DNA of 64,000 bases, taken from positions 24,238 to 88,237 of the forward strand of contig JBDRPD010000025.1 in NCBI GenBank assembly GCA_043827405.1, written 5' to 3'. The position numbers were made by a program, and so were the translations under genes. The DNA is from Elusimicrobiota bacterium. Its GTDB lineage: Bacteria > Elusimicrobiota > Elusimicrobia > UBA1565. The notes beneath the pieces were generated by a model. The model saw only the letters and a list, made by a program, of their open reading frames with translations, was not told the origin of the DNA and made no database searches. How positions within the stretch are numbered: the first letter of the stretch is position 1; the number at the start of each line of letters is the position of its first letter. This document shows positions 1-64,000 of the stretch, piece after piece.

Positions 1-1975
1 GATCGAAGAACAGCGGGATGACCTGCTCCTCCAGCAGCTCGTAGATGTTTCCGGCGTCGGCCTCGTCGCGCTCGGGACCTTCCAGATGCTCGGTTGATTT
101 CGGCGCCCAGCCGTTGTGGTGGTTGAAGCCCTCCTCCCACCATCCGTCCAGAATGGAGAGGTTGGGAACGCCGTTAACCGCCGCCTTCTGGCCGCTCGTT
201 CCGCAGGCCTCCAGCGGCGCCAAGGGATTATTGAGCCACACGTCGACGCCCTGCACGAGATAGCGCGCCTTGTGCATGTCGTAGTCTTCGACGAAGGCGA
301 GGCTCCCTCCGAGCTCCGGGTCTTTAGCCATCTGGTAGATCCGCTGAATCATATGCTTGCCGCTGTCGTCGGCCGGATGGGCCTTGCCGGCGAAGACGAA
401 CTGAACGGGCCGCCAGGGATCGAGCATAATCTTCTTAAGCCGCTTCATATCCGAAAAGATCAGGGTCGCCCGCTTGTAGGACGCACAGCGGCGCGCGAAG
501 CCGATAGTGAGGGCGGCGGGATTGAGCAGCGAGCCGCCCGCCAGCACCTGCGAGGCATCGGTACGGTCTTCCATCCAGCGCCGGCGGGCTTTGCGCCGCA
601 GGAAATTCAGCAGCTGCCGCTTGCAGTGGACATGGACGTTCCACAGCACCTCGTCGGGTATGCCGTCGACCTTCGACCAGAATACCGGCTCGTCCTGCCG
701 CTCCTTCCAGTCCCGGCCCAGATGCGTGGTAAAAGTCTCCGCCAGCGCCGAGTTAAGCCAGGTCGGCATATGGATGCCGTTGGTCACGTGCTGGATCGGG
801 ACATCCTTGACCTTGCGGTCCGGCCACAGCGGCTGCCACATCTCGCGGGCGACGACGCCGTTACGCTTGCTGACGCCGTTGATGCGCCTGGTTAAACGCA
901 GGGCCAGCGCCGTCATGTTCCAGCCCGACTTGCCGGGGACGCGCGCCAGGTCCAAGAGCTCTTCCTTTTCCAGGCCGAGCTCCTCGCGGTAGCTTTTGAA
1001 ATATTCCTCGATCGTTTCCTCCGGGAAGACGTCATGCCCGGCGGGAACCGGCGTATGCGTCGTAAACACCGTGGTCTCCGCCACCTCTTCGCGGGCGTCG
1101 GCGAAGCTCATGCCCTGCTGCACGCGCTGCCGGATGCGCTCCAGGAGCAGAAAGGCGGAATGCCCTTCGTTGACATGGAAGGCGTCCGCTTCGACGCCGA
1201 GCGCCTGGAGTATGCGCACGCCCCCGATTCCAAGAACGATTTCCTGGCGCAGGCGCATCGCCTGGTCGCCGCCGTAAAGCCGCCCGGAGACCTCGCGGTC
1301 GCGCGGCTCGTTGCCCTCGACGTTGGTGTCCATGAGGTGGAGCCGCACCCGGCCCACATCGATCCGCCAGACGGTGACGTAGATCGGCCACGAGCCGAGG
1401 CTGAGCTTGAGCACGCACTTGGAGCCGTCGCGGCACAGCGCGGGCCGCACCGGCGACGAGTTCCAGTCGAGAATCTCGTAGTGGTTCTGCTGCCAGCCCT
1501 CGACTCCGATTTTCTGCTGCACATAGCCCTGCGGGTACATGAATCCCACCCCGGTAAGCGGTATGCCGAGGTCGGAGGCGGACTTGCAGTGATCCCCCGC
1601 CAGAATCCCGAGGCCGCCGGAATAGATCGGCAAAGAGTTGTGAACGCCGAACTCGGCCGAGAAGTAGGCGATACGGCGGCTATTCTCCGGATACTCGCGG
1701 CTGAACCAGGTATCTTCCGCGACCATATACTTGTCGAAATCTTCGACCACGGCATCGTAGCGGCGCAGGAACTCCGGATCTTTCGCCAGCCGCGCCAAGA
1801 CCGCGGGCTCGCACAGCAGCAAAGTCTTGACGGGGTTGTGGTTCGTCGTCATCCACAGCGTCTTGTCCACCGCCTTAAACAGCGCCCGGGGACCGCGGTT
1901 CCAGCTCCACCAAAGGTTGTAGGCGACGTCCCGTAAACGCTCGATGCGCTTGGGCAGCTTAAAACTGTTATTCAT
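1..1975 (-). CDS. glgP: Alpha-glucan (glycogen/maltodextrin) phosphorylase, 3' end outside window
   Basis: Absent from the ORF track because it runs off the edge. Read manually from ATG at 1975: MNNSFKLPKRIERLRDVAYNLWWSW...YFSAEFGVHNSLPIYSGGLGIL...HLLEQVIPLFF, typical GT35 phosphorylase motifs. Confidence 0.93.
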   Translation of the reverse strand, partial: MNNSFKLPKRIERLRDVAYNLWWSWNRGPRALFKAVDKTLWMTTNHNPVKTLLLCEPAVLARLAKDPEFLRRYDAVVEDFDKYMVAEDTWFSREYPENSRRIAYFSAEFGVHNSLPIYSGGLGILAGDHCKSASDLGIPLTGVGFMYPQGYVQQKIGVEGWQQNHYEILDWNSSPVRPALCRDGSKCVLKLSLGSWPIYVTVWRIDVGRVRLHLMDTNVEGNEPRDREVSGRLYGGDQAMRLRQEIVLGIGGVRILQALGVEADAFHVNEGHSAFLLLERIRQRVQQGMSFADAREEVAETTVFTTHTPVPAGHDVFPEETIEEYFKSYREELGLEKEELLDLARVPGKSGWNMTALALRLTRRINGVSKRNGVVAREMWQPLWPDRKVKDVPIQHVTNGIHMPTWLNSALAETFTTHLGRDWKERQDEPVFWSKVDGIPDEVLWNVHVHCKRQLLNFLRRKARRRWMEDRTDASQVLAGGSLLNPAALTIGFARRCASYKRATLIFSDMKRLKKIMLDPWRPVQFVFAGKAHPADDSGKHMIQRIYQMAKDPELGGSLAFVEDYDMHKARYLVQGVDVWLNNPLAPLEACGTSGQKAAVNGVPNLSILDGWWEEGFNHHNGWAPKSTEHLEGPERDEADAGNIYELLEEQVIPLFFD

Positions 1976-2018
1976 CTATTTCGGCTCCTATCTTCCATGG
2001 TATTTCACCGCGCCCGAA

Positions 2019-3080
2019 TCAGCCGCTGTTGCGGAACGGGTATGTGAGCTGCGGCGAATTCTTGATTCCGCGCCGCTTCAGGAAAGTCGCGACCACCTTG
2101 TTTTCCGCTTCCCGCCACTTCTCCTCGGGCGCTTCCAGCCCCACCTTGACCGAGCCGCCGGCGACCAGGCGATGCCCGCCGCCCCGGTTGCCGCCGCCGA
2201 GCATGGAACGGAGCAGCCAGCCGGCATGGTCCGTGAGACTATGCGTCCGCAGCGAGACATGCAGGCGCCCGTGGTAGCGCCCGGTGACGATGCACCAGCG
2301 CATTGTCTCGTGCGACAGGAGAAAATCCGCCATCTGACCCACGCGGTCCGGCGTGGGGACCTCGCGCAGGTGTACGCCGATGATGCGGCGGCACACGAAA
2401 GCGTCGCGGATGCCGTTGTACAGCATCTGAAAGAAGGACGCGGTGCGCGGCGGGTTATTGATGCGCCACAGCGCCTTCATATTCGCCTTGGGAAGAAATG
2501 CCAGATACGCCGCCACATCCCGCGGATTCGCTTCCCGGCCGAGATTCTGCGTCTCGGAAGTAATGCCGTAGACGATGGCGGTCGACAGCTTCTTGGGCAC
2601 CGGCACCTTCGCCTCCAACAGCGCCTCGGCCAGCAGCGTCGTCGTGGCGCCGATCGAGGTGTCGATATGGATGAAAGCCCCCCCCGTCTTCGGGTGACGC
2701 GGATGATGGTCGATCAGGATATCCGGATGGCGGCGGGGATCATAGCGGTTGTTTTTGAACGGAGGCTGAGTGTCGACGAGCGCGGTGACCGCCGCGTCTT
2801 TGTCGGATTTACGGAAAGGATAGGCCGGCACTTCAAGGCATTCGAGCATCAGCCGATTCTCGCCCCGGCCGAGCGCGCCGCCGTAGACGATGCGCGTGCG
2901 CACCCGGTGAAAAGACTTGATCAGATGCGATAGAGCCCAGGCGCTCGCCAGACCGTCCGGGTCCGGATGGTCGTGCGTCATTATGAGGAGAGGCCCGAGC
3001 TTGCGTCCGCGCCGCTGGATCATCGCGATCAGCTCGCCGGCCTGCGACCGCGTTTCCGTTTTCGCGTTAATTATCGTCAT
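2019..3080 (-). CDS. DHH/DHHA1 phosphoesterase, probable c-di-AMP/pApA or nanoRNA phosphodiesterase
   Basis: HDHPDPDG, VDT, IDHH and GGGHRLVAGG motifs; 4-bp overlap with the upstream cyclase. Confidence 0.85.
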   Translation of the reverse strand: MTIINAKTETRSQAGELIAMIQRRGRKLGPLLIMTHDHPDPDGLASAWALSHLIKSFHRVRTRIVYGGALGRGENRLMLECLEVPAYPFRKSDKDAAVTALVDTQPPFKNNRYDPRRHPDILIDHHPRHPKTGGAFIHIDTSIGATTTLLAEALLEAKVPVPKKLSTAIVYGITSETQNLGREANPRDVAAYLAFLPKANMKALWRINNPPRTASFFQMLYNGIRDAFVCRRIIGVHLREVPTPDRVGQMADFLLSHETMRWCIVTGRYHGRLHVSLRTHSLTDHAGWLLRSMLGGGNRGGGHRLVAGGSVKVGLEAPEEKWREAENKVVATFLKRRGIKNSPQLTYPFRNSG

Positions 3081-4258
3081 GGGTCGGATGTCCCGGCGAG
3101 GTCTTCCTGCGCCAACTGTATCTCGAGGAACGGCGGTTCGATGACGGTCACCTGCAGTCCCGCGGGCTGCGGCAGCTTGCTTTCGGCCAGCCGGGCAAGG
3201 TTCAAGCCCAGCTTGCTCTGCGACATATCCAGGCTGACCGCCCAGTCCCGGCTGCGCGTCCGATAGAAGTGCCGCATCTCGCCGACGTAGGTCACATCGA
3301 CGCTCGGCTCTTTAGGATGCGCCACCACCAGCCCGGCGGGGACGCTGCGCATCTGTATCGGGATAGTGTAGGTCCGCTCGGTGCTCTTGAAGCCCAAAAC
3401 GAACAGCGCCCACAGCAGGAGCGACGCTGAAAACGCGATCGCCTTCTCCCGCGAGTTTCGGCGCAAAAAAGCATGGAAGCTCTCCTGGGAACTCCGGGGC
3501 GACCGTCCGGACGAGAACTGCTGAATCCTTCGCTGCAGCTCGTCGCGTTTGCGCACCGTCTCCAGCCGGCCTTCGTGGGCGATGGATATCGTCCCCCGCT
3601 CTTCGCTGACGACGATGCACAAAGCGTCGGTGAGCTCGGAGAGCCCCAAGGCGGCGGTATGCCGCGTACCCAGCCGGGCGGTCTTGATGAACTCTTTAGA
3701 CAGCGGGAGCCGGCAGCCGAAGCGGGTCACGCGCCGGTTTTCGAGGATCATCGCGCCGTCGTGGCCGATGGAATGATCGTCGAACAGGCTGCGCAGCAGG
3801 GCCTCGGAGAAATCCCCGTTGAGCCGCCAGCCGCCTTCCAGGTGCCGGTCCAGCGGATCGGCGCCGCGCAGGACGATGAGCGCGCCGAGGCGCTCGCGGG
3901 AGATGTCCCAGATAGTCTGCACCAGCTCGTCGGACTCCTCGATTCCGGTCAGCGGTTCCTTGCCGCCGCTCAGGCTCCACACGGCGATGCGCTCGAAGAG
4001 GCTGCGCAGCTCCTCTTGGAATATCACGACCAGCGCGACGAGCAGGATGGCGAACAGGGCGTGGAAGATGCTCGTTGTCATAATCATGCCGGAGGCGCTG
4101 GCCAGCATGTAAACGGCCGTGAGCACGAGCATGCCCTTGGCGACGACGGCCGCCTTCGCCCGCTTGAACCAGACCAGCAGGGCGTAGATCAGGACGCCGA
4201 CTAAAACGACGTCTAGGATATCCGCTATTCCAACGGCTTTCAGGAAGGTTAAGAACAT
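3077..4258 (-). CDS. dacA: Membrane diadenylate cyclase (DacA/CdaA) fused to a C-terminal TM plus YbbR-like domain
   Basis: Three N-terminal TM helices, FQEELR, HDGA and GTRHTAA DAC motifs, VVSEERG; C-terminal TM then a YbbR-like region. Confidence 0.88.
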   Translation of the reverse strand: MFLTFLKAVGIADILDVVLVGVLIYALLVWFKRAKAAVVAKGMLVLTAVYMLASASGMIMTTSIFHALFAILLVALVVIFQEELRSLFERIAVWSLSGGKEPLTGIEESDELVQTIWDISRERLGALIVLRGADPLDRHLEGGWRLNGDFSEALLRSLFDDHSIGHDGAMILENRRVTRFGCRLPLSKEFIKTARLGTRHTAALGLSELTDALCIVVSEERGTISIAHEGRLETVRKRDELQRRIQQFSSGRSPRSSQESFHAFLRRNSREKAIAFSASLLLWALFVLGFKSTERTYTIPIQMRSVPAGLVVAHPKEPSVDVTYVGEMRHFYRTRSRDWAVSLDMSQSKLGLNLARLAESKLPQPAGLQVTVIEPPFLEIQLAQEDLAGTSDP

Positions 4259-4385
4259 ACGGGAAGCTCCGGCTATTATACCGATATGGCGCGGTCATTC
4301 CAATCGGGATTATTTTTCCGGCGACCGCAGCCGGCTCAAAAATATTAAAATATCCGTGCCTTTCCTTCTTTTTGGAGCAAAAACC

Positions 4386-7097
<2,712 letters not shown>

Positions 7098-7103
7098 CGC
7101 GGC

Positions 7104-8099
7104 ATGGTAAAAACAGCGCTGCTGCTCGCGGCATTAGCACCGCTGGCCCCCTGGGCGCAGGCGGGCACGCGCGTAACTGTAGACGGGCTGGATCCGCGCA
7201 TCGAACTGGGCGAGATCGCCGCCTGGCTGCAGGAAAAGCCGCCCCTGTCCAAGATCATCACGCCCGCGACCGAGTCCTACGTCGAGGACGTGCGCCGCCA
7301 TTTCGCCGCCTTCACCCGGCACCCCGCCGTCACGGGCAGCGTCCCCTTCACCGCGCCGCGAATTTCATCCGAATGGCAGGCCTTCAAGCGGCGCAGCCGC
7401 ATCCTCTTGGGCCGCGCTCCCGTCGCCGACAAAGAGGCTGCGGGCTGGGACGAAACCCTCCGCGCTTTCGAACGCGACACGGATTTTTCCCGCTTCTTCG
7501 CCGCCGCGGCCAAACGCTACGACCCGGCCCTCGACAAATTCCGCCAACGGCTCGCCGGTCTCGACTACGTGGGCATGATCGAGACCTATACGGGCATGCC
7601 GCTTGATGCCGAGGTGCGCATCATCTTTACGCCGATGATGGAAGCGCGCCAGCCCCAGAGCGGCGAGACCGCGCACCTGCGTGAAAGCGGCGAGCGCGTC
7701 ATCCACAATATCTTTTCCACCCTGCTGCTCGACAACCTCGGCGGCAAGGGCCTGCCCGAGGATGTGCCGCACCGCTTATGGCACGAAGCCGGACATGTTT
7801 ATCTTGATCCGCTCTACCTGAAAAACCGCGAGCTGATCGATAAGCGGCGGCCTTCCGGACTGTCGCCGGAGGAATGGCCCGACTATATTCAGGACCTCAT
7901 CGCCCAGGCTGTCGTGGTTCGTTTATTCACGGCCCACATGGGAGAGCAGGAGGGGGCCCGGCAGCTGGCCTATGAGGATGAAGAGGACGCGGCGCGGCTC
8001 AAGCCCCTGCTCGCAAGCCTGCGCCGCTACGAGAAAAAACGGAAGCGCTACGAAACCCTGGAGAAGTTCTACCCGGAGCTGATCCGGGCCCTGCGCTAA
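7104..8099 (+). CDS. Secreted hypothetical protein, DUF4932-like, with HExxH motif
   Basis: Signal peptide, DPRIEL near the N-terminus, HEAGH motif, C-terminal YEKKRKRYETLEKFYP. Confidence 0.55.
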   Translation: MVKTALLLAALAPLAPWAQAGTRVTVDGLDPRIELGEIAAWLQEKPPLSKIITPATESYVEDVRRHFAAFTRHPAVTGSVPFTAPRISSEWQAFKRRSRILLGRAPVADKEAAGWDETLRAFERDTDFSRFFAAAAKRYDPALDKFRQRLAGLDYVGMIETYTGMPLDAEVRIIFTPMMEARQPQSGETAHLRESGERVIHNIFSTLLLDNLGGKGLPEDVPHRLWHEAGHVYLDPLYLKNRELIDKRRPSGLSPEEWPDYIQDLIAQAVVVRLFTAHMGEQEGARQLAYEDEEDAARLKPLLASLRRYEKKRKRYETLEKFYPELIRALR

Positions 8100-8668
8100 C
8101 CCGAAACCTTGGCGTCCTGCGCCTTGCGCAGCACCGCCCTGAGGTGCGCTTCCATCTGCTCAAGGTTGAAAGGCTTGCGCAGATAGCCGTCCGCCCCGAT
8201 ATTGAGCGCCGCGGCCTCATCCTTCACGTCGCTGAGGCCCGAGATAACCACGATGGGAAGCTGCGTCAGCTTCAGGTAGCCGCGAACGCCGCGAATAACG
8301 GAGTAACCGTCGATGAGCGGCATGCGCAGATCCAAAACGACCATGTCGACCTTATACTTCACCAGCGCCTTGAGCGCATTCGCGCCGTCGGCCACTTCGA
8401 GCGGCCGGCAGTGCAGGCGATCGAGAATCATGGCGAGCAGACGGCGAAACTGCGGATCATCCTCGGCCACCAGCGCCGACAAGCCTTCCACCGGCGCCGG
8501 CGCGCCGTGAGCGCCGGGCTTGCCCAGCAACTTTTCGAAGGTAGCGATTTCGCCCGGGGTCAGGGGGTCGGCTATCGTCAGGGTGGGCCGGATGACGCTC
8601 GCGCCGCCGCTCACTCCGACGCGCGCTCCCTTCTCGATATTGAAGCCTTCCGGTTTCTCTTCCGTCAT
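8096..8668 (-). CDS. Single-domain response regulator with N-terminal extension
   Basis: VAEDD, LDLRMP, GADGYLRKP receiver motifs. Confidence 0.85.
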   Translation of the reverse strand: MTEEKPEGFNIEKGARVGVSGGASVIRPTLTIADPLTPGEIATFEKLLGKPGAHGAPAPVEGLSALVAEDDPQFRRLLAMILDRLHCRPLEVADGANALKALVKYKVDMVVLDLRMPLIDGYSVIRGVRGYLKLTQLPIVVISGLSDVKDEAAALNIGADGYLRKPFNLEQMEAHLRAVLRKAQDAKVSG

Positions 8669-8706
8669 CTCGTATCCTCGCAGGGAGTATAGAAAATAAT
8701 CGCCCG

Positions 8707-9609
8707 CTAGCTCTTCTCCGCGCCGGCATCCGCCGCCTTGACCAGATAGATGCCCGCCAAAACGAGAGGGACGCCCAGCAGCATAAAAACGTCGAGCCGC
8801 TCGCCCAACATCAATACGCCGAGGGCTACCGCCACCACCGGATTGGCATAGGCGTAAACAGAAACCAAGTCGGTGGGCAGCCGCTCAAGCGCGTAAATAT
8901 AGGCCGTATATCCGACCATGGTGCCGAACACCGCCAGGTAGACAATCGCTCCCCAGCCGACGGCATCGGGAGCCCAGCGCGCCGCTTCCCCCCGCAGCAG
9001 ACCGAAGACGCCCAGGCAGACGCCGCCGACTAGCTGCTGCAGCGCTATCGTCAGCACCGGGTCCGCCCGGGGCTGATGGCGCTTGACGTATACCGAGCCG
9101 TAGGCCCAGGCCCCGGTCGCCAGGCAAAGCATGAAGACGCCGAAAGAGAAATCCGTGCCGGGCGGATGCCGGCGCAGGTCCGGCCACAGCAGCACCAGCA
9201 TCCCCAGAAACCCCGCGCCCAGGCCGATGAGCGCCCGAGGGCGCAGCGCCTCGCCCTCCAGGCGGGCGAAGAACACCATCCAAAACGGGGCCGAGGCGAT
9301 GACCATGGACGCGAGCCCCGCCGGCACCCACTGCTCGGACCAGGTCAGGGTCCCGTTGCCGATGACCAGCAGCAGGAAGGCGATCAGCGCCAGGTCGCGC
9401 CATTCCCGCGGCGCCGGCCAGCGCCGGGATAAGCCGCCGCGCGCGGCGCAGTAGAGCAGCATCGCCGCTCCCGCCAGCAGGAAGCGCACGCCGGCGAACA
9501 GGAAAGGCGGCAACCCCTCCCGCACACCGATGCGTATCGCGATATAGGTGGTGCCCCAAAAGAAACAAACGGCGGCGAGCGCCCAATAGGCTTTAGACCG
9601 GCTCGTCAG
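8707..9609 (-). CDS. EamA/DMT family transporter; true start probably the CTG at 9609
   Basis: About 10 TM helices. The conserved first helix (AYWALAAVCFFWGTTYIAIR) lies in frame upstream of the track start at 9525. Confidence 0.85.
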   Translation of the reverse strand: MTSRSKAYWALAAVCFFWGTTYIAIRIGVREGLPPFLFAGVRFLLAGAAMLLYCAARGGLSRRWPAPREWRDLALIAFLLLVIGNGTLTWSEQWVPAGLASMVIASAPFWMVFFARLEGEALRPRALIGLGAGFLGMLVLLWPDLRRHPPGTDFSFGVFMLCLATGAWAYGSVYVKRHQPRADPVLTIALQQLVGGVCLGVFGLLRGEAARWAPDAVGWGAIVYLAVFGTMVGYTAYIYALERLPTDLVSVYAYANPVVAVALGVLMLGERLDVFMLLGVPLVLAGIYLVKAADAGAEKS

Positions 9610-10124
9610 GACAGCCCCAGAAAATCGCTCATCTGCCGCATCAGCGATTCGGAAAAAGGCGGCTCGTAGAGGCCGGGCACGCCGGCCTGCGTCTTGATGA
9701 TCTCACCGGTGGGCGTTGAAACGATGAAGTTCGGCACGCCGCCCTGCAGCGGGACCTTACCCTCCGCGTCGATGAGGGCGTCCGGACCGAAGTCGGGCGC
9801 GTAGCGCTTGACGTTTTCCAGGTTGCCGCGGCCGACGACGATGCGGGTATCGATATTCCTGGCTTCAAGATACTTATGCACCGCGTTGAGGAAGGCGGTC
9901 GAACGCTGGCAGATCCCGCACCACGGCGCCACGTAAATGGTCACGCACCGGGGCGTCCGGCACTGCCCGAGGTCGACGGTCCGGGCGCCGTCGAGCGTTC
10001 GCAGCTCATGGCCGGCGAGGCTCAGCGCGGCGCGCTGATTCGGCACGCTCTTGGAGAGATAGGTCAGCCCCAGCAGCGCCGCGAACGTCCCGCCGATCCA
10101 GTAGAGATGTCTTTTGTTCTTCAT
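9606..10124 (-). CDS. Membrane-anchored thioredoxin-fold protein
   Basis: N-terminal TM, APWCGIC motif, GVP cis-Pro loop; ATG overlaps the upstream stop. Confidence 0.7.
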   Translation of the reverse strand: MKNKRHLYWIGGTFAALLGLTYLSKSVPNQRAALSLAGHELRTLDGARTVDLGQCRTPRCVTIYVAPWCGICQRSTAFLNAVHKYLEARNIDTRIVVGRGNLENVKRYAPDFGPDALIDAEGKVPLQGGVPNFIVSTPTGEIIKTQAGVPGLYEPPFSESLMRQMSDFLGLS

Positions 10125-10675
10125 TTGATGAGCGCCTGTACCGCCCGAAACTGCGCATGCCTGGAATGGCCCATCCACTCGAACAGCGCCATCTCCACAC
10201 TGGAGGGCACCGCGCCCGCCAGCTCCATCTTCCGCCGGCCGATTTCGATATTCTTCGGATCGCGCGCCGACAGGGCGTCTTCGATCAGGTGCACCTCATA
10301 GCCGGCCGCGAGCAGCTGATGCACCGTCTGGTTCATGCAGACATGCGCCTCAATGCCGCAGACGACGACCTGGGGCCGGTCCAGGCTCGCCAGCCGCTCG
10401 GTAATGATCTCATCGCCCAAGCAGCCGAAGGCGGTCTTCTCGAATTTGAGCGCGCCGGCGGGCAGGGCATCGGCGAGCTCGGCGACCGTCGGTCCGAGCC
10501 CCTTGGGATACTGCTCGCTGACGACGACCGGCACGTCGAGCAGCTTGGCGCCCTCGATGAGGGCCTTGGCCTTGGCGATCAGGGCCCGAAACTCGTGGAC
10601 GACCGGCACGAACTTCTCCTGGATATCCACCACCAGGAGGACGGACTTGTTTGGATCGAGCAGGTGTTTGGTCAT
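10121..10675 (-). CDS. Isochorismatase-family hydrolase
   Basis: VVDIQEKF, EQYPKGLGPT, KTAFGC, GIEAHVC. Confidence 0.9.
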   Translation of the reverse strand: MTKHLLDPNKSVLLVVDIQEKFVPVVHEFRALIAKAKALIEGAKLLDVPVVVSEQYPKGLGPTVAELADALPAGALKFEKTAFGCLGDEIITERLASLDRPQVVVCGIEAHVCMNQTVHQLLAAGYEVHLIEDALSARDPKNIEIGRRKMELAGAVPSSVEMALFEWMGHSRHAQFRAVQALIK

Positions 10676-10706
10676 ATATCTGTGAGCGGGAACCGGAAGC
10701 TATATA

Positions 10707-11303
10707 TTACGAAACCTGCCCCTCTAATAGCGCGGCGAGCCGGTCCATATCCTCCCAGCCGTAGCTGATTTTCTCAAGCGGCACGAACTTGGCGGACATG
10801 GAGCCCAAAAGCCGTCCGCCGAGGTCCTCGTAAAACTTGCGCGTGGGATTCTTTTCCAGAACCCAGACGAGCATGGCCGCATGGCCGTGATCCCGCAGCC
10901 AGCGGACGGCCTCCCCCATCAGCCGCCGGCCGACACCTTTCTTTTGCCGCGCGGCCAGCACGTAGATGGCGTAGAGCTCGCCGGTGCAGCGCTCATCGCT
11001 CTCCCCGGCGGCGGCGAAACCGAAGCTCCCATGCGTCGTATCCTCATCGCCCCGCCGGCGCGGCCCGGCGGCGGCGAAGCCGATGATCCGTCCGGCATGA
11101 TCTTCGGCGACAAAGCAGGCATGCGCAGAGTCGTTTTTCCGCAGGTGTTCGCGCTGCGCCGCGGCACGCTTGGCATAATCGAGACCGGCAAGCAGGTCAT
11201 CCGGCATGATGCCCTGATAGGCCGTACGCCAGGTATCGACGCTGACCCGGGCGATGCCTGCGGCGTCTTCAACGCGCGCCGGGCGGATGGTGACGTCGTC
11301 CAT
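10707..11303 (-). CDS. GNAT N-acetyltransferase
   Basis: IRPA, QKKGVGRRL acetyl-CoA motif, N-x-x-RKFYE. Confidence 0.9.
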   Translation of the reverse strand: MDDVTIRPARVEDAAGIARVSVDTWRTAYQGIMPDDLLAGLDYAKRAAAQREHLRKNDSAHACFVAEDHAGRIIGFAAAGPRRRGDEDTTHGSFGFAAAGESDERCTGELYAIYVLAARQKKGVGRRLMGEAVRWLRDHGHAAMLVWVLEKNPTRKFYEDLGGRLLGSMSAKFVPLEKISYGWEDMDRLAALLEGQVS

Positions 11304-11482
11304 GGGAAGATTATTCCAGATTTTGCGACCGGCGATAATAGACCGGCGACGCCGTCAGGGCTTCGGCTCGAATCCCAGCCTCTGCCTGTTGGACCGATTC
11401 CACTTCTAGATTCTCAAGAAACCAAACGGGCCCACCGAGATCATTCCCGATTTCTGGAGGGCGGCAAGATAACCTTCGCGCG

Positions 11483-12016
11483 TCAGTCGGGTTTTGGCTT
11501 GAACCCAATACGGGGACGCGGGTGCTCCGGCGGGGACAGGAACTCATCGACGATCTCAAACAGTGTCCGGATGTCCCGGCCGTGCCCAAGGCTATCCTTT
11601 TCCAGCTTGCCCAGCCTCTCCGCCAAGTCCCTATGGGCGGAGATCATCTCACGCAGCTTCACAAACGCCCTCATAATGGCAACGTTCACGCGGATGGCCC
11701 GGGGACTATGGAGCACTCCAGAGAGCATGGCGACGCCCTCCTGGGTGAATGCAAGCGGGAGCTTTCTGCGGCCGCCCCAGCCCGAACTTGATGTCGCAAA
11801 TTGCGACATCAAGTTGTCGAACTCCTGCCGGCTCAATCCAAACATAAAGTCCTTCGGGAAGCGCTTTCCATTCCGACGCACCTGCTCGTTCAGTCGACGC
11901 GTGCTGACGGCATACATAGCAGCCAAATCCGAATCCAGCATGACTCGCCGTCCCCGAATCAAGAAGATGCGTCTGCCTATCTCTGCGGCGGGGACCAAAG
12001 CCTGTCCACTTGCCAT
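11483..12016 (-). CDS. ORF6N domain DNA-binding protein (phage/mobile-associated)
   Basis: IRGRRVMLDSDLAAMY, LNEQVRRN, RFPKDFMF, AFTQEGVAMLS, IMRAFV, C-terminal RIGF. Confidence 0.9.
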   Translation of the reverse strand: MASGQALVPAAEIGRRIFLIRGRRVMLDSDLAAMYAVSTRRLNEQVRRNGKRFPKDFMFGLSRQEFDNLMSQFATSSSGWGGRRKLPLAFTQEGVAMLSGVLHSPRAIRVNVAIMRAFVKLREMISAHRDLAERLGKLEKDSLGHGRDIRTLFEIVDEFLSPPEHPRPRIGFKPKPD

Positions 12017-12101
12017 ACCCGCATATACGAACGAGCCCCCGATTTGGTTCCCAAAAAGGAACGACACGCCTCAAAATAGTTTGAGACGTGTCGCGAAAGA
12101 G

Positions 12102-12186
12102 CGGAGGGGGAGGGATTCGAACCCTCGGGACGTTGCCGCCCACCGGTTTTCAAGACCGGCCGTTTCAACCGCTCACGCACCCCTCC
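12102..12186 (-). tRNA. tRNA-Ser(TGA)
   Basis: GGAGGGGTGCGTGAGCGGTTGAAACGGCCGGTCTTGAAAACCGG...GGTTCGAATCCCTCCCCCTCCG; long variable arm, G discriminator, CCA not encoded. Confidence 0.93.
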
Positions 12187-12225
12187 TGCGACGACAAACC
12201 GCTAAATCCTTTCCTCGCTCCCCAA

Positions 12226-12250
12226 ACTGACAACACTTTTGGCAACACTT
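12226..12250. repeat. 25-bp repeat ACTGACAACACTTTTGGCAACACTT copy 1 (putative integrase arm sites)
   Basis: Exact second copy at 14147-14171; internal tandem CAACACTT. Confidence 0.75.
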
Positions 12251-12258
12251 TGACGTCG

Positions 12259-12672
12259 CTAATCATCCAAAACCGACCGCGCCCAGGCCCGGTAGCGTTC
12301 CAGGCTCTTCCACAGGTTGCCGATATCCTTGCGCGTATAAACATGGCCCTCATAGGATACCCGATTCTTCTCGTGTATCATGCGCTCGAGCTGCCGTAAA
12401 GCTTTCTGCGCCGCTTCATCCACCGGGATAATGCCGCGCAGGAGATCGGCCGCCGCCGCATGGTCCTCCCCCTTGCTCTTAACGCCTCCGCGCCGGATCG
12501 TAATGGCATCCGTATAGGCGATGGCCGCGTGCACGATGAGCACCCCCGCCGCGTTCCAGTACTCAAACCCCTGAGCCATCTCCGCGCCCTGGTAGAAGTT
12601 CTCCGCGACCTTCCGGTAGTCCTTGCTCCGGGCCTTCGGTACGCTGACTCTCTTCTGCGGCCTCGGGCTCAT
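12259..12672 (-). CDS. HEPN-domain protein (putative toxin)
   Basis: 137 aa helical protein, EDH and RVSYEGH (R-X5-H); overlaps the MNT stop. Confidence 0.75.
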   Translation of the reverse strand: MSPRPQKRVSVPKARSKDYRKVAENFYQGAEMAQGFEYWNAAGVLIVHAAIAYTDAITIRRGGVKSKGEDHAAAADLLRGIIPVDEAAQKALRQLERMIHEKNRVSYEGHVYTRKDIGNLWKSLERYRAWARSVLDD

Positions 12673-13295
12673 GCGAGAAAGTCCTCCAAACTCGTATCAA
12701 GCAAATCAATGCCCTCAGCGAGGATATTATTAATTAGCGGGTCCGCGCGGCGCGGCCGGGATTTCAGTTCATGCGCCGTTCTAATCAGCGGCGAGAGCCG
12801 CAAGCCGTAGCGCTGCGCCAACTTGCTTCCCAGAGCCTCGGCCTTGGCGAGGAGCTTGGCTTTGCCGCCGTTCTTAACGACCAATAGAATGTCGATATCG
12901 CTTCCCGGCTCTTCTTCGCCGCGGGCGGCGCTGCCGAAGAGCGTGGCGACTACGGCCTCGTCCTTGAATTCTTTTCGCAGGAGCGCCCGCAGCTCGCCCA
13001 TGGTCCGCTTCTCGGCCGCGAACATGGGGAGCAGGACGTCCCTGACCAGGTGATGTTCGAAGTTGAGGCGGATGAGCTGGGTCTTGCCCGAACCCTGGCG
13101 GTCGATCAGCCCCAAGACCTCCAGCTTGGCGATCGCGGCGCGAATCGCCCCATGCTGGAAGCCCGCCTCCCTGGCCACGGCCCGGCCGCTCATGCCCTGC
13201 TTGGTGTCCTTAAGAACACGCAGGACGGCGATATTGCTGGGTGCCGACAGGATCGAATCCAGCGGGCGCTTGAGATAGTTGGGGCGGCCCCTCAT
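12669..13295 (-). CDS. wHTH plus minimal nucleotidyltransferase (putative antitoxin)
   Basis: N-terminal HTH (SGRAVARE), LFGSAARGEEEPGSDIDILLV. Confidence 0.85.
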   Translation of the reverse strand: MRGRPNYLKRPLDSILSAPSNIAVLRVLKDTKQGMSGRAVAREAGFQHGAIRAAIAKLEVLGLIDRQGSGKTQLIRLNFEHHLVRDVLLPMFAAEKRTMGELRALLRKEFKDEAVVATLFGSAARGEEEPGSDIDILLVVKNGGKAKLLAKAEALGSKLAQRYGLRLSPLIRTAHELKSRPRRADPLINNILAEGIDLLDTSLEDFLA

Positions 13296-13330
13296 ATGGA
13301 TATTATAATATCCAAATGGATACTTTTCAA
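13296..13330 (-). promoter_or_regulatory. Sigma70 promoter TTGAAA-17-TATAAT with overlapping palindromic operators; leaderless start
   Basis: -35 at 13330-13325, -10 at 13307-13302, six bases between the -10 and the ATG; perfect 18-bp palindrome at 13297-13314. Confidence 0.75.
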
Positions 13331-13348
13331 CCCACACTTTACCGGCCG

Positions 13349-13870
13349 TTAAGGAGCTTTCGCGCCGTCCGACCGCGCCCGCGAGGCTGAGCTGGCTGGA
13401 CGGGGCGAAAGCAGCCCGCCGCAGGCGACCACGTCCAGAGCCTCGACGGCCTCCTCGGCCCGGGGCATGTTGTGGGACAGATAGCGTTGCGTCGTCGTCA
13501 AAACGCTATGGCCTAGAAGCTTGGACACGGTGTAGATGTCCACGCTCCGGTCCAGAAGGTCCCGGGCGAAAGTATGGCGCAGGTCGTGAAAGGTGAAGTC
13601 CGGCGGCAGGCCCGCGCGCTCGCAGGCGGCCTTGAACTTCGTCCAGAGGTTGTCCCGCTTCCAGGTAGTGCCGTCTTCCTTCACGAACACGTAACGGCTC
13701 AGCTTCGGGAGCCGCTTAAGCCGCTCGCGCGAATCCTTTGATATCGGGATGACGCGCAGCTTGTGCGACTTGGTACGGACCGCCGCAATCCGCTTCGTAT
13801 CCAGGTTCACGTTCTTCCACTCCAGGAAGATCAGCTCGGACATCCGCATCCCGGTCTTGAGGGCGAAGAT
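13349..13870 (-). pseudogene. N-terminally truncated tyrosine recombinase/integrase
   Basis: IFALKTGMRMSEL, TK, FHDLRHTFA, LLGHS and TQRY catalytic residues; no core-binding or arm-binding domains upstream. Confidence 0.85.
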
Positions 13871-13959
13871 GTTCGGAGGTGAACTGTGCCAAAAGCCCAG
13901 TCGTCAAGCGTCAGACCGGATCCGGCGATACCCCTCGCCGATCGGACGCGAAGTAAAGC

Positions 13960-14106
13960 CGTAAAAAGCGCCGCAGGGCTGCTAATAGCCGCCCTCATCC
14001 TCGTCCCGTGTATAACCCACGGGGCCGACATCTTATCACCCAAAGACCTCCGCCTCAAACAACTCAAGAAAGACAAAGACTACGTCATAATCGACGTCCG
14101 TCCCCC
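13960..14106 (+). pseudogene. Fragment of an exported rhodanese-like protein
   Basis: Signal-like AAGLLIAALILVP, then ILSPKDL...KDYVIIDVR, after which similarity stops. Confidence 0.45.
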
Positions 14107-14146
14107 AGGGCTCAGTATTGAGATAGAATGTAAAGCAGCCAAAAGC

Positions 14147-14171
14147 ACTGACAACACTTTTGGCAACACTT
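14147..14171. repeat. 25-bp repeat copy 2 (putative integrase arm sites)
   Basis: Identical to 12226-12250. Confidence 0.75.
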
Positions 14172-14261
14172 CGCCCTGCAAAACCGACACAAAGCGATCG
14201 TTACAGACAACTACTGTCGTCGGGGAAAGGTCTAGAGGCTGGCGTCGCGTCGGGGCTTAAG

Positions 14262-14316
14262 CGGTTTTCAAGACCGGCCGTTTCAACCGCTCACGCACCC
14301 CTCCTGCGACGACAAA
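14262..14316 (-). repeat. att-like duplicate: 5' half of tRNA-Ser (through the anticodon arm) plus 12 bp of leader
   Basis: Exact match to 12144-12198. Confidence 0.88.
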
Positions 14317-14417
14317 AACCGTTAGACCGTTACGAATAGATTCACTTACAACACTTTGGCGCCGTTAATCGCGCAAAATCGACCGCGCCCGCAAGGCTGA
14401 AGGGCGGCACCGCGCCG

Positions 14418-14990
14418 CTACTGCGCGGTAGCGGCGCAATTCGCGGCGAATTTCTTCTCGTATTCGACGAGAGGCGCCAGCCCCAATTCATTGCGGCGGC
14501 GCTCGACGGCGGCGAGATCCATCGTTTCGACGCCCTGCGGCTGGGGCTTGCCGTCCCGGCAATGGAACTGCGTGCCGTAGAGCTGCGGCCGGTCGGCTTT
14601 CACGGCAACCCGGTCGTCGAGATACGCGAGGTCCGTCTGGTTCACCTCAGACGGGGGCAGGGCCTTCATCTTTTTAAGGGTTTCTTCCTGGAACGCGGGA
14701 TCCAGGTCCGCATGCTGGACCAAAAGCCAGGCGTGGCGCGAGGCTTCCGGGCCCACCTCGGAGACGCGCGGCCAGGATGCGCTTAAGCTCGGCGGTGTTG
14801 TGCTTATCGACCGCCGTCATCATGCCGATGATCTCCTTATTGAAAGCCTCCTTGTCGCCGCCCGCTAAGCCCGTCTTGCCCGACACGTTGTCGAGCCACT
14901 TCGAGCTTCTTATCGGCCGGCGAAGCGCCGCCGGCCGCCGCGGGGAAGGCCCATAAGCCGGCGAGGAGGATCAGAGACGCGCTCACGGGG
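14418..14990 (-). pseudogene. Frameshifted DUF6624-like secreted protein
   Basis: Signal peptide, VDKHNTAELKRIL and WPRVSEVG...WLLVQHAD...AYLDDRV...QLYGTQ fall in three different frames. Confidence 0.7.
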
Positions 14991-15129
14991 ATAGTTTTGC
15001 GCCGGACCGGCGGAATGTCAAGAGACCTTCCGTGGCCGCGCGGCTTCATCGAGTTCGCGTTTGGCGCGGCTGAGATGACAGCCGCGTTCGCGGAAAGCGG
15101 TATTTAACGGGGTGGTCATGGGCAGAGAG

Positions 15130-15990
15130 TTAAAGCGGTGTCCCCGGCACGCCTTCAATAAGCAGGGCCAGGACGACCATGGCCATCTGCGCATTCATCG
15201 CCGTACGTCCCGCGCGCAGAGAACGGATATCGGCGCGGACGGACGCCAGGCGCGCGGCGCGGGCGAAGGTCAAGGCCGCCGCCGCGATGAGCAGTACCGC
15301 GGCCGGCACCGTGCGCACCGAGCCGAACAGCGGCAGCAGCAGGCCGCTCATGGCGGTGGCCGCCGCCCATACGAAAATGAGCCGCGCGGCGCGCTCCTCG
15401 CCGAACAGGCCGCGCGTCGTTGGAAAACCGGCGCGTTCATAGTCGTCGGCATAGATCAACCCGAGCAGCCAGAAGTGCGGGACCTGCCACATGAAGATAA
15501 AGAACGAGAAGGACAGCAGACGCGCATCGAGCAGTCCGCCGCCGGCAGCGGCCCAGCCGGCGGCGGGGACCAAGGCGCCGATCAGGGCGCCGGGGACCAC
15601 CGCGAAGGCGGTACGCTTCTTGAGCGGCGTGTACACTGCGTTATACCACAGCGCCGAACCGAGGCATAGCGCGGCGGGAAGCGGTCCGGCGGCGGCGTAC
15701 AGGATGAAGAGTCCGGACGCGGACAATAAATTCGAGAGCGCCAGCGCTGATTGGGGCTTCAGCTGACCGGACGGCAGTGGTCGACGGCGCGTTCTCTCCA
15801 TCAGGGCGTCGGTGCTGCGTTCCTGCCATTGGTTGAGCGCGCAGGCTCCGCAAGCTGCGAGCATTATGCCGGCGAAGACGGCCGCTGCGCCGGACCGCAG
15901 GCCGCCGGCCGCCATGATATGGGCCGCGGCTCCGGCCAAGGCGCACAGGGCGCATATCGGCAGCTTGGTAAGACGGATAACCGCGCTCAC
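15130..15990 (-). CDS. ctaB: Protoheme IX farnesyltransferase (heme O synthase)
   Basis: LNQWQERSTDALMERTRRRPLPSG, YTPLKK, WQVPHF, DYERAG. Confidence 0.92.
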   Translation of the reverse strand: MSAVIRLTKLPICALCALAGAAAHIMAAGGLRSGAAAVFAGIMLAACGACALNQWQERSTDALMERTRRRPLPSGQLKPQSALALSNLLSASGLFILYAAAGPLPAALCLGSALWYNAVYTPLKKRTAFAVVPGALIGALVPAAGWAAAGGGLLDARLLSFSFFIFMWQVPHFWLLGLIYADDYERAGFPTTRGLFGEERAARLIFVWAAATAMSGLLLPLFGSVRTVPAAVLLIAAAALTFARAARLASVRADIRSLRAGRTAMNAQMAMVVLALLIEGVPGTPL

Positions 15991-16922
15991 TTAAGACTCC
16001 GGATGTAGGCCGTGAGCTCCGCGATCTCTTCGGGCGTGAGCGAAGCCTTGGGCATGGAGATGGAGAAGCCGGGAGGCACGTCGGCGCCCGGATCGGTAAG
16101 GGCGCGTTCGAGGTAGGCCTCATCGACCACCGCTTCGCGGTCCTTGCCGCCGGTGCGCACGGTCTGCTTTCTGCCGAACATCCCCTGCAATGTCGGCCCG
16201 AGCCCCTCCGTGCCGTCCAAGGTATGGCAGGTCAGACAGTCGCGCGCCTTAAGCGCCGCCGGCCTAAGGAGCCTCGCCGTTTTTTTCGCCGGTTTTGCCG
16301 CGGCGGCGGCCTCCGGATCGGTAAAATACCACTTCTTGAAATCTTCTTCCGGGAGGACGTGAATCTTTGACAGCATGGCGGAGTGGTCGACGCCGCAGAT
16401 GACGGTGCACTGGATGTCGAAGGTCCCCGGGATGGTAGGCGTGAACCACAGGAAGTTCATGCGTCCGGGCAGGACGTCGGCCTTTACCCGGAAGGCGGCG
16501 ATGTAGAAGCCGTGCAGGACATCGATGGATTTCATCTCCAGCTTGACCGGCCGGCCGTGCGCTACGCGAAGCTCTTCGGTGACCCGGCCGTTGGGATACT
16601 TGAAGCTCCAAGCCCACTGCCGCGCCGTGACCTTGATGACCATGGCGTCGGCTGGCGGCGTCCGCATTTCGCGGAAATTAGTCCAGCCGAAGTAGAACAT
16701 GGCAAGGAACAGCACCAGCGGGATCAGCGTCCATACGACCTCGAGTCCGAAATGCCCCTCGATATCGACCGGCTCGGGATTACGCCGCCGACTGTAGCGG
16801 ACGGTGAAATAGATCATCAAGCCGGTAATGCCGGCGAGGATCAGGACGGAAGCGACCAAAGAAACGAAGAAGATTCTGTCGACTCCGGCTCCGAGGTTAG
16901 ATGCTTGGGTGAAAAACGACAT
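15987..16922 (-). CDS. ctaC: Cytochrome c oxidase subunit II with C-terminal cytochrome c domain
   Basis: DVLHGF, CTVICGVDHSAM CuA ligands, CLTCH. Confidence 0.93.
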   Translation of the reverse strand: MSFFTQASNLGAGVDRIFFVSLVASVLILAGITGLMIYFTVRYSRRRNPEPVDIEGHFGLEVVWTLIPLVLFLAMFYFGWTNFREMRTPPADAMVIKVTARQWAWSFKYPNGRVTEELRVAHGRPVKLEMKSIDVLHGFYIAAFRVKADVLPGRMNFLWFTPTIPGTFDIQCTVICGVDHSAMLSKIHVLPEEDFKKWYFTDPEAAAAAKPAKKTARLLRPAALKARDCLTCHTLDGTEGLGPTLQGMFGRKQTVRTGGKDREAVVDEAYLERALTDPGADVPPGFSISMPKASLTPEEIAELTAYIRSLK

Positions 16923-16928
16923 AGCTCC

Positions 16929-17207
16929 TCAGCGAAACGAAATATCCAAAAACATCATGGAAATAAAAATGAACAGCACCGCAAAGGCGGTGAATACCAT
17001 GGTCCGCAGCGCCAAGCCCTCATGCCTTAGATGCATGAAGTAGTAGAGGACCAAGGCGGTCTTGAACGGCGTGACAAAAACCATGGCCCATAGCGCCAGT
17101 TCCGGCCGGATCAGGCTTACGGCGACGAGCGCGCCTGTTAACAGCAGCAGCGCCGCCCATACCGCGGTCAGGGCCCCGTAACCGGTGTTGTGCTCGTCGT
17201 TCGTCAT
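16929..17207 (-). CDS. Cytochrome c oxidase subunit IV
   Basis: Three TMs, KTALVLYYFMHLR. Confidence 0.88.
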   Translation of the reverse strand: MTNDEHNTGYGALTAVWAALLLLTGALVAVSLIRPELALWAMVFVTPFKTALVLYYFMHLRHEGLALRTMVFTAFAVLFIFISMMFLDISFR

Positions 17208-17791
17208 GCCGCCAAATAGAACAAGGGCAGAATGAAAATCCATACCACGTCGACAAGATGCCAGTAAAGTCCCGCGTTCTCCAGGAGGATAAAATCATCC
17301 CGCTTGATCCGGTCTTTGGCGACCAGCACCAGCATGACCGCCAGGGCCGCCAGCCCCAGAATCACATGCACTCCGTGCAGGCCGGTCATGGTGAAGTAGA
17401 GGCCGAAAAAAAGCACTTCCCCCGGCGGCAGGCCGGTCAATCCCGGACCGGAGGGGTAAATGCCGTGGGCGATCTTGCCGCTCCATTCGAAATACTTAAC
17501 GACCAGAAAGCCCGCTCCCAGCAGCAAGGTCGCGGCCAGGCAGGACAAGGCCAGGCGCTTGTCGTCTTTGCGCACGGCGGAGATGGACATCGCCACGGTC
17601 CAGCTGCTCGTCAGCAGCAGAAAGGTGTTGCATACGCCGAGCGCGACGTTGAGCTCACCCCCCGCATGGTGGAAGTCGCGGGCATACTGCGACCGGTAGG
17701 CGGCGTAGAGCAAAAACAGCCCGCCGAACAGGATGATCTCCGTGAACAGGAACAGCCACATTCCAATCTTGGCGCCCTGATCGTCCCGCAT
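17204..17791 (-). CDS. ctaE: Cytochrome c oxidase subunit III (short form)
   Basis: GMWLFLFTEIILF, TGLHGVHV, GLYWHLVDVVW. Confidence 0.93.
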   Translation of the reverse strand: MRDDQGAKIGMWLFLFTEIILFGGLFLLYAAYRSQYARDFHHAGGELNVALGVCNTFLLLTSSWTVAMSISAVRKDDKRLALSCLAATLLLGAGFLVVKYFEWSGKIAHGIYPSGPGLTGLPPGEVLFFGLYFTMTGLHGVHVILGLAALAVMLVLVAKDRIKRDDFILLENAGLYWHLVDVVWIFILPLFYLAA

Positions 17792-19395
17792 CAGCAGGTT
17801 CGCTCCGGGTTATAGGCGTAGGGCTTTTCGGTCACGGTAGGAATCTCGTCGAAATTCTCATGCGGCGGCGGCGAAGGAACATCCCATTCGAGGGTCCGTC
17901 CCCCCCAGGGATTCTTATCGGCATTCTTGCGGCGCAGGAAAGCCGAGAGGAAGGTCCAGAAGAACAGCGCCAGCCCCGCCACCAGGATCCATGAGCCCAC
18001 GGTGGCGACGAGGTGAAGCGTGTGGAATTGGGGCAGATGGTCGAAATAGCGCCGCGGCATTCCCATCACGCCCAGGATCATCATGGTCATGTATAGAAGG
18101 TTGAAGCCGACAAACAGCGGCACCCAGGCCGCATAGGCGATCCGCCGGCTGTACATGCGGCCGAACATCTTGGGAAACCAGTACAGCAGCGCCGCGAAGA
18201 AGCCGAATACCGTGCCGCCGAACATGACGTAGTGGAAGTGCCCGACGATGAAGTAGGTGTCGTGGAGGTGGACGTTGAGCGCGAGGGCGCCCTGCATGAC
18301 CCCGGTGAGCCCGCCGATGCAGAACAGGAAGATAAAGGTCAGGGCATAAAGCATGGGCGGCGCGACCTCGATCGAGCCCTTATACAGCGTCGCCGTCCAG
18401 TTGAAAACCTTGATGGCGCTGGGCACGGCGACGATCATAGTGAGCAGCGAGAAGATCAGGTTGGCCAGCTCGCTCATGCCGCTGGTGAACATGTGGTGCG
18501 CCCAGACCAAAGAGCCGAGCGCGGCGATGGCCAGCGAGGAATAGGCGATGGCGCGATAGCCGAAGATCGTCCGGCGCGCGAAGGTGGGGATAATCTCGGA
18601 GATCGCGCCCATGGCGGGGATGATCATTACGTAGACGGCGGGATGGGAATAAATCCAGAAGAGGTGCTGGTAGAGCACCGGGTCCCCGCCCTTGACCGGG
18701 TCGAACACCCCGATGCCGAAAGTGCGCTCGATGATCACCAGCACCAAGGTGATGCCGATGATCGGGGTCGCCAGCACCTGAATCCAGCCCGTGGCGTAGA
18801 GCGACCAGACAAACAGCGGCATCTTGTGCCAGTCCATTCCGGGCGCGCGCAGGCGGTGGATCGTGGTGATGAAGTTCAGTCCCGTAAGAATGGAAGAGAA
18901 GCCGAGAACGAAAGCGGCAAAAACAGCCAGGGAGACGCTGGTTCCGGTCTGCAGGCTGTAGGGTGCGTAGAAGGTCCAGCCGGTATCGGGCGGTCCGCCG
19001 CCGGAAAACAGCGATGCGACCGCGAGGACAGCTCCCGCCACGAAGCACCACCAGGATGCCAGGTTGAGGCGCGGAAACGATACGTCCTTGGCGCCGATCA
19101 TGATCGGCAGCATGAAGTTGCCGAAAACAGCCGGCAGGCCGGGCACTACGAACATGAAGATCATGATTACGCCGTGCAAAGTAAACAGGGCGTTGTAAGC
19201 GGCCGGGCCGACCAACGTCTTGCCCATGGTCCAGTGCTCAAGACGCATAACGACGCCGATCGCGACCGCGACCCAAAACATGGCGACCATGCAGATCAGA
19301 TAAAGGATTCCGATGCGCTTGTGATCGGTGGAGAATATCCAGGAGGTGATGCCGCTACCGCCGGTCTCCAGGTAGCTGCCTTTAGACTTTGTCAT
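17791..19395 (-). CDS. ctaD: Heme-copper oxidase subunit I, A2 type
   Basis: TDHKRIG, YSHPAVY, WAHHM, VGHFHY, MPRRY. Confidence 0.96.
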   Translation of the reverse strand: MTKSKGSYLETGGSGITSWIFSTDHKRIGILYLICMVAMFWVAVAIGVVMRLEHWTMGKTLVGPAAYNALFTLHGVIMIFMFVVPGLPAVFGNFMLPIMIGAKDVSFPRLNLASWWCFVAGAVLAVASLFSGGGPPDTGWTFYAPYSLQTGTSVSLAVFAAFVLGFSSILTGLNFITTIHRLRAPGMDWHKMPLFVWSLYATGWIQVLATPIIGITLVLVIIERTFGIGVFDPVKGGDPVLYQHLFWIYSHPAVYVMIIPAMGAISEIIPTFARRTIFGYRAIAYSSLAIAALGSLVWAHHMFTSGMSELANLIFSLLTMIVAVPSAIKVFNWTATLYKGSIEVAPPMLYALTFIFLFCIGGLTGVMQGALALNVHLHDTYFIVGHFHYVMFGGTVFGFFAALLYWFPKMFGRMYSRRIAYAAWVPLFVGFNLLYMTMMILGVMGMPRRYFDHLPQFHTLHLVATVGSWILVAGLALFFWTFLSAFLRRKNADKNPWGGRTLEWDVPSPPPHENFDEIPTVTEKPYAYNPERTC

Positions 19396-20167
19396 CTCGT
19401 TTCCTGCCCGTAACGACGAGGAAGCCGACGAATATCCCCGCCGTCGCCAAGATCACGGTTCCCGCCACGCGCGTCAGGCGGAAGACCTGGGTCCTGCTTC
19501 CGGGATCGTAAGTATAGCAATAGCGCAGAACCTTGCTTATCGTCGGCCGCGCCAGCTCTTTGTTCGCTTCCCAGACCGCCATCTGCACGTCGGAGGGCAG
19601 ATAGCTGAGGCCGTACATGTAGCGGGTGATCGTCCCTTCCGGCGACAAAACGATGAGCACGGCGGGGTGCACGAAGTCCTTCTTGTAGGGGATAAAGTCA
19701 AAGCCTACCGCGTCCACCAGCCGCCGGGTCGCTTCCGGCTTGCCGGTGAGAAAACGCCATGAATCCGGCAGGACGCCGCGCCGGACCTGCTTGATCTGGC
19801 TTTCCTTCTGCAGGCGCGCGATCTTGGGCGTGTCTTTTTTGTCGAAGCTGACGCTCAGCACGCGGAAATCCTTGCCGGGCTCGAGACGTATTCCGTTGAG
19901 CAGGTCCACCACGCTCTTGAGCTGGGGGCTGCAGATGCCGGTGCATTGGAAGTAGGTCAGCGTCAGCAAGGTCGGCCGGTCGATCAAGTCGCCCAAGCGC
20001 ACCGCGCTCCCATCTTCGCCGATCAGCCGCAGATCCATGGGAACTTTTTGCCCCAGCTTCTCTTCGATCCCCACTTTCCCCTTGGCGTCTTCCACATGTT
20101 CGACTTTCCCGTGCGCCGACAGGCCCGGGACGGACAGCAGCAGCGCGCAGAGCAGTATGCCGGTCAC
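19382..20167 (-). CDS. SCO family copper chaperone
   Basis: CTGIC (CxxxC) and FVHP; GTG start overlaps the upstream stop. Confidence 0.88.
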   Translation of the reverse strand: MTGILLCALLLSVPGLSAHGKVEHVEDAKGKVGIEEKLGQKVPMDLRLIGEDGSAVRLGDLIDRPTLLTLTYFQCTGICSPQLKSVVDLLNGIRLEPGKDFRVLSVSFDKKDTPKIARLQKESQIKQVRRGVLPDSWRFLTGKPEATRRLVDAVGFDFIPYKKDFVHPAVLIVLSPEGTITRYMYGLSYLPSDVQMAVWEANKELARPTISKVLRYCYTYDPGSRTQVFRLTRVAGTVILATAGIFVGFLVVTGRKRDDKV

Positions 20168-21048
20168 GGCAGGGCGCTCCTGAGCCGGCGGTGCAGGTCC
20201 GCCCACTGCGCGGCGTCGTACTGCAGGCAGCCGACGGCGAAGCCGTTGCCTGGGACGCCCGGAGCGACCGCGCGCGCCAGGGCGCTGGCGTTCGCCCGCC
20301 AGCCGCGCGTGCCGCGCAGCGTCAGCGCCGCGCGTTCGCGATCCCAAATCTCATCGAGCGCGGCGCCGGCCCGCAGCCCGGCGGGGCGGCGGAACTCCTT
20401 GATGAGTGCGGCGGCGGCCGTACTGACAGGGATTCGCGGCGGAACCCGCTCTCCGGCGGAGGCGAACTTCTTGGCCAGCGCGCGGAGCGCGGCGGGATCT
20501 TCCGGCGCTTCCGGGAAGGCGCCGAGCGCGCGCACATGATGCACCAAGGCCATGCGGTTAACGGGCCGGATGGCGTCAAACGGCGCCATCTGCGTTCCGG
20601 GAAGACCTTCCGATACGGTCTTGAATACGCCGACGATGCCGGAGCCGTTCTTCCAGCCTTCCGGCCGGGTCAAATCCCGGGGCGGCGGGTTCATGCCGCG
20701 CGCCGCCGGGCCGTCGCCGCGGCCCGCCTCGCCGTGGCAGGCGGCGCAGCTGCGCGCAAACAGATCCCGGCCATTGGCCAGCAGTGCGGAGGACGGCGTC
20801 ATGACGGTCTTGGGATCCACGGGCGGTAAAGTATAGCCGCGGGCCGGCGGGTATTCGGCCGGATCCAGCCAGCCGCCGCGTCCCTGCAGCGACTCCTGCG
20901 GCGAAGGGAACAGCGGCTTATTGGCGTTGCGCAGGCCGGGGACGACGATCGCGGCGAAAAGGGCGAGCAGCGACAGGCCGATGAGCACCGCGAGAAAAGC
21001 CGATACCAAGCGCTTGAGCTCTCCCGTGCTCACGTAGCGCTCCATCAT
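20164..21048 (-). CDS. Membrane-anchored monoheme cytochrome c
   Basis: N-terminal TM, CAACHG, GLPGTQMAPF axial Met. Confidence 0.85.
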   Translation of the reverse strand: MMERYVSTGELKRLVSAFLAVLIGLSLLALFAAIVVPGLRNANKPLFPSPQESLQGRGGWLDPAEYPPARGYTLPPVDPKTVMTPSSALLANGRDLFARSCAACHGEAGRGDGPAARGMNPPPRDLTRPEGWKNGSGIVGVFKTVSEGLPGTQMAPFDAIRPVNRMALVHHVRALGAFPEAPEDPAALRALAKKFASAGERVPPRIPVSTAAAALIKEFRRPAGLRAGAALDEIWDRERAALTLRGTRGWRANASALARAVAPGVPGNGFAVGCLQYDAAQWADLHRRLRSALP

Positions 21049-22109
21049 AGGCGGAACTCCAGGCCTTCCTTGAGAAAAGGATCTCCGACCGGCATATCCT
21101 CACCCCGGCGCATAGCCATTCGGCACCAGAGCAGACCCGCGGTCAGAAAGACCGCCGCGAACAAGAGCTCCGGCCAGGAGAAGAGGGGGCCTCCGCCGAG
21201 CGCCGGAAAGATCAGCCAGTACAAGTCCAGGAAGTGCGCCGCCAGAACGATGATGGAAACCTTGGCGAGATGCGGCAAGTCGCCTTTGGCGCCGCGCGGG
21301 ATGAGGGCGAAAAACGGGATCACGAAATGGAGCACCGCCATAGCCAAAGCGATGACGCCCCATGCTCCGCCGGTGCGGTCGATGTACCAGAACACCTCTT
21401 CCGGCAGGTTCGCGTACCACATCAGCATATACTGCGCGAAGCCGATGTAGGACCAGAATACGGTAAAGGCGAACATGAAGGCGCCCAGGTTGTAGATGTG
21501 ATCGAAGCGCACTCCGGGCAGGCGTCCCTGCTTCGTCAGGTAGGTTATACCCAGCGTGGTGGCCGCCAGTCCCGCCAGGAAGAAGCCGGCAAAGACGTAG
21601 ACGCCGAAAATATCGCTGTACCATTCGGGGTCCAGGCTGGAGAGCCAGTCGAATGAGACCAAGGTCACCGTGAGCGCGAACACGAACATGAAGGCGGGGG
21701 CCGCCCGCCGCAGCCGTACGGTGATCTCGGGGTCCTTGGTCTCGTCCTGCTCGAGCGAGCGGCCGACGAAGATATGCCGGCACAGCGCCCACAGCGCCAG
21801 GCAGACGACGGTGCGGGCGCAGAAAAACGGGATGTTGAGCCAGGCCGCTTTACCCGCGATCAGCGGATTGGCGGCGGCTTCCGGCCGCGCCCAGGGATAG
21901 AGCACCGGCAGCGAGAACAGCGCGATCAGTCCCAGCGGGACGGCGAGGTTCAGCAGACCCGAGAGCCGTTCGCAGACCCGCCGGATCGGCACGCTCCAGC
22001 GTGCGCCGACAAGATGCTCCAGCGCCACGATAAACAGGCAGCCGAGTCCGGTCCCGCTGAGAAAAAGGAACCACAGCAGCCAGTTGGCCCAGAACCGTTC
22101 GGCCGTCAT
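21045..22109 (-). CDS. actF: Alternative complex III subunit ActF
   Basis: Polytopic; DWLSSLDPEWYS, QYMLMWYANLPEE; true ATG at 22109. Confidence 0.88.
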   Translation of the reverse strand: MTAERFWANWLLWFLFLSGTGLGCLFIVALEHLVGARWSVPIRRVCERLSGLLNLAVPLGLIALFSLPVLYPWARPEAAANPLIAGKAAWLNIPFFCARTVVCLALWALCRHIFVGRSLEQDETKDPEITVRLRRAAPAFMFVFALTVTLVSFDWLSSLDPEWYSDIFGVYVFAGFFLAGLAATTLGITYLTKQGRLPGVRFDHIYNLGAFMFAFTVFWSYIGFAQYMLMWYANLPEEVFWYIDRTGGAWGVIALAMAVLHFVIPFFALIPRGAKGDLPHLAKVSIIVLAAHFLDLYWLIFPALGGGPLFSWPELLFAAVFLTAGLLWCRMAMRRGEDMPVGDPFLKEGLEFRL

Positions 22110-23191
22110 GGAATATCCTCCGGCTTGGCGCGGCGCGCCCGCTGCAGCGCCCGGATATAGTGCGTGACGGCCCAGCGCTCGTCCGCGCTCAGCTCCGCGG
22201 CATATGAGGGCATCGCGTCCTTGCCCGCGGTCATGGCGTGAAACAGCTGGCCGTCGGTGTAGTCCCGGAACTTCTGCGACTGCAGGTTGGCGGGTGTGGC
22301 GCCGTAGGCCGCGCTTAAAGTCGTGCGGCCTTCGCCCAGGGCTCCGTGGCAGACCAGGCACTGCTCGCGGTAGGCCCGGCGGCCGGTGCGGATCACTTCC
22401 TCCGCGGCCGGCAGGGGATTGGCGCCGCCGGCCGCGACGAGGCCGCCGCGCGGCACCGTGCCGGCCGGCCGCGGCCGCATGCTGCCCGGCGCTTGCGCAT
22501 CGAACCGGCGCTGGTCCTGCATGTGCGACATCGGCGGCAGCTTCGGAAAGAGCTTGACCGTCCAGTACGCCGCGAAGGCGGTCCCGCAGCAGGCGGCCGC
22601 GCAGAGGAAGGCGATGACCAGCGCCGTCTCCAGCCGGATCGGGGCCGGATCGTCGGGCAGCGGGACGATTTCGAGGCCGCGGGCGCCGGCCTGCTCGAGC
22701 GCTTGGCGCGCGGCGGTTTCGTCCAACGTTCCATCCTCCATTTCGAACGCCAGCGCGAAACGGTCGCGGGTGAGCGCGCGCATGGCCTTGGAGGCGAGCA
22801 GGGGATGCCACAGCGCCGGCAGCCGGTTGAGCAGAAACAGCATGCCGAGCCCGGCGGTCAAGGTGGCGAAAAGAACCATCGCCTCAAACATTACCGGCAC
22901 GAAGGCCTGCCACGAGAACAGCGCCTTGCCGCCCGTGGGGACGGCGTAGTCGACGGCGCTCGTCCAGCCCTGAAACAGCAGCGCGCCGACGGCGCCCAGC
23001 GCGCCCATGACCAGGACCATGCCGGCCAAAGGGGAGCGGCGCAGGCCGAGCGCGTCCTCAATACCGTGCACCGGATAGGGCGAGTAGGCTTCGAGGCGGC
23101 CGCCGGGCTTGCCCTTGAGCTTGCGCGCCGCGTCGATAAGACTCTGCGCGTCGTCGAACATTCCTACCACCGCGAAGACGCGCTTACTCAT
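22106..23191 (-). CDS. Alternative complex III ActD-ActE fusion (DUF3341 plus cytochrome c)
   Basis: YSPYPVHG, GGKALFSWQAFVPVMFE; then MQDQ, CLVCHG and MPSY. Confidence 0.85.
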   Translation of the reverse strand: MSKRVFAVVGMFDDAQSLIDAARKLKGKPGGRLEAYSPYPVHGIEDALGLRRSPLAGMVLVMGALGAVGALLFQGWTSAVDYAVPTGGKALFSWQAFVPVMFEAMVLFATLTAGLGMLFLLNRLPALWHPLLASKAMRALTRDRFALAFEMEDGTLDETAARQALEQAGARGLEIVPLPDDPAPIRLETALVIAFLCAAACCGTAFAAYWTVKLFPKLPPMSHMQDQRRFDAQAPGSMRPRPAGTVPRGGLVAAGGANPLPAAEEVIRTGRRAYREQCLVCHGALGEGRTTLSAAYGATPANLQSQKFRDYTDGQLFHAMTAGKDAMPSYAAELSADERWAVTHYIRALQRARRAKPEDIP

Positions 23192-24572
23192 GGCCGTCCT
23201 CGTGTCCGTGGGAGGGCTGGGCGCCGTGCAGGATCGCCTTCATTTCCGTGGTCGCGATGACGGGGAGGACCCGAGCGAACAGCAGAACCAAGGTGAAAAA
23301 CAGGCCGAACGAGCCCAGCAGGATGCCGAAGTCCGTCAGCGTCGGCGTAAAGACGTTCCAGGCCGCGGGCAAATAGTCCTGCTGCAGGGATATGACGATA
23401 ATGACAAAGCGCTCGAACCACATGCCGACGGTTACCGCCAGCGCCACGAAGATCATGCCGGGATAGCTGCGCCTAACCGTGCGCAGCCACAGGAGCTGGG
23501 GGATGCCGACGTTGCACATGAGCACGGTCCAGCCCGCCCAGCCGTAATTGCCGCCGATGTACTGCTTGAAGATATGATGCAGGTAGCCGCTCATGCTGTA
23601 CCAGGCGGTAAAGGCTTCCAGCAGGTAGGCATAGCCCATCAGGCAGGACATCGCCAGGATGACCTTGTTCATGACTTCCAGGTGGTATTCGGTGATGAGG
23701 TTTTTGAGCTCCATCGTCTCGCGCACCACGACGAGTACGATGACCACCATGGCGAAGCCGGCGAAGATCGCGCCGGTGACGAAGTAGGGCGGGAAGATCG
23801 TCATGTGCCAGCCCGGGACCAAAGAAACCGCGAAGTCGAAAGAGACGACGCTGTGCACCGAAAGCACCAGACCGGTCGCCAGACCGGCGAGCAGGAGATA
23901 GGCCTTCTCGTAGTGCTGCCAGTGCGAGGCGGCGCCCCGCCAGCCGAGGCTGAGGACGGTATAGGCCAGCTTCTTGATCTTGTTTTTGGCGCGGTCGCGC
24001 AGCGAGGCGATATCCGGGATCAGCCCCAGATACCAGAACATCAAAGACACGGTAAAGTAGGTGGAGACGGCCACCACGTCCCACAGCAGCGGCGAGCGGA
24101 AGTTGGGCCACAGCGCCCGCTGGTTCGGATAGGGAAAAAGCCAGAAGTTTATCCACGGGCGGCCGAGATGGATGAGGGGAAATATTCCCGCGCACATGAC
24201 GGCGAATATGGTCATGGCTTCGGCGAAGCGGGCGATGGCGTTGCGCCAGCGCCGGCGGAACAGGAACAGGATGGCGGAGATCAGAGTTCCGGCGTGGCCG
24301 ATGCCGACCCAGAACACGAAGTTGATGATCGGGAAGCCCCAGTAGACGGGCCGGTTGTTGCCCCAGACGCCGATGCCGTGGTACAGCGTATAGCCGATAA
24401 AGGCGAAGCCGATCGTCATGATCATGCTGGTGCAGGCGATGGCGATAAACCACTTAAGCGGCGGCTTTTTCTCGGCGTAGCTCAGGACCTGATCGTCGAG
24501 CGAGCCGGGGGTCACCCGGCCTTCGGTGAGGGCGGGCTCGCGCAGGGCGGCGGGAAGGGCGTCAGTGGCCAT
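23184..24572 (-). CDS. actC: Alternative complex III subunit ActC (NrfD family)
   Basis: NFVFWVGIGHAGTLISA, IHLGRPW, SPLLWD, SVHSVVSFDFA, GMWFERFVI. Confidence 0.95.
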   Translation of the reverse strand: MATDALPAALREPALTEGRVTPGSLDDQVLSYAEKKPPLKWFIAIACTSMIMTIGFAFIGYTLYHGIGVWGNNRPVYWGFPIINFVFWVGIGHAGTLISAILFLFRRRWRNAIARFAEAMTIFAVMCAGIFPLIHLGRPWINFWLFPYPNQRALWPNFRSPLLWDVVAVSTYFTVSLMFWYLGLIPDIASLRDRAKNKIKKLAYTVLSLGWRGAASHWQHYEKAYLLLAGLATGLVLSVHSVVSFDFAVSLVPGWHMTIFPPYFVTGAIFAGFAMVVIVLVVVRETMELKNLITEYHLEVMNKVILAMSCLMGYAYLLEAFTAWYSMSGYLHHIFKQYIGGNYGWAGWTVLMCNVGIPQLLWLRTVRRSYPGMIFVALAVTVGMWFERFVIIVISLQQDYLPAAWNVFTPTLTDFGILLGSFGLFFTLVLLFARVLPVIATTEMKAILHGAQPSHGHEDGHE

Positions 24573-27297
24573 GCCCCTCCTTAGTCCTGGTCCCTGCTTT
24601 GGGATTCTCGATCTTCGCGAGATAGGTTACCGACGGTCTGGCGCCGAGCTCCTCCAGCACCTTGTAGCCGCGCTTATCGTGCGCCAGCTTGGCGACGGCG
24701 CTGTTCTTGTCGTTGGCGTCGCCGAAGACGATGGCCTTGGCCGGACAGGCGGCGGCGCAGGCGGGCTGAACCTCGCCGTCGCGGATATCACGACCCCTGG
24801 CCCGCTGCTTCACATCCTGGATGCGCTGCACGCAGAAGGTGCACTTCTCCATAACGCCGCGCGGGCGCAGCGTTACTTCGGGATTGTAGACCATGGACTC
24901 CGGCTCTTTCTTGGCCGAGGTAAAATCGAAAAAGTTGAAGCGCCGGACCTTATAGGGACAGTTGTTGGCGCAGTAGCGCGTCCCCACGCAGCGGTTATAG
25001 ACCATCTGGTTGAGGCCGTCGGGGCTGTGGTTGGTGGCGTTGACCGGACAGACGGTCTCGCAGGGGGCGTCGTCGCAGTGCTGGCACAGCATGGGCTGGT
25101 GCGCGACTTTGGGAGCGTTGTCGCTGCCCTCATAATAGCGGTCGATGCGCATCCAGTGCATCTCGCGGCCCTTGCGCACCTCTTCGGGGCCGACGTTCGG
25201 GATATTGTTTTCGGCCTGACAGGCGACGACGCAGGCGCCGCAGCCGACGCAGGCGGAAAGGTCGATCGCCATGGCCCATTTGCTACCGGCATATTCGGCG
25301 GGCTCGTTGAGAGTGTGCAGTTCGTGTTTCGCATGGTGCCCGCCGCCGTGCCGGTGCTCGTCCAAAGTCATGCGGCGGACGATATCCCGGCCATGGGCGC
25401 CGTGCTCGCGCTGGGTTAAAGCGAGCTCTTGGCGCGCGCCCGTGCGCGTGATCTTGACGCCGCCGCCTTGGCCGAGCAGCGGAAACAGGTTGGCGCCCAC
25501 CGCGGCGCCTATCGTGCCCGTGCGCCGCCCATAGCCGAGCTCCGCGGCGACCAGGCCCGGCACCTGCCCCTTCTGCACCAGCGCCGGCAGCGTGGCTTGC
25601 GCTCCGCCGCTGTCGAGCTGTACGAGGTCGCCGTCTTTGACGCCGAGGCGTTTTGCGTCCGTCGGCGACAAGGCGGCGACGTTGCCCCAGGTCTTTTTAC
25701 TGACCGGATCGGGAAGCTCCTGCAGCCAGCCGGAGTTGGCGTAGCGGCCGTCGTAAACGGCGGTTCCGGGCTTGAGCAGGAGCTCGAAGCCGCCGCTGGA
25801 GCGGGGGACGGACGGGACCGGCCTGGACGCCGGGCGGCGGCGGCCGTGACGCTGCGCGACAAAGCCTTCATGCAGGCTTGCCTGCCAGAAGCGGTCAAAC
25901 GGGACCGGGCTGCTCTTGGAATAAACAACGCGCTTCCACCGCTTCTCCAGATAGGTGCGAAAGTCCTCCTTGGCGCCGAGCAGGTCGAGCAGAACGTCTT
26001 CGCCCTGGCGTGTGTCGTAAAGAGGCTCTACCACCGGCTGCTGCAGGCTGAGAGCTCCGTCGGTTTCATAATCGCCCCATGCTTCCAGCCAATGGCTCTC
26101 AGGCAGTACGACCTCGCATTCGTGCGCGGTCTCATCTTCATGCAGTCCGAGCGCGGCCTTGAAAGCCGTCGCTTTCATCGCTTTCCGCATGAGCGCCGAA
26201 TCCGGAAAGGCGTAGAGCGGGTTGGTGCGCCAGAAAATCGCGGCGCCGTACTCTCCGCCCGCCATGCCGTGTATCTCCCGTTCCGCTTCGGCCAGCGTTG
26301 CGAACCCCATCCCTTTCGGAAAGGCCGGGTACTCTACCGTATAGCCGACGGCGCCGAGCAAGTCGTTGAGCCGGCGGCATGCGGCATGCGCTTCAGCCGG
26401 CAGTTCGGGCCCAGCGATTACGATCGCGCGCTTGCCCGCCCGCCCGAGGTCCTGCGCGATCTGCGTCAGCCCGTGCGGCTGCGCCTTTCCCTTGCCGCGC
26501 ATGAGTCCGGCCAGCTGTTCGATAGCCGCCGCCGCCTGCGACGGCCGCAGAGGGATGCGGTGATCGGCATTGGAGCCGGTCACGCTGAGACCGCCTTCTA
26601 GAACGTAAAGGCGGTTCATCCCGCCTTTGGCCTCGGGACGACGCCGTGCGGAGAAGTCGGTGATCGCGTCGGGCCAGCGGGCATTGAGGAAATCCGCGTC
26701 GAATGAGACGATGATGTCGGCGCGGTCGAGCCGCAGGCGCGGCAGCATCGACTGCGCTCCGCCGGGTGAGGCCGGCTCCCAGGCTACATGCCGCAGCCCG
26801 CGGTACTTGCGCCGCAGCCGCTCGATCAGCTCCGCGCGCGCCGGCGACAGCACCGCGTCGGTCAGCAACAGGATCTTCCTGCCGGATTTAGCGGCGTTTT
26901 CGAGAGCTTCTTTCACGTGTTTGAGCGACTGGTCCCAAGCCGCTTCCTTGTGATCAACCATCGGACCCCGCAGCCGGTCGGGATCATAGAGGCGGAGCAC
27001 GTCGGCCACCGCGCGCAGCGCCGTACGGCCGCGCATGCGCGGATGCTTGTCGTTGCCCTGGACATGGATCGGCCGGCCCTCGCGCGCCTTTACCAGGACG
27101 CTGTAGGCGAGTTCGCCTTCCTGGAAAGTGCTGGCGAACCACTCCGCGACGCCGGGCACGGAGCTCCCGGCGGACGGCTTGGGGCGGGCGACGATGCGGC
27201 CCCGGTCGGTGCGCGAGCAGCCGCTGGCGAAGGCGGCGTAGGCGCCCATGAGGCCGAGAAAGCGCGTGCGCGAAATCTTTTGGTCCTTATCTTCCAT
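24562..27297 (-). CDS. actB: Alternative complex III subunit ActB
   Basis: Tat-like/lipoprotein leader, Mo-oxidoreductase-like body (LYDPDRL, GWLQELPDP), four Fe-S motifs including CVGTRYCANNCP. Confidence 0.93.
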   Translation of the reverse strand: MEDKDQKISRTRFLGLMGAYAAFASGCSRTDRGRIVARPKPSAGSSVPGVAEWFASTFQEGELAYSVLVKAREGRPIHVQGNDKHPRMRGRTALRAVADVLRLYDPDRLRGPMVDHKEAAWDQSLKHVKEALENAAKSGRKILLLTDAVLSPARAELIERLRRKYRGLRHVAWEPASPGGAQSMLPRLRLDRADIIVSFDADFLNARWPDAITDFSARRRPEAKGGMNRLYVLEGGLSVTGSNADHRIPLRPSQAAAAIEQLAGLMRGKGKAQPHGLTQIAQDLGRAGKRAIVIAGPELPAEAHAACRRLNDLLGAVGYTVEYPAFPKGMGFATLAEAEREIHGMAGGEYGAAIFWRTNPLYAFPDSALMRKAMKATAFKAALGLHEDETAHECEVVLPESHWLEAWGDYETDGALSLQQPVVEPLYDTRQGEDVLLDLLGAKEDFRTYLEKRWKRVVYSKSSPVPFDRFWQASLHEGFVAQRHGRRRPASRPVPSVPRSSGGFELLLKPGTAVYDGRYANSGWLQELPDPVSKKTWGNVAALSPTDAKRLGVKDGDLVQLDSGGAQATLPALVQKGQVPGLVAAELGYGRRTGTIGAAVGANLFPLLGQGGGVKITRTGARQELALTQREHGAHGRDIVRRMTLDEHRHGGGHHAKHELHTLNEPAEYAGSKWAMAIDLSACVGCGACVVACQAENNIPNVGPEEVRKGREMHWMRIDRYYEGSDNAPKVAHQPMLCQHCDDAPCETVCPVNATNHSPDGLNQMVYNRCVGTRYCANNCPYKVRRFNFFDFTSAKKEPESMVYNPEVTLRPRGVMEKCTFCVQRIQDVKQRARGRDIRDGEVQPACAAACPAKAIVFGDANDKNSAVAKLAHDKRGYKVLEELGARPSVTYLAKIENPKAGTRTKEGHGH

Positions 27298-27457
27298 GCC
27301 GGCTCACAGAGTGCCGCGGGCGGCGAATCTTAGGCGCGCGGCGGCGGGGTGAAATCAAGCGCGAAACCGCCTTGGCCGGAGTGAGCCAAAAGGCACCCGA
27401 AAACAGCGCGAGAATGCCGAGGGCTCCGCGGCGGGTTACTTTACCGGTGGCAGGCAT
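27287..27457 (-). CDS. Possible small membrane protein between actA and actB
   Basis: MPATGKVTRRGALGILALFSGAFW...; fills the gap and overlaps both neighbours. Confidence 0.35.
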   Translation of the reverse strand: MPATGKVTRRGALGILALFSGAFWLTPAKAVSRLISPRRRAPKIRRPRHSVSRHGR

Positions 27458-28073
27458 AGCAGTGCTCCGCTCCTTGGCTGATTGGGCTGTCCGGCGGCAG
27501 GGCGTTGTGCGGGTCGCGGTGGCAGGCCAGGCAGCTCGCCATGCGCAGCGACATGCGCTGGGCGACGACGTCCATGGTCTCCACCGCGCCGTGGCAGGTC
27601 TGACAGGCGATGCCGCCGTTGACGTGCGGACGGTGATCGAAGAAAACGTGGTCCGGAAGGGAGTGCACCCGCTTCCAGAAGATCGGGGTATTGTCCGCAA
27701 AGCGCCTGGTCAGCGTCTTGATGTCGGGCGAGTCGGTCTTGGTGACGCGGTGGCACTTCATGCAGGTCTCGGTCGGAGGGATGCCCGCATGGCGCGAATT
27801 GCGTGCCTGGGAGTGGCAGTACAGGCAGGATATCTCCATGTCTCCGGCGTGCACCTTATGGGAAAACGGAATCGGCTGCTCGGGGGCGAAGCCCACGGTG
27901 AAGCGGTCGGGCTGAGTTAACCAGCCCACGGCCGCCGCGACCAGCCCCGTGGTCAGCACCGCGGCGATGATCAGCGCCTGGACAGCGCGGTTGCGCAGCG
28001 CTTCCCAGGCGGACTCGGCGATGCTTTCGGCTTTTTTGATGTAAGCGTCTAAATCGATGAAATCCACTGCCAA
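27441..28073 (-). CDS. actA: Alternative complex III subunit ActA (pentaheme cytochrome c)
   Basis: PEQPIPFSHKVH and five CxxCH motifs; start uncertain. Confidence 0.92.
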   Translation of the reverse strand: MAVDFIDLDAYIKKAESIAESAWEALRNRAVQALIIAAVLTTGLVAAAVGWLTQPDRFTVGFAPEQPIPFSHKVHAGDMEISCLYCHSQARNSRHAGIPPTETCMKCHRVTKTDSPDIKTLTRRFADNTPIFWKRVHSLPDHVFFDHRPHVNGGIACQTCHGAVETMDVVAQRMSLRMASCLACHRDPHNALPPDSPISQGAEHCYACHR

Positions 28074-28138
28074 GCGCTAATATACGTGATTTAGCCGGTC
28101 GAATATAGTGTTTATTGCCCGTCCTTTGCTACCGGATG

Positions 28139-28166
28139 AAAAAACCCCGGCAGGATTGGCCGGGGT
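28139..28166 (-). terminator. Intrinsic terminator-like hairpin upstream of actA
   Basis: ACCCCGGC/GCCGGGGT stem, 7-nt loop, U tract on the minus strand. Confidence 0.6.
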
Positions 28167-28206
28167 CCGTTTGGGCAAAAAAAACCGCGCCGAAACGCGA
28201 TTGAAT

Positions 28207-28236
28207 ATAATAGCAAAGTGAACCTGGTCTTGTCAA
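28207..28236 (-). promoter_or_regulatory. Candidate sigma70 promoter for the act-cox operon
   Basis: TTGACA-18-TATTAT with extended TG. Confidence 0.55.
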
Positions 28237-28388
28237 GCGAAAAATGCCCAAAAGCCGCACTTGCGGCTGACAGGCGGCTTATCTCCGGGGGAGTGCTTTT
28301 ATCCTGTTTTTATAGGGTTTTTCCCTTTATCGATCGAATCAGGACTGCCGTATAATCCCATCGAGCAAGGAGGACGGGAGCGGCCGGA

Positions 28389-30218
28389 CTACATCGCCGA
28401 GAGCCGCATTTCCATCGGCTGGTTGAGCAGCCACAGGCTGAGGACGCTGAACGCCACCATGGCCGTCAGCATCGGCAGCTGGGTGAGAAACGCCGTGCGC
28501 GGATCAGCAATCAGGCGCCGGGTGGTCCGCTCCGAGATCCACAGGCCGTAGATGTGGCCGATGATAATGAAGAAGAGCTGAATCCACCACAGCCCTTCCA
28601 GGGTGATCATAGGAGGCGTCGACCAGGCCGTCGTACCGAACAGGTTCCAGCCCCAGCCGAAAGGATCTGAGATGAGCCGGAGCACTTTGGGCCCCTCCAT
28701 CAGAAAATGCTCGGCATTGTGCGCTAGGTGGTAGAACAGCGCGATCGGCAGCATCGCATAGGCATAGCTGAGGAAGATCCTCTTGAAGCCGACCTCTCCG
28801 CTCAACCAGGCCGAGGCCCAGACCAAAACAGTGTAGACGGCGATGGGGCCGAGCAGTATGCCCGCCATGAGCAGCGAGAAAGACAGCAGATAGGGCAGCC
28901 CCCAGGATCGCAGCATGGATTCATTGATCGCGCCCCAGACCGGCGTCATCGTAAGCCCATGGAAGCTTGTCATCGACAGCAGCACCAGCGCCATGATGGC
29001 TTCGTCCGTCCGCGGCCGTCCCTGCTGGGCGAGGTCGGCCGCCCATGGCCGCAGGCGGATCGCCATGTTGTCGTGCGGGCAGGTCTTGAAGCACTCGGTA
29101 CACAGGGTGCAGTAGGTGTTGAGGCTCATCGCGCGGGGATACTCGAAGGTCGGACAGCCGTCGCCCCGGCTGCTGCCGCGGTAGCAGTCCATGGTGCGGC
29201 AGCCGGCGCAGATGGAATCATTATCCGAACGAACCTCGATGGGGGCGAATAGCGCGTACAGGCCCGAGACCCTCCCGACCAGGCAGCCGTAGCGGCAAAA
29301 GGCCTTGCGTTCGAAGATGAACATAGACACCACCGCGAGCCCGAGCATACCCAGCGCGATCCAGGCCGTCGCGCGGGGGATCAAGGTCACGCCCATGCCG
29401 AGCTCGATCCAGGTGAGCAGCAGAAACAGGCCGACGGCGGGCCATATATTGCGCAGCGCCGGCGGCCAGCGCAGGCCGAGGCCGAGGCTGTCCCCGCGCG
29501 GCCCCCAGAACTTCAGGCGCTCCAGCCAGACGGCTATAGCGTCCCAGGGACAGATGGTGCACCAGGCTTTGCCGAAATACATGATGGCGAAGATGAGACC
29601 GGCCCACCAAATGGTCCAGGTCAGCAGCGGCGTCAGGTTCATTAGCGGATTTTGGCTGCCGAAGAGCCCGGCCGCGATGATCAGGATGAAGGCGGCGGAG
29701 GTCACGGCGCGCAGGCAGAAGATCAAAGGCGGCCATTTGAGCAGGCGGCGGATACCGGCAGAGGCGGTGAGGTCGACGCGGGCGTCGATCACTCCCGCGG
29801 AGCTCCGGCCGGTGAACAGGGAGATTATCTGCAGCAAGCCGAATGAAACCAGGAGAATGGCGGCGATCCCCGTCTGATACATCCAGGTCGGAATTCCCCG
29901 CATCAGGTGCGATTCCTTCTTGGCGGGATTGGCGGCGTAGGCCGCGGGGTTCTCGACGAACAGCTCACGGCAGTAAGTGCTGCAGAAGAAGAAATGCTGC
30001 GCGGTGAAAAGTACCCGGTCAGCCGTCTTCCGGCGCACCTCCATGCCGCACACGGGATCGACCGCGACTCCACCGCCGGCCGGGACCTGGGTGCTCGTCG
30101 CCCGCATGGCGTCGATGTTGATGCGGTAGGTCTTGCCGGTCTTGAGCTGGTCCATGACGATAATGGAAAAGACCACGGCGAGAACCGCCCACGGCAGCAG
30201 CAAGGCCGCCCGCCGCAT
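28389..30218 (-). CDS. YHS domain plus membrane 4Fe-4S-binding (NapH/NosR-like) protein
   Basis: DPVCGM...FFFCSTYC; WCTICPW, FCRYGC, CTLCTECFKTCP; many TMs. Confidence 0.82.
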   Translation of the reverse strand: MRRAALLLPWAVLAVVFSIIVMDQLKTGKTYRINIDAMRATSTQVPAGGGVAVDPVCGMEVRRKTADRVLFTAQHFFFCSTYCRELFVENPAAYAANPAKKESHLMRGIPTWMYQTGIAAILLVSFGLLQIISLFTGRSSAGVIDARVDLTASAGIRRLLKWPPLIFCLRAVTSAAFILIIAAGLFGSQNPLMNLTPLLTWTIWWAGLIFAIMYFGKAWCTICPWDAIAVWLERLKFWGPRGDSLGLGLRWPPALRNIWPAVGLFLLLTWIELGMGVTLIPRATAWIALGMLGLAVVSMFIFERKAFCRYGCLVGRVSGLYALFAPIEVRSDNDSICAGCRTMDCYRGSSRGDGCPTFEYPRAMSLNTYCTLCTECFKTCPHDNMAIRLRPWAADLAQQGRPRTDEAIMALVLLSMTSFHGLTMTPVWGAINESMLRSWGLPYLLSFSLLMAGILLGPIAVYTVLVWASAWLSGEVGFKRIFLSYAYAMLPIALFYHLAHNAEHFLMEGPKVLRLISDPFGWGWNLFGTTAWSTPPMITLEGLWWIQLFFIIIGHIYGLWISERTTRRLIADPRTAFLTQLPMLTAMVAFSVLSLWLLNQPMEMRLSAM

Positions 30219-30799
30219 TACGCCGCCGCCCGCCGCTTGCGCATGATGCGAATGCCGATGATAAACAGCAGCAGGGCGGCCAGATAGATGGCGAGGGTCA
30301 GCCATGGAGAGCCGGTCTCTCCGACCGCGAGCGGAATGTGCAGGCCGTCGATCTTGGTGCGCGCGTCAAGGTAGAGAATCAGTTCGTAAGTGCCGGCAGC
30401 GGGGTAGGTCGGATGGAAAATATAGGCGCCGTCCGGCGCCCTTTCGGGAGTGATTCCGGGCAGCGCCTCCTTGGCGCCGAAGAGCTTCACGCGCAGGACA
30501 TCGATCACCATGGGCGCGGGATTGGGCCGGCGGCTTGTTTTGTTGAGCGCCATTACCCGGATGCTTGAGCGGACGTTGGGCTGGGGTCGGCCCGGCGAAC
30601 CGGTGACATCAATAATGTAGTCGTCAAAGAACTGCGTCAGCTTGAAGACTGTTTTTTGCGGGTCGTTCCGATCCGGAGCGTAATACGGCATGCCCATGAC
30701 GATGTGCGCCGCCGCCGCTGACGCTCCCGCCGCCAGCAATACGAGCGGGAGCGCGGTGCGGGCTACTCGCCGGGTTCGGCGATGAGAAACATGCCGCAT
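30218..30799 (-). CDS. Exported hypothetical protein with C-terminal TM (FixH/YtkA-like Ig fold possible); start uncertain
   Basis: Signal peptide ending AAAAH, YPAAGTYEL, C-terminal TM and basic tail. Confidence 0.55.
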   Translation of the reverse strand: MRHVSHRRTRRVARTALPLVLLAAGASAAAAHIVMGMPYYAPDRNDPQKTVFKLTQFFDDYIIDVTGSPGRPQPNVRSSIRVMALNKTSRRPNPAPMVIDVLRVKLFGAKEALPGITPERAPDGAYIFHPTYPAAGTYELILYLDARTKIDGLHIPLAVGETGSPWLTLAIYLAALLLFIIGIRIMRKRRAAA

Positions 30800-31095
30800 T
30801 TTGGGCACTTGCCGGGCTGTGTTTTGCCGTTCACGCCGCACTTGGGCATGGGGCAGTGATAGGTCGCTTTGCTGCCGTCCGCTTTCTTGGCGGCCAGGAA
30901 CATCCCGCACTTTGGGCATTTGCCCGGGCGCTCCTTGCCGCTGACGCCGCACTCGGGCATGGGGCAGAAGTAGGTGGCGGACGCCTGGGCGCTCTTATGG
31001 TCATGAGTCGACGGTGCCTGCGGCTCTCCGGAGCAGGCGCTAAGCAACAGAGCTCCGGCGAACGCAAATCCGGTCAGCATCCGGGTTATCTTCAT
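30763..31095 (-). CDS. Lipoprotein with two heavy-metal-binding repeats
   Basis: Lipobox LSAC; two copies of YxCPMPxC...PGKCPKCGMFL. Confidence 0.82.
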   Translation of the reverse strand: MKITRMLTGFAFAGALLLSACSGEPQAPSTHDHKSAQASATYFCPMPECGVSGKERPGKCPKCGMFLAAKKADGSKATYHCPMPKCGVNGKTQPGKCPKCGMFLIAEPGE

Positions 31096-31182
31096 GCTGC
31101 CGATGTTTTAGCATTACTAAGCGGGATCAGGCGAGGCGGGAAATGGCTGCGGGAACGGAACCAAGACACATAACAGGTATTA

Positions 31183-32709
31183 TCAGTAGAGAGGCAGGTC
31201 GGGGGATGGGGACGCGAAAACCGGAGTTTGCTCCCTGTTTTGCCGCCGCGCAGCCCGCCGGACTTCCTTGAGCGTATAGTCGTGCAATTCCCTCAGCGTT
31301 ACCTGCTTATCGCCGTTCAGGTCGGCCTCGCCCTTAAGACCTTTAAGCAGATAGTAGGTAAACATGCCGTGGCCCTGCTCCTCAAGACTGCCCGCGACCT
31401 CGCTTCCGGCGGCGGCCGACAGCACCGACAACCGGCCGCTCTGCGGCGCGCTCGTTTGCACTTCCATAACCAAAGGCCGCATGCCTTTGGCGATTACGGA
31501 ACGTCCGCCGGCGCCGGAGAAGCAGGCGTCCAGCAGCACGATATTTTCCTTGGACTTCAGCTTGCTCATGGACGCGTAGAGCTTGGCGAGAGGATAGCCG
31601 CTTGATTTCAGGAAGCTTGGATCGCCGTCCCACGGCAGGATGTACGCCGTTCCCCGCTCGGGGTCCGGCGCCCCGTGGCCGGAGTAGTAAAAATACACGC
31701 GGGACTCGGACGTGATGTTGCGGGGGAGCCATTCCTCCAAATACTTGGTGATCCCGGTGCGGGTAGCGCGCCTCCCGGTGAGTAAAATGACGTTCTCCTC
31801 CGGAACGCCCAGGCGAATGATGTGCTTTTTGATCGCCTCCGCGTCGCGCTGGCCGTGATCGGCGTCGGGAACGTTTTGGTATTTTTCAATGCCGACGATA
31901 AGCGCGAAGTCGTTCTCGCGCTCGCGCGCGGCGCCCGGCATAGGCTCATCGACATCGGAAGCATAGCGCGTCGCGGACGGGACCTCCGCCGCCGTTTCCG
32001 TCCGGGAACTTTCCCCAAGGCGCACGGTGCCGGTCCGCTGACTCCGCTGGGCATGGCGCACGAGGGTTTCCATTTCCTCCCGCAGAACCGCGAGAGCTCC
32101 CTGCAGATCGGGGTTCTGCAAAGCCGCCTTGCCGCCCAATTGGAGGGCGTCTTCGGCGGTGACGGGGTCTTGGTCGTAGTGCTTGGCGAGGCGGTTTCTT
32201 GCCGTTTGCGCGTTCCCGTAATAATCCGCTTCAAGCAGCATCCATAAAGTCTGCGCCGAGAGTTTGCCGCGGGACTGCAAATCCTCCTTCGCCGCGTTCT
32301 CCGCCGGGATGCTTTTCATCTCTATCGCGCGATTGCGCACGAAAGCGACCTTATGTTTAAGCGCCTCTCTTGGGAGGATCGCGGCGTAGGCGTCGGCCAG
32401 CGCCCACTCTTCATAGCGCTTCTCGTCGGCGGGGCTGCTCCCCATGCCCCGCATGACATGGCGGACCTCGGTCGTTTTTGTTTGCTCGTCGTACTTGAAA
32501 TAGAATTTAAAGGATACCCCGATCATGCCGGCTTTAAAGTAGTCCTTCTTGCGCGTGATCCGGTAAGAGACGTTGTCGTTATAAAAAACCTTGGCGAGCT
32601 GCTCGTAGACTCTTTCCTGGGGAGCTTCAAACACCAAGGTCGTGCCTTTTGCCTCGGCGCGGCCGATACAGCAGGACGCCAAAACCGCGGAAATCAGGAG
32701 TTTCTTCAT
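31183..32709 (-). CDS. Secreted caspase-like peptidase (C14 family)
   Basis: Signal peptide; ALIVGIEKY, YSGHG, LDACFSG, HGMFTYYLL, QTP. Confidence 0.88.
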   Translation of the reverse strand: MKKLLISAVLASCCIGRAEAKGTTLVFEAPQERVYEQLAKVFYNDNVSYRITRKKDYFKAGMIGVSFKFYFKYDEQTKTTEVRHVMRGMGSSPADEKRYEEWALADAYAAILPREALKHKVAFVRNRAIEMKSIPAENAAKEDLQSRGKLSAQTLWMLLEADYYGNAQTARNRLAKHYDQDPVTAEDALQLGGKAALQNPDLQGALAVLREEMETLVRHAQRSQRTGTVRLGESSRTETAAEVPSATRYASDVDEPMPGAARERENDFALIVGIEKYQNVPDADHGQRDAEAIKKHIIRLGVPEENVILLTGRRATRTGITKYLEEWLPRNITSESRVYFYYSGHGAPDPERGTAYILPWDGDPSFLKSSGYPLAKLYASMSKLKSKENIVLLDACFSGAGGRSVIAKGMRPLVMEVQTSAPQSGRLSVLSAAAGSEVAGSLEEQGHGMFTYYLLKGLKGEADLNGDKQVTLRELHDYTLKEVRRAARRQNREQTPVFASPSPDLPLY

Positions 32710-32774
32710 GGGACTATTTTAGCTAATCGCCAACGCCCGCAGGATGGGCGGGGGCTCAGTTCTGTGCGGCCCCC

Positions 32775-33662
32775 CTACTTCGCCCCGATCACCGCCGATC
32801 CCGGAGCGGATTTAACATGCAGGTCCCGCTGCGGGAACGGGATCTCGATCCCGTTCTTGCGCAGGGCGCTCTCCAGCGCGTAGTACAGGTCGCTTTTCAC
32901 CACGAACTGCCACGCGGCCTCGTCGATCCAAACCAACAGGTCGAAATCCAGGGAAGAGTCTCCGAAGCCCAAAAAGCGCAGCTCCGGCTCCGGCCGCGGC
33001 AAGACCCGATCCACTCCGCGCGCCGTCTCGACCGCGACTTTGCGCAGCCGGGGGATGTCGCTGCCGTAGGCCACGCCGAACGGGACGTGGAGCCGGATCT
33101 TGGGATCGCCGTGCGACCAGTTGATCACGTGCTCCTGGACCAGAAGCGAATTCGGCAGTATCAGCGTGATGTTATCGAACGTCTCCACCACGGTCGAACG
33201 AATCCCGATATTGGTAACCGTCCCGATATGTTCCTGTATGCTGACCTTATCGCCCACGCGCACCGGCTGCTCGAGCAGCAGGATAAGTCCGGAAACGAAG
33301 TTCTCGGTGACGTTTTTCAAGCCGAAGCCCAAGCCGACGCCGAGAAAGCCGCCGATCACCGTCACGCTGGTGAGCTGAAAACCCATCGTCTGCAGCGCCA
33401 CCATGACCGCGGTGACGACGATCAGGTAGTGCGTGATCCGCATCACGGCGTAGCCCGGCCCGCGGCTGAACACCTCCCGGTCCTTAAAGCGCAGCAAAAC
33501 CAGACGGCGCAGCATGCGCGAGGCCGTGAAGCCCACATAGATGATAACCGCCGCGATGATAAGAGACAGGATGCTGACCTTGGCCTCGCCGAACACGAGG
33601 AACGGCGTGATGACCGCCGTCCTCAGGAAATCAAGGCTGGAAAGGTAGTGGCGCATGTTCAT
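32775..33662 (-). CDS. mscS: Small-conductance mechanosensitive channel
   Basis: GVGLGFGL, NFVSGLILL, GVAYGSD, GIEIPFPQRD. Confidence 0.92.
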   Translation of the reverse strand: MNMRHYLSSLDFLRTAVITPFLVFGEAKVSILSLIIAAVIIYVGFTASRMLRRLVLLRFKDREVFSRGPGYAVMRITHYLIVVTAVMVALQTMGFQLTSVTVIGGFLGVGLGFGLKNVTENFVSGLILLLEQPVRVGDKVSIQEHIGTVTNIGIRSTVVETFDNITLILPNSLLVQEHVINWSHGDPKIRLHVPFGVAYGSDIPRLRKVAVETARGVDRVLPRPEPELRFLGFGDSSLDFDLLVWIDEAAWQFVVKSDLYYALESALRKNGIEIPFPQRDLHVKSAPGSAVIGAK

Positions 33663-34002
33663 GCCCGACAGTATATATTAACGCGCAGGTGATCTCGGTT
33701 TCGCTGACCGGGTCCGAGGCGTCGCGGGGCCGCAAATGCTAGCATGGGCGAGCATGGGGAAATTCGAAACCCAGGTGCGGCTCAGCCGCGAGATGACGCT
33801 GCTCTCGGTCACCATGATCGGCGTCGGCGCCTCTTTAAGGAAGAGGTTCGGGCGCCCGAAGAGGAGTAGGGCGCGGCGGGGATTTCCGATCTCGGCCATT
33901 GGCAGAACAGCGGCCAGAAAACGGTTGAGAATGATTCTAGACCCCGTTTAGATGGAATTTAGACCGCCTTTATATACTAATCCCAGGAAGCAAGGAGGCC
34001 CT

Positions 34003-34440
34003 ATGCCCTTTACGCAAGTAAGCGATATCCTGGGAAGGACCCAGAAGTACCACCACCAGCTCGCGGTCTACTATCGCAAAATTCGGCGGACCACGGACCG
34101 GGAGCTGGTCCGGCTGCTGGCCGATGACCTATCAAAGCGGCAGCGCTTCCTCGGCCGCCAGCTGAAATTATTCCGCAAGCCGGTCAAGGATTCCTGGATG
34201 CAGTACGATCCCTCTTACGATCTCGAGCGGGTGATAAATGAGCTCGACCCTCGCAAGAAGCAGGAGCTGGAGGACCTGTTCGACGCCGGCATCGAGCTCA
34301 ACCGCCGGCTCATCAAGTACTACTGCCGCGTGGCCGAGATCGCGCCGACCACGGAGATGAAGGAGCTGTTCAAAGCGCTGGAGCGCTACCAGCTTGAAGG
34401 CCAGCGGGCGCTCGCCAACTCAGTTCAGCAGGTCCAATAG
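34003..34440 (+). CDS. Hypothetical helical (ferritin-like) protein
   Basis: AAGGAGG RBS before the ATG; four-helix pattern. Confidence 0.6.
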   Translation: MPFTQVSDILGRTQKYHHQLAVYYRKIRRTTDRELVRLLADDLSKRQRFLGRQLKLFRKPVKDSWMQYDPSYDLERVINELDPRKKQELEDLFDAGIELNRRLIKYYCRVAEIAPTTEMKELFKALERYQLEGQRALANSVQQVQ

Positions 34441-34445
34441 CGCGC

Positions 34446-35213
34446 TCAGAAGTTGTCGTCGCAGGGAATGGAGATCTCGGCCTGCTGACCTTTGGCGCAG
34501 CTTACCCTGAAGCTCTTCTCCGGGAAGTGGCCCGAGCACATGGTCGCGTCCACCCGGCACTCTCCGCCGTCGGGGGCGGCGAAGCGCTGGTTGAAGGGAA
34601 ACGAGCAGTTGGGCTTGAAGTCGAAGTAGTCGCGGCCGACCCGCACCCTGATATCCATCGACATCCAGCCTTCGGCGCACTCGTCCCAGTCCGGCTTGAT
34701 CAGAATGTCGCCGCGGGACTCCCCGGCACAGGGGACGTCGAAGCCGACTTCGAGGCCGTCGCTGCATTCAATTTCAAACCTTCTCTCGGGCGACCAGGTG
34801 GTGCACATGCCGGCCTTCACCTCGCACTCGCGTCCCTTCTTGGTGGTGAATTCCTCGTCGAAGCTGTGGCCGCAGCCGGGGTTGAAGTCGAAGACCTCGC
34901 CGTCTAAATCGACCTGAATATCCATGCTCATCCAGCCGTCGACGCAGGCCAGCCAGTCCGTCCGGAAGGTGACGTCGTCCGCTTCAATGACGCGGCGGGA
35001 GGAGAGCTTCTTGACGGCGGGAGCGCCTTGCAGTTTCTTCGCCGCCTGGGCGGACTTGCGCCCGAGCGACTTTACCGCGGCGTTGAGCTCTTTGACGGAC
35101 TTGAGCTTCACCGGCGTCTTGAAAGACGTCTCGGTTTCGTCGGCGGCACCGGCGGCTCCGATTGACAGCACCAGCAGGAAGCCCGCATAAATCCATAGGC
35201 GAATATTTTTCAT
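34446..35213 (-). CDS. Secreted protein with two tandem six-cysteine domains
   Basis: GGAGG RBS, signal peptide, two ~85-aa repeats sharing GWMSMDI. Confidence 0.7.
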   Translation of the reverse strand: MKNIRLWIYAGFLLVLSIGAAGAADETETSFKTPVKLKSVKELNAAVKSLGRKSAQAAKKLQGAPAVKKLSSRRVIEADDVTFRTDWLACVDGWMSMDIQVDLDGEVFDFNPGCGHSFDEEFTTKKGRECEVKAGMCTTWSPERRFEIECSDGLEVGFDVPCAGESRGDILIKPDWDECAEGWMSMDIRVRVGRDYFDFKPNCSFPFNQRFAAPDGGECRVDATMCSGHFPEKSFRVSCAKGQQAEISIPCDDNF

Positions 35214-35381
35214 AGCTCCACCTCCGAACTGACAGTATAAGGGCAAGTCCCATTAAAGAAGCAGGACCGCGAGGCCCAGGGCGCGCTAGGCCGAAAGTCC
35301 TATGCCGCTTCCGGCAGAGTAATGTGATCGGCAAGCGGGGAAAGAAAAAGCAGGCGGCGATAGAGCCCGCCTCCACCGCCC

Positions 35382-35399
35382 CCTTGACTTGAGTCAAGG
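35382..35399. promoter_or_regulatory. CRP/FNR-family (HcpR/Dnr-like) binding site upstream of hcp
   Basis: CCTTGAC-TTGA-GTCAAGG inverted repeat. Confidence 0.75.
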
Positions 35400-35456
35400 C
35401 CTACCCCTGCGTGATGGGCGACAATGGAGAACATAAATCATCCAGGAGGAACTGCA

Positions 35457-37070
35457 ATGAAGATGTTCTGCAACCAGTGCGAACAGACGGTCCGCGGAAA
35501 GGGCTGCGACACCATAGGCGTCTGCGGAAAGACCCCCGAGAACTCCGGCATCATGGACGAGCTGATCCATACCTGCCACGAGATCTCCCAATACGCTTTT
35601 GCCGCCGGCAAGCTCGGCAAGACGGAGAAAAAAGTCGACGTATTTCTAGTGCAGGCCCTATTCACGACCGTCACCAATGTCAACTTCGATCCCGACAACC
35701 TGCGCAACTGGACCGCTGAATCCCGCGCCATGCTGCAGCTCGCGAAGAATACATACGCTGCAGCGGCCGGCGATACTCAGCCGATCGTCCCGGCGGCCAT
35801 CGAGACTTTCCCGGCCGAGGGAATTGAGAAGCACGGCCCCGACGTCGCCGGACTCCAGCAGATGATCCTATACGGTCTTAAGGGAATGGCCGCTTATGCC
35901 GATCATGCCCGGGTCCTGGGCGTGGAGGATGCCTCGGTATACGCTTTCTTTCACGAAGCCCTGGCGTTTCTCGCCGCAGATCCCACCGATATTGACGCCC
36001 TCACCGGAATGTCGCTGCGGGTGGGAGAGGTCAACCTGCGCGTTATGGAAATGCTCGACCGCGCCAATACCGATACCTACGGCCATCCTGAACCGACCGC
36101 GGTCCGGATCACGCCGCTCAAGGGAAAGGCTATCCTGGTCTCGGGACATGATCTCAAAGACCTCGAGGTGCTGCTGAAGATTACCGCGGGGACCGGCGTC
36201 AACGTCTACACCCACGGCGAGATGCTTCCCGGCAACGCCTATCCCGGTCTCAAAAAGTATCCGCACCTGGCCGGCAATTTCGGCGGCGCCTGGCAGGACC
36301 AGCAGAAGGAATTCGCAACCTTCCCCGGCCCCATCCTGATGACGACCAACTGCATCCAGAAGCCGCGCGCGAGCTATATGGACCGCATTTACACCACCGG
36401 ACTCGTGGCCTGGCCCGGAGTCCGGCACCTCGAGCATGCGCAGTTCGACGTTCTGATCGCGGCGGCGAAAAAAGAAGCCGGGTTCGCCGAAGACGCCCCC
36501 GAGAAGCGGATCACCATCGGCTTCGCCCGCAACGCCGTCATGGGCGCCGCGGAAAAGGTCGTGGCGGCGGTCAAGGCGGGAAAGCTGCGCCGCTTCTTCC
36601 TGATCGGCGGCTGCGACGCCGCCAAGCCGGGACGCAGCTATTACACCGAACTGGCCCAGGCCGTGCCGCAAGACTGCGCCATCCTGACTCTGGCCTGCGG
36701 CAAATACCGGTTCAATAAAATGGAGTTCGGCGATATCGACGGGATTCCGCGCCTGCTCGACGTCGGCCAATGCAATGACGCCCATTCCGCGATCCAGATC
36801 GCCCTGGCGCTGGCCAAGGCCTTCGATTGCGGGGTCAACGACCTGCCGCTATCCATGATCCTGAGCTGGTATGAGCAGAAGGCGGTATGCATCCTGCTGT
36901 CTTTGCTTCACCTGGGAATCAGGGGAATTCGGCTGGGGCCGACCTTGCCGGCCTTCGTGGGTCCGGAAGTCCTCAAGGTTCTATCCGAGAAATTCGACCT
37001 CAAGCCCATCACCACGGCGGAGCAGGATCTCAAGGACATCCTGCCGGAGAGGGAATTGGCAGCGGCCTAA
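35457..37070 (+). CDS. hcp: Hybrid cluster protein (hydroxylamine/NO reductase)
   Basis: MFCNQCEQT...GC...GVCGK, SGHDL, YTHGEMLP, TTNC, GGCD, GQCND, SWYEQKA. Confidence 0.96.
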   Translation: MKMFCNQCEQTVRGKGCDTIGVCGKTPENSGIMDELIHTCHEISQYAFAAGKLGKTEKKVDVFLVQALFTTVTNVNFDPDNLRNWTAESRAMLQLAKNTYAAAAGDTQPIVPAAIETFPAEGIEKHGPDVAGLQQMILYGLKGMAAYADHARVLGVEDASVYAFFHEALAFLAADPTDIDALTGMSLRVGEVNLRVMEMLDRANTDTYGHPEPTAVRITPLKGKAILVSGHDLKDLEVLLKITAGTGVNVYTHGEMLPGNAYPGLKKYPHLAGNFGGAWQDQQKEFATFPGPILMTTNCIQKPRASYMDRIYTTGLVAWPGVRHLEHAQFDVLIAAAKKEAGFAEDAPEKRITIGFARNAVMGAAEKVVAAVKAGKLRRFFLIGGCDAAKPGRSYYTELAQAVPQDCAILTLACGKYRFNKMEFGDIDGIPRLLDVGQCNDAHSAIQIALALAKAFDCGVNDLPLSMILSWYEQKAVCILLSLLHLGIRGIRLGPTLPAFVGPEVLKVLSEKFDLKPITTAEQDLKDILPERELAAA

Positions 37071-37084
37071 TCCCGCTACGGCGC

Positions 37085-37123
37085 AAAAACAGCGGCGGCG
37101 GATGCCCAAGGCTCCGCCGCCGT
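37085..37123. terminator. Probable bidirectional intrinsic terminator
   Basis: GCGGCGGCGGA/TCCGCCGCCGT stem, A tract on the left and T-rich tail on the right. Confidence 0.7.
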
Positions 37124-37261
37124 TTGCTTTCCCGAGACAGAAAAAGAAGGTTTTTGGGGTACAAAATCAGAGGGCGTGACAACTGGCGCCGTTGGATATC
37201 GACCGTTGTCCCGCCCTCGAATCCGTTGCCGGACCCCTCGAAAGGGCACCTCCTCGGCAAC
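37085..37261 (-). ncRNA. Candidate structured small RNA (~177 nt)
   Basis: TTGACG-16-TATACT promoter (37295-37268), two long hairpins, terminator; no credible ORF. Confidence 0.55.
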
Positions 37262-37360
37262 AATATTAGTATAGCCCCAAAATTTATTTCGTCAAGGGGA
37301 AATTTCCAGAAAATTCCAAGTTTCGTATACTACCTCAGCCGCCGTTCCGGGAGGCGTAAT

Positions 37361-37654
37361 ATGCCGAGGAAGAAACGCTGCACCTACTACGAATACCGCC
37401 TGCTGGTCTCGCCCAAGCGGCGCGGCCGCAAGATGCCGGTCAACCTCGGGGAGAAGTTTCTCGACGCCATCATCGCCAGCGCCGCCAAGCTCGAGCTCGA
37501 AGTCGTGGGCGGCTTCTACCCCCGGCCCACCCGGATCGACGGCAAGGGCAAGAGCGCCCTGCAGCGCCATCCCAATCCCACCCTCGTCCGCGCTGAGCCG
37601 AAAACCGCGACGAATAAGAAGAAGGATAGCGCCGCGGATTTGAGACTGTTTTAA
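37361..37654 (+). CDS. Small basic hypothetical protein (97 aa)
   Basis: GGGAGG RBS, ATG at 37361, upstream TATACT box, GC-rich codon usage. Confidence 0.6.
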   Translation: MPRKKRCTYYEYRLLVSPKRRGRKMPVNLGEKFLDAIIASAAKLELEVVGGFYPRPTRIDGKGKSALQRHPNPTLVRAEPKTATNKKKDSAADLRLF

Positions 37655-37717
37655 GGCCCGTCCGGTATACTCAAGCAAGCCGTACTTGGCTATTTTCTAT
37701 CTGCTCGGGAGGCCGTT

Positions 37718-38664
<947 letters not shown>

Positions 38665-38668
<4 letters not shown>

Positions 38669-39576
38669 AAGCAAAAAAGAAGAAGAGCGATAAATTTACC
38701 GACATTGTAGACGCCCTGTGCGCGGCGAGCTCGGACGCCGGCGAGCGCATGCGCCGGGGCCCCAACTCGAGCGGCCGCCCCCTGCCGTCGCGCAATACCG
38801 TCATCCGGATTGTCGACGACCTGCGCACCGTTTTCTTTCCGGGGTATTTCGGCTCCTCGCAGCTGCGCAGCGGAGACGAGAGCCTGCGCTATTATATCGG
38901 CTCCACCCTGAACCGTATCCGGGCCGAGCTCGACCCGCAGATTATGCGCGGCCTCTGCTTCGCCTGCGTCAAGCCGGCCGGCGCCTGCGCCCCCGGGCAC
39001 TGCGGCCGCGAGGCGGAAAAAAAGACCGCCGCCTTCGTGGCGCGCCTGTCCGAGATCCGGCGCCTGCTGGCCACCGACGTCCAGGCTCACTATGAGGGCG
39101 ACCCGGCCGCCACCAGCACCGACGAAGCCATCATCTGCTATCCCGGCATGCTGGCCATCACCAGCTACCGAATCGCGCATGAGCTGCACAAGCTGCGCGT
39201 ACCGCTGATCCCGCGCGTGATCACCGAGCACGCGCATTCGCTCACCGGCATCGACATCCATCCCGGGGCGCGCATCGGCGAGCGCTTCTTTATCGACCAC
39301 GGCACCGGCGTGGTCATCGGCGAGACCTGCGTTATCGGCGACGGCGTGCGCCTCTACCAGGGCGTCACCCTCGGCGCCAAGAGCTTCCCCAAGGATAAGA
39401 AAGGCAACCCCATCAAGGGCATCGCCCGGCACCCGATCGTCGAAGACGACGTGGTGATCTACTCAGGCGCCACCATCCTCGGCCGCGTAACCATCGGCAA
39501 GGGCTCGGTGATCGGCGGCAATGTCTGGCTCACCAAGGACGTCCCGCCGGGAAGCCGCGTCGCGCAGAAGGACTGA
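38665..39576 (+). CDS. cysE: Serine O-acetyltransferase
   Basis: [34 protein letters not shown]. Confidence 0.93.
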
Positions 39577-39586
39577 GGAGGAGCTT

Positions 39587-40507
39587 GTGCCAATAACTCG
39601 TCGCCGCTTTATTAAACTTGCCCTCTCCTCAGCAGCAGCGGGACTCGCTCCCGCAATCCCCAGCAGGCTGTGGGCCGCGGAGCCGACCCCCGCCGCCTAC
39701 CCCGACCTAGTTGCGGTCCGCGACGGTTCGCCGGTGCGCATGTTTGAGACCGGCATCCAGGCACTGGGCGGCCTATCGCGCTTCGTCAGGAAGGGGCAGA
39801 CCGTGCTGGTTAAGCCCAATATCGGCTGGGATAAAACGCCCACCGAAGGGGCCAATACCAATCCCGAACTGGTGGGCCGCATCGTAAAAGCGGCCTACGA
39901 GGCGGGCGCCAAGAAAGTCTACTGCTTCGACCATGGGGTTAATAAGGAAAAGGCCTGCCATAAACGCTCCGGGATCGCCGCGGCGGTCGAAGCCAACGGC
40001 GGCGAAATGCGCTCAGCCGATAAAAAGTCGCATTACCGCGAGGTGAAGCTCGACGGCGAAGTGCTGAAGAACGTCCTGGTTCATAAGCTGTATCTCGACA
40101 GCGACGTGGTCATCAACGTCCCCATCCTCAAAAGCCACGGCGGCGGACGGGTTACCGCATCGATTAAAAATCTTATGGGGGTGGTTTGGGACCGGCGCTT
40201 CTGGCACCGTCACGGCCTGCATCAGGCCATCGGCGAATTCATGCAGGTGCGCAAGCCCGATCTAAACGTCCTGGACGCCTATCTGGTCATGGTCAATAAC
40301 GGCCCGCGCGGCGTTTCGACCGATGACCTCCTGCTCAAGAAAATGCAGCTTCTATCGCCGGACCCGGTGCTGGCCGATACGGCCGGGGCCAAAGTCCTCG
40401 ACGTCCCTCCCGAGAATGTGAAGTACCTGGGAATCGCGCAGGGGCTGAAACTGGGAACCATGGACCTCAAAGGCAGCGACATTAAACGCATCTCGCTCGA
40501 AACCTGA
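39587..40507 (+). CDS. Tat-exported DUF362 family protein
   Basis: TRRRFIK Tat motif, VLVKPNI, NVPILKSH, KNLMG. Confidence 0.85.
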   Translation: MPITRRRFIKLALSSAAAGLAPAIPSRLWAAEPTPAAYPDLVAVRDGSPVRMFETGIQALGGLSRFVRKGQTVLVKPNIGWDKTPTEGANTNPELVGRIVKAAYEAGAKKVYCFDHGVNKEKACHKRSGIAAAVEANGGEMRSADKKSHYREVKLDGEVLKNVLVHKLYLDSDVVINVPILKSHGGGRVTASIKNLMGVVWDRRFWHRHGLHQAIGEFMQVRKPDLNVLDAYLVMVNNGPRGVSTDDLLLKKMQLLSPDPVLADTAGAKVLDVPPENVKYLGIAQGLKLGTMDLKGSDIKRISLET

Positions 40508-40514
40508 GGCCGCC

Positions 40515-41999
40515 TTGATCTCCACAACCCGCCGGCGCATCCAGCTGCTGTTTCTGCTCTTCAGCATCACCGCGTCCTTTGGGCTCATCACGCATCGCGG
40601 CGTCATCGCCGGCTACAACTCGATGCACGTCTTCCCTTCCCTGTCCGCGCTGTTTTGGCTGGCCCTGCCGCCCGCGATATGGATGACGGCGCTGTTTTTG
40701 CTGCTGCCGCTGATTGCCGGGCGGCTCTACTGCTCCTACCTGTGCCCCGTCGGGCTGCTGCAGGACCTGGCCGCCCGGTTGGGGGATAAGCTCGGGATCA
40801 AAGCGCGCCCGGTCGCGGGTTTTCATGAACTGCGCATCCTGGTGCTGGTCATGAGCGTCGGCTTCATGGCGCTCTGGTCTTCGACCTATCTCTACTTCGA
40901 CCACTTCAGCAACCTCGGACGGGTCTACGGCGTGCTGGATGCGCTGGCCTCCGGCGGTCCGTTCGGCACGAGCTTCGCGCTCGGCCTGCTCTTTCTCGGG
41001 ACCATACTCATCGTTCCAATATTTTTTCCGCGCTGGTTCTGCGCCGCGCTATGCCCGTCGGGCACGCTGTTCATGCTCCTGCAGCGCTGGTCTTTGTTTA
41101 AGGTCCGCATCAACGAGGACTGCGCCGAATGCGGCCTCTGCCATGACGCCTGCCCCGTCCGCTGCATCCACGACGAAGGGATCGACATGGACCAATGCAT
41201 CGCCTGCCTGGAATGCCTGCGGGTCTGCCCCTCCGAGGCGATCGGGTACAATGCCGGAGCGGGCCGGATCGGACGCCTCTTCGCCGAGCGCAAGCCCGAC
41301 CGGCCGGCCGGCGCCGCGGCGAGCCGGAAGAGCTTTCTCAAGACCGCGACGGCGGCGGCCCTCGGCGCGGCGGGCGCCTACTTCGTCAAGGTGCGGATTC
41401 TCGAAGCCGCCCCGAGCCGCCCCAATACCGTGGTGCCGCCGGGAGGCTCCTCCTGGGACCAGTTTTTGCAGCGCTGCGTAGGCTGCCATGCCTGCGTCAA
41501 CGTCTGCCCCACCGATGTCCTGATGCCGGCCGACTTCGAAAACTCGGCGCTGGGGCTGGGCAAGATCCGGATGGACTACGACGCCGGCTATTGCTCCTAT
41601 GAGTGCAACGCCTGCCTGAGCGTCTGTCCCTCGCGGGCGCTTTCCTATTATCCGCTGCCGGTCAAACAGCGGATAAAGATGGGATCATCCAAGATCGACG
41701 AAGAGCTCTGCATCCCCTACGCGAAAGGCAAGGACTGCGCCGCCTGCCATGAGCAGTGCCCCACCGGCGCCATCACCATGAAGAAGCATAAAGGGGTATT
41801 CGCGCCGGTGGTCAACGACGACTACTGCATCGGCTGCGGCGCATGCGATTATGCCTGTCCGGTGACCCCGGACAAGGCCGTGCGCGTGACCCCGCGCGAG
41901 GTCCACACCTTCGCCTTTAATCCCAAGCAGCACGGCCCCAAGGCGAAGATCGGCGAGCAGTTCCTGCGCGAAGCGCAGGACGAGGGCTTCCCCTTCTAA
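40515..41999 (+). CDS. Membrane polyferredoxin (NapH/MauN plus NapF/MauM-like)
   Basis: TM region with two CxxxCP motifs, then about six CxxCxxCxxxCP-type clusters. Confidence 0.88.
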   Translation: MISTTRRRIQLLFLLFSITASFGLITHRGVIAGYNSMHVFPSLSALFWLALPPAIWMTALFLLLPLIAGRLYCSYLCPVGLLQDLAARLGDKLGIKARPVAGFHELRILVLVMSVGFMALWSSTYLYFDHFSNLGRVYGVLDALASGGPFGTSFALGLLFLGTILIVPIFFPRWFCAALCPSGTLFMLLQRWSLFKVRINEDCAECGLCHDACPVRCIHDEGIDMDQCIACLECLRVCPSEAIGYNAGAGRIGRLFAERKPDRPAGAAASRKSFLKTATAAALGAAGAYFVKVRILEAAPSRPNTVVPPGGSSWDQFLQRCVGCHACVNVCPTDVLMPADFENSALGLGKIRMDYDAGYCSYECNACLSVCPSRALSYYPLPVKQRIKMGSSKIDEELCIPYAKGKDCAACHEQCPTGAITMKKHKGVFAPVVNDDYCIGCGACDYACPVTPDKAVRVTPREVHTFAFNPKQHGPKAKIGEQFLREAQDEGFPF

Positions 42000-42006
42000 C
42001 GGAACG

Positions 42007-42219
42007 CTACCACCAACGCCCGCGGTTCTGATAGGTCTTGATGAAGGACTCGATGGAGCGGTCGTAGGTCCGCTCGACGTCGTTGGGAAACATGCAGGCC
42101 GGGAGCTCGCCCATCCGCCAATGATACGGCAGGCATTCGCAGCAGATGCCTTTGCGCGAGCACGGCTCATAGCTGCAGTTGCAGCGCTTTTTATTCTTCT
42201 CGGATATGCATTCTCTCAT
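42007..42219 (-). CDS. Small Cys-rich protein (DUF6485-like)
   Basis: [17 protein letters not shown]...H...LPAC...TYDRS; GGAGG RBS. Confidence 0.75.
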
Positions 42220-42315
42220 GGCCGTAACCTCCTCTTCCTTCATATCCATTATAACTAGTTGACCCCGGTCCAGCTTGCGCGTCCCGCGCCCAGGGGCTAT
42301 CCTAGTGATCGCGAT

Positions 42316-43194
42316 ATGATCTGCCCCAACTGCGGCGATGAAGGCGGCGCGGCCACGGATCAATGCCCATACTGCGGCATTTTCTATATCAAATGGATGA
42401 TCCGCCAGCACCGCACAAGAAAGACCGGCGGTAATAATAGGCGGCGCCCGCCGCGCCGGACCTGGGGCCGAGCCTGGACGCTGGCGCTCGTCATCGGCTT
42501 TGCCGCCGGCGCCGCCGCTGCCCGGTATATCCTGTCGGGCGCCGCACCGCGACCGAATCCCTATGCGCGCCTCGGCGCAGCGCCGAGTCTGCTGCGCGAG
42601 CGCACCAAGGACATCCTGCGCGACGCGCTCATCCAGGCCAAACCGCTCGACGTACGGCTGGAGCCGGTGGATTTCACCGGCTACTTCCTGCAGGGCGTCA
42701 ACAGCCTGAATCTCGAAAACCTAAAAGCGTCGGATGCGCGGGTGCGGCCGCTGCGCCCCGGCACAGCACAGGAGAGCAAGGCGGAAGACACCTTGCCCTG
42801 CAAGTGCCTGGTCGCCGGACAGTGGAAATACTTCGCCTCCCCCCCGGGGAAGGCGGCCGGCGCGCAGGAATGCTGGTCGAGCATCCGCAAGCTCAAGCGC
42901 GACACCATCTGGGACAACCCCTTCTGGGAGATCAGCTGGGAGAAGCTGGTCTGGGCTCCCGCCAAGAAACGCTGGGCGCATTTCACGCCGGAGGAAGACC
43001 GCGCTTTTTTCGCGCGCTTCATCGCCGAGGAGCTCGACGCGAATGCCGAGAAGCTGGACGCCGAGCAGTCGCTGCGCGAATTTCGCGCCGCCGGCAAGAA
43101 CCCGGCGCTGCTGAAGATCGCCCTGGTAACCGCCTACCGCACGCGGCTGCGCCGGGCGGGAGCACGCTACCGTCTGGAAAAAATGGAAAAATAA
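42316..43194 (+). CDS. Zinc-ribbon plus TM hypothetical protein
   Basis: CPNCG...CPYCGI followed by one TM helix. Confidence 0.65.
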
Positions 43195-43202
43195 TACCGC
43201 TT

Positions 43203-44216
43203 ATGGAAAAATCCGCGAAGCGCAGCGCCGCAACCACCGCCGGGAAGACCTACTCTTTCAGCGACCAGCACAATCCGGAACAGCCGGCAAACCACTGGTT
43301 CCAGCAGACCCCCGAGGGTCAGACCCTGTTCCTCGTACTCTACACCCAAGCCTGCCTGTGGGCGCAATGCGTCGGCTGCAACCTGCCGTCATTGGTCAGC
43401 AAGAAGCATGTCCCGTTCGGCAAGATCATGCAGCAGATCGACCATGTTTTCGAGCGCATGATCTCCCCGGCCGGGGCGCAGAGCCTGCGCAAGATCATCC
43501 TTTCCAACAACGGCTCGGTCCTCGACGAACGCACCTTCTCGACCACCGCGCTGCTCTACTTCGTGGCCAAGATGAACATGCACTGTCCCGGAGTGCGGGT
43601 CCTCACCCTGGAGAGCCGCGCCGAATACATCGACGAAGAGGAGCTCGAGGTGCTGGCGCGGGCGCTGCGCGAAGGAGCGTTCAGCACCGACCTGGAGCTC
43701 GCCATCGGCTTCGAGGCTTTCGACGACCGGATTCGCAACCGCGTTTTCCGCAAGGGGCTTTCGCTCAAGACATTCGAAAACACGGTCCGCAACGCCGCCC
43801 GGCACGGCTTCCGCATCAAGGCCTACTTCATGCTCAAGCCGGTGCTCGGCATGTCCGAAACGGAGGCGGTGGAAGACATCCGGCAGGGCCTGCGGTACCT
43901 GGATATGCTCGCCAAAAAATACGACGCCACGATCAATATGCATCTTAACCCCACCTTCGTGGCCAAGGGGACGATCCTGGAAACCGCGTTCCGCGACGGG
44001 CGCTACGCGCCGCCGGCGCTCGAATCGCTGCGGCGGGCGGCGCTCGCCGCCGCCGGGACAAAGGTTTCCGTATACCTCGGCCTCTACGACGAAGGAATGG
44101 CGGTTTCCGGGGGCTCCTTCATCCGGCGCGGCGACGGCCCGCTCCTGCGGCGGCTGCGGCGGTTCAATAAAACGCAGGATTTTAACCTGCTGAAGCCCGG
44201 GACGCCCGGGCGCTAG
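43203..44216 (+). CDS. Radical SAM protein resembling TIGR01210/RaSEA
   Basis: CLWAQCVGC, GSVLD, LESRAEY, IGFE, KAYFMLKP, LNPTFVAKGT, YAPP. Confidence 0.75.
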   Translation: MEKSAKRSAATTAGKTYSFSDQHNPEQPANHWFQQTPEGQTLFLVLYTQACLWAQCVGCNLPSLVSKKHVPFGKIMQQIDHVFERMISPAGAQSLRKIILSNNGSVLDERTFSTTALLYFVAKMNMHCPGVRVLTLESRAEYIDEEELEVLARALREGAFSTDLELAIGFEAFDDRIRNRVFRKGLSLKTFENTVRNAARHGFRIKAYFMLKPVLGMSETEAVEDIRQGLRYLDMLAKKYDATINMHLNPTFVAKGTILETAFRDGRYAPPALESLRRAALAAAGTKVSVYLGLYDEGMAVSGGSFIRRGDGPLLRRLRRFNKTQDFNLLKPGTPGR

Positions 44217-45241
44217 AACGCCTTTTCCGGCGCGGTTTCGAGCGCCGCGCAGATTCGCGCCAGCTCCGTTAGCGGCCCGGGCGGCGCGTCCAGCTCGTCG
44301 AGCCCCTCGCGCAGGCGCCGCAGACAGGGCGCAATAAACCTACGGAAGCCGCGCTTCTTCTTCACCCGGGTCAGGAAGCTGAAAGCGCCCAGCGCCTGCA
44401 TATTGCGCTGCAGCCCGGCGAGGAGGAAGGCGCGCGCCAACGCTTCCCGCTCGAGCGCGGCGCCGGAACGGGAAACGAGCTCGCGGCGAAAGAACTCCAA
44501 CAGCTCGCCGCGCAGCGTCGCGGGAAAATCCACATAGGCGTCCTTGAGCAGCGAGGCGAGGTCGTAGGCGCAGCCGCCGCGGCGGGCGCCCTGAAAGTCC
44601 ACTACGCGAACCATCGCGTCTTTAAACATGATGTTCATCGACTGAAAATCGCGGTGGATCAGCGGCCCGGGCGGCTGCTCGCGCTCCACGGCCGCGGCCA
44701 GGCGCTCAAACTCGTCGGTAAGCGCCGAGGTCCGTTCAGCCGACAGGCCGCATTCGCCCTGCAAAAAGTTCTCGCGAAAATAATCGGTCTCCCACCGCAG
44801 GCGCTTCATATCGAGCGCCCGCTCCGCGGCGGACGGGCAGTCGGCAAGCGTGTCGCGGGTCTCGACCTGCAGCCGGGCCAGCAAAGTCAGCACCGCGCGA
44901 TAACGCGCGGCCAGCGCGCGGACATCCGTCGCGCGCGAGGCGACGGCATAGAGCGTCTCGTCGCCCAAATCTTCCATAACCAGTGAGCAGGTCTCAGGAT
45001 CGGTCTCATGGATCTCGGGAGCGCCCAGACCCATACGGTGCAGATAGCGTCCGATCTCAACGTAGCGCGGAAAATCCGGGTCATTGCGGGGCGAGACCAT
45101 AAGAACGGCATCCCGCTCGCCCAGCCGCAGGCGGTAGAACAAGCGGTCGGAACCCTGCTCCACAAGCAGCGACGCCCGGGTCCCCGGACCGAAACCCGCC
45201 GCGCGGACGATGCCCCGGGTGAGGATATCCTCGGCGCTCAT
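44213..45241 (-). CDS. AmgK-like sugar/aminoglycoside phosphotransferase
   Basis: GSDRLFYR, MEDLGD, IHRDFQSMNI, VDFQGA, YDLASLL, RNMQALG. Confidence 0.85.
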   Translation of the reverse strand: MSAEDILTRGIVRAAGFGPGTRASLLVEQGSDRLFYRLRLGERDAVLMVSPRNDPDFPRYVEIGRYLHRMGLGAPEIHETDPETCSLVMEDLGDETLYAVASRATDVRALAARYRAVLTLLARLQVETRDTLADCPSAAERALDMKRLRWETDYFRENFLQGECGLSAERTSALTDEFERLAAAVEREQPPGPLIHRDFQSMNIMFKDAMVRVVDFQGARRGGCAYDLASLLKDAYVDFPATLRGELLEFFRRELVSRSGAALEREALARAFLLAGLQRNMQALGAFSFLTRVKKKRGFRRFIAPCLRRLREGLDELDAPPGPLTELARICAALETAPEKAF

Positions 45242-46179
45242 GCCCGGTCTCCGCGGCAAGCGAAGCCGTCGCCCACCACCGCCGCCGCATATACCGCCCC
45301 GGCGCCGATATGCGCGCCGTCCAGCACCACGCAGTCCCTGAGCCGCGCCCCGGCCTCGATACGGGCGCCGCGGCAGACGGAAACAAAACCCGAGAGCTCG
45401 GCGCCGGGATCCACCTCGGCGCCCGCGCACACCTGCACGGGACCGCGCGGCACTTCGGGGAACCTGAGCAGCCCCTCGGAGAGAATCTCTCGATGGACAT
45501 CCAAATAGCGCCCGACATCCTCGATGTTCCTCCAGTAGGCGCCGTCCGCCGCGCAGGCGCAAACGCAGCCGGGCGCGGCGGAAATACCCTTAAGCAGCGC
45601 TTCCATTACCGAGCAGAAACGCTCCCGCTGCGGCAGCAGCTCGAATAAGCGGCGGGACATGACGGCAATGCCGATAAAGGCGCGAAGCCTGCTTCCCGCG
45701 GGCGGCGCGACTCCGCGCCGGCCCGCGATATCGAGAACCTCTCCCTGCGCGGAGACCAGCACTTTGTTCTCCGGGCCGCTGTCCTGCACCACCAGGGTCG
45801 CCAGCGGCGAGCCGGCGCCGCGATGCGCGCTCACCGCGCGCGCGACGGCAAAATCGGTCAGCTCATCGGCGTTATGGTAGATGAAGATGTCGTCTTCGGC
45901 CAGCACCGCACGGGCCTTGACCAACGCGCCGCCCGAACCCAGAATTTCCGGCTCATGCGACAGCAGGACGCGCTCCTTTTCCGCCAGCCCCTCCGTAAAA
46001 ACCGCTATACGCTCCGGCAGATGATGGGTATTCACCACGACGCGGCGGGCGGCGCCGAGTCCGCCGATGATCCGCGCAAGGAGGGGCACTCCGGCGACCG
46101 GCAGCAGCGGCTTGGGAAGGCGCTCCGAAAGGGGGCGCATGCGGGTGCCCAGCCCCGCGGCCAGGACAATCGCGTTCAC
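45238..46179 (-). CDS. MurU-like nucleotidyltransferase with C-terminal left-handed beta helix
   Basis: LAAGLGTRMRPL, PKPLL, NTHHL, EILGSGG, NAD. Confidence 0.85.
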   Translation of the reverse strand: MNAIVLAAGLGTRMRPLSERLPKPLLPVAGVPLLARIIGGLGAARRVVVNTHHLPERIAVFTEGLAEKERVLLSHEPEILGSGGALVKARAVLAEDDIFIYHNADELTDFAVARAVSAHRGAGSPLATLVVQDSGPENKVLVSAQGEVLDIAGRRGVAPPAGSRLRAFIGIAVMSRRLFELLPQRERFCSVMEALLKGISAAPGCVCACAADGAYWRNIEDVGRYLDVHREILSEGLLRFPEVPRGPVQVCAGAEVDPGAELSGFVSVCRGARIEAGARLRDCVVLDGAHIGAGAVYAAAVVGDGFACRGDRA

Positions 46180-46201
46180 CCCAGGATGTTAACAAATACG
46201 G

Positions 46202-47281
46202 CTAGGCCGTCGGCGCGCGAACGGGCGCGGCGAGCTCAAGCAGAAAGCGGCTGCCGCCGCCCTCGCGCCCTTCGACCCACAAGCGGCCGCCCAGCGCCTC
46301 GGCGGCGATGCGGCAAAACCGCAGGCCCGTGCCGGAGCGGGCGGAGTTCTCGAAGATGCGCTTGCGCTCACTGAAAGCGATCCCGGGGCCCCGATCGCAG
46401 ACCGCGAAACGAACGGCGCCGCTTTTACCGTCACGCGCCGCCTCGACGCCGACGGATCCGCCGCCGTGCCGGAAGGCGTTGCTCACCAGGTGCGCCAGCA
46501 CGCGCACCACGAGCGATAGATCGGTCTCGATCTCCAGATCCCGCGGGGTTTCATTATCGAACGCGATGCGGTCGGCATGCTTGTCGGCGGTGAACTTGCC
46601 GTAGAGTTCGTCGAGGATCAATCCGATATGCACCGGCGCGCGTTCCGCCTTAAGCGCGCTCTGCTCCAGCTGATCGGTATCAATGACGTCGTTGATCATC
46701 ATTAGCATCCGCTCCGAAGTCCGGCAGGACTCATCGATGAGGCCGGCGGACTCCCCCTCAGCCGTCGGCCCTCCCCGCCGCAGCTTCTGCAGCGCGTCGC
46801 GGACCGCGGTCAGCGGCTCACGGAGGCTGCGCGCCACCATCTCCGTGAGGTCGCGGCGAGCCTTAAGCTCATGGCGAAGACGCGCGCGTTCGAGCTCCAA
46901 ATCGCGCGTCGCGCGCCGCAGCTTGATATGCAGCCCGACCCGCGCGGTAAGCTCGGACCAGGAAAACGGCTTTACGACATAGTCGAAACCGCCGGCATTA
47001 AAGCCCCGCATCCTGCTTTTTTTGTCGGACTGTGCGGTAATGAAGATAATGGGCGTGCCGTCATTGTCGCGTTCCCGCATCCAGCGGCACAGATCAAAAC
47101 CCGAGCCGTCGGGCAAGCCGACGTCCAACAGGACGGCGTCCGGCGGGACGCGTTCAAATGCGGCGCGGCCTTCGGCCGCGGTGCCAGCGATCTCGACCTT
47201 CCAGCCGGCCATCTCCAGATAGCTCCGGGCCATGGTTTGAATCGTCGGATCATCTTCAATAAACAGGATTTTATCCTTCAT
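46202..47281 (-). CDS. REC-HisKA-HATPase hybrid with degenerate H-box
   Basis: Intact receiver; MVARSLREPL where HDLxxPL is expected; DRGPGI, GTGL. Confidence 0.85.
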   Translation of the reverse strand: MKDKILFIEDDPTIQTMARSYLEMAGWKVEIAGTAAEGRAAFERVPPDAVLLDVGLPDGSGFDLCRWMRERDNDGTPIIFITAQSDKKSRMRGFNAGGFDYVVKPFSWSELTARVGLHIKLRRATRDLELERARLRHELKARRDLTEMVARSLREPLTAVRDALQKLRRGGPTAEGESAGLIDESCRTSERMLMMINDVIDTDQLEQSALKAERAPVHIGLILDELYGKFTADKHADRIAFDNETPRDLEIETDLSLVVRVLAHLVSNAFRHGGGSVGVEAARDGKSGAVRFAVCDRGPGIAFSERKRIFENSARSGTGLRFCRIAAEALGGRLWVEGREGGGSRFLLELAAPVRAPTA

Positions 47282-47447
47282 CTTATGCCTCGCCGATAGC
47301 ATAGCCGCCGCCGCTTGCCGGCGCATAACATTCGTCTCACATCCGAATCAAATCGCCGCGGCCGCCTGTTGAGACGAAATTGAGACGCTGATGAGGCCCC
47401 TGATAACCGCCGCTGATAACATGTTTACAACGCCCAGGAGAAACCCG

Positions 47448-48137
47448 ATGCGCTATAAAATTCTGCTCGCCGACGACGATGAAACCACCCGCCGGCTGAT
47501 GAAGCTCCAGCTGAACCGGTCGGGCTACGCGGTCGTCTCCTGCGAGTCCGGCATTGAGGTGATGCAGAAGGCCGCGCTCTCCCAGCCGGACCTGCTCCTC
47601 CTCGACGTCCTGCTCGGCGACGCGGACGGACGCGAGCTGTGCCGCCGGATGCGCGCGCAAACTCAGACGGCGAATATTCCGGTGATCCTGATGTCGGGGA
47701 CGCGGCGGGACGCGGCGGACGTGGTCGACGGCCTGCGCGGCGGCGCCGACGACTACGTCATCAAGCATAGCGACCCCGCGGTGCTCCTGGCGCGCATCGC
47801 GGCGGTTCTGCGGCGCTTTAAAACCCCGGTCGAAAAGCAGGACGAGCTCCAGTTTTGCGGCCTGACGCTCAATACCGCCGAGCGAACGGTTCGTTCCGTC
47901 GATGGCACGGTCTCGCTCACCCGCAGGGAATTCGACCTGCTGACGCTGCTGATACGCAAGTTCGGCCGCACCTTGTCGCCGCAGTATTTGCTGGAAACCG
48001 TTTGGGGACATGAGCTCGAGGACTACAACGACACCCACACCGTGGTCGTGCACATCTCGCGGCTGAAGAAAAAGCTGGGGCCGGCTTTCGCGGCCCGCAT
48101 CAAAAACATCGTCGGCTCCGGCTACAAGCTGTCCTAA
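47448..48137 (+). CDS. OmpR/PhoB family response regulator
   Basis: REC plus winged helix (LTRREFDLL, VHISRLKKKL, GSGY). Confidence 0.92.
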   Translation: MRYKILLADDDETTRRLMKLQLNRSGYAVVSCESGIEVMQKAALSQPDLLLLDVLLGDADGRELCRRMRAQTQTANIPVILMSGTRRDAADVVDGLRGGADDYVIKHSDPAVLLARIAAVLRRFKTPVEKQDELQFCGLTLNTAERTVRSVDGTVSLTRREFDLLTLLIRKFGRTLSPQYLLETVWGHELEDYNDTHTVVVHISRLKKKLGPAFAARIKNIVGSGYKLS

Positions 48138-48144
48138 AAGGCGG

Positions 48145-48642
48145 CTAGCGCCGGTCCACGGCTTCCGCCGCCTGCTCGGCGTGCCGCAGGACTTCCTGAG
48201 CGCCGCGTATCCCGCGCAGCAGCTTGGGCGTATTCTGGTGCAGACGGCCGATCATTACCGCCCGCATGCCCACCTCCACCAGGCGGCCGACCGCCCGCGG
48301 CTTATCCACGCAGTCCAGCAGGTTGCTCAGCCCGGCGAGACGCTTCTTGATATCGCCCCGGATCGAGGACGCGCTGACCACGATCACCGGCACGCCGCGC
48401 ATCGCGGGGAAGAGGTTCATGTATTCCAGAACATCCGCCCCGGATACCCGCGGCATGCACATATCCAGCAGAACCGCCGCCGGACGCCGCTCGCTCAAAT
48501 GCAGGATCGCCTCCTCGCCTCCCGACGCGGTAACGACATCGAAGTGCTTCGCCAGCCGCGCCCGGCAGATCGCCCGGTACACCGGATCATCGTCCACCAC
48601 CAGGATGGTGGGACGCTCTTCAGCTGTTTCATTCTTGCCCAT
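48145..48642 (-). CDS. Single-domain response regulator
   Basis: VVDDD, LDMCMP, KP. Confidence 0.85.
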   Translation of the reverse strand: MGKNETAEERPTILVVDDDPVYRAICRARLAKHFDVVTASGGEEAILHLSERRPAAVLLDMCMPRVSGADVLEYMNLFPAMRGVPVIVVSASSIRGDIKKRLAGLSNLLDCVDKPRAVGRLVEVGMRAVMIGRLHQNTPKLLRGIRGAQEVLRHAEQAAEAVDRR

Positions 48643-48659
48643 GGTTAGACCTCTTATGC

Positions 48660-50648
48660 TCAGGCGGCGGCATCCGCCGGCTCTGCGATCTCCAAACTAA
48701 AGAAGAAAGCCGCTCCCTTTTTTTCTTCGCTTTCAACCCATAATCCGCCTTTATGCGCGGTGATCAGGTGCTTGACGATCGACAGGCCGAGCCCCACGCC
48801 GTCGCGATGCTGATGCTTGGTCTCAACCTGCTGGAACCGCTCGAAAATTCTCTTCTGGTTTTCCTCCGAGATGCCGATACCCGTATCCCTGACCGTGATC
48901 ACCGCCATCCCTTCATGCTCTCCCGTCCCCGGGGCGGCGCTCACATGAATCTGTCCGTCGGCCGGGGTGCTTTTAATCGCATTGGAAATCAGGTTGGTGA
49001 CGATCTGCACCACGCGGCCATGATCCGCGACGACATAGCGCGCGGCGCCGAGGTTCTCGACGTCCAGGCCGAGCCAGAGCTTCTTCGACGCCGCCCAGGG
49101 CTGCAGGCCTTCCATCGCCTCCTGCAAGATGGGCTCGAGCTCGGTAACGACCAGCTCCGTCTTGAGCTGGCCCGCCTTGAGCTTGGAGAAATCGAGGATC
49201 TCGTCGATCATGGACTTGAGACGCGCGCCGTTGCGCCGGCTGATGTCGAGAAACTTGCGCTCCTGCTTCTGCAGCCGGCCGCCGGCCATATCGGCGAGTA
49301 TCTCCAGGGCGGAACATATCGAGCTCAGGGGCGCCTTGAGCTCATGCGTGACATGGGAAAGAAACTCCTCTTCCCTGCGCTCGGCTTCCTTGTATTTGGT
49401 CTGATGGGGCATCACGCCGACGGTGCCGACCACGCGGCCTTGTTCGTCCTGGATCACCGCCATGGAATTTTTCAGCGCGCGCATATCGCTCTTGCGCCCG
49501 GCGAGCCGGATATTTTTGGAGATGTGCCGGTCGGTCGGTATGCGCATCTCCTCCGCCAGCGCCGCGATCTGTGTTTCATCGTCTACGCAATCGAGAACCG
49601 GCCGGCCCGCGACGTCGACCAGGCGCCTGCCGATAATCTCCTCGGCGATGGGATCCAGCATCAGGATTCGACCCTCGGCGTCGACGGTCACCCGGCCGCC
49701 CGCGAAGCCGCTCATCACATTCTCGGCGCGCGCGCGCTCATTTAGCACCACGTGATGCTCGAGCCTTATATGCTTCGTGGACTGCTCAACACGGCGCTCG
49801 ATTGCCCCCTTGACCATGCGCACGGCCTCGGAATAGAACGCGGCCCGCTCCTGGGGATCGCTGATCGAGCGCTCGACCAAATTTTTAATCAAGCCGCCGA
49901 ACCCCTGACCGGAGCCCGACCCGGCGGCCGCACCGCCGCCGCCCGAAGCAGAACCGCCCGCCGAACCTGCCGGACCATAGGCCGGGGGATAGTACCCCGC
50001 CCCGGGATCATAACCGGCCGCCGGCTCGGCGGGAGCGCGGTACTGCGGCGGCGGGGCGGCAGGCTGCCGCCGGGGAATCGGGCTTTCGATCTCCGCCGGT
50101 TCGGCCGGCTGCGGCCGCGGCCGCGGGGCGCTCTTCGCATATTCATCAATGATCTGCGTGTTCATATGACTCACGCCCTTCTGCTTCAAATAATCCTGCA
50201 CCGCGATCTCTTTGACTTCATTGGAGGGTATGGCGCCGAGCTCGCACAGCGCGGCCAACTCATAGAGCAGTATGCCTTTGAGGAAGGTAACGCTATGCAG
50301 ATCCTGAAGACGAAACAGTTCAACTAGAATTTCCGGGATATGGGCGGATTCGCTCAACACCGCCTCATTGACATACCAGCGCCCCTCGCGCATGGCATAC
50401 GTAACTTCTTCCCACTGCATATCCTCAAACACCGCCTTAAGATAGCCGTGACATTCCTGCAGCGCCGAGGTGGGGACCGGATGATCCGGCTTGTACAAAG
50501 TCATCAGCTTGATAGTTTGGCCCAAAGTCTTGAGAAAATCCCGGCACGTGATGAGCGTCTTCTTGGTCAATGGGCGCTCTCCTCCCCAATCGCTCAAGGA
50601 TGATTCCGCGCGCGCAGGAACGGCGTCAGGCTCAGAACGGCTCATCAT
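48660..50648 (-). CDS. Soluble PAS sensor histidine kinase with unknown N-terminal domain
   Basis: THELKAPL, NLISNAIK, DTGIGI, GLGL; Pro/Gly-rich linker. Confidence 0.9.
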   Translation of the reverse strand: MMSRSEPDAVPARAESSLSDWGGERPLTKKTLITCRDFLKTLGQTIKLMTLYKPDHPVPTSALQECHGYLKAVFEDMQWEEVTYAMREGRWYVNEAVLSESAHIPEILVELFRLQDLHSVTFLKGILLYELAALCELGAIPSNEVKEIAVQDYLKQKGVSHMNTQIIDEYAKSAPRPRPQPAEPAEIESPIPRRQPAAPPPQYRAPAEPAAGYDPGAGYYPPAYGPAGSAGGSASGGGGAAAGSGSGQGFGGLIKNLVERSISDPQERAAFYSEAVRMVKGAIERRVEQSTKHIRLEHHVVLNERARAENVMSGFAGGRVTVDAEGRILMLDPIAEEIIGRRLVDVAGRPVLDCVDDETQIAALAEEMRIPTDRHISKNIRLAGRKSDMRALKNSMAVIQDEQGRVVGTVGVMPHQTKYKEAERREEEFLSHVTHELKAPLSSICSALEILADMAGGRLQKQERKFLDISRRNGARLKSMIDEILDFSKLKAGQLKTELVVTELEPILQEAMEGLQPWAASKKLWLGLDVENLGAARYVVADHGRVVQIVTNLISNAIKSTPADGQIHVSAAPGTGEHEGMAVITVRDTGIGISEENQKRIFERFQQVETKHQHRDGVGLGLSIVKHLITAHKGGLWVESEEKKGAAFFFSLEIAEPADAAA

Positions 50649-51450
50649 TGCCCCCCACTAGACGTTTATGCCCTTCCAGAACCAGCGGGTCCTTGGGATG
50701 TTCCTGCACCGCCAAATGGGAAATCTTAAGCGCCTCGTCCCGCCGGCCCTGCCGGTCGAGCACCATGGCCAGGTTGTAAAGGACGAGAGAGTTCCGCGGA
50801 ACCAGCTTGAGCGCATGCCGCAAGTAGCGTTCAGCTTCTTTAAGCCGTCCCCCTTCGCATAAGACGACGCCGAGATCGATATAGATGCCGGGGCAGGACG
50901 GGTCGAGCTCGAGAGCGCGCTTAACCGCGGCGTCGGCCGGAGAATAGCCGAAGGCCCGCCAGTATTCGTACCAGTTATCAGCGCTCTCGGGCTCGAGGTC
51001 CAGCGCGCACAAGATCGCCTCCTTGCGCATTTTGGGATCGGCCGCGGCGCCCCGCCGGTGCGCCACCGCGACCGCGCGGTGGGAGTCGGCCCGTTCCGGC
51101 GCCAGTTGCTTTGCTTTCGCGGCGTGCTCGACGGCGAGCTTGTAGTAGCTCTCGGCGCTGCCGCCGTTAAGCTCCAGACGGAAACCCCACAGAGAGAACG
51201 CCTCCGCCAAGGCGGCATGGGCCGGCGCGTAGGCCGGCGACTGGTCGAGCGCGTGGCGGAGAAAGGCCACCGCCTTCTCATAGCCTTCGATGTCGTAGAG
51301 CCGCATCATTTTGCGCGCCGCGCACAGGACATCCTCCAGCTTATGCTGCTGGCGGGGCTTTTTGTCCGGCTTCGCGGCCGCGGGATTCACCGGCTTTTTT
51401 CCTCCCGCCGAACCGGCCGGCTGCGCCTTGATTAGGATTACTGGTGCCAT
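50632..51450 (-). CDS. TPR repeat protein
   Basis: Repeated ALxLxP helical-turn motifs. Confidence 0.85.
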   Translation of the reverse strand: MAPVILIKAQPAGSAGGKKPVNPAAAKPDKKPRQQHKLEDVLCAARKMMRLYDIEGYEKAVAFLRHALDQSPAYAPAHAALAEAFSLWGFRLELNGGSAESYYKLAVEHAAKAKQLAPERADSHRAVAVAHRRGAAADPKMRKEAILCALDLEPESADNWYEYWRAFGYSPADAAVKRALELDPSCPGIYIDLGVVLCEGGRLKEAERYLRHALKLVPRNSLVLYNLAMVLDRQGRRDEALKISHLAVQEHPKDPLVLEGHKRLVGGNDEPF

Positions 51451-51454
51451 CGCA

Positions 51455-53563
51455 TTACCCCGAAAGGATGATCTTCAACGCCTCGCCCAGCGAGGTCCGG
51501 CCGTCCGCGACGGCGCCCAGGGCGGCCTCGCGCAAAGTCTGCATGCCCTCGGTCTTGGCCCGCTCAGTGAGCGCATCGACGCTGGCTCCTGAAAGGATGA
51601 GGCTGCGCATCTCGGACGTAGTGATCGGCATGACTTCGAAGATGGGCATGCGCGACGTATAGCCGGTCTGGTTGCACTCCCGGCAGCCGACGCCGCGATA
51701 AAGCTCCGCCAATTCAGCCGCCTCATCCTCCGAAAGGAGCTTCCGCTCGTCCTCCGAAAGCGGCACCTGCAGCTTGCAGGTATCGCACAATACCTTGATC
51801 AGCCGCTGCGCGACGATGAGCTTGACGCTCGCGGCCACCAGGAACGGCGCCATACCCATATGCGTCAGGCGGGCGACTGTCGCCGGCGCGCTGTTGGTGT
51901 GCAAAGTCGAGAGCACCAGATGGCCGGTAATCGAGGCCTTGACCGCGATCTCGGCCGTCTCGATGTCGCGGATTTCGCCGACCAGCATAATATCGGGGTC
52001 CTGACGCAGGAAAGCGCGCAGCACCTTTTCGAAGGTCAGCCCGATGTCGGGCCGGACGGGCACCTGGGTAATCCCGGAGAGCCGGTACTCGACGGGGTCT
52101 TCCGCCGTCATGACATTGACGTCGGGATTGTTTATGGTGCTGATCATGGTATAGAGCGTGGTGGTCTTGCCGCTCCCGGTGGGACCGGTCACAAGGATGA
52201 GCCCGTTGCTGCCCCTAAGCGCCTTGGAGGCGTTCTCGACATCCGCTTCCCGCAGGCCGATATGATCCAGATCGCCCTGCAGCTTGCTGCCGCCGAGCAC
52301 GCGCATTACGATCTTCTCGCCGTTCATGCCGGGCAGGGTGCTCACGCGAAACTCGACCTTCTTCCGGTTGATGGTGGCGCGAAACTGCCCATCCTGGGGC
52401 AGACGCCGTTCCGTGATAACCAGGTCCGACATAATCTTCACCCGGGCGGCAAGCCGTGCCGACAACGAGCTGGGAAACGAGCACAAATGCTTAAGCGAAC
52501 CATTAAGGCGCAGCCGGACGGCGATCTCATGCTCCTGCGGCTCGATATGGATGTCGCTGGCGCCCATCTCGACCGCGCGTACGAGGATCTTGTTCACCCG
52601 GTTGATCAGCGGCGAATCGTTGGCGACGGCCTCGAGGCCGGCCTCGTCATCCACCTTGTCATCATCCTTCTCAATATCGATGAGGAGCTCCTCGGTGCTG
52701 TTGAGGTTCTCACCCTCGAGCTGCTGCAGGTTGGGCATCCCCTCCGGCATCTCGACATCAAACTCTCCGCCGGGCTCTTCCGGGCCGTCCGGCGCCGCGG
52801 TCTCCGCCTCCGCCGTCAGCTCCAATCCCGGCGCCGTCGGCTCCGCCGCGGGCTCAGCGGCGGGCGGCTTAAAGGACCCCTCTATTGCCGCGCCCAGCTC
52901 GATCACCGCCTCGGCCGGAGCCGCCGTTTTCGCCGCGGCCGCCGGCGGCGCCGGCTTATTGCGCGGCGCCGACGGCTTTAACAGCTTGGCGACCGAGGCC
53001 AGCAGCTGGGAGTTGGATACCGGCTTATCGAGAAAGTCCTGAACGTCCAGGTTCATATCCCGCAGCTGCCGCCGGTTGCGCGCCCCGGTGAACATGATCA
53101 TCGGCGTCTTGCGCATTTCCTCATGTCCGCGGAGCTCCTGAATGAGCTCGTAGCCGTTAAGGCCGGGCATGTTGAAGTCGAGCAGGATCAGGTCGGGATG
53201 GTCCCGCAGCGCCTTCTGCAGCCCTTCATTCCCATCCTCGGCCGTATCAACCTCATATCCCTTTTCTTTAAGAAGATAGTGAACGACATCCCGATAATCC
53301 TTACTGTCGTCGACGACAAGAACGCGGCTTGTCGCCGGCACCGCAGCGCGCACCGCGACCGCCGCGCGGCCCGCGGGCCGGGACGGCACCGCGGGGCTGC
53401 TTGCCGTCCGCGGCGGAGGCTCTTTGCGCGGCGGCGGGGATACCGGCGGCGCAGCCGTCTCGATGATCGCCGGCACGGCCGGGGCTGCGGGCTCCGGGTC
53501 GTCGGTAGACAGCAGCCTGTCCAGCTCGTCGAGCAGGTCGTCGTTGATGCCGTTGTCGCTCAT
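51455..53563 (-). CDS. PilB/GspE-family ATPase with N-terminal receiver domain
   Basis: REC (VVDDS, LDFNMP, KP), acidic linker, ASDIHIEP, GPTGSGKT, RQDPD, TGHLVLSTLH, Cys4 motif. Confidence 0.92.
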   Translation of the reverse strand: MSDNGINDDLLDELDRLLSTDDPEPAAPAVPAIIETAAPPVSPPPRKEPPPRTASSPAVPSRPAGRAAVAVRAAVPATSRVLVVDDSKDYRDVVHYLLKEKGYEVDTAEDGNEGLQKALRDHPDLILLDFNMPGLNGYELIQELRGHEEMRKTPMIMFTGARNRRQLRDMNLDVQDFLDKPVSNSQLLASVAKLLKPSAPRNKPAPPAAAAKTAAPAEAVIELGAAIEGSFKPPAAEPAAEPTAPGLELTAEAETAAPDGPEEPGGEFDVEMPEGMPNLQQLEGENLNSTEELLIDIEKDDDKVDDEAGLEAVANDSPLINRVNKILVRAVEMGASDIHIEPQEHEIAVRLRLNGSLKHLCSFPSSLSARLAARVKIMSDLVITERRLPQDGQFRATINRKKVEFRVSTLPGMNGEKIVMRVLGGSKLQGDLDHIGLREADVENASKALRGSNGLILVTGPTGSGKTTTLYTMISTINNPDVNVMTAEDPVEYRLSGITQVPVRPDIGLTFEKVLRAFLRQDPDIMLVGEIRDIETAEIAVKASITGHLVLSTLHTNSAPATVARLTHMGMAPFLVAASVKLIVAQRLIKVLCDTCKLQVPLSEDERKLLSEDEAAELAELYRGVGCRECNQTGYTSRMPIFEVMPITTSEMRSLILSGASVDALTERAKTEGMQTLREAALGAVADGRTSLGEALKIILSG

Positions 53564-54702
53564 TGTATTACCGCCTCCGCCAGGGGACGATTGATCCCGA
53601 AGCGGCCGGCATCTTCTTCAGTATCGCCGCTCGGAGGCATTCGCACCGCGGCCTCCTTGGGATCAACGACGCCGCTGCGCGCCAGCTCGGCGAGCGATTT
53701 TTCCAGCGAGAACATTCCCGCGCGCCCGCCGGTCTCGATCATGTTTTTGATCATATGCGACTTGCCGTCGCGTATCTGATGGGCCACCCCGGCCGTCACC
53801 GACAGAAACTCGCGCGCGGCCACCATGCCGTTCCCATCGGCGCGCGGCAGCAGCACCTGCGATACGACTCCTTTCAAAGAGTTGGAAAGCTGGACGCGGA
53901 TCTGCTGCTGCTGCTCCGCCGGAAAGACATCGACGATGCGGTCGATGGACTGCGCCGAGTCCGCGGTATGCAGCGTCGCGAAACAGAGGTGGCCGGTTTC
54001 CGCCGCGGTCAGCGCCAGGGAGATGGTTTCGACATCGCGCATTTCGCCGATCAGCAGCACGTCGGGATCCTGGCGCAGGGCCTGGCGCAGGGCATGCCCG
54101 AACGACCGGGTATCCACGCCGACCTCTCTTTGCCGAATCACGCTCATCTTGCGCTCGTAGACGAACTCGATAGGGTCCTCGATGGTGATAATGTGCTTGC
54201 GGTGATTCTGATTGATCTTTTCGATCAAGCAGGCCATGGTGGTCGACTTCCCGCTCCCGGTCGGCCCGGTCACGAGGATCAGCCCATGCGGATAGTCCGC
54301 GAGACTCATCACATTGGGCCCGAGGCCCAGGAACTCCGGGGTCGGGATCGTCTCCGGGATGACGCGAAAAACCGCCTCCGCCGCGCCGCGCTGACGCAGG
54401 ACATTGATGCGAAAGCGCGCCGCGTCCTTGATCCGAATCGAGCAGTCCAAATCCATCTGCGCCTCGAACTCGGCCCGCTGCTTCTCGTACAAGCAGGAGT
54501 AGATCATCTTGCGGCAGGATTCGGCGTCCAAAGGAAGAAACTGGGACATCTCGATTAATTCGCCGTTGACGCGCACCATCGGCGGACGGCCTACCGTCAG
54601 ATGGATATCGCTGGCGCCCAAGCCCAAACCGGCGGTTAATATGGAAACCAGGTTCGGCTTCTGCTGCGCCGGGACCGCCTCCGTGATGTCAGAATCCGCC
54701 AT
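53560..54702 (-). CDS. pilT: PilT/PilU-family retraction ATPase
   Basis: ASDIHL, GPTGSGKST, EDPIE, GEMRD, ETGHLCFATLH. Confidence 0.9.
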   Translation of the reverse strand: MADSDITEAVPAQQKPNLVSILTAGLGLGASDIHLTVGRPPMVRVNGELIEMSQFLPLDAESCRKMIYSCLYEKQRAEFEAQMDLDCSIRIKDAARFRINVLRQRGAAEAVFRVIPETIPTPEFLGLGPNVMSLADYPHGLILVTGPTGSGKSTTMACLIEKINQNHRKHIITIEDPIEFVYERKMSVIRQREVGVDTRSFGHALRQALRQDPDVLLIGEMRDVETISLALTAAETGHLCFATLHTADSAQSIDRIVDVFPAEQQQQIRVQLSNSLKGVVSQVLLPRADGNGMVAAREFLSVTAGVAHQIRDGKSHMIKNMIETGGRAGMFSLEKSLAELARSGVVDPKEAAVRMPPSGDTEEDAGRFGINRPLAEAVIQ

Positions 54703-54802
54703 TATTCCCTCCCGCCTTCACTGTGATTCCAGTGTAGCGGAAGGGAGTAACATAACGGTCACGGAGGGGTAAACTTTTAATCAACGAATCGGAAACGACG
54801 CT

Positions 54803-55498
54803 TCAGCCGTCGGCTTTGATGCGGTAGCCGGAGCCGATGACGTTTTCCAGGCGCGAGGAGAACGGCTTGCCCAGCTTCTTTTTAAGGCGGGAAATATGGA
54901 CTTGCAGGGTATGCGAGTCGTTGTAGACGTCGGTTTCATAGCCCCAGACGGTTTCCAGCAGATAATTCTGCGTATGCAGCTTGCCCGGCTTGCGCAGCAG
55001 CACGGTAAGGAGATCGAACTCCTTGCGGGTCAGCGCCACGCTCTTGCCGCGCACCTTGACCGTGCGCTCCACCACGTCAAGCGTCATGCCGAAGCGTGTC
55101 AGCGTATCACCGAGCTCTTCCGGCGCGCTGAAGCGCCGCAGCACGGCGTCGATCTTGGCCAGCAACATATCGGCTTTGACCGGCTTAATGAGGTAATCGT
55201 CGGCGCCGCCGCGCAGGCCGGTCACCATATCTTCATCCTTGACCTTGGAGCCCGAGAGCAGAATCACCGGGATATGCTGGGTGCGCCGATCCTCGCGCAG
55301 GCGCCGGCAGATGTCCCGGCCGTCGGCGTCGCCGAGCATGACATCCATAAGCACCAGATCGGGCCTCGACTCACCCACCTTAAACAGGGCTTCCCCGCCG
55401 CTGTCGCAGGCGACCGAAGAGTACCCGCCCTTCTTCAGCTGCGCCTGGGTGAGCTTGCTGACCGCCGGATCGTCTTCAACGACAAGTATCTTTTTCAC
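54803..55498 (-). CDS. OmpR/PhoB family response regulator (paralog of 47448..48137)
   Basis: Shares LGDADGR, GLRGGADDY, YLLETVWG, VHISRLKKKLG. Confidence 0.92.
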   Translation of the reverse strand: MKKILVVEDDPAVSKLTQAQLKKGGYSSVACDSGGEALFKVGESRPDLVLMDVMLGDADGRDICRRLREDRRTQHIPVILLSGSKVKDEDMVTGLRGGADDYLIKPVKADMLLAKIDAVLRRFSAPEELGDTLTRFGMTLDVVERTVKVRGKSVALTRKEFDLLTVLLRKPGKLHTQNYLLETVWGYETDVYNDSHTLQVHISRLKKKLGKPFSSRLENVIGSGYRIKADG

Positions 55499-55597
55499 TC
55501 TTCGCTCTACGGCGGTATTGTAGCAACAAAGCCGTCCGTTGATCATAATGTTAGCCGGCGTTGACCATGAATTTACCCCCCTCGTATACGCTATAGC

Positions 55598-56719
55598 ATG
55601 TCCCAAGACTCTCCCGCCAAAGTCCTCGTGGTCGAAGACGATCCGACGGTCCTGCGGCTCACCGAGAGCGCGCTCAGCCGCGAGGGCTACCAGGTTTTGG
55701 CGGCCGCCACCGCGGATGCCGGACGGCGCGGCTTTGCGGAGCTGCGGCCGGACCTGGCCCTGCTCGACGTCGAGCTGCCCGACGGCAACGGCGTCGAGCT
55801 GTGCGGCGAGATGCGCGCCCGCGACGACGGGTCGATGCCGATCCTGTTTCTAACCGCGCATAACGAGATCGCGGACCGCCTGCGCGGCTTCGCCGCCGGC
55901 GCCAACGACTATATCCTCAAGCCATTCTCCTTCGACGAACTGACCGCTCGGGTGCGCGTGCATTTGGCGACCAAACAGTCCGGCGATACTTTAGTGCGCG
56001 AAAATCGCAAACTCGAACTGCGGGAGAGAACGCGGCGGGAATTGGCCGACATGATCGTCCACGACCTCAAGACGCCGCTGACCTCCATCCGCGGGACGCT
56101 GAGCATCATCCGGGAGTGCGGGCTGATCCATGACGCGCAGACCGTCCGCCTGCTGCAGATGTCGGAGGGGGCGACGGAGATGATGTCGCTGATGATAAAC
56201 GACATCCTCGACCTCTCCCGGTTCGAGAACGGCGGCGTCGAGCCGAAGCTCGAAGACATCACCGCCGCCGGCTTGTTTGAACGTCTGGTCCGGCTCTTCG
56301 AGCCGCAATGCATGCGCCACAAGGTCGACCTGCGGACCGCCGTGCGCCCCAACGACCTGGCTTTCCGGTCAGACTACATGCTGCTGTTCCGCATGCTTGC
56401 CAATATTACCGCCAACGCCGTCCAGCACTCGCTGCGGACCGGCGGGTCGGAGATCATAATCGAAGCGGCGCGGGAGAACGGCCGGGTGAGGCTCGCGGTC
56501 CTCGACCGCGGTCCGGGCGTGCCGGACGCCGATAAAAAGCGCATCTTCGAGAAGTTCGTGCGCTTGGAGCCGGCCGCAGACCCCATGGAAAAGACTGGGG
56601 GCATCGGCCTGGCATTCTGCCGGCTCGCCGCCGAGGCGCTCGGCGCCAAAATCTGGGTAGAAGACCGGGAAGGCGGCGGCAGCCGGTTCACTATCGAACT
56701 CCCGGCTGAAAAAAGCTAG
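55598..56719 (+). CDS. REC-HisKA-HATPase hybrid kinase
   Basis: Receiver; VHDLKTPL, NAVQH, DRGPGV, GIGL. Confidence 0.92.
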   Translation: MSQDSPAKVLVVEDDPTVLRLTESALSREGYQVLAAATADAGRRGFAELRPDLALLDVELPDGNGVELCGEMRARDDGSMPILFLTAHNEIADRLRGFAAGANDYILKPFSFDELTARVRVHLATKQSGDTLVRENRKLELRERTRRELADMIVHDLKTPLTSIRGTLSIIRECGLIHDAQTVRLLQMSEGATEMMSLMINDILDLSRFENGGVEPKLEDITAAGLFERLVRLFEPQCMRHKVDLRTAVRPNDLAFRSDYMLLFRMLANITANAVQHSLRTGGSEIIIEAARENGRVRLAVLDRGPGVPDADKKRIFEKFVRLEPAADPMEKTGGIGLAFCRLAAEALGAKIWVEDREGGGSRFTIELPAEKS

Positions 56720-59055
56720 CTCCGCGCCGTCACTTCCTGGAGCTTTTCGCGTACGCGCCCGAACTCTTCCTGCATGGCGGCGAATTTCCGGCGCGCCTCA
56801 TCGGGATCGCCGAATTCGGCGACCGCTTCGAGCTCCGCGCACCGCCCGCCCAAGCGGACGGCGCCCATGACGCGGCTTGAGCCTTTTAGCCGGTGCGCCA
56901 GCTTGCGCACCGTCTCGTGGTCGCCGCCGTCGAAAGCCCGCGCGATATCGCCCAAACGCTCGGGCACGTCCTTGAGATATATCCCGATGATCTCATTCAA
57001 GAGCTGCGGCTGATCCTGCGCGGTCTCGCGGATCTCATCGATAACGGACATGTCGATGGCCTCCGCCGGAGCGGCGGCGGACGGCGGCGCATCCTCCCGG
57101 CCGGAGATCCAGCGCTCGAGCATGCTCCCAAGCGCCTCCCTGGTGACGGGCTTGGGCAGGTGATCATTCATGCCGGCCTCCAGGGCCCGCTCCCTATCCG
57201 CCTGGAACGCATGCGCCGTAATCGCGATGATGGGGCCCTGATACGCGCCGCGCCGCCGGATCTCCCGCGCGGCGGCCAAGCCGTCCATAACCGGCATCTC
57301 GCAGTCCATGAGAATGGCCGCGTAGCCGCTCTGGGCATGAAGCGCGACGGCCTCCTGGCCGTTTTTCGCGACGTCGACCTCATAACCAAGATGCTTGATC
57401 AGGCTGCCCAGGACCATTTGGTTGACCGGATCGTCTTCGGCCAAGAGAACACGGGTGCCGTGGGGCACGTTCTGGGATTCGCACCGCGGCTTGTCCGGGA
57501 CCACCCAATCCGCGGCATCGCCCTCCAGCAGCAGCCGCGCCCGCTGATGGAGCGCGTACCGTCCCACCGGCTTGGTCATGCAGGCGTTGCAGTCGCGGTC
57601 AATACCTCTTTTCCTGCAGTAGCTCTCGACGCTGTTGAGCCGGAGCACCCGGACTCCCGCGAGGTCCGGGTCCGCATTAATCGCCTTGATCACATCGGCG
57701 CCGTCCATCCCCTGCATCTGCATATCGAGCAGCAGCAGTTCGAAGGGGCGGCCCGCCTTGACGGCCCCGCGCAGCAGCTCCAGGCCGGTCTTGCCGTCGG
57801 CGGCGCATATCCCGTCGGCGCCCCAGTACTCCATATACCGCGCGAGCCGCTCGCGCAGCGCATCGCTGTCGTCGATGACGAGAATCCGCCTGCCGCGAAA
57901 CGAACCCGCGGTCCCCCGACCGGCCGCGGAGCTCTCCGCCATCGTAAAGCGGGCGGTAAACCAGAACCGGCTGCCCCGGCCCGGCTCGCTTTCTAATCCG
58001 ATCTCCCCTCCCATGCGTTCAACGAGGGTCTTGCAGATCGCGAGACCGAGCCCCGTCCCGCCGAAACGCCGCGTCGTTGAGCTCTCCGCCTGGGTGAATG
58101 AATTGAAAATTTCTCCCAGCTTCCCTTGCGCGATGCCGATCCCCGAGTCGATCACCTCAAACGACAACAGCACCGACTCGTCGCCGCGCTCCGCCACGGC
58201 GACATTCACCAGGACGTCTCCCCGCTCGGCGAACTTAATGGCATTGCCGACCAGGTTCGCCAGCACCTGCTGCAGCCGCACCGGATCCCCGATCAACACG
58301 TAGGGCACGTCCTCCCATATAGAGCTGACGATCTCGATCTTCTTCTTCCGGGCGCCCGGACCCAGCATCTGCAGCCCCTTTTCGACGACCTCGTGCAGGT
58401 CAAATTCGACGCGCTCGAGCTCAAGCTTGTCCGACTCAAGCTTCGAATAGTCGAGGATATTGTTGATGACGCCGAGGAGGTGTTCGCCCGAGCGTTTTAT
58501 CGTGTCCACGAAATCCCGCTGCGAACTGTCAAGCGACGTCGTAGACAGCAGATCGGCCGTTCCGATAACCCCGCACAACGGCGTACGTATCTCGTGGCTC
58601 ATATTGGCGAGAAAAGCCGATTTCACCTGCGCCGCGCGCAGCGCCTCGACTTCGGCATTTTTCCTGGCGGTGATATCGAAGCGAATCGCGACATAATGCT
58701 GCGGCGCGCCGTTCCGATCCAAAATGGGCGTTATCGTCGAGCTGAGCCAGTACAGGTTTCCGCCTTTGTCTTTATTTCTGATCTCGCCCCGCCATACCTC
58801 GCCGCGCCGGATGGTCTCCCACATATCGCGGAAGAACTCCTTGGGATGATGGCCGGAATTGACGATCCGGTGGTCCTTCCCGACAAGCTCGTCGCGCGAG
58901 TACTTAGACAGCATGCAGAAGCGGTCGTTGACATAGACGATCCGGCCCTTAACGTCGGTGATCGCCACGATCGCCGATTCGTCGAGGGCCAGCTTGATGT
59001 CTTTGTGATTGCGCAGCGCCCGGCGCAGCGCTTTTTCCTGCGTTTCCATACCCAA
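56716..59055 (-). CDS. Hybrid histidine kinase PAS-HisKA-HATPase-REC-REC-HPt
   Basis: SHEIRTP, GGTGLGL, two receivers, AHRLKGSS. Confidence 0.94.
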   Translation of the reverse strand: MGMETQEKALRRALRNHKDIKLALDESAIVAITDVKGRIVYVNDRFCMLSKYSRDELVGKDHRIVNSGHHPKEFFRDMWETIRRGEVWRGEIRNKDKGGNLYWLSSTITPILDRNGAPQHYVAIRFDITARKNAEVEALRAAQVKSAFLANMSHEIRTPLCGVIGTADLLSTTSLDSSQRDFVDTIKRSGEHLLGVINNILDYSKLESDKLELERVEFDLHEVVEKGLQMLGPGARKKKIEIVSSIWEDVPYVLIGDPVRLQQVLANLVGNAIKFAERGDVLVNVAVAERGDESVLLSFEVIDSGIGIAQGKLGEIFNSFTQAESSTTRRFGGTGLGLAICKTLVERMGGEIGLESEPGRGSRFWFTARFTMAESSAAGRGTAGSFRGRRILVIDDSDALRERLARYMEYWGADGICAADGKTGLELLRGAVKAGRPFELLLLDMQMQGMDGADVIKAINADPDLAGVRVLRLNSVESYCRKRGIDRDCNACMTKPVGRYALHQRARLLLEGDAADWVVPDKPRCESQNVPHGTRVLLAEDDPVNQMVLGSLIKHLGYEVDVAKNGQEAVALHAQSGYAAILMDCEMPVMDGLAAAREIRRRGAYQGPIIAITAHAFQADRERALEAGMNDHLPKPVTREALGSMLERWISGREDAPPSAAAPAEAIDMSVIDEIRETAQDQPQLLNEIIGIYLKDVPERLGDIARAFDGGDHETVRKLAHRLKGSSRVMGAVRLGGRCAELEAVAEFGDPDEARRKFAAMQEEFGRVREKLQEVTARS

Positions 59056-59128
59056 CTACTGTAGCCGGTAAAGCCGCTCCCGACCACTCAAATCGGCATC
59101 AACAACAGCGGGCCGCCGCCGCAGCGTA

Positions 59129-59965
59129 TTATTCCAGCTGGAAGATGAACTTCTGGGGCACGCGCACGGCCACCGGACGGCCGCGCCGCATGGCGGGAGA
59201 GAACAGCATGGTGCGGGCGGCCTTCTGCGCCGCCTCATCGAAGGCCCGGCCGTCCGAGCGCAGCACCTCGACCGGCGCGGTGCGCCCGTCCTCGCCGATC
59301 TCGAGCTTGAGGAGGACATGGCCCTCGCGGCCGGCGCGGCGCTCGGACTCGGGGTAGAAGCGGCGCAGGTTCTTGAGCAGCTCCTCTTTGTTGAGCAGGC
59401 GGGGCAGGAGATCGAGCGGCTGGCCGGTTCCGGTGCCGTCGCCGGTCCCTTCGCCGTAGCCGCGCCCGCCGCCGGAAAGCGGGGCGCTGCCGGTTCCGTG
59501 CAGCGCTCCGTCCGGGCCGCCCGGGGCGTCGGCGCCCGGCGTCTCCACCGCGCCCTCCGGCACGGCGAGCGGCGGCGGCGCAAAATCCGCCGCGGCGTTC
59601 ACTTTCTCCGCCACCGGCTCGGCGGCGGTCGGCGCGGCGATCGGCTCGGGCCTGGCTTCCGGCAGCGCCGTCACCGGGACGACCGCGGGCGCCGGCTTGG
59701 GCGGCGCCTTGGGCGGCATCTGCGTCAGCGGCGCCTCCTTGGGCGCCAGCGGCTTGGGCGGCGCCTCATACACCGGCCCCGCCCTGCGCCCGCCGGTGCC
59801 CAAAGGGATACTGAGATCGATCTCCATCACCGGGCGGCTCGAGGCGAAGGGATTGCGCAGCCCGATGCCGGCCAGCAGCATCAGTCCGGCATGCAGCGCG
59901 AAGGAAGCTCCCAGGCAGCGCTTAAATAAAATCGGATCGGCGGGAGACGCGGCGAAAAAGCTCAC
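59129..59965 (-). CDS. tonB: TonB energy transducer
   Basis: SFALH TM motif, Pro-rich linker, YP..ERRAGREG C-terminal domain. Confidence 0.88.
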   Translation of the reverse strand: MSFFAASPADPILFKRCLGASFALHAGLMLLAGIGLRNPFASSRPVMEIDLSIPLGTGGRRAGPVYEAPPKPLAPKEAPLTQMPPKAPPKPAPAVVPVTALPEARPEPIAAPTAAEPVAEKVNAAADFAPPPLAVPEGAVETPGADAPGGPDGALHGTGSAPLSGGGRGYGEGTGDGTGTGQPLDLLPRLLNKEELLKNLRRFYPESERRAGREGHVLLKLEIGEDGRTAPVEVLRSDGRAFDEAAQKAARTMLFSPAMRRGRPVAVRVPQKFIFQLE

Positions 59966-60363
59966 CGCGACCGGACCTCCAGGCTGGCCTTGCGGATGCC
60001 TGCCCCGCGCACCACATCCAAAATGCCGACCATCTCCCCGTAGGAAACCGTCTGGTCACCCGCGACCATGACCCGGAGGTTCGGGTTTGTCCGCCGCATG
60101 CCGGAAAGCGTGGCGGCCAGCTCGGCGCGATCGACTTTCCGCCCCGCGAGGTAGAGCTTCCCCCGGCCGTTGTAGACCACCTCCAGCGCCTCGATTTCGG
60201 CGGTCTCCTGATGGGCGGCGGCGGGAACGTCCACCTTGATCGCCCGGCGGTTGATCAAGGGCGCCGTGGCCATGAAGATGATGAGCACGACCAGGATAAT
60301 ATCGACCAACGGGGTGACGTTAATGTCGGTGATCGCATCGGGGGATTCACCGCCGCTCTTCAT
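59962..60363 (-). CDS. exbD: ExbD/TolR
   Basis: INVTPLVDIILVVLIIFM. Confidence 0.92.
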   Translation of the reverse strand: MKSGGESPDAITDINVTPLVDIILVVLIIFMATAPLINRRAIKVDVPAAAHQETAEIEALEVVYNGRGKLYLAGRKVDRAELAATLSGMRRTNPNLRVMVAGDQTVSYGEMVGILDVVRGAGIRKASLEVRSR

Positions 60364-60374
60364 TCAGCCTCCGT

Positions 60375-60995
60375 CTACGCGGACCGCAGATGCGAGAGGA
60401 TCAGCCGGGACAAGGTTTCCGTCGCCGTCAGCAAATCCTGGACCTGCTTCTTGAAGTAGTTATAACTGATGACGCAGGGGATGGCAACGAACAGCCCCAC
60501 CGCGGTAGCGATCAAGGCTTCGGAAAGCCCCGCCATCACCACCTCCGGACCGGCCGAGCTGTGCCGCGCCAGGTCATGAAAAGCGCGGATCACCCCCAAC
60601 ACCGTACCGAACAGGCCGACAAACGGCGCGTTGTTGCCCAGGGTCCCGAGGACCAGCAGGCGCTTCTCCAAAAAACGACGTTCCTCCAGGCTCGCCGCGA
60701 CGAAGCGGTGCTCGGCGGAAGCCGGTCCCCGGCCGATCGACAGCAGCCCCGAACGGAGAATGCGGCTCACCGCGCCGGGCGAAGACTGCAGCAGCTTGTC
60801 GGCCGCTTCCAGCTTGTCCGCGTCGATCAGCTCGAGCAGCTTGCCGCGCAGGCCCGCCAGCAGTAAATCTTCCCGGCGCAGGACCAGCGCGCGCTCGATA
60901 ATGATCGCAAGCGCGAAGACCGAAGCCAGAAGCAGCCCCCAGATGACCCAGTCGCCCCCGGTCAGCGCGAACGCTTTGATAATCCCAAGTCCCAT
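60375..60995 (-). CDS. exbB: ExbB/TolQ/MotA proton channel
   Basis: APFVGLFGTVLGVI, EALIATAVGL. Confidence 0.92.
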   Translation of the reverse strand: MGLGIIKAFALTGGDWVIWGLLLASVFALAIIIERALVLRREDLLLAGLRGKLLELIDADKLEAADKLLQSSPGAVSRILRSGLLSIGRGPASAEHRFVAASLEERRFLEKRLLVLGTLGNNAPFVGLFGTVLGVIRAFHDLARHSSAGPEVVMAGLSEALIATAVGLFVAIPCVISYNYFKKQVQDLLTATETLSRLILSHLRSA

Positions 60996-61001
60996 GGCCG
61001 C

Positions 61002-61820
61002 CTACTCGCTGTCCTTGAATTTTTTCAGGCGCAGCAGCGCCCCGGCCAGCTCCGCGCGCACGATCGGGTCCGGCTCACCGATCAGCCGGCTCTGCAGCAG
61101 CCGGTACTCGAAGCCTTCGCCGAGCTCGCCGATATAGCGCGTGGCCAGCGCGCGGATAAACCAGTCGTTGTGACTCGCATAGTCGCGCAGGATCTGCCGG
61201 CTCAGCTCGAAGCCGAGCTCCTTGCGCCGCCAGTCCGCGGCCGAGGCGATGACGCGCAGGATGAAGCTCTGGTCGTCGTGCGCGGCCTGGCGCACCCGGT
61301 CGCGGGCGGGCACGCTGTCGAGCAGCAGCAGGGCCTCGAGCGCGCCCAAGCGGACGGTAAAATTCTCATCGACGATCGCGTCCTGGGCCGGGCCGAGGAA
61401 CATCTCGTTTTTGGTATAGCCCAGCGCGACGAGCGCGGCCGCCCGCAGCTGCGGATTCTCGCCGGTCCGGGTCACATCACGCAGGGCGTTCTGCAGGGGA
61501 ACATCCTTAACGCCGGCGAGACCTTCAAGCAGCAGGAAGCTCAGCTCCGTATAGCGCGTCTTGAGCTTGTGGCCGCGCTGGGTCACCAGCTTGCTGAGAT
61601 TGGCGAGCGAGGAGTCGTTCGGGTCCGGCCGCAGACCCTTGGACTGCAGCAGCCGTAAAAGCGTCGCGTTGACCCGGGGATCGATCCGGTACTGATCCGG
61701 TATTTTTTCGCGCGGCGCGGTGATGACGATCGGGTCGAGCTCGAAATACAACGACGGCACGCCTTGCGCGGCGGCGGAAACCGCGAGGGACCCCGCGACG
61801 AGGAGGAGCGCGGCGCGCAT
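61002..61820 (-). CDS. Exported HEAT-repeat protein with N-terminal TonB-box-like motif
   Basis: Signal peptide (AAAQ), LDPIVITA, HEAT-like repeats (LRAAALVALG, VRLGALEAL, IRALATRYIG). Confidence 0.78.
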   Translation of the reverse strand: MRAALLLVAGSLAVSAAAQGVPSLYFELDPIVITAPREKIPDQYRIDPRVNATLLRLLQSKGLRPDPNDSSLANLSKLVTQRGHKLKTRYTELSFLLLEGLAGVKDVPLQNALRDVTRTGENPQLRAAALVALGYTKNEMFLGPAQDAIVDENFTVRLGALEALLLLDSVPARDRVRQAAHDDQSFILRVIASAADWRRKELGFELSRQILRDYASHNDWFIRALATRYIGELGEGFEYRLLQSRLIGEPDPIVRAELAGALLRLKKFKDSE

Positions 61821-62686
61821 CACGGCTCCTCCGACTTGGGGAAAAGTTTGAGCGCGGCGATCGCGTACTCGGCGAGAATAAAAGGATCCTTCTCCGTGTC
61901 CAGCAGGCGGACGAAGGTATGATAATCCTTCCCCTCGCCGAAATCCCCGAGGTAGCGCGCGGCGTTGGCCCGGACCAGCCAGTTCTGGCTGCCGAGGAAA
62001 TCGCGCAGCTTGTCGAGACCCGACGTATCGCCCAGCCGCGCCAGCGCCTGGGCGCAAAAGACCCGCAGCACCGGCTCGATGTCATTTTGCCAGGCCACCG
62101 TTAACAGCGGCAGCGCCTTCTGCCTGAGCTCGGCGGCGTGCTTCCCGCCGTCGGCCCAGACCATCAAGGCCTCCAGCGTGCCGAAGCGAATCGCGGGATG
62201 ATTATGCGCCACCGCTTCATGAAACACCGCATAGTCCTCAGGGTTGTGGAACCTGGCCAGGCCGATCAGGGCGGTGGTGCGCACCTCGGGCTCCCGGGCC
62301 CAGCGCGCCATCTCCACCAGCCTCTTGCGCAGCGCCTCATCGGGATCGCGGGCCAGCGCCTCGGCGACGGCAACGCCGGGATTCAAATAGCGGTTGCGCA
62401 GCTGATAGCCGATCGGAGAGCCCACTTTTAGAATCTCACAGAACGCCGCCGGGGTCGCGCTCTCGTCGCATAGCCCGATATCCGGCTTGATTTTGTCGAC
62501 GCGTTCCAGAACGTCGACCAAGGCGTTGAGTATTTGGGGATCGGTCTCAGATAAAGATTTCGGCGGGGGCGGCGCGCCGGGGAGAAAAATCGGCGCGTTC
62601 GGATCGACCGGCAATTCCACGCAGCCCAGGCATAGCCCGAGAGCGGCCGCGCCCGCCAGCAAATAGTACTGTGTCTTTCTAGCCAT
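61820..62686 (-). CDS. HEAT-repeat lipoprotein
   Basis: Lipobox-like CLGC; repeats VRTTALIGL, IRFGTLEAL, VRANAARYLG. Confidence 0.78.
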   Translation of the reverse strand: MARKTQYYLLAGAAALGLCLGCVELPVDPNAPIFLPGAPPPPKSLSETDPQILNALVDVLERVDKIKPDIGLCDESATPAAFCEILKVGSPIGYQLRNRYLNPGVAVAEALARDPDEALRKRLVEMARWAREPEVRTTALIGLARFHNPEDYAVFHEAVAHNHPAIRFGTLEALMVWADGGKHAAELRQKALPLLTVAWQNDIEPVLRVFCAQALARLGDTSGLDKLRDFLGSQNWLVRANAARYLGDFGEGKDYHTFVRLLDTEKDPFILAEYAIAALKLFPKSEEP

Positions 62687-62762
62687 TTTGTCGACCGAAT
62701 GAGATTATAGATAGTTCCCTATACCGTGCACAATATCAACATTTCATATACTGGATTTCGTC

Positions 62763-63488
62763 ATGACGGACGATCTGAAGATAGCGCACGAGAAACTCGC
62801 CTCGGCCCGACGCCCCTGCGCCTTGGCCGGGGCCGGACTTTCCGCGGAAAGCGGCGTCCCCACCTTCCGCGGCGCGCAAGGACTGTGGAAGCGCTACCGG
62901 CCCGAAGAGCTCGCCTCGCCGGCGGCTTTCGCCCGGGACCCGAAGCTCGTCTGGGAGTGGTACGACTGGCGCCGGGGGCTTATCGCCGAGACCGCGCCCA
63001 ATCCGGGACACCGGGCGCTGGCCGAGATCGAAAAACGCTGCCCCGACTTTTGGCTGATCACGCAAAACGTCGACGGGTTGAGCCGGCTGGCCGGGAGCCG
63101 GCGCGCGCTGGAGCTGCACGGCAATATCTGGCGCCTGCGCTGCACCGGCTGCGCCGAGTCCCGGGAGGACCGGCGGACGCCGCTGCCCGAACTTCCACCG
63201 ATCTGCGAAAAGTGCTCGAGCCTGCTGCGCCCGGACATCGTATGGTTCGGAGAGAGCCTCCCCCCCGAGGTGATAGGGCAAGCGTTCACCGCCGCGCGGG
63301 AGGCCGATCTGTTTTTGGTCATCGGAACAGCCGGCGCGGTTGAGCCGGCCGCCTCGCTCGCCCGCCTCGCCAAAGCCAACGGCGCCTATGTCGTCGAAAT
63401 CAACCCCGACGAAACATCGCTGAGCGCGGTATGCGACCTGGCGCTGCGGGGCAAGTCGGGCGAAATCCTTCCGCGCCTGCTTGATTGA
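62763..63488 (+). CDS. cobB: NAD-dependent protein deacylase (class III sirtuin)
   Basis: GAGLSAESGVPTFR, YDWR (YxxR), TQNVDGL, ELHG, Zn cysteines, RPDIVWFGE. Confidence 0.93.
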   Translation: MTDDLKIAHEKLASARRPCALAGAGLSAESGVPTFRGAQGLWKRYRPEELASPAAFARDPKLVWEWYDWRRGLIAETAPNPGHRALAEIEKRCPDFWLITQNVDGLSRLAGSRRALELHGNIWRLRCTGCAESREDRRTPLPELPPICEKCSSLLRPDIVWFGESLPPEVIGQAFTAAREADLFLVIGTAGAVEPAASLARLAKANGAYVVEINPDETSLSAVCDLALRGKSGEILPRLLD

Positions 63489-63514
63489 CACCCCCGATGC
63501 ATTTTCTCTATAAT
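63485..63514 (+). promoter_or_regulatory. Sigma70 promoter of the tRNA-tuf operon
   Basis: TTGACA-18-TATAAT. Confidence 0.8.
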
Positions 63515-63623
63515 ATCCTTAGTTATCCGGCCTTTTCGGGTTTTCTACACGGGATACGGCCCTGGGTTGATCCTCTCCGGAGGGTTATCTAGAGTCGTTT
63601 TCATTTAAGGGCTGGCTGTTTTC

Positions 63624-63697
63624 GCGGGCGTAGTTCAATGGTAGAACACGAGCCTTCCAAGCTCGATACGTGGGTTCGATTCCCATCGCCCGCTCCA
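63624..63697 (+). tRNA. tRNA-Gly(TCC)
   Basis: Full cloverleaf, loop CTTCCAA context, encoded CCA. Confidence 0.96.
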
Positions 63698-63717
63698 TTG
63701 AGCAGGACCGTGTTTTC

Positions 63718-63790
63718 GCTGAGGTAGCTCAGCTGGTAGAGCATCTCCATGGTAAGGAGAAGGTCGTGGGTTCGATCCCCATCCTCAGCT
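63718..63790 (+). tRNA. tRNA-Thr(GGT)
   Basis: Full cloverleaf, anticodon loop ATGGTAA; canonical Gly-Thr-tuf order. Confidence 0.95.
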
Positions 63791-63872
63791 AAGATTTCGT
63801 GCAATGCCGTAATTTGGTAGGATCAAACTGAATTATTTGAACCAGCACCGAAGGTTCACATAGGAGACAGCT

Positions 63873-64000
63873 ATGGCGAAGGAAAAATTTAACCGCACCA
63901 AACCGCACGTAAACATCGGGACGATTGGTCACGTAGACCACGGCAAGACGACGCTGACGGCGGCGATCACCTCGGTGATGGCGAAGAAGGGCTTGGCGAA
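63873..64000 (+). CDS. tuf: Elongation factor Tu (5' part)
   Basis: [41 protein letters not shown]. Confidence 0.98.

Follow-up and report, generated by a model that had tools for sequence, protein, structure and literature searches.

A standalone structured RNA, apparently of a new family, predicted in one order of Elusimicrobiota

Comparison across related genomes lends good support to the prediction that the stretch of Elusimicrobiota DNA analysed here (64,000 nucleotides, hereafter the window) encodes a member of a new family of standalone structured RNA. The predicted RNA lies on the minus strand, and its conserved unit of approximately 99 nt (37261-37163) is formed by a variable 5' domain (P1), a linker, a family-defining hairpin (P2) and a U tract. 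Copies of the family have their own promoter, a 3' U tract and a covarying structure, and keep no reading frame, as expected of a standalone non-coding RNA. RNA is very probably transcribed from these loci; its abundance and 3' end are likewise predictions from sequence. Bacterial RNA genes that are spread over an order with such covariation, and that belong to no Rfam family, are uncommon, and the family is a marker for one Elusimicrobiota order. It is apparently new to the literature: the accessible parts of the Elusimicrobiota literature on non-coding, structured or small RNA and on RNA motifs give no account of it, while supplementary motif tables and subscription journals could list the motif. 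An earlier note on this DNA had proposed a self-contained RNA of about 175 nt at this locus. A promoter-driven, structured and covarying RNA without an Rfam family is indeed what was found, but the proposed extent did not hold, in that homology ends at the U tract behind P2.

At the window locus, the promoter is of the sigma70 type (TTGACG-16-TATACT, minus strand, 37295-37268, score 10/12), with the -35 box at 37295-37290, a 16-nt spacer and the -10 box at 37273-37268; a stretch of 1.5 kb has two such sites, as against 0.4 in shuffles. The predicted start (G37261) is placed 7 nt past the -10 box, at the base of hairpin 1, i.e. P1 (37225-37261), which is closed by the arms 37261-37255 and 37231-37225 and carries a 5' motif, GCCGAG(U/G)AGGUG, at 37258-37247. 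Hairpin 2, i.e. P2, occupies 37218-37170, and consists of a basal stem with a 1-nt bulge at 37184, one R-Y pair, a GC bulge (37187-37186), a 4-bp apical stem (37203-37200 with 37191-37188) and a variable loop. Promoter, start and both hairpins had been read correctly in the earlier note, which missed the U tract at 37166-37163, immediately 3' of P2, where the homologs end and where the 3' end is predicted. Since this tract is short and weak in the window copy, a read-through form of 177 nt, ending at 37085, may exist, as a local feature of this copy. The fold of the 177-nt form (z = -3.49) is equalled in stability by 0 of 200 shuffles, and hairpin 1 is missing from its minimum-energy structure; the 99-nt core folds as hairpins 1 and 2 (z = -3.14; 2 of 200 shuffles as stable).

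Beyond the conserved RNA, a pyrimidine tract (37155-37139) and a last hairpin (~37127-37085) are present in the sequence as claimed. The convergent neighbour, hcp, encodes a hybrid-cluster (prismane) protein (35424-37070, plus strand; PF03063, E = 1e-142), and the last hairpin, which is GC-rich and has T-rich runs on both strands, lies 15-57 nt past its stop codon. Either strand can form this hairpin (-32.8 and -31.1 kcal/mol); it was not among the results of the terminator scan, and is missing in the paralog and in the closest ortholog described below. The hairpin once taken as the terminator of the RNA is real but not conserved, and is probably the terminator of hcp, which could also catch read-through of the RNA. 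Another hairpin of the window (27400-27446, minus strand), located past a cytochrome c3-like gene, shares 75% over 49 nt with the hairpin next to hcp (E 0.2) and is probably a further terminator.

No known RNA family accounts for the locus. A scan of the window with Rfam 15 at the gathering threshold returned three tRNAs and nothing else; at the locus itself there were six chance-level matches, the best with 17.5 bits against a cut-off of 50, and eight homolog loci, including short and long forms, gave no match at E <= 0.5. A riboswitch or leader was considered and rejected, in that the resemblance to an SAH riboswitch reaches 16.9 bits against a cut-off of 37, and a same-strand downstream gene, of mixed function, is found in 19 of 94 copies only.

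The window copy is the second of two copies of the RNA gene in this 4.3-Mb genome, the other being linked to mutL. The latter was found by DNA search behind mutL (G000:C60:38106-38218; 77% identical), and the identity covers the -10 region and hairpins 1 and 2, and nothing beyond; the RNA predicted from it (G000:C60:38127-38225) aligns with the 37261-37163 stretch only. Three double changes between both copies preserve pairing in the stem of hairpin 1, and a U tract directly follows hairpin 2 in each. The gene that the paralog faces ends in a hydrophobic, glycine-rich stretch. The P2 core pattern has 87 matches in the genome, from which the flanking stem keeps the two copies and three GC-rich chance sites; the idea that P2 mimics some other site of the genome was accordingly rejected. 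Upstream of the window copy and back to back with its promoter, there is a divergent ORF (37361-37654, plus strand) with its own promoter-like site (37303-37331), which encodes a basic protein of 97 amino acids and no known family, rich in arginine and lysine at its N-terminus, and is followed by a PALP-family cysteine synthase-like gene. Two homologs of this ORF (84% and 72%) bring the known sequences to three, with no Pfam match and no usable atlas match. As a partner of the RNA it was rejected because of these three sequences and because none of the other 93 copies has it as a neighbour. The window copy has its closest ortholog on a metagenome contig (L283) that holds the 72% homolog in the same back-to-back arrangement and the same cysteine synthase-like gene. 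There, the same promoter is followed directly by P2 (39.6 bits), and hairpin 1, with its 5' motif, is entirely absent. Past its U tract, L283 has a reading frame for a protein with a hydrophobic N-terminus, the first codons of which align with the pyrimidine tract of the window, so that the tract is possibly the decayed start of a gene for a secreted protein.

The family was collected with models and patterns of increasing reach. A covariance model made from two sequences matched 9 of the 101 related genomes. Scanning the genome collection with a pattern gave 39 stretches, of which eight Elusimicrobia loci with a long flanking stem scored 22-50 bits and the remaining 31 below 19 bits; this places the source organism in the class Elusimicrobia of the Elusimicrobiota. 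With a model of P2 only (15 sequences), matches were obtained in 70 of the 101 genomes of the order, or 67 after the best matches of G024, G070 and G038 were dropped; the second matches of G055, G071 and G058 were dropped as well, all six being without a promoter and a proper stem, and four further second or antisense matches are left out of those examined. A refined model, and inspection of the region behind mutL in another 31 loci, brought in G002, G013, G016, G011 and, weakly, G001; the refined-model search itself matched in ten genomes, nine falsely and G002 alone truly. P2 is thereby found in approximately 72 of the 101 genomes. It was not found in the genera g15 (0/6), g23, g25 and g21 or in several single-genome genera, where part of the candidates were scored per genome. 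Outside the order, true copies are present in two of two genomes of family f4 of the same class, and 151 genomes drawn from the phylum yielded no further copy, the matches in G204 and G279 being plain terminators. Matches outside Elusimicrobiota (31/39 and 27/50) were rejected, the basal stem and U tract being absent from all but weak cases of 18.7 and 30.5 bits; five matches in Caldisericota lie inside a reading frame, and a strict pattern spanning P1 and P2 had one match, unsupported by the model. In one genus there are up to five or six matches per genome, and short and long forms often stand there in tandem. In G029, identical 86-nt copies with identical promoters (C12:25187 and 27895; L141) lie 2.7 kb apart and flank two genes, an arrangement that looks as after duplication or insertion at the RNA gene.

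In the homologs collected, P2 covaries strongly. Among 89 distinct sequences, 95.3% of the P2 cells are paired (35-53% in slid controls) and double changes occur at 17 of 19 pairs, figures that are biased upwards by fitting of the alignment to the model and by the kinship of the sequences. A free alignment of 15 sequences gives 88% paired cells and double changes at 10 of 18 pairs, and double changes inside single genera are seen at 14 of the 19 pairs. As the sequences are related and 69 of the 94 copies come from two genera, the shuffle control overstates significance. The core of P2 follows a fixed order: a long stem, a C-G pair, one bulged base, one R-Y pair, a bulged GC, GUCS/SGAC and the loop. 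Pairs C20-G50 and C25-G42 are invariant, the bulge is GC in 73 of 89 sequences, and columns 22 and 47, beyond the original model, also pair (G-C 52, A-U 32). The loop is free, with 4-8 nt and 36 different sequences in 94 copies. On the proposed RNA strand, G-U exceeds A-C in P2 (53 versus 10), as expected of an RNA helix, which points to that strand as the RNA. U predominates in columns 67-70 of the tract (69, 78, 80 and 60 of 89 sequences). Two further structural candidates were rejected: pairing of the 5' motif with the P2 bulge in a pseudoknot, judged by eye, is possible in both copies of this genome and broken in G008, and a likeness to domain V of group II introns fails on the spacing of the triad.

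Around this hairpin, the anatomy of the gene was compared in 94 copies from 69 genomes. A promoter of the type TTGACN-16-TATACT precedes 87 of the 94, with a spacer of 16 nt in 81 and TATACT as the -10 box in 79 of these 87, and GGTC or GGCC stands before 84 of them; among the seven copies without the standard promoter, three are cut by contig ends and four have variant boxes. A stricter form of the promoter has 56 occurrences in all 4.3 Mb of the genome, and the presence of the promoter on 87 of 94 copies is therefore far from chance, although promoters of this type serve other loci of the order too. Predicted RNAs vary six-fold in length (55-330 nt), P2 with its U tract being the 3'-most element in every one. 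Ten of the 87 are P2 alone behind the promoter (55-57 nt), 18 have a short 5' domain, and 59 a long one, in which a stem closes 100-270 nt of repeats that are poor in A and rich in GUCG and GCCG. Lengths of the long domains are spread across all three residues modulo 3, so no reading frame is kept, and profile HMMs of these domains found nothing under E 0.1 in the genome of the window copy. The 5' motif is present in 12 of the 87 RNAs.

Conservation of P2, while the rest of the RNA varies so widely in length, suggests that the hairpin binds a protein. According to this proposal, a standalone non-coding RNA gene of one Elusimicrobiota order would extend from a near-consensus promoter to the U tract behind P2, and P2 would be the working part, i.e. 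a helix of ~19 pairs with a fixed 1-nt bulge, the GC bulge and the 4-bp apical stem. A cellular protein would recognize P2 by its shape and a few bases, and the RNA would titrate, block or tether the bound protein. The 5' domain would be an exchangeable add-on, which may be absent, a hairpin of 40 nt (as in the window) or a long stem enclosing repeats. Short members without a pairing partner, the free loop, the varied neighbours and the fixed geometry of the bulges together form the pattern of a protein-binding site, and we give protein binding through P2, as the main mode of action, a little better than an even chance. Against it, P2 appears dispensable in three genomes that keep the promoter and 5' motif, being lost in G006 and G015 and degenerate in G005; part of its conservation could also reflect terminator function. 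RRM proteins do not strictly track the RNA: they are found in 77 of 101 genomes (63 of the 72 with the RNA, 14 of the other 29), and nine RNA-positive genomes, some of them 97-100% complete, have no RRM found, so that RRM is not an obligate partner of P2. RRM proteins could, on the other hand, bind the long single-stranded 5' inserts. The GGA motifs which the earlier note offered as protein-binding sites do not carry this role, in that the AGGAGG position lacks GGA in 11 of the 12 copies with the 5' motif (the window copy is the exception), GGA occurs within the P2 loop of 7 of 94 copies, and CsrA (PF02599) was not found in the 98% complete genome (controls 3/14). Within 36000-38500, three sets of metatranscriptome contigs covered parts of hcp and cysK, with pieces that stem from other organisms, and no part of the RNA; this counts neither for nor against transcription.

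An alternative reading, which we consider unlikely, is that of a base-pairing sRNA, in which the CCTTCT tract or the 5' GAG(U/G)AGGUG would pair with ribosome-binding sites or the 3' end of 16S rRNA and P2 would be a terminator. The window copy does bear AGGAGGUG, complementary to the 16S 3' end of the same genome, and the 5' motif survives in two genomes without P2. Paralogous base-pairing sRNAs are also described from RRM-bearing bacteria: the FopS sRNAs of Bacteroides reportedly repress translation through a conserved single-stranded seed (PMC11697453), and the present family resembles them as a multicopy RNA of a lineage that bears RRM proteins. It is, however, the structure that is conserved here, and the ten P2-only RNAs, as well as L283, have no single-stranded part beyond the variable loop, so that a seed is not needed. 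The 5' motif is limited to the 12 RNAs mentioned, and the CCTTCT seed of the earlier note fails, since such a tract lies outside the conserved unit and stands behind P2 in 5 of 94 copies, the window copy included. Hfq was not found in the genome, and ProQ was found in 1 of 101 genomes.

It is also improbable that promoter and P2 form a cis element, i.e. a barrier, antisense unit, terminator or leader whose RNA product has little weight. Rough gene calls on loci of 1.6-8 kb show the first downstream gene to be convergent in 67 of 94 copies and on the same strand in 19, with none called in 8. In 56 copies the stop codon of a convergent gene comes no more than 50 nt from the 3' end, in 13 a same-strand gene is reached within 110 nt, and the L283 reading frame opens right at the U tract, three points that would suit such an element. 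The neighbours are, however, mutually unrelated (queE, S41 peptidase, amidohydrolase, kinase, hcp and others), a barrier needs neither a fixed GC bulge nor a covarying apical stem, and there is no A tract before P2, so termination on the other strand is not expected.

Distinctly doubtful is a third possibility, a diverged or replacement housekeeping RNA, which would bind polymerase as 6S RNA does or take the place of SRP RNA, in a lineage without both. Like 6S RNA (RF00013) and SRP RNA (RF00169, RF01854), the family is standalone and has a near-consensus promoter, and genomes mostly have a single syntenic copy of it, near mutL and queE. The M domain of Ffh (SRP_SPB) was found in 0 of 101 genomes (controls 14/14), in line with the statement that few Elusimicrobia have SRP (PMC7987157), a published note which the present count extends. 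Unlike these RNAs, the family has no model match at the locus, nor any Rfam match in its short or long forms; 6S and large SRP RNA had no match at E <= 1 in the genome of the window copy, and small SRP RNA had a sub-cut-off match of 22 bits at another place. Its layout of two domains or a single hairpin shows neither a rod with a central bubble nor the helix-8 loops of SRP RNA. Loss of SRP moreover reportedly reaches Elusimicrobium minutum (PMC4779614), whereas searches in most other families of the phylum gave no copy of the RNA. A repeat or mobile element acting at the DNA level (REP-like hairpin, miniature element or integration site) is very unlikely, for although one genus has multiple matches, G029 has its identical pair, and integrase, transposase and toxin-antitoxin genes each stand beside single copies, there are but two copies in 4.3 Mb here, no terminal repeats, a conserved promoter and U tract with a strand-specific G-U excess, a suspected duplicated end in G033 that did not align, and no true pattern match in viral contigs (0/34 and 0/1).

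Two other RNA systems come close to the family as protein-bound RNAs. CsrB and RsmZ have their own promoter, an intrinsic terminator, several paralogs and a length that varies with low-complexity repeats, and act by titrating a protein. The present family is similar in its promoter, intrinsic terminator, paralogs, repeats of variable length and proposed protein binding, but lacks conserved GGA loops, has no CsrA found in the genome, and concentrates its conservation on one bulged terminal hairpin, with repeats absent from the shortest members. Bacterial Y RNAs, the partners of Ro60, are ~100 nt long and have a bulged helix with GUC/GAC-like bases, as does the P2 RNA. Unlike Y RNAs, the latter has no tRNA-like domain, no Rfam match and no adjacent Ro60 gene; TROVE was found in 1 of 101 genomes and not in the genome of the window copy. 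A bolder form of the proposal, to which we give a small chance, is set in a lineage in which Hfq, CsrA, ProQ, Ro60, 6S and SRP were not found: the RNA could be the core of a new Elusimicrobia ribonucleoprotein, with P2 docking one lineage-specific protein, the 5' domain, whose A-poor repeats reach 270 nt, recruiting others, and a housekeeping or global regulatory role, possibly with a neighbouring GU-rich RNA as second component. The natural deletion variants, down to a hairpin of 55 nt, mean that a short synthetic RNA could fish the partner, and in a phylum where the usual sRNA chaperones and SRP were not found, such a partner may show how these bacteria run RNA control.

Some observations concern the surroundings of the copies. 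In 25 of 94 copies mutL is one of the two nearest genes upstream, and in 29 one of the two nearest genes downstream is queE, queC or a gene for a DnaQ-like exonuclease; the gap between them is filled by unrelated genes. The usual divergent neighbour of about 30 copies, across families, is a protein of 100-170 amino acids with a signal-peptide-like start and no Pfam match (e.g. L172:1274-1777, minus strand). Genes for tmRNA and RNase P RNA lie elsewhere in the genome. Near the mutL-linked copy there is a second candidate RNA (L261; G000:C60, minus strand, ~39150 to 38830) with the same promoter type, which has ~320 nt, 9% A, GUCGUGGCCGUU-like repeats, no Rfam match, and its own end hairpin with a conserved GAGGA loop; its basal stem matches the P2 model weakly, and hairpins of this type are present in 8 of 19 related loci scanned, in addition to this genome. 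The same promoter type is also found at G000:C63:14958 (minus strand) and in L271, L273-L275, L277 and L279, where it precedes a leader, which we take to resemble a c-di-GMP-I riboswitch, and a conserved terminator-like hairpin.

Follow-up and report, generated by a model that had tools for sequence, protein, structure and literature searches.

ExbB and ExbD use the flow of protons to exert a force on TonB, and TonB-box bacteriocins are engaged by a TonB-type protein although they are not barrels. The endogenous targets known for the force of Ton and Tol motors are the plugs of transporters and TolB. In the Tol-Pal system, TolQRA pulls on the N-terminus of TolB, releasing Pal (PMC8928145, in part), and FusB of Pectobacterium is a TonB-type protein that engages a non-barrel protein (PMC7593965, in part). 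Force transducers with a vWA head and operons of the form TPR-tolQ-tolR-tolR have also been described (PMC12204202, in part).

We analysed a window of 64,000 nucleotides from an Elusimicrobiota bacterium, in which an exbB-exbD-tonB motor is preceded by genes for two HEAT-repeat proteins, HEAT-A and HEAT-B. This locus shares with the classical Ton operons of Elusimicrobiota (TonB-dependent transporter [TBDT]-exbB-exbD-tonB) homology in both the motor and the TonB C-terminal domain, a client-first gene order and a box pattern containing proline, but here the leading gene specifies a periplasmic HEAT protein that is all-helical, has no plug or barrel, is mostly lipid-anchored, and occurs split or fused. 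As in Tol-Pal, the motor would act on a periplasmic client that is not a channel and has a lipoprotein as its partner, and in the split forms the soluble partner carries a short strand at its mature N-terminus. Unlike Tol-Pal, the transducer is of the TonB type, the putative client carries a TonB box, and the partners are paralogues that often form one chain; no match to TolB_N, PD40 (beta-propeller) or OmpA was found in a Pfam scan of HEAT-A and HEAT-B. The operons of PMC12204202 (in part) likewise lack a transporter and combine a 5:2 motor with a helical-repeat gene that is uncharacterised, but there the new element is the vWA transducer head and the repeat is of the TPR type, whereas here a normal TonB is found with a new putative client; HEAT repeats are mentioned neither in that paper nor in one supplement to it. 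The partners of FusB and of the bacteriocins are imported foreign proteins, whereas here the box belongs to an envelope protein that the cell itself encodes together with the motor. The Agl-Glt gliding motor of Myxococcus has two ExbD-like subunits and linked glt barrel and TPR genes; here there is a single exbD, and no barrel gene is conserved nearby. The literature yielded no description of a HEAT-linked Ton operon.

Gene organization and motor type

The operon and the two features within it that are discussed below are as follows.

62686-61820, minus strand: HEAT-A, 288 aa; lipobox Cys22 (predicted lipoprotein), Pro-rich tether, helical N-terminal subdomain and PBS-lyase-type HEAT repeats
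62621..62623, minus strand: codon of the nearly invariant HEAT-A lipobox cysteine (Cys22)
61820-61002, minus strand: HEAT-B, 272 aa; HEAT repeats behind a helical N-terminal subdomain, preceded by a TonB-box-like motif and, by inspection of the sequence, a Sec-type signal peptide of its own
61710..61739, minus strand: TonB-box-like motif of HEAT-B, LDPIVITAPR (residues 28-37), a conserved island within a variable linker
60995-60375, minus strand: exbB, motor pentamer subunit; GLFGT and ATAVG helices intact
60363-59962, minus strand: exbD; NVTPLVD with the proton-binding Asp intact
59965-59129, minus strand: tonB; N-terminal anchor S-x3-H, Pro-rich linker of about 155 residues, and TonB_C domain with invariant YP

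The coordinates bear out the tight coupling of five genes described in the initial annotation: the TGA of HEAT-A and the ATG of HEAT-B overlap by 1 bp, gaps of 6 and 11 bp separate HEAT-B from exbB and exbB from exbD, and exbD and tonB overlap by 4 bp. Scanning the operon revealed two weak internal promoter-like sites, and no terminator on the coding strand, an uninformative result. Matches above the Pfam cut-offs were obtained to HEAT_2 (both HEAT proteins), MotA_ExbB, ExbD and TonB_C. HEAT-A and HEAT-B are paralogous, aligning along 243 aa with 29% identity (E 7e-18), and the N-terminal subdomain of HEAT-A contains a conserved G-x-x-L-R-x-R-Y. Artefactual or shadow reading frames were ruled out, as the proteins are conserved at 40-70% identity across dozens of genomes.

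The motor has the features of a Ton system, namely the Thr-bearing helices of ExbB, the Asp of ExbD, and a TonB with anchor, linker and a TonB_C domain containing YP. Among relatives, GL[FL]GT is conserved in 78/80 ExbB sequences and the second Thr motif in 75/80, NxTPxxD (with the transmembrane Asp) in 74 of 78 ExbD sequences, and Y21 and P22 are invariant across the 72 rows of the TonB_C alignment. The cassette TonB matched PF03544 (E 2.5e-17) and TIGR01352 above its cut-off, with no match to the TolA and TonB_2 profiles, indicating that the transducer is not of the TolA type; it is a true TonB. Of the ten closest paralogous tonB loci examined, eight are TBDT-exbB-exbD-tonB operons (genomes G249, G181, G263, G148, G294, G188, G297 and G150), whose boxes include VAPITITAKP and LVPITISAAP. 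The HEAT pair therefore occupies the slot of the transporter.

Genome-wide searches placed the only TBDT barrel and plug of the host on another contig (C34), TolB_N, tolB and pal on a third (C3), and none of the 14 OmpA/Pal matches on the contig of the window (C25). In the window itself, Pfam scans of 41 further reading frames chosen by codon bias, together with the other scanned frames, gave no barrel, TolB or Pal family, so the absence of these components from the window, as first annotated, was upheld. The host encodes tolQRA and pal-cpoB-tolB elsewhere, which rules out the cassette as a replacement for Tol-Pal. A transducer on contig C45 matched both TolA and TonB_2, and contig C105 carries a separate TPR-exbB-exbD-exbD-tonB-like locus.

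Conservation of the cassette in Elusimicrobiota

Conserved linkage of the HEAT genes to exbB, exbD and tonB, the check proposed in the initial annotation, proved near-universal; the carriers are free-living members of the phylum. In all 80 Elusimicrobiota loci exbB lies immediately downstream of HEAT-B, and this recurrence shows that the five-gene arrangement is not due to chance. All five genes are present in 71 of the 80 loci and the other nine stop at a contig edge. In a 301-genome sample of the phylum the HEAT pair is motor-linked in 39 of 42 HEAT-positive genomes; related genomes in these counts are non-independent samples. No sixth conserved gene was seen among the neighbours in the 80 loci, and no conserved barrel gene within 8 kb. 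A linked TBDT that could explain the motor was likewise absent from the neighbour clusters and from the long aromatic-ended reading frames of these loci (38 representatives scanned).

HEAT-A and HEAT-B are fused into one chain in 27 of 79 loci, and on a quick tree the fusion state changed at least eight times. Of the 85 longer matches, 82 are A-B fusions of 536-588 aa and three are generic HEAT proteins; none of the strong matches is fused to a domain that would reveal a function. A lipobox pattern is present in 66 of 79 HEAT-A homologues and absent from four or five deep-branching fusions. The +2 residue is never Asp in those 66, and the genome encodes LolA of the Lol pathway. HEAT-A is thus predicted from its sequence to be an outer-membrane lipoprotein, with the proviso that the +2 Asp sorting rule comes from E. 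coli and may not hold in Elusimicrobiota.

A TBDT barrel or plug match was found in 34 of 41 cassette-carrying genomes, and none in the other seven, which are 90-98% complete. Genome G142 has the converse pattern: it retains five TBDTs, all five cassette genes are missing from the syntenic slot, and HEAT-B and the cassette TonB are absent genome-wide. In the three genomes of family f10, a fused HEAT protein heads a run of TPM-domain and LemA genes with no adjacent motor, and no cassette-type TonB was found. These proteins keep the first half of the HEAT-B motif (LEPLxI), with the T-A pair replaced by x-P.

The motif of HEAT-B and structure predictions

The initial annotation had overlooked a conserved TonB-box-like motif in HEAT-B, close to the mature N-terminus. 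By alignment the pattern occurs in 79 of 81 HEAT-B sequences, including all 27 fusions; A35 and R37 are present in 80 of 81, and the flanks are variable. The TBDTs of the phylum itself carry LDPLVITASR, LEPMVITATR and LETIVVTASR, a type seen in 12 of 52. The sequence pattern is thus that of a TonB box, with a modest matrix score: using a matrix trained on TBDTs, the motif was the best window in 53 of 80 HEAT-B sequences and was missed in 27, and its median of 6.8 bits compares with 12.5 for held-out TBDT boxes and 4.8 for the best windows of HEAT-A. A strict box pattern matched four of 5594 host reading frames, and only the match in HEAT-B lies directly behind a signal peptide; this screen is insensitive, because it missed the box of the host's own TBDT.

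HEAT-A and HEAT-B matched only HEAT families and the structure models are all-helical, so the pair lacks the plug and 22-stranded beta-barrel of a transporter. Fold searches returned YibA (1oyz), CpcE/F (5n3u) and alphaRep (4xl5), with Z of 10.9-13.5, rmsd of 4.3-6.3 and identities of 13-23%. The repeat fold is shared with such PBS-lyase/alphaRep-type proteins, and the similarity is generic and at the level of the repeat. No solved relative combining the N-terminal subdomain with a box stood out from these generic matches, and the ESM Atlas also gave generic HEAT matches, with every feature score below 0.9.

The N-terminal subdomain of HEAT-B was predicted with pLDDT 45-76 alone vs about 84-94 in the fused model, a contrast that is merely suggestive because the two AlphaFold models differ in sequence and alignment. 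Both models show partial order in the region of the motif (pLDDT 58-79). Prediction of a complex between the TonB C-terminal domain and HEAT-B gave a weak score of 0.48, in a range (up to 0.60) that holds only 18 of 157 solved complexes together with both mismatches that passed; the best control scored 0.00. Contacts agreed between runs to at least 87% and partner pLDDT was at least 82, and no interface was returned. The binding of TonB boxes is textbook knowledge, which the prediction model may recall.

A proposed client of the Ton motor

We consider it rather probable that the HEAT pair is a dedicated client of the Ton motor that is not a channel, a barrel-less and mostly lipid-anchored pair that would form a clamp opened by pulling. 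The client role originally proposed for the pair gains support from synteny, the TonB-box-like motif, the transporter slot and the carriers with no detectable transporter; binding and function are what we infer. From the fusions and models, HEAT-A and HEAT-B would pair through their homologous N-terminal helical subdomains into a pseudo-symmetric, two-lobed clamp. Binding of HEAT-B by TonB is likely: motif identity and the weak complex prediction suggest that the TonB C-terminal domain would bind LDPIVITAPR by beta-strand augmentation. The first helix of HEAT-B is part of the pairing subdomain and lies about ten residues beyond the box, so that pulling would peel this helix away and thereby open the clamp or reset it. 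Opening, like the unfolding of a transporter plug by a pull, might then free a bound ligand of the envelope or shift its position; that opening of the A:B clamp is the work done is a tentative proposal. The analogy first drawn with Pal and TolB holds for the pairing with a lipoprotein. Its other element, a soluble partner pulled off its anchor, fits less well, given the fusion of the two proteins in 27 of 79 loci, the separate Tol-Pal system of the host and the failure to detect a peptidoglycan-binding domain.

Counting against a dedicated client are family f10, with its motor-less HEAT protein and altered box, the TBDT barrel or plug matches in 34 of 41 carriers, the host's own Tol-Pal, and the modest matrix score of the motif. 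The LEPLxI kept in f10, and the partial order of the motif region in both models, would suit a motif that is an intramolecular latch docking in the HEAT groove, in a gene that hitch-hikes with a housekeeping Ton motor for unlinked TBDTs. Such a motor would also fit genome G000, whose sole TBDT comes without its own TonB, and G276 and G176, which have classical-box TBDTs and just three TonB_C genes each. This explanation is nevertheless unlikely, given that the cassette is intact in the seven genomes with no TBDT match, that G142 lacks all five genes together yet retains its TBDTs, that T-A became x-P exactly in the motor-less lineage (one event), and that the motif and TBDT boxes agree position by position. 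A dedicated client does not preclude a wider role, and besides the HEAT pair the cassette TonB may serve orphan transporters such as the single one of the host.

HEAT solenoids are protein-binding scaffolds, and HEAT-A is a predicted outer-membrane lipoprotein, so the pair could act as an adaptor that binds a box-less outer-membrane barrel or secretion pore in trans and relays the force of TonB to it. GltA/B of Myxococcus, where motor force acts on a non-nutrient outer-membrane module, is a precedent (PMC9946355, in part). Set against the lack of a conserved barrel gene near any of the 80 loci, and of any strong full-length match fused to another domain, an adaptor seems improbable. Still less credible is a decoy or throttle, in which the tethered box parks idle TonB and curbs futile cycling or competes with transporters, with no cargo moved. 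It would account for the box, the lipid anchor and co-transcription with no extra partner, in keeping with the lack of a sixth gene, but a decoy would need far less than two complete HEAT domains rich in invariant R, W, Y and E residues, and the cassette is retained in genomes with no TBDT to regulate.

If the dedicated-client reading is true, TonB does mechanical work on the cell's own non-channel envelope proteins. HEAT-B and the TonB domain (about 250 and 95 residues) would provide a small soluble system for TonB pulling in which no barrel is present, bearing on the question of how force is transmitted by TonB, and the split, fused and motor-less natural variants offer built-in controls. 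Orphan tonB genes elsewhere may similarly have box-bearing soluble clients that annotation overlooks. The pair could possibly represent a third class of endogenous Ton/Tol client, an alpha-solenoid clamp that is lipid-anchored, has no barrel, bears a TonB box of its own and took the place of the transporter in a Ton operon, and whose proton-driven opening would serve to load, release or move some component of the envelope in a previously undescribed trans-envelope machine of the Elusimicrobiota.

Conservation of the HEAT-motor cassette

The cassette consists of five coupled genes on the minus strand. Coordinates and Pfam matches agree exactly with the arrangement in the initial annotation; in gene order from HEAT-A to tonB, the genes are separated by a 1-bp overlap, a 6-bp gap, an 11-bp gap and a 4-bp overlap.

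62686-61820, minus strand: HEAT-A, Pfam HEAT_2
61820-61002, minus strand: HEAT-B, Pfam HEAT_2
60995-60375, minus strand: exbB, Pfam MotA_ExbB
60363-59962, minus strand: exbD, Pfam ExbD
59965-59129, minus strand: tonB, Pfam TonB_C

HEAT-A and HEAT-B are paralogues (29% identity, E 7e-18). The flanking genes are unrelated, with a divergent sirtuin gene upstream and a hybrid histidine kinase downstream. Elsewhere, the window holds an aerobic respiratory cluster (15130-28073: ActA/B/C/D-like Alternative complex III, cytochrome c oxidase subunits, UbiA-family prenyltransferase), a single minus-strand run (48660-54702: PilT-like ATPase, receiver-domain-fused PilB/GspE-like ATPase, TPR protein, histidine kinase), tRNA-Gly, tRNA-Thr and the start of tuf (63624-64000), and a tRNA-Ser (12101-12186), flanked by an ORF6N gene and a pair of nucleotidyltransferase genes, that may mark an integration site.

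The family is tight. Besides the queries, 59 strong homologues of HEAT-A and 42 of HEAT-B were found, followed by a steep fall to generic HEAT proteins; all strong matches with a taxon name were Elusimicrobiota or 'bacterium'. In a 301-genome sample of the phylum, 52 genomes matched at E 1e-10, 42 with the true pair, at a best E below 1e-60, and the other 10 with a generic HEAT stretch only. Within this sample the pair was not found in families f4 (0 of 88) or f14 (0 of 89). One locus titled Candidatus Endomicrobium (L028) falls in an f3-like clade of the tree despite the zero count for f14, and is probably a mislabelled bin. A distant single-domain relative of 319 aa (P0199) has the N-terminal subdomain and no visible box.

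Synteny was read in the best 80 of 88 relatives confirmed by a GTDB scan, a set therefore biased to close relatives. In all 80 loci exbB directly follows HEAT-B on the same strand; 71 hold the complete set of five, and the remaining nine end at a contig edge. Linkage to the motor was likewise found in 39 of the 42 carriers in the phylum sample (30 by locus map, nine by coordinates or direct reading). Neighbours beyond the cassette differ by lineage (haem synthesis, lipid A synthesis, SecA and others), and neither a TonB-dependent transporter (TBDT) nor any other barrel was a conserved neighbour in the 80 loci.

The putative TonB box and predicted structure of the HEAT pair

In known Ton systems, TonB is energised by ExbB and ExbD and binds short box motifs by beta-strand augmentation. 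Directly behind its signal peptide, HEAT-B carries LDPIVITAPR (residues 28-37, window 61739-61710). In an alignment of 81 sequences, every residue at positions 31 and 33 is aliphatic, A35 and R37 are each kept in 80, P36 in 77, and P30 and T34 in 71, while flanking residues vary freely. The pattern is matched in 79 of the 81, among them every one of the 27 fusions, in which it lies within the linker; HEAT-A has a Pro-rich tether in place of the box. TBDTs of the same genomes carry a like string before the plug (LDPLVITASR, LEPMVITATR, LETIVVTASR), and PMC6118199 gives DQVVTATR as a candidate Pseudomonas TonB box. LDPLVITASR-like boxes occur in 12 of 52 TBDTs read, the remainder having other boxes. 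Classes seen in Elusimicrobiota TBDTs (L130-L141, L145-L184) are LDPLVITASR-like, EEEAKVVSAS-like and VFLSLTR-like, and may reflect different cognate TonB paralogues.

A matrix trained solely on the 52 TBDT segments was run over 80 HEAT-B regions of about 276 windows each. The motif was the top window in 53 (55 fell in the zone, and two that were not the motif were removed). This test is supportive but modest, since the median score of the motif (6.8 bits) is below that of held-out TBDT boxes (12.5) and little above that of the best HEAT-A windows (4.8).

Complex prediction with the TonB C-terminal domain and HEAT-B 19-272, both as alignments, scored 0.48 (three runs, 0.46-0.49) against 0.00 for the best control. 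The runs shared at least 87% of contacts, with partner pLDDT of at least 82 and no interface given. Among solved complexes, 116 of 157 reached the pass mark, as did 2 of 215 mismatches, but passing scores of 0.60 or less comprise only 18 solved complexes and both mismatches. The modelling lends weak support to binding, and the pass could itself stem from resemblance to solved complexes of TonB boxes.

Of the 79 loci holding both genes, 27 have HEAT-A and HEAT-B as a single ORF. In a maximum-likelihood tree of 94 B domains, built by a quick method, parsimony counts 11 changes of fusion state, of which at least eight are required by well-supported branches; rooted at the midpoint, the tree has mostly fused forms on its deepest branches. 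This repeated fusion and splitting indicates that the two proteins act as one unit. An AlphaFold2 model of an A-B fusion was confident and all-helical (pLDDT 86, pTM 0.83). The N-terminal subdomain of HEAT-B modelled alone was poorly defined (block means 45-76 over residues 41-100), and the equivalent stretch scored about 84-94 in the fused model. The contrast suggests that these subdomains of A and B pack against each other, although the models were built from different sequences and alignments. Fold searches with the HEAT proteins returned generic HEAT/alphaRep matches only. A lipobox pattern is present in 66 of 79 HEAT-A sequences and evident by eye in four more; four are truncated, and four to five deep fusions lack it. 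LolA is present.

INDEPENDENCE from transporters

Across loci the motor keeps its key residues, and all 72 TonB domains have the YP motif. By sequence, the cassette motor is a transporter-type motor of the Ton family. Its TonB-domain profile scored at least 100 bits in 39 HEAT carriers and two HEAT-less genomes. Eight of the 10 closest paralogous tonB loci read have the order TBDT-exbB-exbD-tonB, the TBDT filling the slot held by the HEAT genes in the cassette; the other two are orphan tonB genes. TBDT boxes, readable in seven of the eight, include VAPITITAKP, LVPITISAAP and MTPITITASA. The most parsimonious history would be that, in a single type of operon, one leading client gene was exchanged for another, in either direction. 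One TBDT heading a homologous exbB-exbD-tonB operon (L194:6684-9043, G249:C4) is two overlapping ORFs of 610 and 177 aa, a frameshift or assembly error.

Nine of 41 non-host carriers had no TBDT barrel match, and seven of these, 90-98% complete, had no plug match either. In one genome without a barrel match, an open frame of 234 aa matches a plug domain (L186, G282:C37:48029-48289). Conversely, G142, of the same genus as carrier G090, has five TBDTs; HEAT-B and cassette-type TonB were not found genome-wide, nor any of the five cassette genes in the syntenic slot, and no classical-type box was seen in four of its TBDTs read. TBDT barrels are much more widespread than the cassette, occurring in 159 of the 301 genomes. 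These counts are indicative, the genomes being drafts and mutually related. Most carriers also possess TBDTs, a point against the client reading. The sole TBDT of the host genome (98% complete) lies on contig C34 with no adjoining TonB, and may use the cassette TonB.

The host has tolB-cpoB-pal on contig C3 and a tolQRA-like set on C45, so the cassette is no stand-in for a missing Tol-Pal system. Tol-Pal is split between these loci (pal-cpoB-tolB, L128:6839-9708; tolQ-tolR-tolA-like, L126:877-2655). A TPR-exbB-exbD-exbD-tonB-like set on C105 (L125:5217-12911) encodes a 1316-aa TPR protein, ExbB, two ExbD, a 367-aa TonB-like protein and a secreted protein of 377 aa lacking Pfam matches, in an Agl-Glt-like layout. 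G142 has a similar set (L189) and a further double-exbD motor (L190).

Proposed mechanism and alternatives

In the proposed mechanism HEAT-A would anchor the pair and TonB would take hold of the HEAT-B box. In B, the first helix of the pairing subdomain begins about ten residues past the box, so a pull would open or reset the A:B clamp. Fused forms are common, so a conformational switch is more likely than B being carried off. TolA grips the TolB N-terminus by beta-strand augmentation (PMC8928145); the HEAT client would work like TolB or a TBDT plug, but belongs to neither family.

Evidence against this reading comes from the three carriers without motor linkage, all of family f10 (G146, G240, G281), which have a fused HEAT protein leading a run of TPM-domain, unassigned-ORF and LemA genes:

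L191; L192:4297-7932; L193:4332-8308: f10 fused-HEAT gene runs

No motor lies near it in any of the three, and cassette-type TonB was not found in these genomes; other motors are present. The HEAT protein can therefore persist without the cassette motor. The f10 motif is E[LM]EPL[VI]I[VT]PP. Its T-A to x-P change, a single event confined to f10, would fit lost TonB recognition, and the motif's first half is probably also structural. A rival reading, in which the motif is a structural latch and the motor a housekeeping one, is improbable. We give similarly low weight to an adaptor serving a boxless barrel. A TonB decoy is the least probable of the three.

The portions examined of the closest paper (PMC12204202) make no mention of HEAT repeats, and no description of a HEAT-client Ton cassette was found in open-licence papers and preprints. 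The cassette is thus apparently previously undescribed; it is real and conserved, a Ton/Tol machine with a probable new class of client.

What the first reader, a model, noticed from the sequence alone, without database searches (positions are those of the whole stretch)
61716..61736. TonB-box-like heptapeptide DPIVITA at the mature N-terminus of a non-barrel protein
Seen: about ten residues after the predicted signal cleavage the protein reads ELDPIVITAPR. Known: TonB boxes look like DTLVVTA (BtuB) and DTIVVTA (FepA) and sit at this same position. The lipoprotein paralog lacks the motif. Inference: this is a direct TonB docking site on a periplasmic HEAT protein encoded just upstream of exbB.
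Basis: partly seen in the sequence, partly recalled or inferred. Interest (0 to 1): 0.8.

Follow-up and report, generated by a model that had tools for sequence, protein, structure and literature searches.

The report
TonB box on a barrel-less HEAT protein
A secreted helical-repeat protein encoded next to a TonB motor carries the same short docking motif that outer-membrane transporters use to engage TonB, which suggests the motor pulls on a protein that is not a membrane barrel.

Summary
Window 61716..61736 (- strand) encodes DPIVITA, residues 29-35 of a 272-aa secreted HEAT-repeat protein (HEAT-B). The gene sits in a tight operon: lipoprotein HEAT paralog (HEAT-A), HEAT-B, exbB, exbD, tonB.

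- **Conservation:** the extended motif L-E-P-L-[VTI]-[IV]-T-A-P-R is present in 81 of 81 Elusimicrobia loci. It always lies in an indel-rich, low-confidence linker. In about 30 of 80 loci the two HEAT genes are fused, so the motif is internal.
- **Synteny:** all 66 loci with at least 2 kb downstream carry exbB-exbD-tonB.
- **TonB-box likeness:** a matrix built only from the HEAT-B motifs picks out the pre-Plug TonB boxes of the phylum's own transporters. 11 of 53 reach the 99.9th background percentile, for example PALDPLVITASR.
- **Transporter-free genomes:** five cassette genomes have no detectable TonB-dependent transporter.
- **Complex prediction:** weak support only (0.32, best control 0.00).
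- **Counter-evidence:** one clade has lost the adjacent motor yet keeps LEPLVI-x-PPR.

Verdict: this is probably (about 0.58) a genuine TonB box on a non-barrel, lipoprotein-associated alpha-solenoid client. That would be a new variant of Ton coupling. What the pulling achieves is unknown, and binding is unproven.

The parts
61820..62686 (-). HEAT-A: 288-aa lipoprotein paralog. It has an LGLCLGC lipobox, HEAT_2 repeats and no TonB-box motif.
   Evidence: ORF. Pfam HEAT_2 at 4.3e-19. Motif matrix best score -8.0. Its stop codon overlaps the HEAT-B ATG by 1 nt.
61002..61820 (-). HEAT-B: 272-aa secreted HEAT-repeat protein that carries the motif. Coordinates include the stop codon.
   Evidence: Pfam HEAT_2 at 4.8e-15. 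AlphaFold2 model: mean pLDDT 82.9, helical solenoid from about residue 100. Structural neighbours are generic HEAT-like alphaRep proteins.
61767..61820 (-). Putative Sec signal peptide, residues 1-18, with cleavage AAA|QG.
   Evidence: By eye from the translation. No signal-peptide predictor was available.
61710..61745 (-). Extended conserved motif FELDPIVITAPR (residues 26-37). The core heptapeptide DPIVITA is 61716..61736.
   Evidence: Residues 17-31 have pLDDT<50, and residues 31-40 average 59.
60375..60995 (-). exbB (206 aa), starting 6 nt after the HEAT-B stop.
   Evidence: Pfam MotA_ExbB at 5.2e-30.
59962..60363 (-). exbD (133 aa). A transmembrane Asp is seen by eye in TPLVDIILV.
   Evidence: Pfam ExbD at 3.2e-27. 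Sequence.
59129..59965 (-). tonB (278 aa). It has an S-x3-H in the membrane anchor (by eye), a Pro-rich spacer and a C-terminal TonB_C domain. Its GTG start overlaps the exbD stop by 4 nt.
   Evidence: Pfam TonB_C at 2.5e-17, residues 203-277. Sequence. The C-terminal domain (59132..59413) was used.

Best explanation
The motif is a genuine TonB box carried by a non-barrel protein. HEAT-A is a lipoprotein anchor. HEAT-B is its secreted paralog. In many relatives the two are a single fused lipoprotein. Together they form an alpha-solenoid pair that is the dedicated client of the co-transcribed ExbB-ExbD-TonB motor.

The disordered segment L-E-P-L-V-I-T-A-P-R sits just before the second HEAT domain. 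It is proposed to pair as a beta-strand with the TonB C-terminal domain, as transporter TonB boxes do. Proton-motive-force-driven pulling would then act on the junction between the two HEAT domains, separating or opening them.

Shown here: the motif, its conservation, its likeness to the phylum's transporter TonB boxes, its position in a flexible linker, the invariant operon, and the persistence of the cassette in transporter-free genomes.

Inferred: physical binding, outer-membrane location of the lipoprotein, and what the pulling achieves (release of a bound partner, envelope tethering, or signalling).
For: 1. **Conservation.** The motif is present in 81 of 81 loci, with near-invariant L, E/D, P, L, I/V, T, A, P, R. 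The flanking linker residues are variable and indel-rich.
2. **Synteny.** HEAT genes followed by ExbB, ExbD and TonB occur in 66 of 66 loci with at least 2 kb downstream. The other 14 loci hold as many of the three genes as fit before the contig end. One further metagenome locus, only 35% identical, has the same layout and LEPLVVTAPR.
3. **Likeness to real TonB boxes.** A matrix was built only from 43 unique HEAT-B 12-mers. It was scanned over the segment just upstream of the Plug domain in 53 transporters from 24 Elusimicrobia genomes. It reaches the 99.9th percentile of 3207 own-genome N-termini in 11 of 53, the 99th in 16 of 53 and the 95th in 21 of 53. The top hits are the transporters' TonB boxes: PALDPLVITASR, MQLETIVVTASR, DRLEPMVITATR and PEPEPVVITASR.
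4. **Accessibility.** Residues 17-31 of HEAT-B and the linker 288-307 of a fused homolog have pLDDT<50.
5. **The TonB is orthodox.** It has the best TonB_C score in the genome. TonBs from transporter-ExbB-ExbD-TonB operons nest inside the cassette TonB tree with starred support (98/91 and 100/94). Those operons have the transporter where the HEAT genes sit here.
6. **Transporter-free genomes.** Five cassette genomes, 92-98% complete, have no Plug hit and no barrel hit over cut-off. All five keep HEAT plus TonB side by side.
7. **Co-absence.** One same-genus genome without the HEAT genes also lacks this TonB type.
8. **Complex prediction.** The verdict was weak support. ipSAE was 0.32 (runs 0.41, 0.32, 0.30) and the best of 3 controls was 0.00. 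Runs agreed in at least 78% of contacts and partner pLDDT was at least 79. The mark was reached by 116 of 157 solved complexes and 2 of 215 mismatched pairs. Scores of 0.60 or under were seen in only 18 of those 157 solved complexes and in both mismatches that passed.
Against: - The complex prediction gives weak support only, and no interface was reported. It therefore does not show that TonB sits on the motif. TonB/TonB-box complexes are solved, so even this pass could come from memory of those structures.
- One clade lacks an adjacent exbB-exbD-tonB: 2 genomes and 6 metagenome contigs, probably a single evolutionary event. The two genomes have no TonB of this type at E<=1e-5. The clade still conserves LEPL[VI]I-x-PP[RQ]LRIP, with T changed to V/I/R and A changed to P. 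Part of the motif is therefore constrained by something other than the cassette TonB.
- In the fused model the C-terminal half of the motif (ITAPR) lies in a block with mean pLDDT 83, so it may pack on the domain.
- 32 of 53 transporter segments score below the 95th percentile. This genome's single transporter box (RLPDVIISAKG) scores -12.2.
- The TonB tree rests on only 95 columns, and its outgroups were unplaceable.
- All genomes are metagenome-assembled. There are no experimental data.
Confidence: 0.58

Rival explanations
1. The motif does bind TonB, but HEAT-A/HEAT-B are accessory or regulatory parts of the general Ton system and not a force-actuated client. HEAT-B could park, recruit or compete for the TonB C-terminal domain, acting as a resting-state dock or decoy. 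That would tune energy delivery to transporters.
For: - In most cassette genomes this is the only TonB of its type: 15 of the 21 HEAT-bearing genomes with a match show a single match.
- Transporters in those genomes carry near-identical boxes. G176 holds PALDPLVITASR and PEPEPVVITASR and has only the cassette TonB of this type.
- Alpha-solenoid accessory proteins recur beside Ton/Tol motors. This genome has a 1316-aa TPR protein next to ExbB-ExbD-ExbD-TonB_C. CpoB is a TPR lipoprotein in Tol-Pal (PMC12204202, passages seen).
Against: - Five cassette genomes have no detectable transporter to regulate.
- A decoy would not obviously need a lipoprotein paralog, or fusion to one.
- No regulatory domain was found.
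Confidence: 0.2
2. The motif is a structural strand of the HEAT pair itself. It could cap HEAT-B or dock onto HEAT-A. Its likeness to TonB boxes would then be convergent, and TonB would not bind it.
For: - The motor-less clade keeps LEPLVI-x-PPR.
- ITAPR gains confidence (pLDDT about 83) in the fused two-domain model, whose pTM is 0.83, compared with about 59 in the HEAT-B monomer.
- The motif is more invariant than transporter TonB boxes are among themselves.
Against: - The N-terminal half of the motif stays at pLDDT<50 in both models.
- Convergence would have to reproduce the phylum-specific box up to 10 of 12 residues (PALDPLVITASR against FELDPIVITAPR) in a gene that always sits beside tonB.
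- The T and A positions drift exactly in the clade that lost the motor.
Confidence: 0.17
3. The motif is a chance resemblance in a linker, with no function.
For: Short hydrophobic heptapeptides are common.
Against: - 81 of 81 loci keep the motif, at 38-74% overall protein identity, inside an otherwise variable linker.
- The next best proteome hit scores 10.2 bits, against 38.0 for HEAT-B.
Confidence: 0.02

Closest known systems
TonB box of TonB-dependent transporters (TonB/BtuB and TonB/FhuA type coupling)
   Same: - The consensus is the same kind of short strand-forming motif, here matching the phylum's own transporter boxes.
- It lies in a disordered segment just N-terminal to a folded domain.
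- It is encoded with ExbB-ExbD-TonB, in the slot that a transporter gene occupies in paralogous operons.
- Passages describing binding by parallel beta-strand augmentation and the pulling model were seen in PMC12905483 and PMC7066135.
   Different: - The carrier has no Plug domain and no beta-barrel. It is an all-helical HEAT solenoid that is secreted or lipoprotein-fused.
- There is no pore to open, so the output of pulling must differ.
Tol-Pal: the N-terminal TolA-binding strand of TolB, together with the lipoprotein Pal
   Same: - A soluble periplasmic protein with a disordered N-terminal strand binds a TonB-like C-terminal domain by beta-strand augmentation.
- That protein partners with a lipoprotein and is encoded with a MotA/ExbB-type motor (PMC7066135, passages seen).
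   Different: - The folds are unrelated: HEAT repeats here, against a beta-propeller and an OmpA-like domain there.
- The force transducer here is an orthodox TonB (TonB_C at 2.5e-17), not TolA.
- This genome has its own TolB and Pal (22.4 and 126.7 bits) and a TolQ-TolR-TolA-like cluster. The cassette is therefore not a Tol-Pal substitute.
Myxococcus Agl-Glt gliding machinery (GltG/GltJ TonB-like proteins and the GltB N-terminal extension)
   Same: A potential TonB-box consensus has been noted on a protein that is not a TonB-dependent transporter, and it is proposed to be pulled by TolA/TonB-like arms (PMC9946355, one passage seen).
   Different: - GltB is still an outer-membrane beta-barrel.
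- That motor is AglRQS with TolA-like GltG/J.
- No HEAT proteins are involved.
TonB boxes of TonB-dependent bacteriocins (colicins B, M, Ia and pyocins). Recalled, not checked by a call apart from the listing of a colicin M paper.
   Same: These are non-barrel soluble proteins that carry an N-terminal TonB box to engage TonB.
   Different: Those are exogenous toxins that parasitise the target cell's TonB after threading through a transporter. Here the carrier is an endogenous protein co-transcribed with the motor.
Alpha-solenoid (TPR) accessory proteins of Ton/Tol clusters, such as CpoB
   Same: Helical-repeat proteins, often lipoproteins, are encoded beside ExbB/ExbD/TonB-like genes. CpoB as an ancestral lipoprotein, including in Elusimicrobia, is described in passages of PMC12204202.
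   Different: I found no such protein described as carrying a TonB box. The own-genome TPR protein has no hit to the motif matrix; the best proteome score outside HEAT-B is 10.2.

Membership tests
TonB box (TonB-binding motif) | Sequence fits the TonB-box consensus of transporters from the same lineage. | tested here: met
   A matrix built from HEAT-B motifs alone recovers pre-Plug TonB boxes. 11 of 53 reach the 99.9th background percentile, 16 of 53 the 99th and 21 of 53 the 95th. The best hit is PALDPLVITASR at 25 bits.
TonB box (TonB-binding motif) | Lies in an exposed, flexible periplasmic segment just N-terminal to a folded domain. | tested here: met
   pLDDT<50 for residues 17-31 of HEAT-B and for the linker 288-307 of fused P0046, whose motif is at 305-315. 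Export is inferred by eye from the signal peptide and lipobox. The ITAPR half is more ordered.
TonB box (TonB-binding motif) | Binds the TonB C-terminal domain by beta-strand augmentation. | tested here: inconclusive
   Complex prediction gave weak support. ipSAE was 0.32 against a best control of 0.00. The mark was reached by 116 of 157 solved and 2 of 215 mismatched pairs, but scores of 0.60 or under are weak. No contacts were reported.
TonB box (TonB-binding motif) | Function depends on TonB/ExbBD and proton-motive force, and proline substitutions uncouple it. | not testable with these tools
   This needs biochemistry or genetics. The organisms are uncultured.
TonB box (TonB-binding motif) | Co-occurs with a TonB system. 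| tested here: met
   66 of 66 loci with at least 2 kb downstream carry ExbB, ExbD and TonB. 21 of 23 HEAT-bearing genomes have this TonB type, and the 2 exceptions have the A-to-P motif variant.
TonB-dependent transporter | Plug domain plus a 22-strand TonB_dep_Rec beta-barrel. | tested here: not met
   Pfam finds only HEAT_2/HEAT in HEAT-B. The model is all-helical.
Tol-Pal (TolB / Pal) | TolB_N plus beta-propeller for TolB, and an OmpA-like peptidoglycan-binding lipoprotein for Pal. | tested here: not met
   There are no such domains in HEAT-A or HEAT-B. Separate TolB and Pal genes lie on contig C3.
HEAT_2 / PBS-lyase-type HEAT repeat proteins (PF13646) | Pfam match above the gathering score, and an alpha-solenoid fold. 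| tested here: met
   56 and 69 bits against a cut-off of 27.7. Foldseek top hits are alphaRep HEAT-like repeat proteins.
ExbB-ExbD-TonB motor | MotA_ExbB, ExbD and TonB_C domains above cut-off. The anchor S-x3-H in TonB and the transmembrane Asp in ExbD. | tested here: met
   Pfam results. S-x3-H (SFALH) and the ExbD Asp (LVDIIL) were seen by eye. The remainder of the SHLS motif quoted in PMC12905483 is not evident.

The most novel reading that the evidence does not exclude
This would be a barrel-less Ton system. It would form a third class of proton-motive-force-driven trans-envelope force transduction, beside Ton-transporter and Tol-Pal. In it an orthodox TonB grips a TonB box in the hinge of a lipoprotein-anchored two-domain HEAT clamp and mechanically opens it.

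The cassette would have arisen by replacing the transporter gene of a transporter-exbB-exbD-tonB operon. It can be the only TonB client in genomes that have no transporter.
Probability: 0.35. Interest if true: 0.85.

Novelty: new variant of a known kind. Interest (0 to 1): 0.72.

Why it matters
TonB is thought to act on outer-membrane beta-barrels by unfolding their plug. The only accepted endogenous non-barrel target of this motor family is TolB, in the Tol-Pal branch.

A conserved, operon-encoded helical-repeat protein with a bona fide TonB box would widen what Ton motors can do. Possible outputs are opening a soluble or lipid-anchored clamp, envelope tethering, or signalling. It would also give a simple two-protein system for studying force transmission by TonB without a membrane barrel.

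Finally, it would explain why some Elusimicrobia keep a full Ton motor when no transporter is detectable in them.

Tried and rejected
- **Structure search.** A Foldseek search of the HEAT-B model against the PDB gave only generic HEAT/alphaRep/armadillo solenoids and no functional lead.
- **Protein atlas.** The ESM Atlas look-up gave only generic HEAT clusters, all with scores below 0.9.
- **Conserved neighbours outside the cassette.** Radical SAM, amine-oxidase-type and URO-D heme-synthesis genes, GAF, RNase D-like and MgtC genes recur in at most 26 of 80 loci. They were judged not to be part of the unit.
- **Tol-Pal substitute idea.** Rejected, because TolB and Pal are present elsewhere in the genome.
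- **'Cassette TonB is a separate, diverged family'.** Rejected. The profile also finds transporter-operon TonBs at 94-110 bits, and these nest within the cassette clade.
- **Outgroups.** The own-genome TonB-like and TolA-like C-terminal domains were far too long-branched (length 10) to root the tree.
- **Promoter, terminator and Fur-box check.** The promoter/terminator scan and an inspection of the upstream intergenic region gave nothing usable. No Fur-box-like site was seen by eye.
- **FecR.** It was considered as a non-barrel TonB-box carrier. The passages read show that the TonB box there belongs to FecA.
- **Earlier findings of this scan.** Nothing was found by place or by sequence.
- **Literature.** Six searches found no description of a TonB box on a HEAT-repeat protein. 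Only the listed top hits were inspected: 15 of 149, and 12 of 27.
- **Not attempted.**
  - Co-variation between the motif and TonB residues, because the motif is too invariant and the sequences are phylogenetically structured.
Full report
**What is at the coordinates.** On the minus strand, window 61716..61736 reads GAC CCG ATC GTC ATC ACC GCG, which is DPIVITA. These are residues 29-35 of a 272-aa ORF at 61002..61820, here called HEAT-B.

- The N-terminus (MRAALLLVAGSLAVSAAA|QG) looks like a Sec signal peptide. This is by eye; no predictor was available. On that reading the motif begins about 11 residues into the mature chain.
- Pfam finds only HEAT_2/HEAT in HEAT-B. It finds the same in the 288-aa gene just upstream (61820..62686), here called HEAT-A, which has an LGLCLGC lipobox.
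- The three genes downstream are MotA_ExbB, ExbD and TonB_C, all above their curated cut-offs.
- The five genes are packed as an operon. HEAT-A and HEAT-B overlap by 1 nt. The next two junctions are gaps of 6 nt and 11 nt. exbD and tonB overlap by 4 nt (coordinates).
- The TonB has an S-x3-H in its anchor, a Pro-rich spacer and the best TonB_C score in the genome.

**Conservation and anatomy.**

- A sequence search found 42 close relatives of similar length, all from Elusimicrobia where named. Their alignment has the consensus L-x-P-L-V-I-T-A-P-R, with A35, P36 and R37 at least 90% conserved.
- An exhaustive search added many proteins of 500-590 aa. In these a lipoprotein HEAT-A domain, a Pro/Ala-rich linker, the motif (ELEPLVVTAPR and the like) and a HEAT-B domain form one chain. 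The named ones are again Elusimicrobia.
- A scan of species-representative genomes returned 80 loci. About 50 are split and 30 fused. Roughly four short loci cut at a contig end are ambiguous.
- With the window, the motif is present in 81 of 81. Counting back from the final R as position 0, the tallies out of 81 are:

| Position | Residue(s) | Count of 81 |
|---|---|---|
| -9 | L | 73 |
| -8 | E/D | 76 |
| -7 | P | 69 |
| -6 | L/I | 80 |
| -5 | V / T / I | 43 / 18 / 14 |
| -4 | I/V | 81 |
| -3 | T | 69 |
| -2 | A | 79 |
| -1 | P | 76 |
| 0 | R | 79 |

- The residues in front of the motif are variable and full of indels.
- HEAT-A homologs have no such motif. The best score of 50 is 5.9 bits at an internal helix, and the window copy scores -8.0, against 41.2 for HEAT-B.
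- In the AlphaFold2 model of HEAT-B (mean pLDDT 82.9), residues 17-31 are below 50 and residues 31-40 average 59. The confident solenoid starts near residue 100.
- In the model of a fused homolog (P0046, pTM 0.83), the linker 288-307 is below 50. The motif is at 305-315. Its first half is unconfident, and its ITAPR half lies in a block averaging 83.

The motif is thus exposed, at least in its N-terminal half. It is internal in the fused forms, much as the TonB box of transporters with an N-terminal signalling domain is internal.

**Link to the motor.**

- All 66 loci with at least 2 kb of DNA after the HEAT gene carry ExbB, ExbD and TonB in that order and on the same strand.
- The 14 shorter loci carry as many of the three as fit: 6 have all three, 5 have ExbB and ExbD, and 3 have ExbB only.
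- Genes outside this unit are not conserved, recurring in at most 26 of 80 loci.
- In a sample of 251 Elusimicrobiota genomes, the HEAT profile hits 23. These belong to seven families of larger-genome lineages. None is in the two large families of small genomes, 0 of 71 and 0 of 84.

**Is it really a TonB box?** I tested this against the phylum's own transporters, not against recalled E. coli boxes.

- I fetched the DNA around 53 Plug-domain hits from 24 genomes. I translated up to 80 residues upstream of each Plug domain, in the frame of the Plug match.
- I built a position matrix from the 43 unique HEAT-B 12-mers only, and scanned those 53 segments with it. The background was the first 83 residues of 3207 ORFs of this genome.
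- 11 of 53 transporter segments reach the background's 99.9th percentile. 16 of 53 reach the 99th, and 21 of 53 the 95th.
- The best windows are the transporters' TonB boxes: PALDPLVITASR (25 bits), MQLETIVVTASR, FEDEARVITASR, DRLEPMVITATR and PEPEPVVITASR. These can be read directly.
- Against this: 32 of 53 segments fall below the 95th percentile. They include other box styles (EEAKVVSASR, TPITITA, VFLSLTR) and this genome's single transporter (RLPDVIISAKG, -12.2 bits).
- In the whole proteome scan, nothing but HEAT-B exceeds 10.2 bits.

**The TonB is an ordinary one.**

- A profile of the cassette TonB C-terminal domain scores 101-147 bits on the cassette TonB in 21 of the 23 HEAT-bearing genomes.
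- It scores 94-110 bits on TonBs that lie in transporter-exbB-exbD-tonB operons. These operons have the same layout as the cassette, with a transporter where the HEAT genes sit.
- In a maximum-likelihood tree of 77 C-terminal domains, the three transporter-operon TonBs form a clade (100/94). That clade is nested with starred support (98/91) among cassette TonBs.
- The tree has only 95 columns, and its two outgroups were unplaceable.
- A same-genus genome without the HEAT genes also has no TonB of this type.

**Genomes without transporters.**

- Five of the cassette genomes have no Plug hit. They are G192, G214, G232, G110 and G198, at 92-98% completeness.
- None has a TonB_dep_Rec barrel hit over cut-off either. 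There is one sub-threshold hit of 16.9 bits.
- All five keep the HEAT gene and the TonB within about 2.5 kb of each other.
- These are metagenome-assembled genomes, so absence is not proven. Even so, the motor appears to have a reason to exist apart from barrels.

**Direct modelling.**

- I sent mature HEAT-B (residues 20-272) and the TonB C-terminal domain (residues 185-278) as locus-matched alignments of 71 rows each.
- The verdict was weak support. ipSAE was 0.32 (runs 0.41, 0.32, 0.30) and the best of three controls was 0.00. Runs agreed in at least 78% of contacts and partner pLDDT was at least 79.
- The mark was reached by 116 of 157 solved complexes and 2 of 215 mismatched pairs. At 0.60 or under, however, it was reached by only 18 of those 157 solved complexes, and by both mismatches that passed.
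- No interface was reported.
- TonB/TonB-box complexes are solved, so a pass may partly reflect memory of them.

This result neither establishes nor contradicts docking at the motif.

**Evidence that cuts the other way.**

- The two HEAT-bearing genomes of family f10 have a fused HEAT lipoprotein gene that is not followed by exbB-exbD-tonB. They have no TonB of this type at E<=1e-5.
- A metagenome scan with this subtype found six more full-length contigs with the same property. Four have 0.7-5 kb downstream and two have less than 0.9 kb.
- The same scan found one distant contig (35% identity) with canonical LEPLVVTAPR that is followed by the motor.
- In the motor-less clade the motif reads LEPL[VI]I-[VIRT]-PP[RQ]LRIP. 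The T and A positions have changed (A to P in 8 of 8), but LEPLVI and PR remain.

This can be read two ways. The positions that drift are those that are near-invariant when the motor is present, which fits TonB docking. The rest of the motif stays conserved without the cassette TonB, which suggests a second constraint. That constraint could be another TonB paralog (each genome has three TonB_C hits) or a structural role. The clade is probably a single evolutionary event, so it counts once.

**Other motors in this genome.**

- There is a TPR(1316 aa)-ExbB-ExbD-ExbD-TonB_C-like cluster.
- There is a TolQ-TolR-TolA-like cluster at a contig end.
- There are four MotA-MotB clusters with FliG-domain proteins.
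- TolB (22.4 bits, at the cut-off) and Pal (126.7 bits) lie together on another contig.

The cassette is therefore an addition to Tol-Pal, not a replacement for it.

**Most likely mechanism.**

- Shown: a flexible, conserved segment with the phylum's TonB-box sequence precedes the second HEAT domain of a lipoprotein-associated HEAT pair. That pair is always co-encoded with an orthodox Ton motor.
- Inferred: the segment pairs as a strand with the TonB C-terminal domain, and the motor pulls on the junction between the two HEAT domains. Passages in PMC7066135 and PMC12905483 describe this mode for TonB-transporter and TolA-TolB complexes.
- Unknown: the consequence of pulling. Options are separation of HEAT-B from HEAT-A with release of something held between them, envelope tethering, or a signalling or regulatory role. 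Whether the lipoprotein sits in the outer membrane is also unknown.
- I put about 0.58 on a genuine TonB box with the HEAT pair as a force-actuated client. I put about 0.2 on a TonB-binding accessory or decoy role, about 0.17 on a purely structural strand, and about 0.02 on chance.

**Comparison with what is known.**

- The closest analogue in logic is Tol-Pal. There, a soluble periplasmic protein with a disordered N-terminal strand binds the force transducer, has a lipoprotein partner, and is encoded with the motor. The folds and the transducer differ, and the genome has its own Tol-Pal.
- The closest analogue in sequence is the transporter TonB box, but the defining Plug and barrel are absent.
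- A possible TonB box on a non-transporter barrel, GltB, has been noted in Myxococcus.
- Bacteriocin TonB boxes are a recalled precedent for soluble carriers, but those are exogenous toxins.
- In six literature searches I found no description of a TonB box on a HEAT-repeat or other alpha-solenoid protein. Only the listed top hits were examined, and subscription journals are not covered.

**Verdict.**

It is strong on comparative grounds and unproven physically.
- I rate the finding a new variant of a known kind: Ton coupling to a barrel-less client.
- I score interest at 0.72. A specialist would be surprised by an endogenous, operon-encoded non-barrel TonB-box protein, and the claim is directly testable with two small recombinant proteins.

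Noticed in passing
Own genome outside the window: L107 (C49) 1647-7714, L108 (C68) 5261-9149, L109 (C54) 3123-8693, L110 (C42) 1078-7802: There are four separate MotA-MotB clusters, two of them with tandem MotB genes. Each sits next to a protein with FliG_M/FliG_C domains, one of which is fused to a histidine kinase, and next to TPR/UPF0164-like proteins. No flagellar context was seen in the stretches examined.
   Followed up: no
Own genome, L105 (C105) 6217-13911: A 1316-aa TPR/YfiO-like protein is followed by ExbB, two ExbD genes, a weak TonB_C protein (367 aa) and an unassigned 377-aa protein. This is a second Ton-like motor with an alpha-solenoid neighbour, but it has no TonB-box motif.
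   Followed up: partly
L117 (G240) 5300-7328 and L118 (G146) 3493-4975: In the motor-less clade the fused HEAT lipoprotein gene is followed by small secreted or membrane proteins. By eye these resemble TPM-domain and LemA-type proteins. No family search was run on them.
   Followed up: no
L119 (G188), L120 (G249), L121 (G181): Transporter-exbB-exbD-tonB operons are preceded by a small (about 90 aa) Cys/His-rich membrane protein with the recurring motif HHH...H(D/E)DC(P/A)(L/I)C. Its function was not examined.
   Followed up: no
Loci L006-L085, 3-6.5 kb upstream of the cassette: Heme-synthesis-type genes recur upstream on the same strand in 12-26 of 80 loci. They are URO-D, a protoporphyrinogen-oxidase-like amine oxidase and a radical SAM enzyme. 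This is too patchy to tie to the cassette.
   Followed up: partly
Own genome, L111 (C100) 872-2242 and contig end 2696-2860: A group II intron reverse transcriptase/maturase lies next to a partial TonB_C fragment that is cut by the contig end.
   Followed up: no
window 54803..59055 and 63624..63790: Directly downstream of tonB lie three ORFs that by eye are two-component proteins: a response regulator, a receiver-kinase hybrid, and a 779-aa PAS hybrid kinase with receiver and Hpt-like parts. No family search was run on them. tRNA-Gly(TCC) and tRNA-Thr(GGT) lie at 63624-63790.
   Followed up: no
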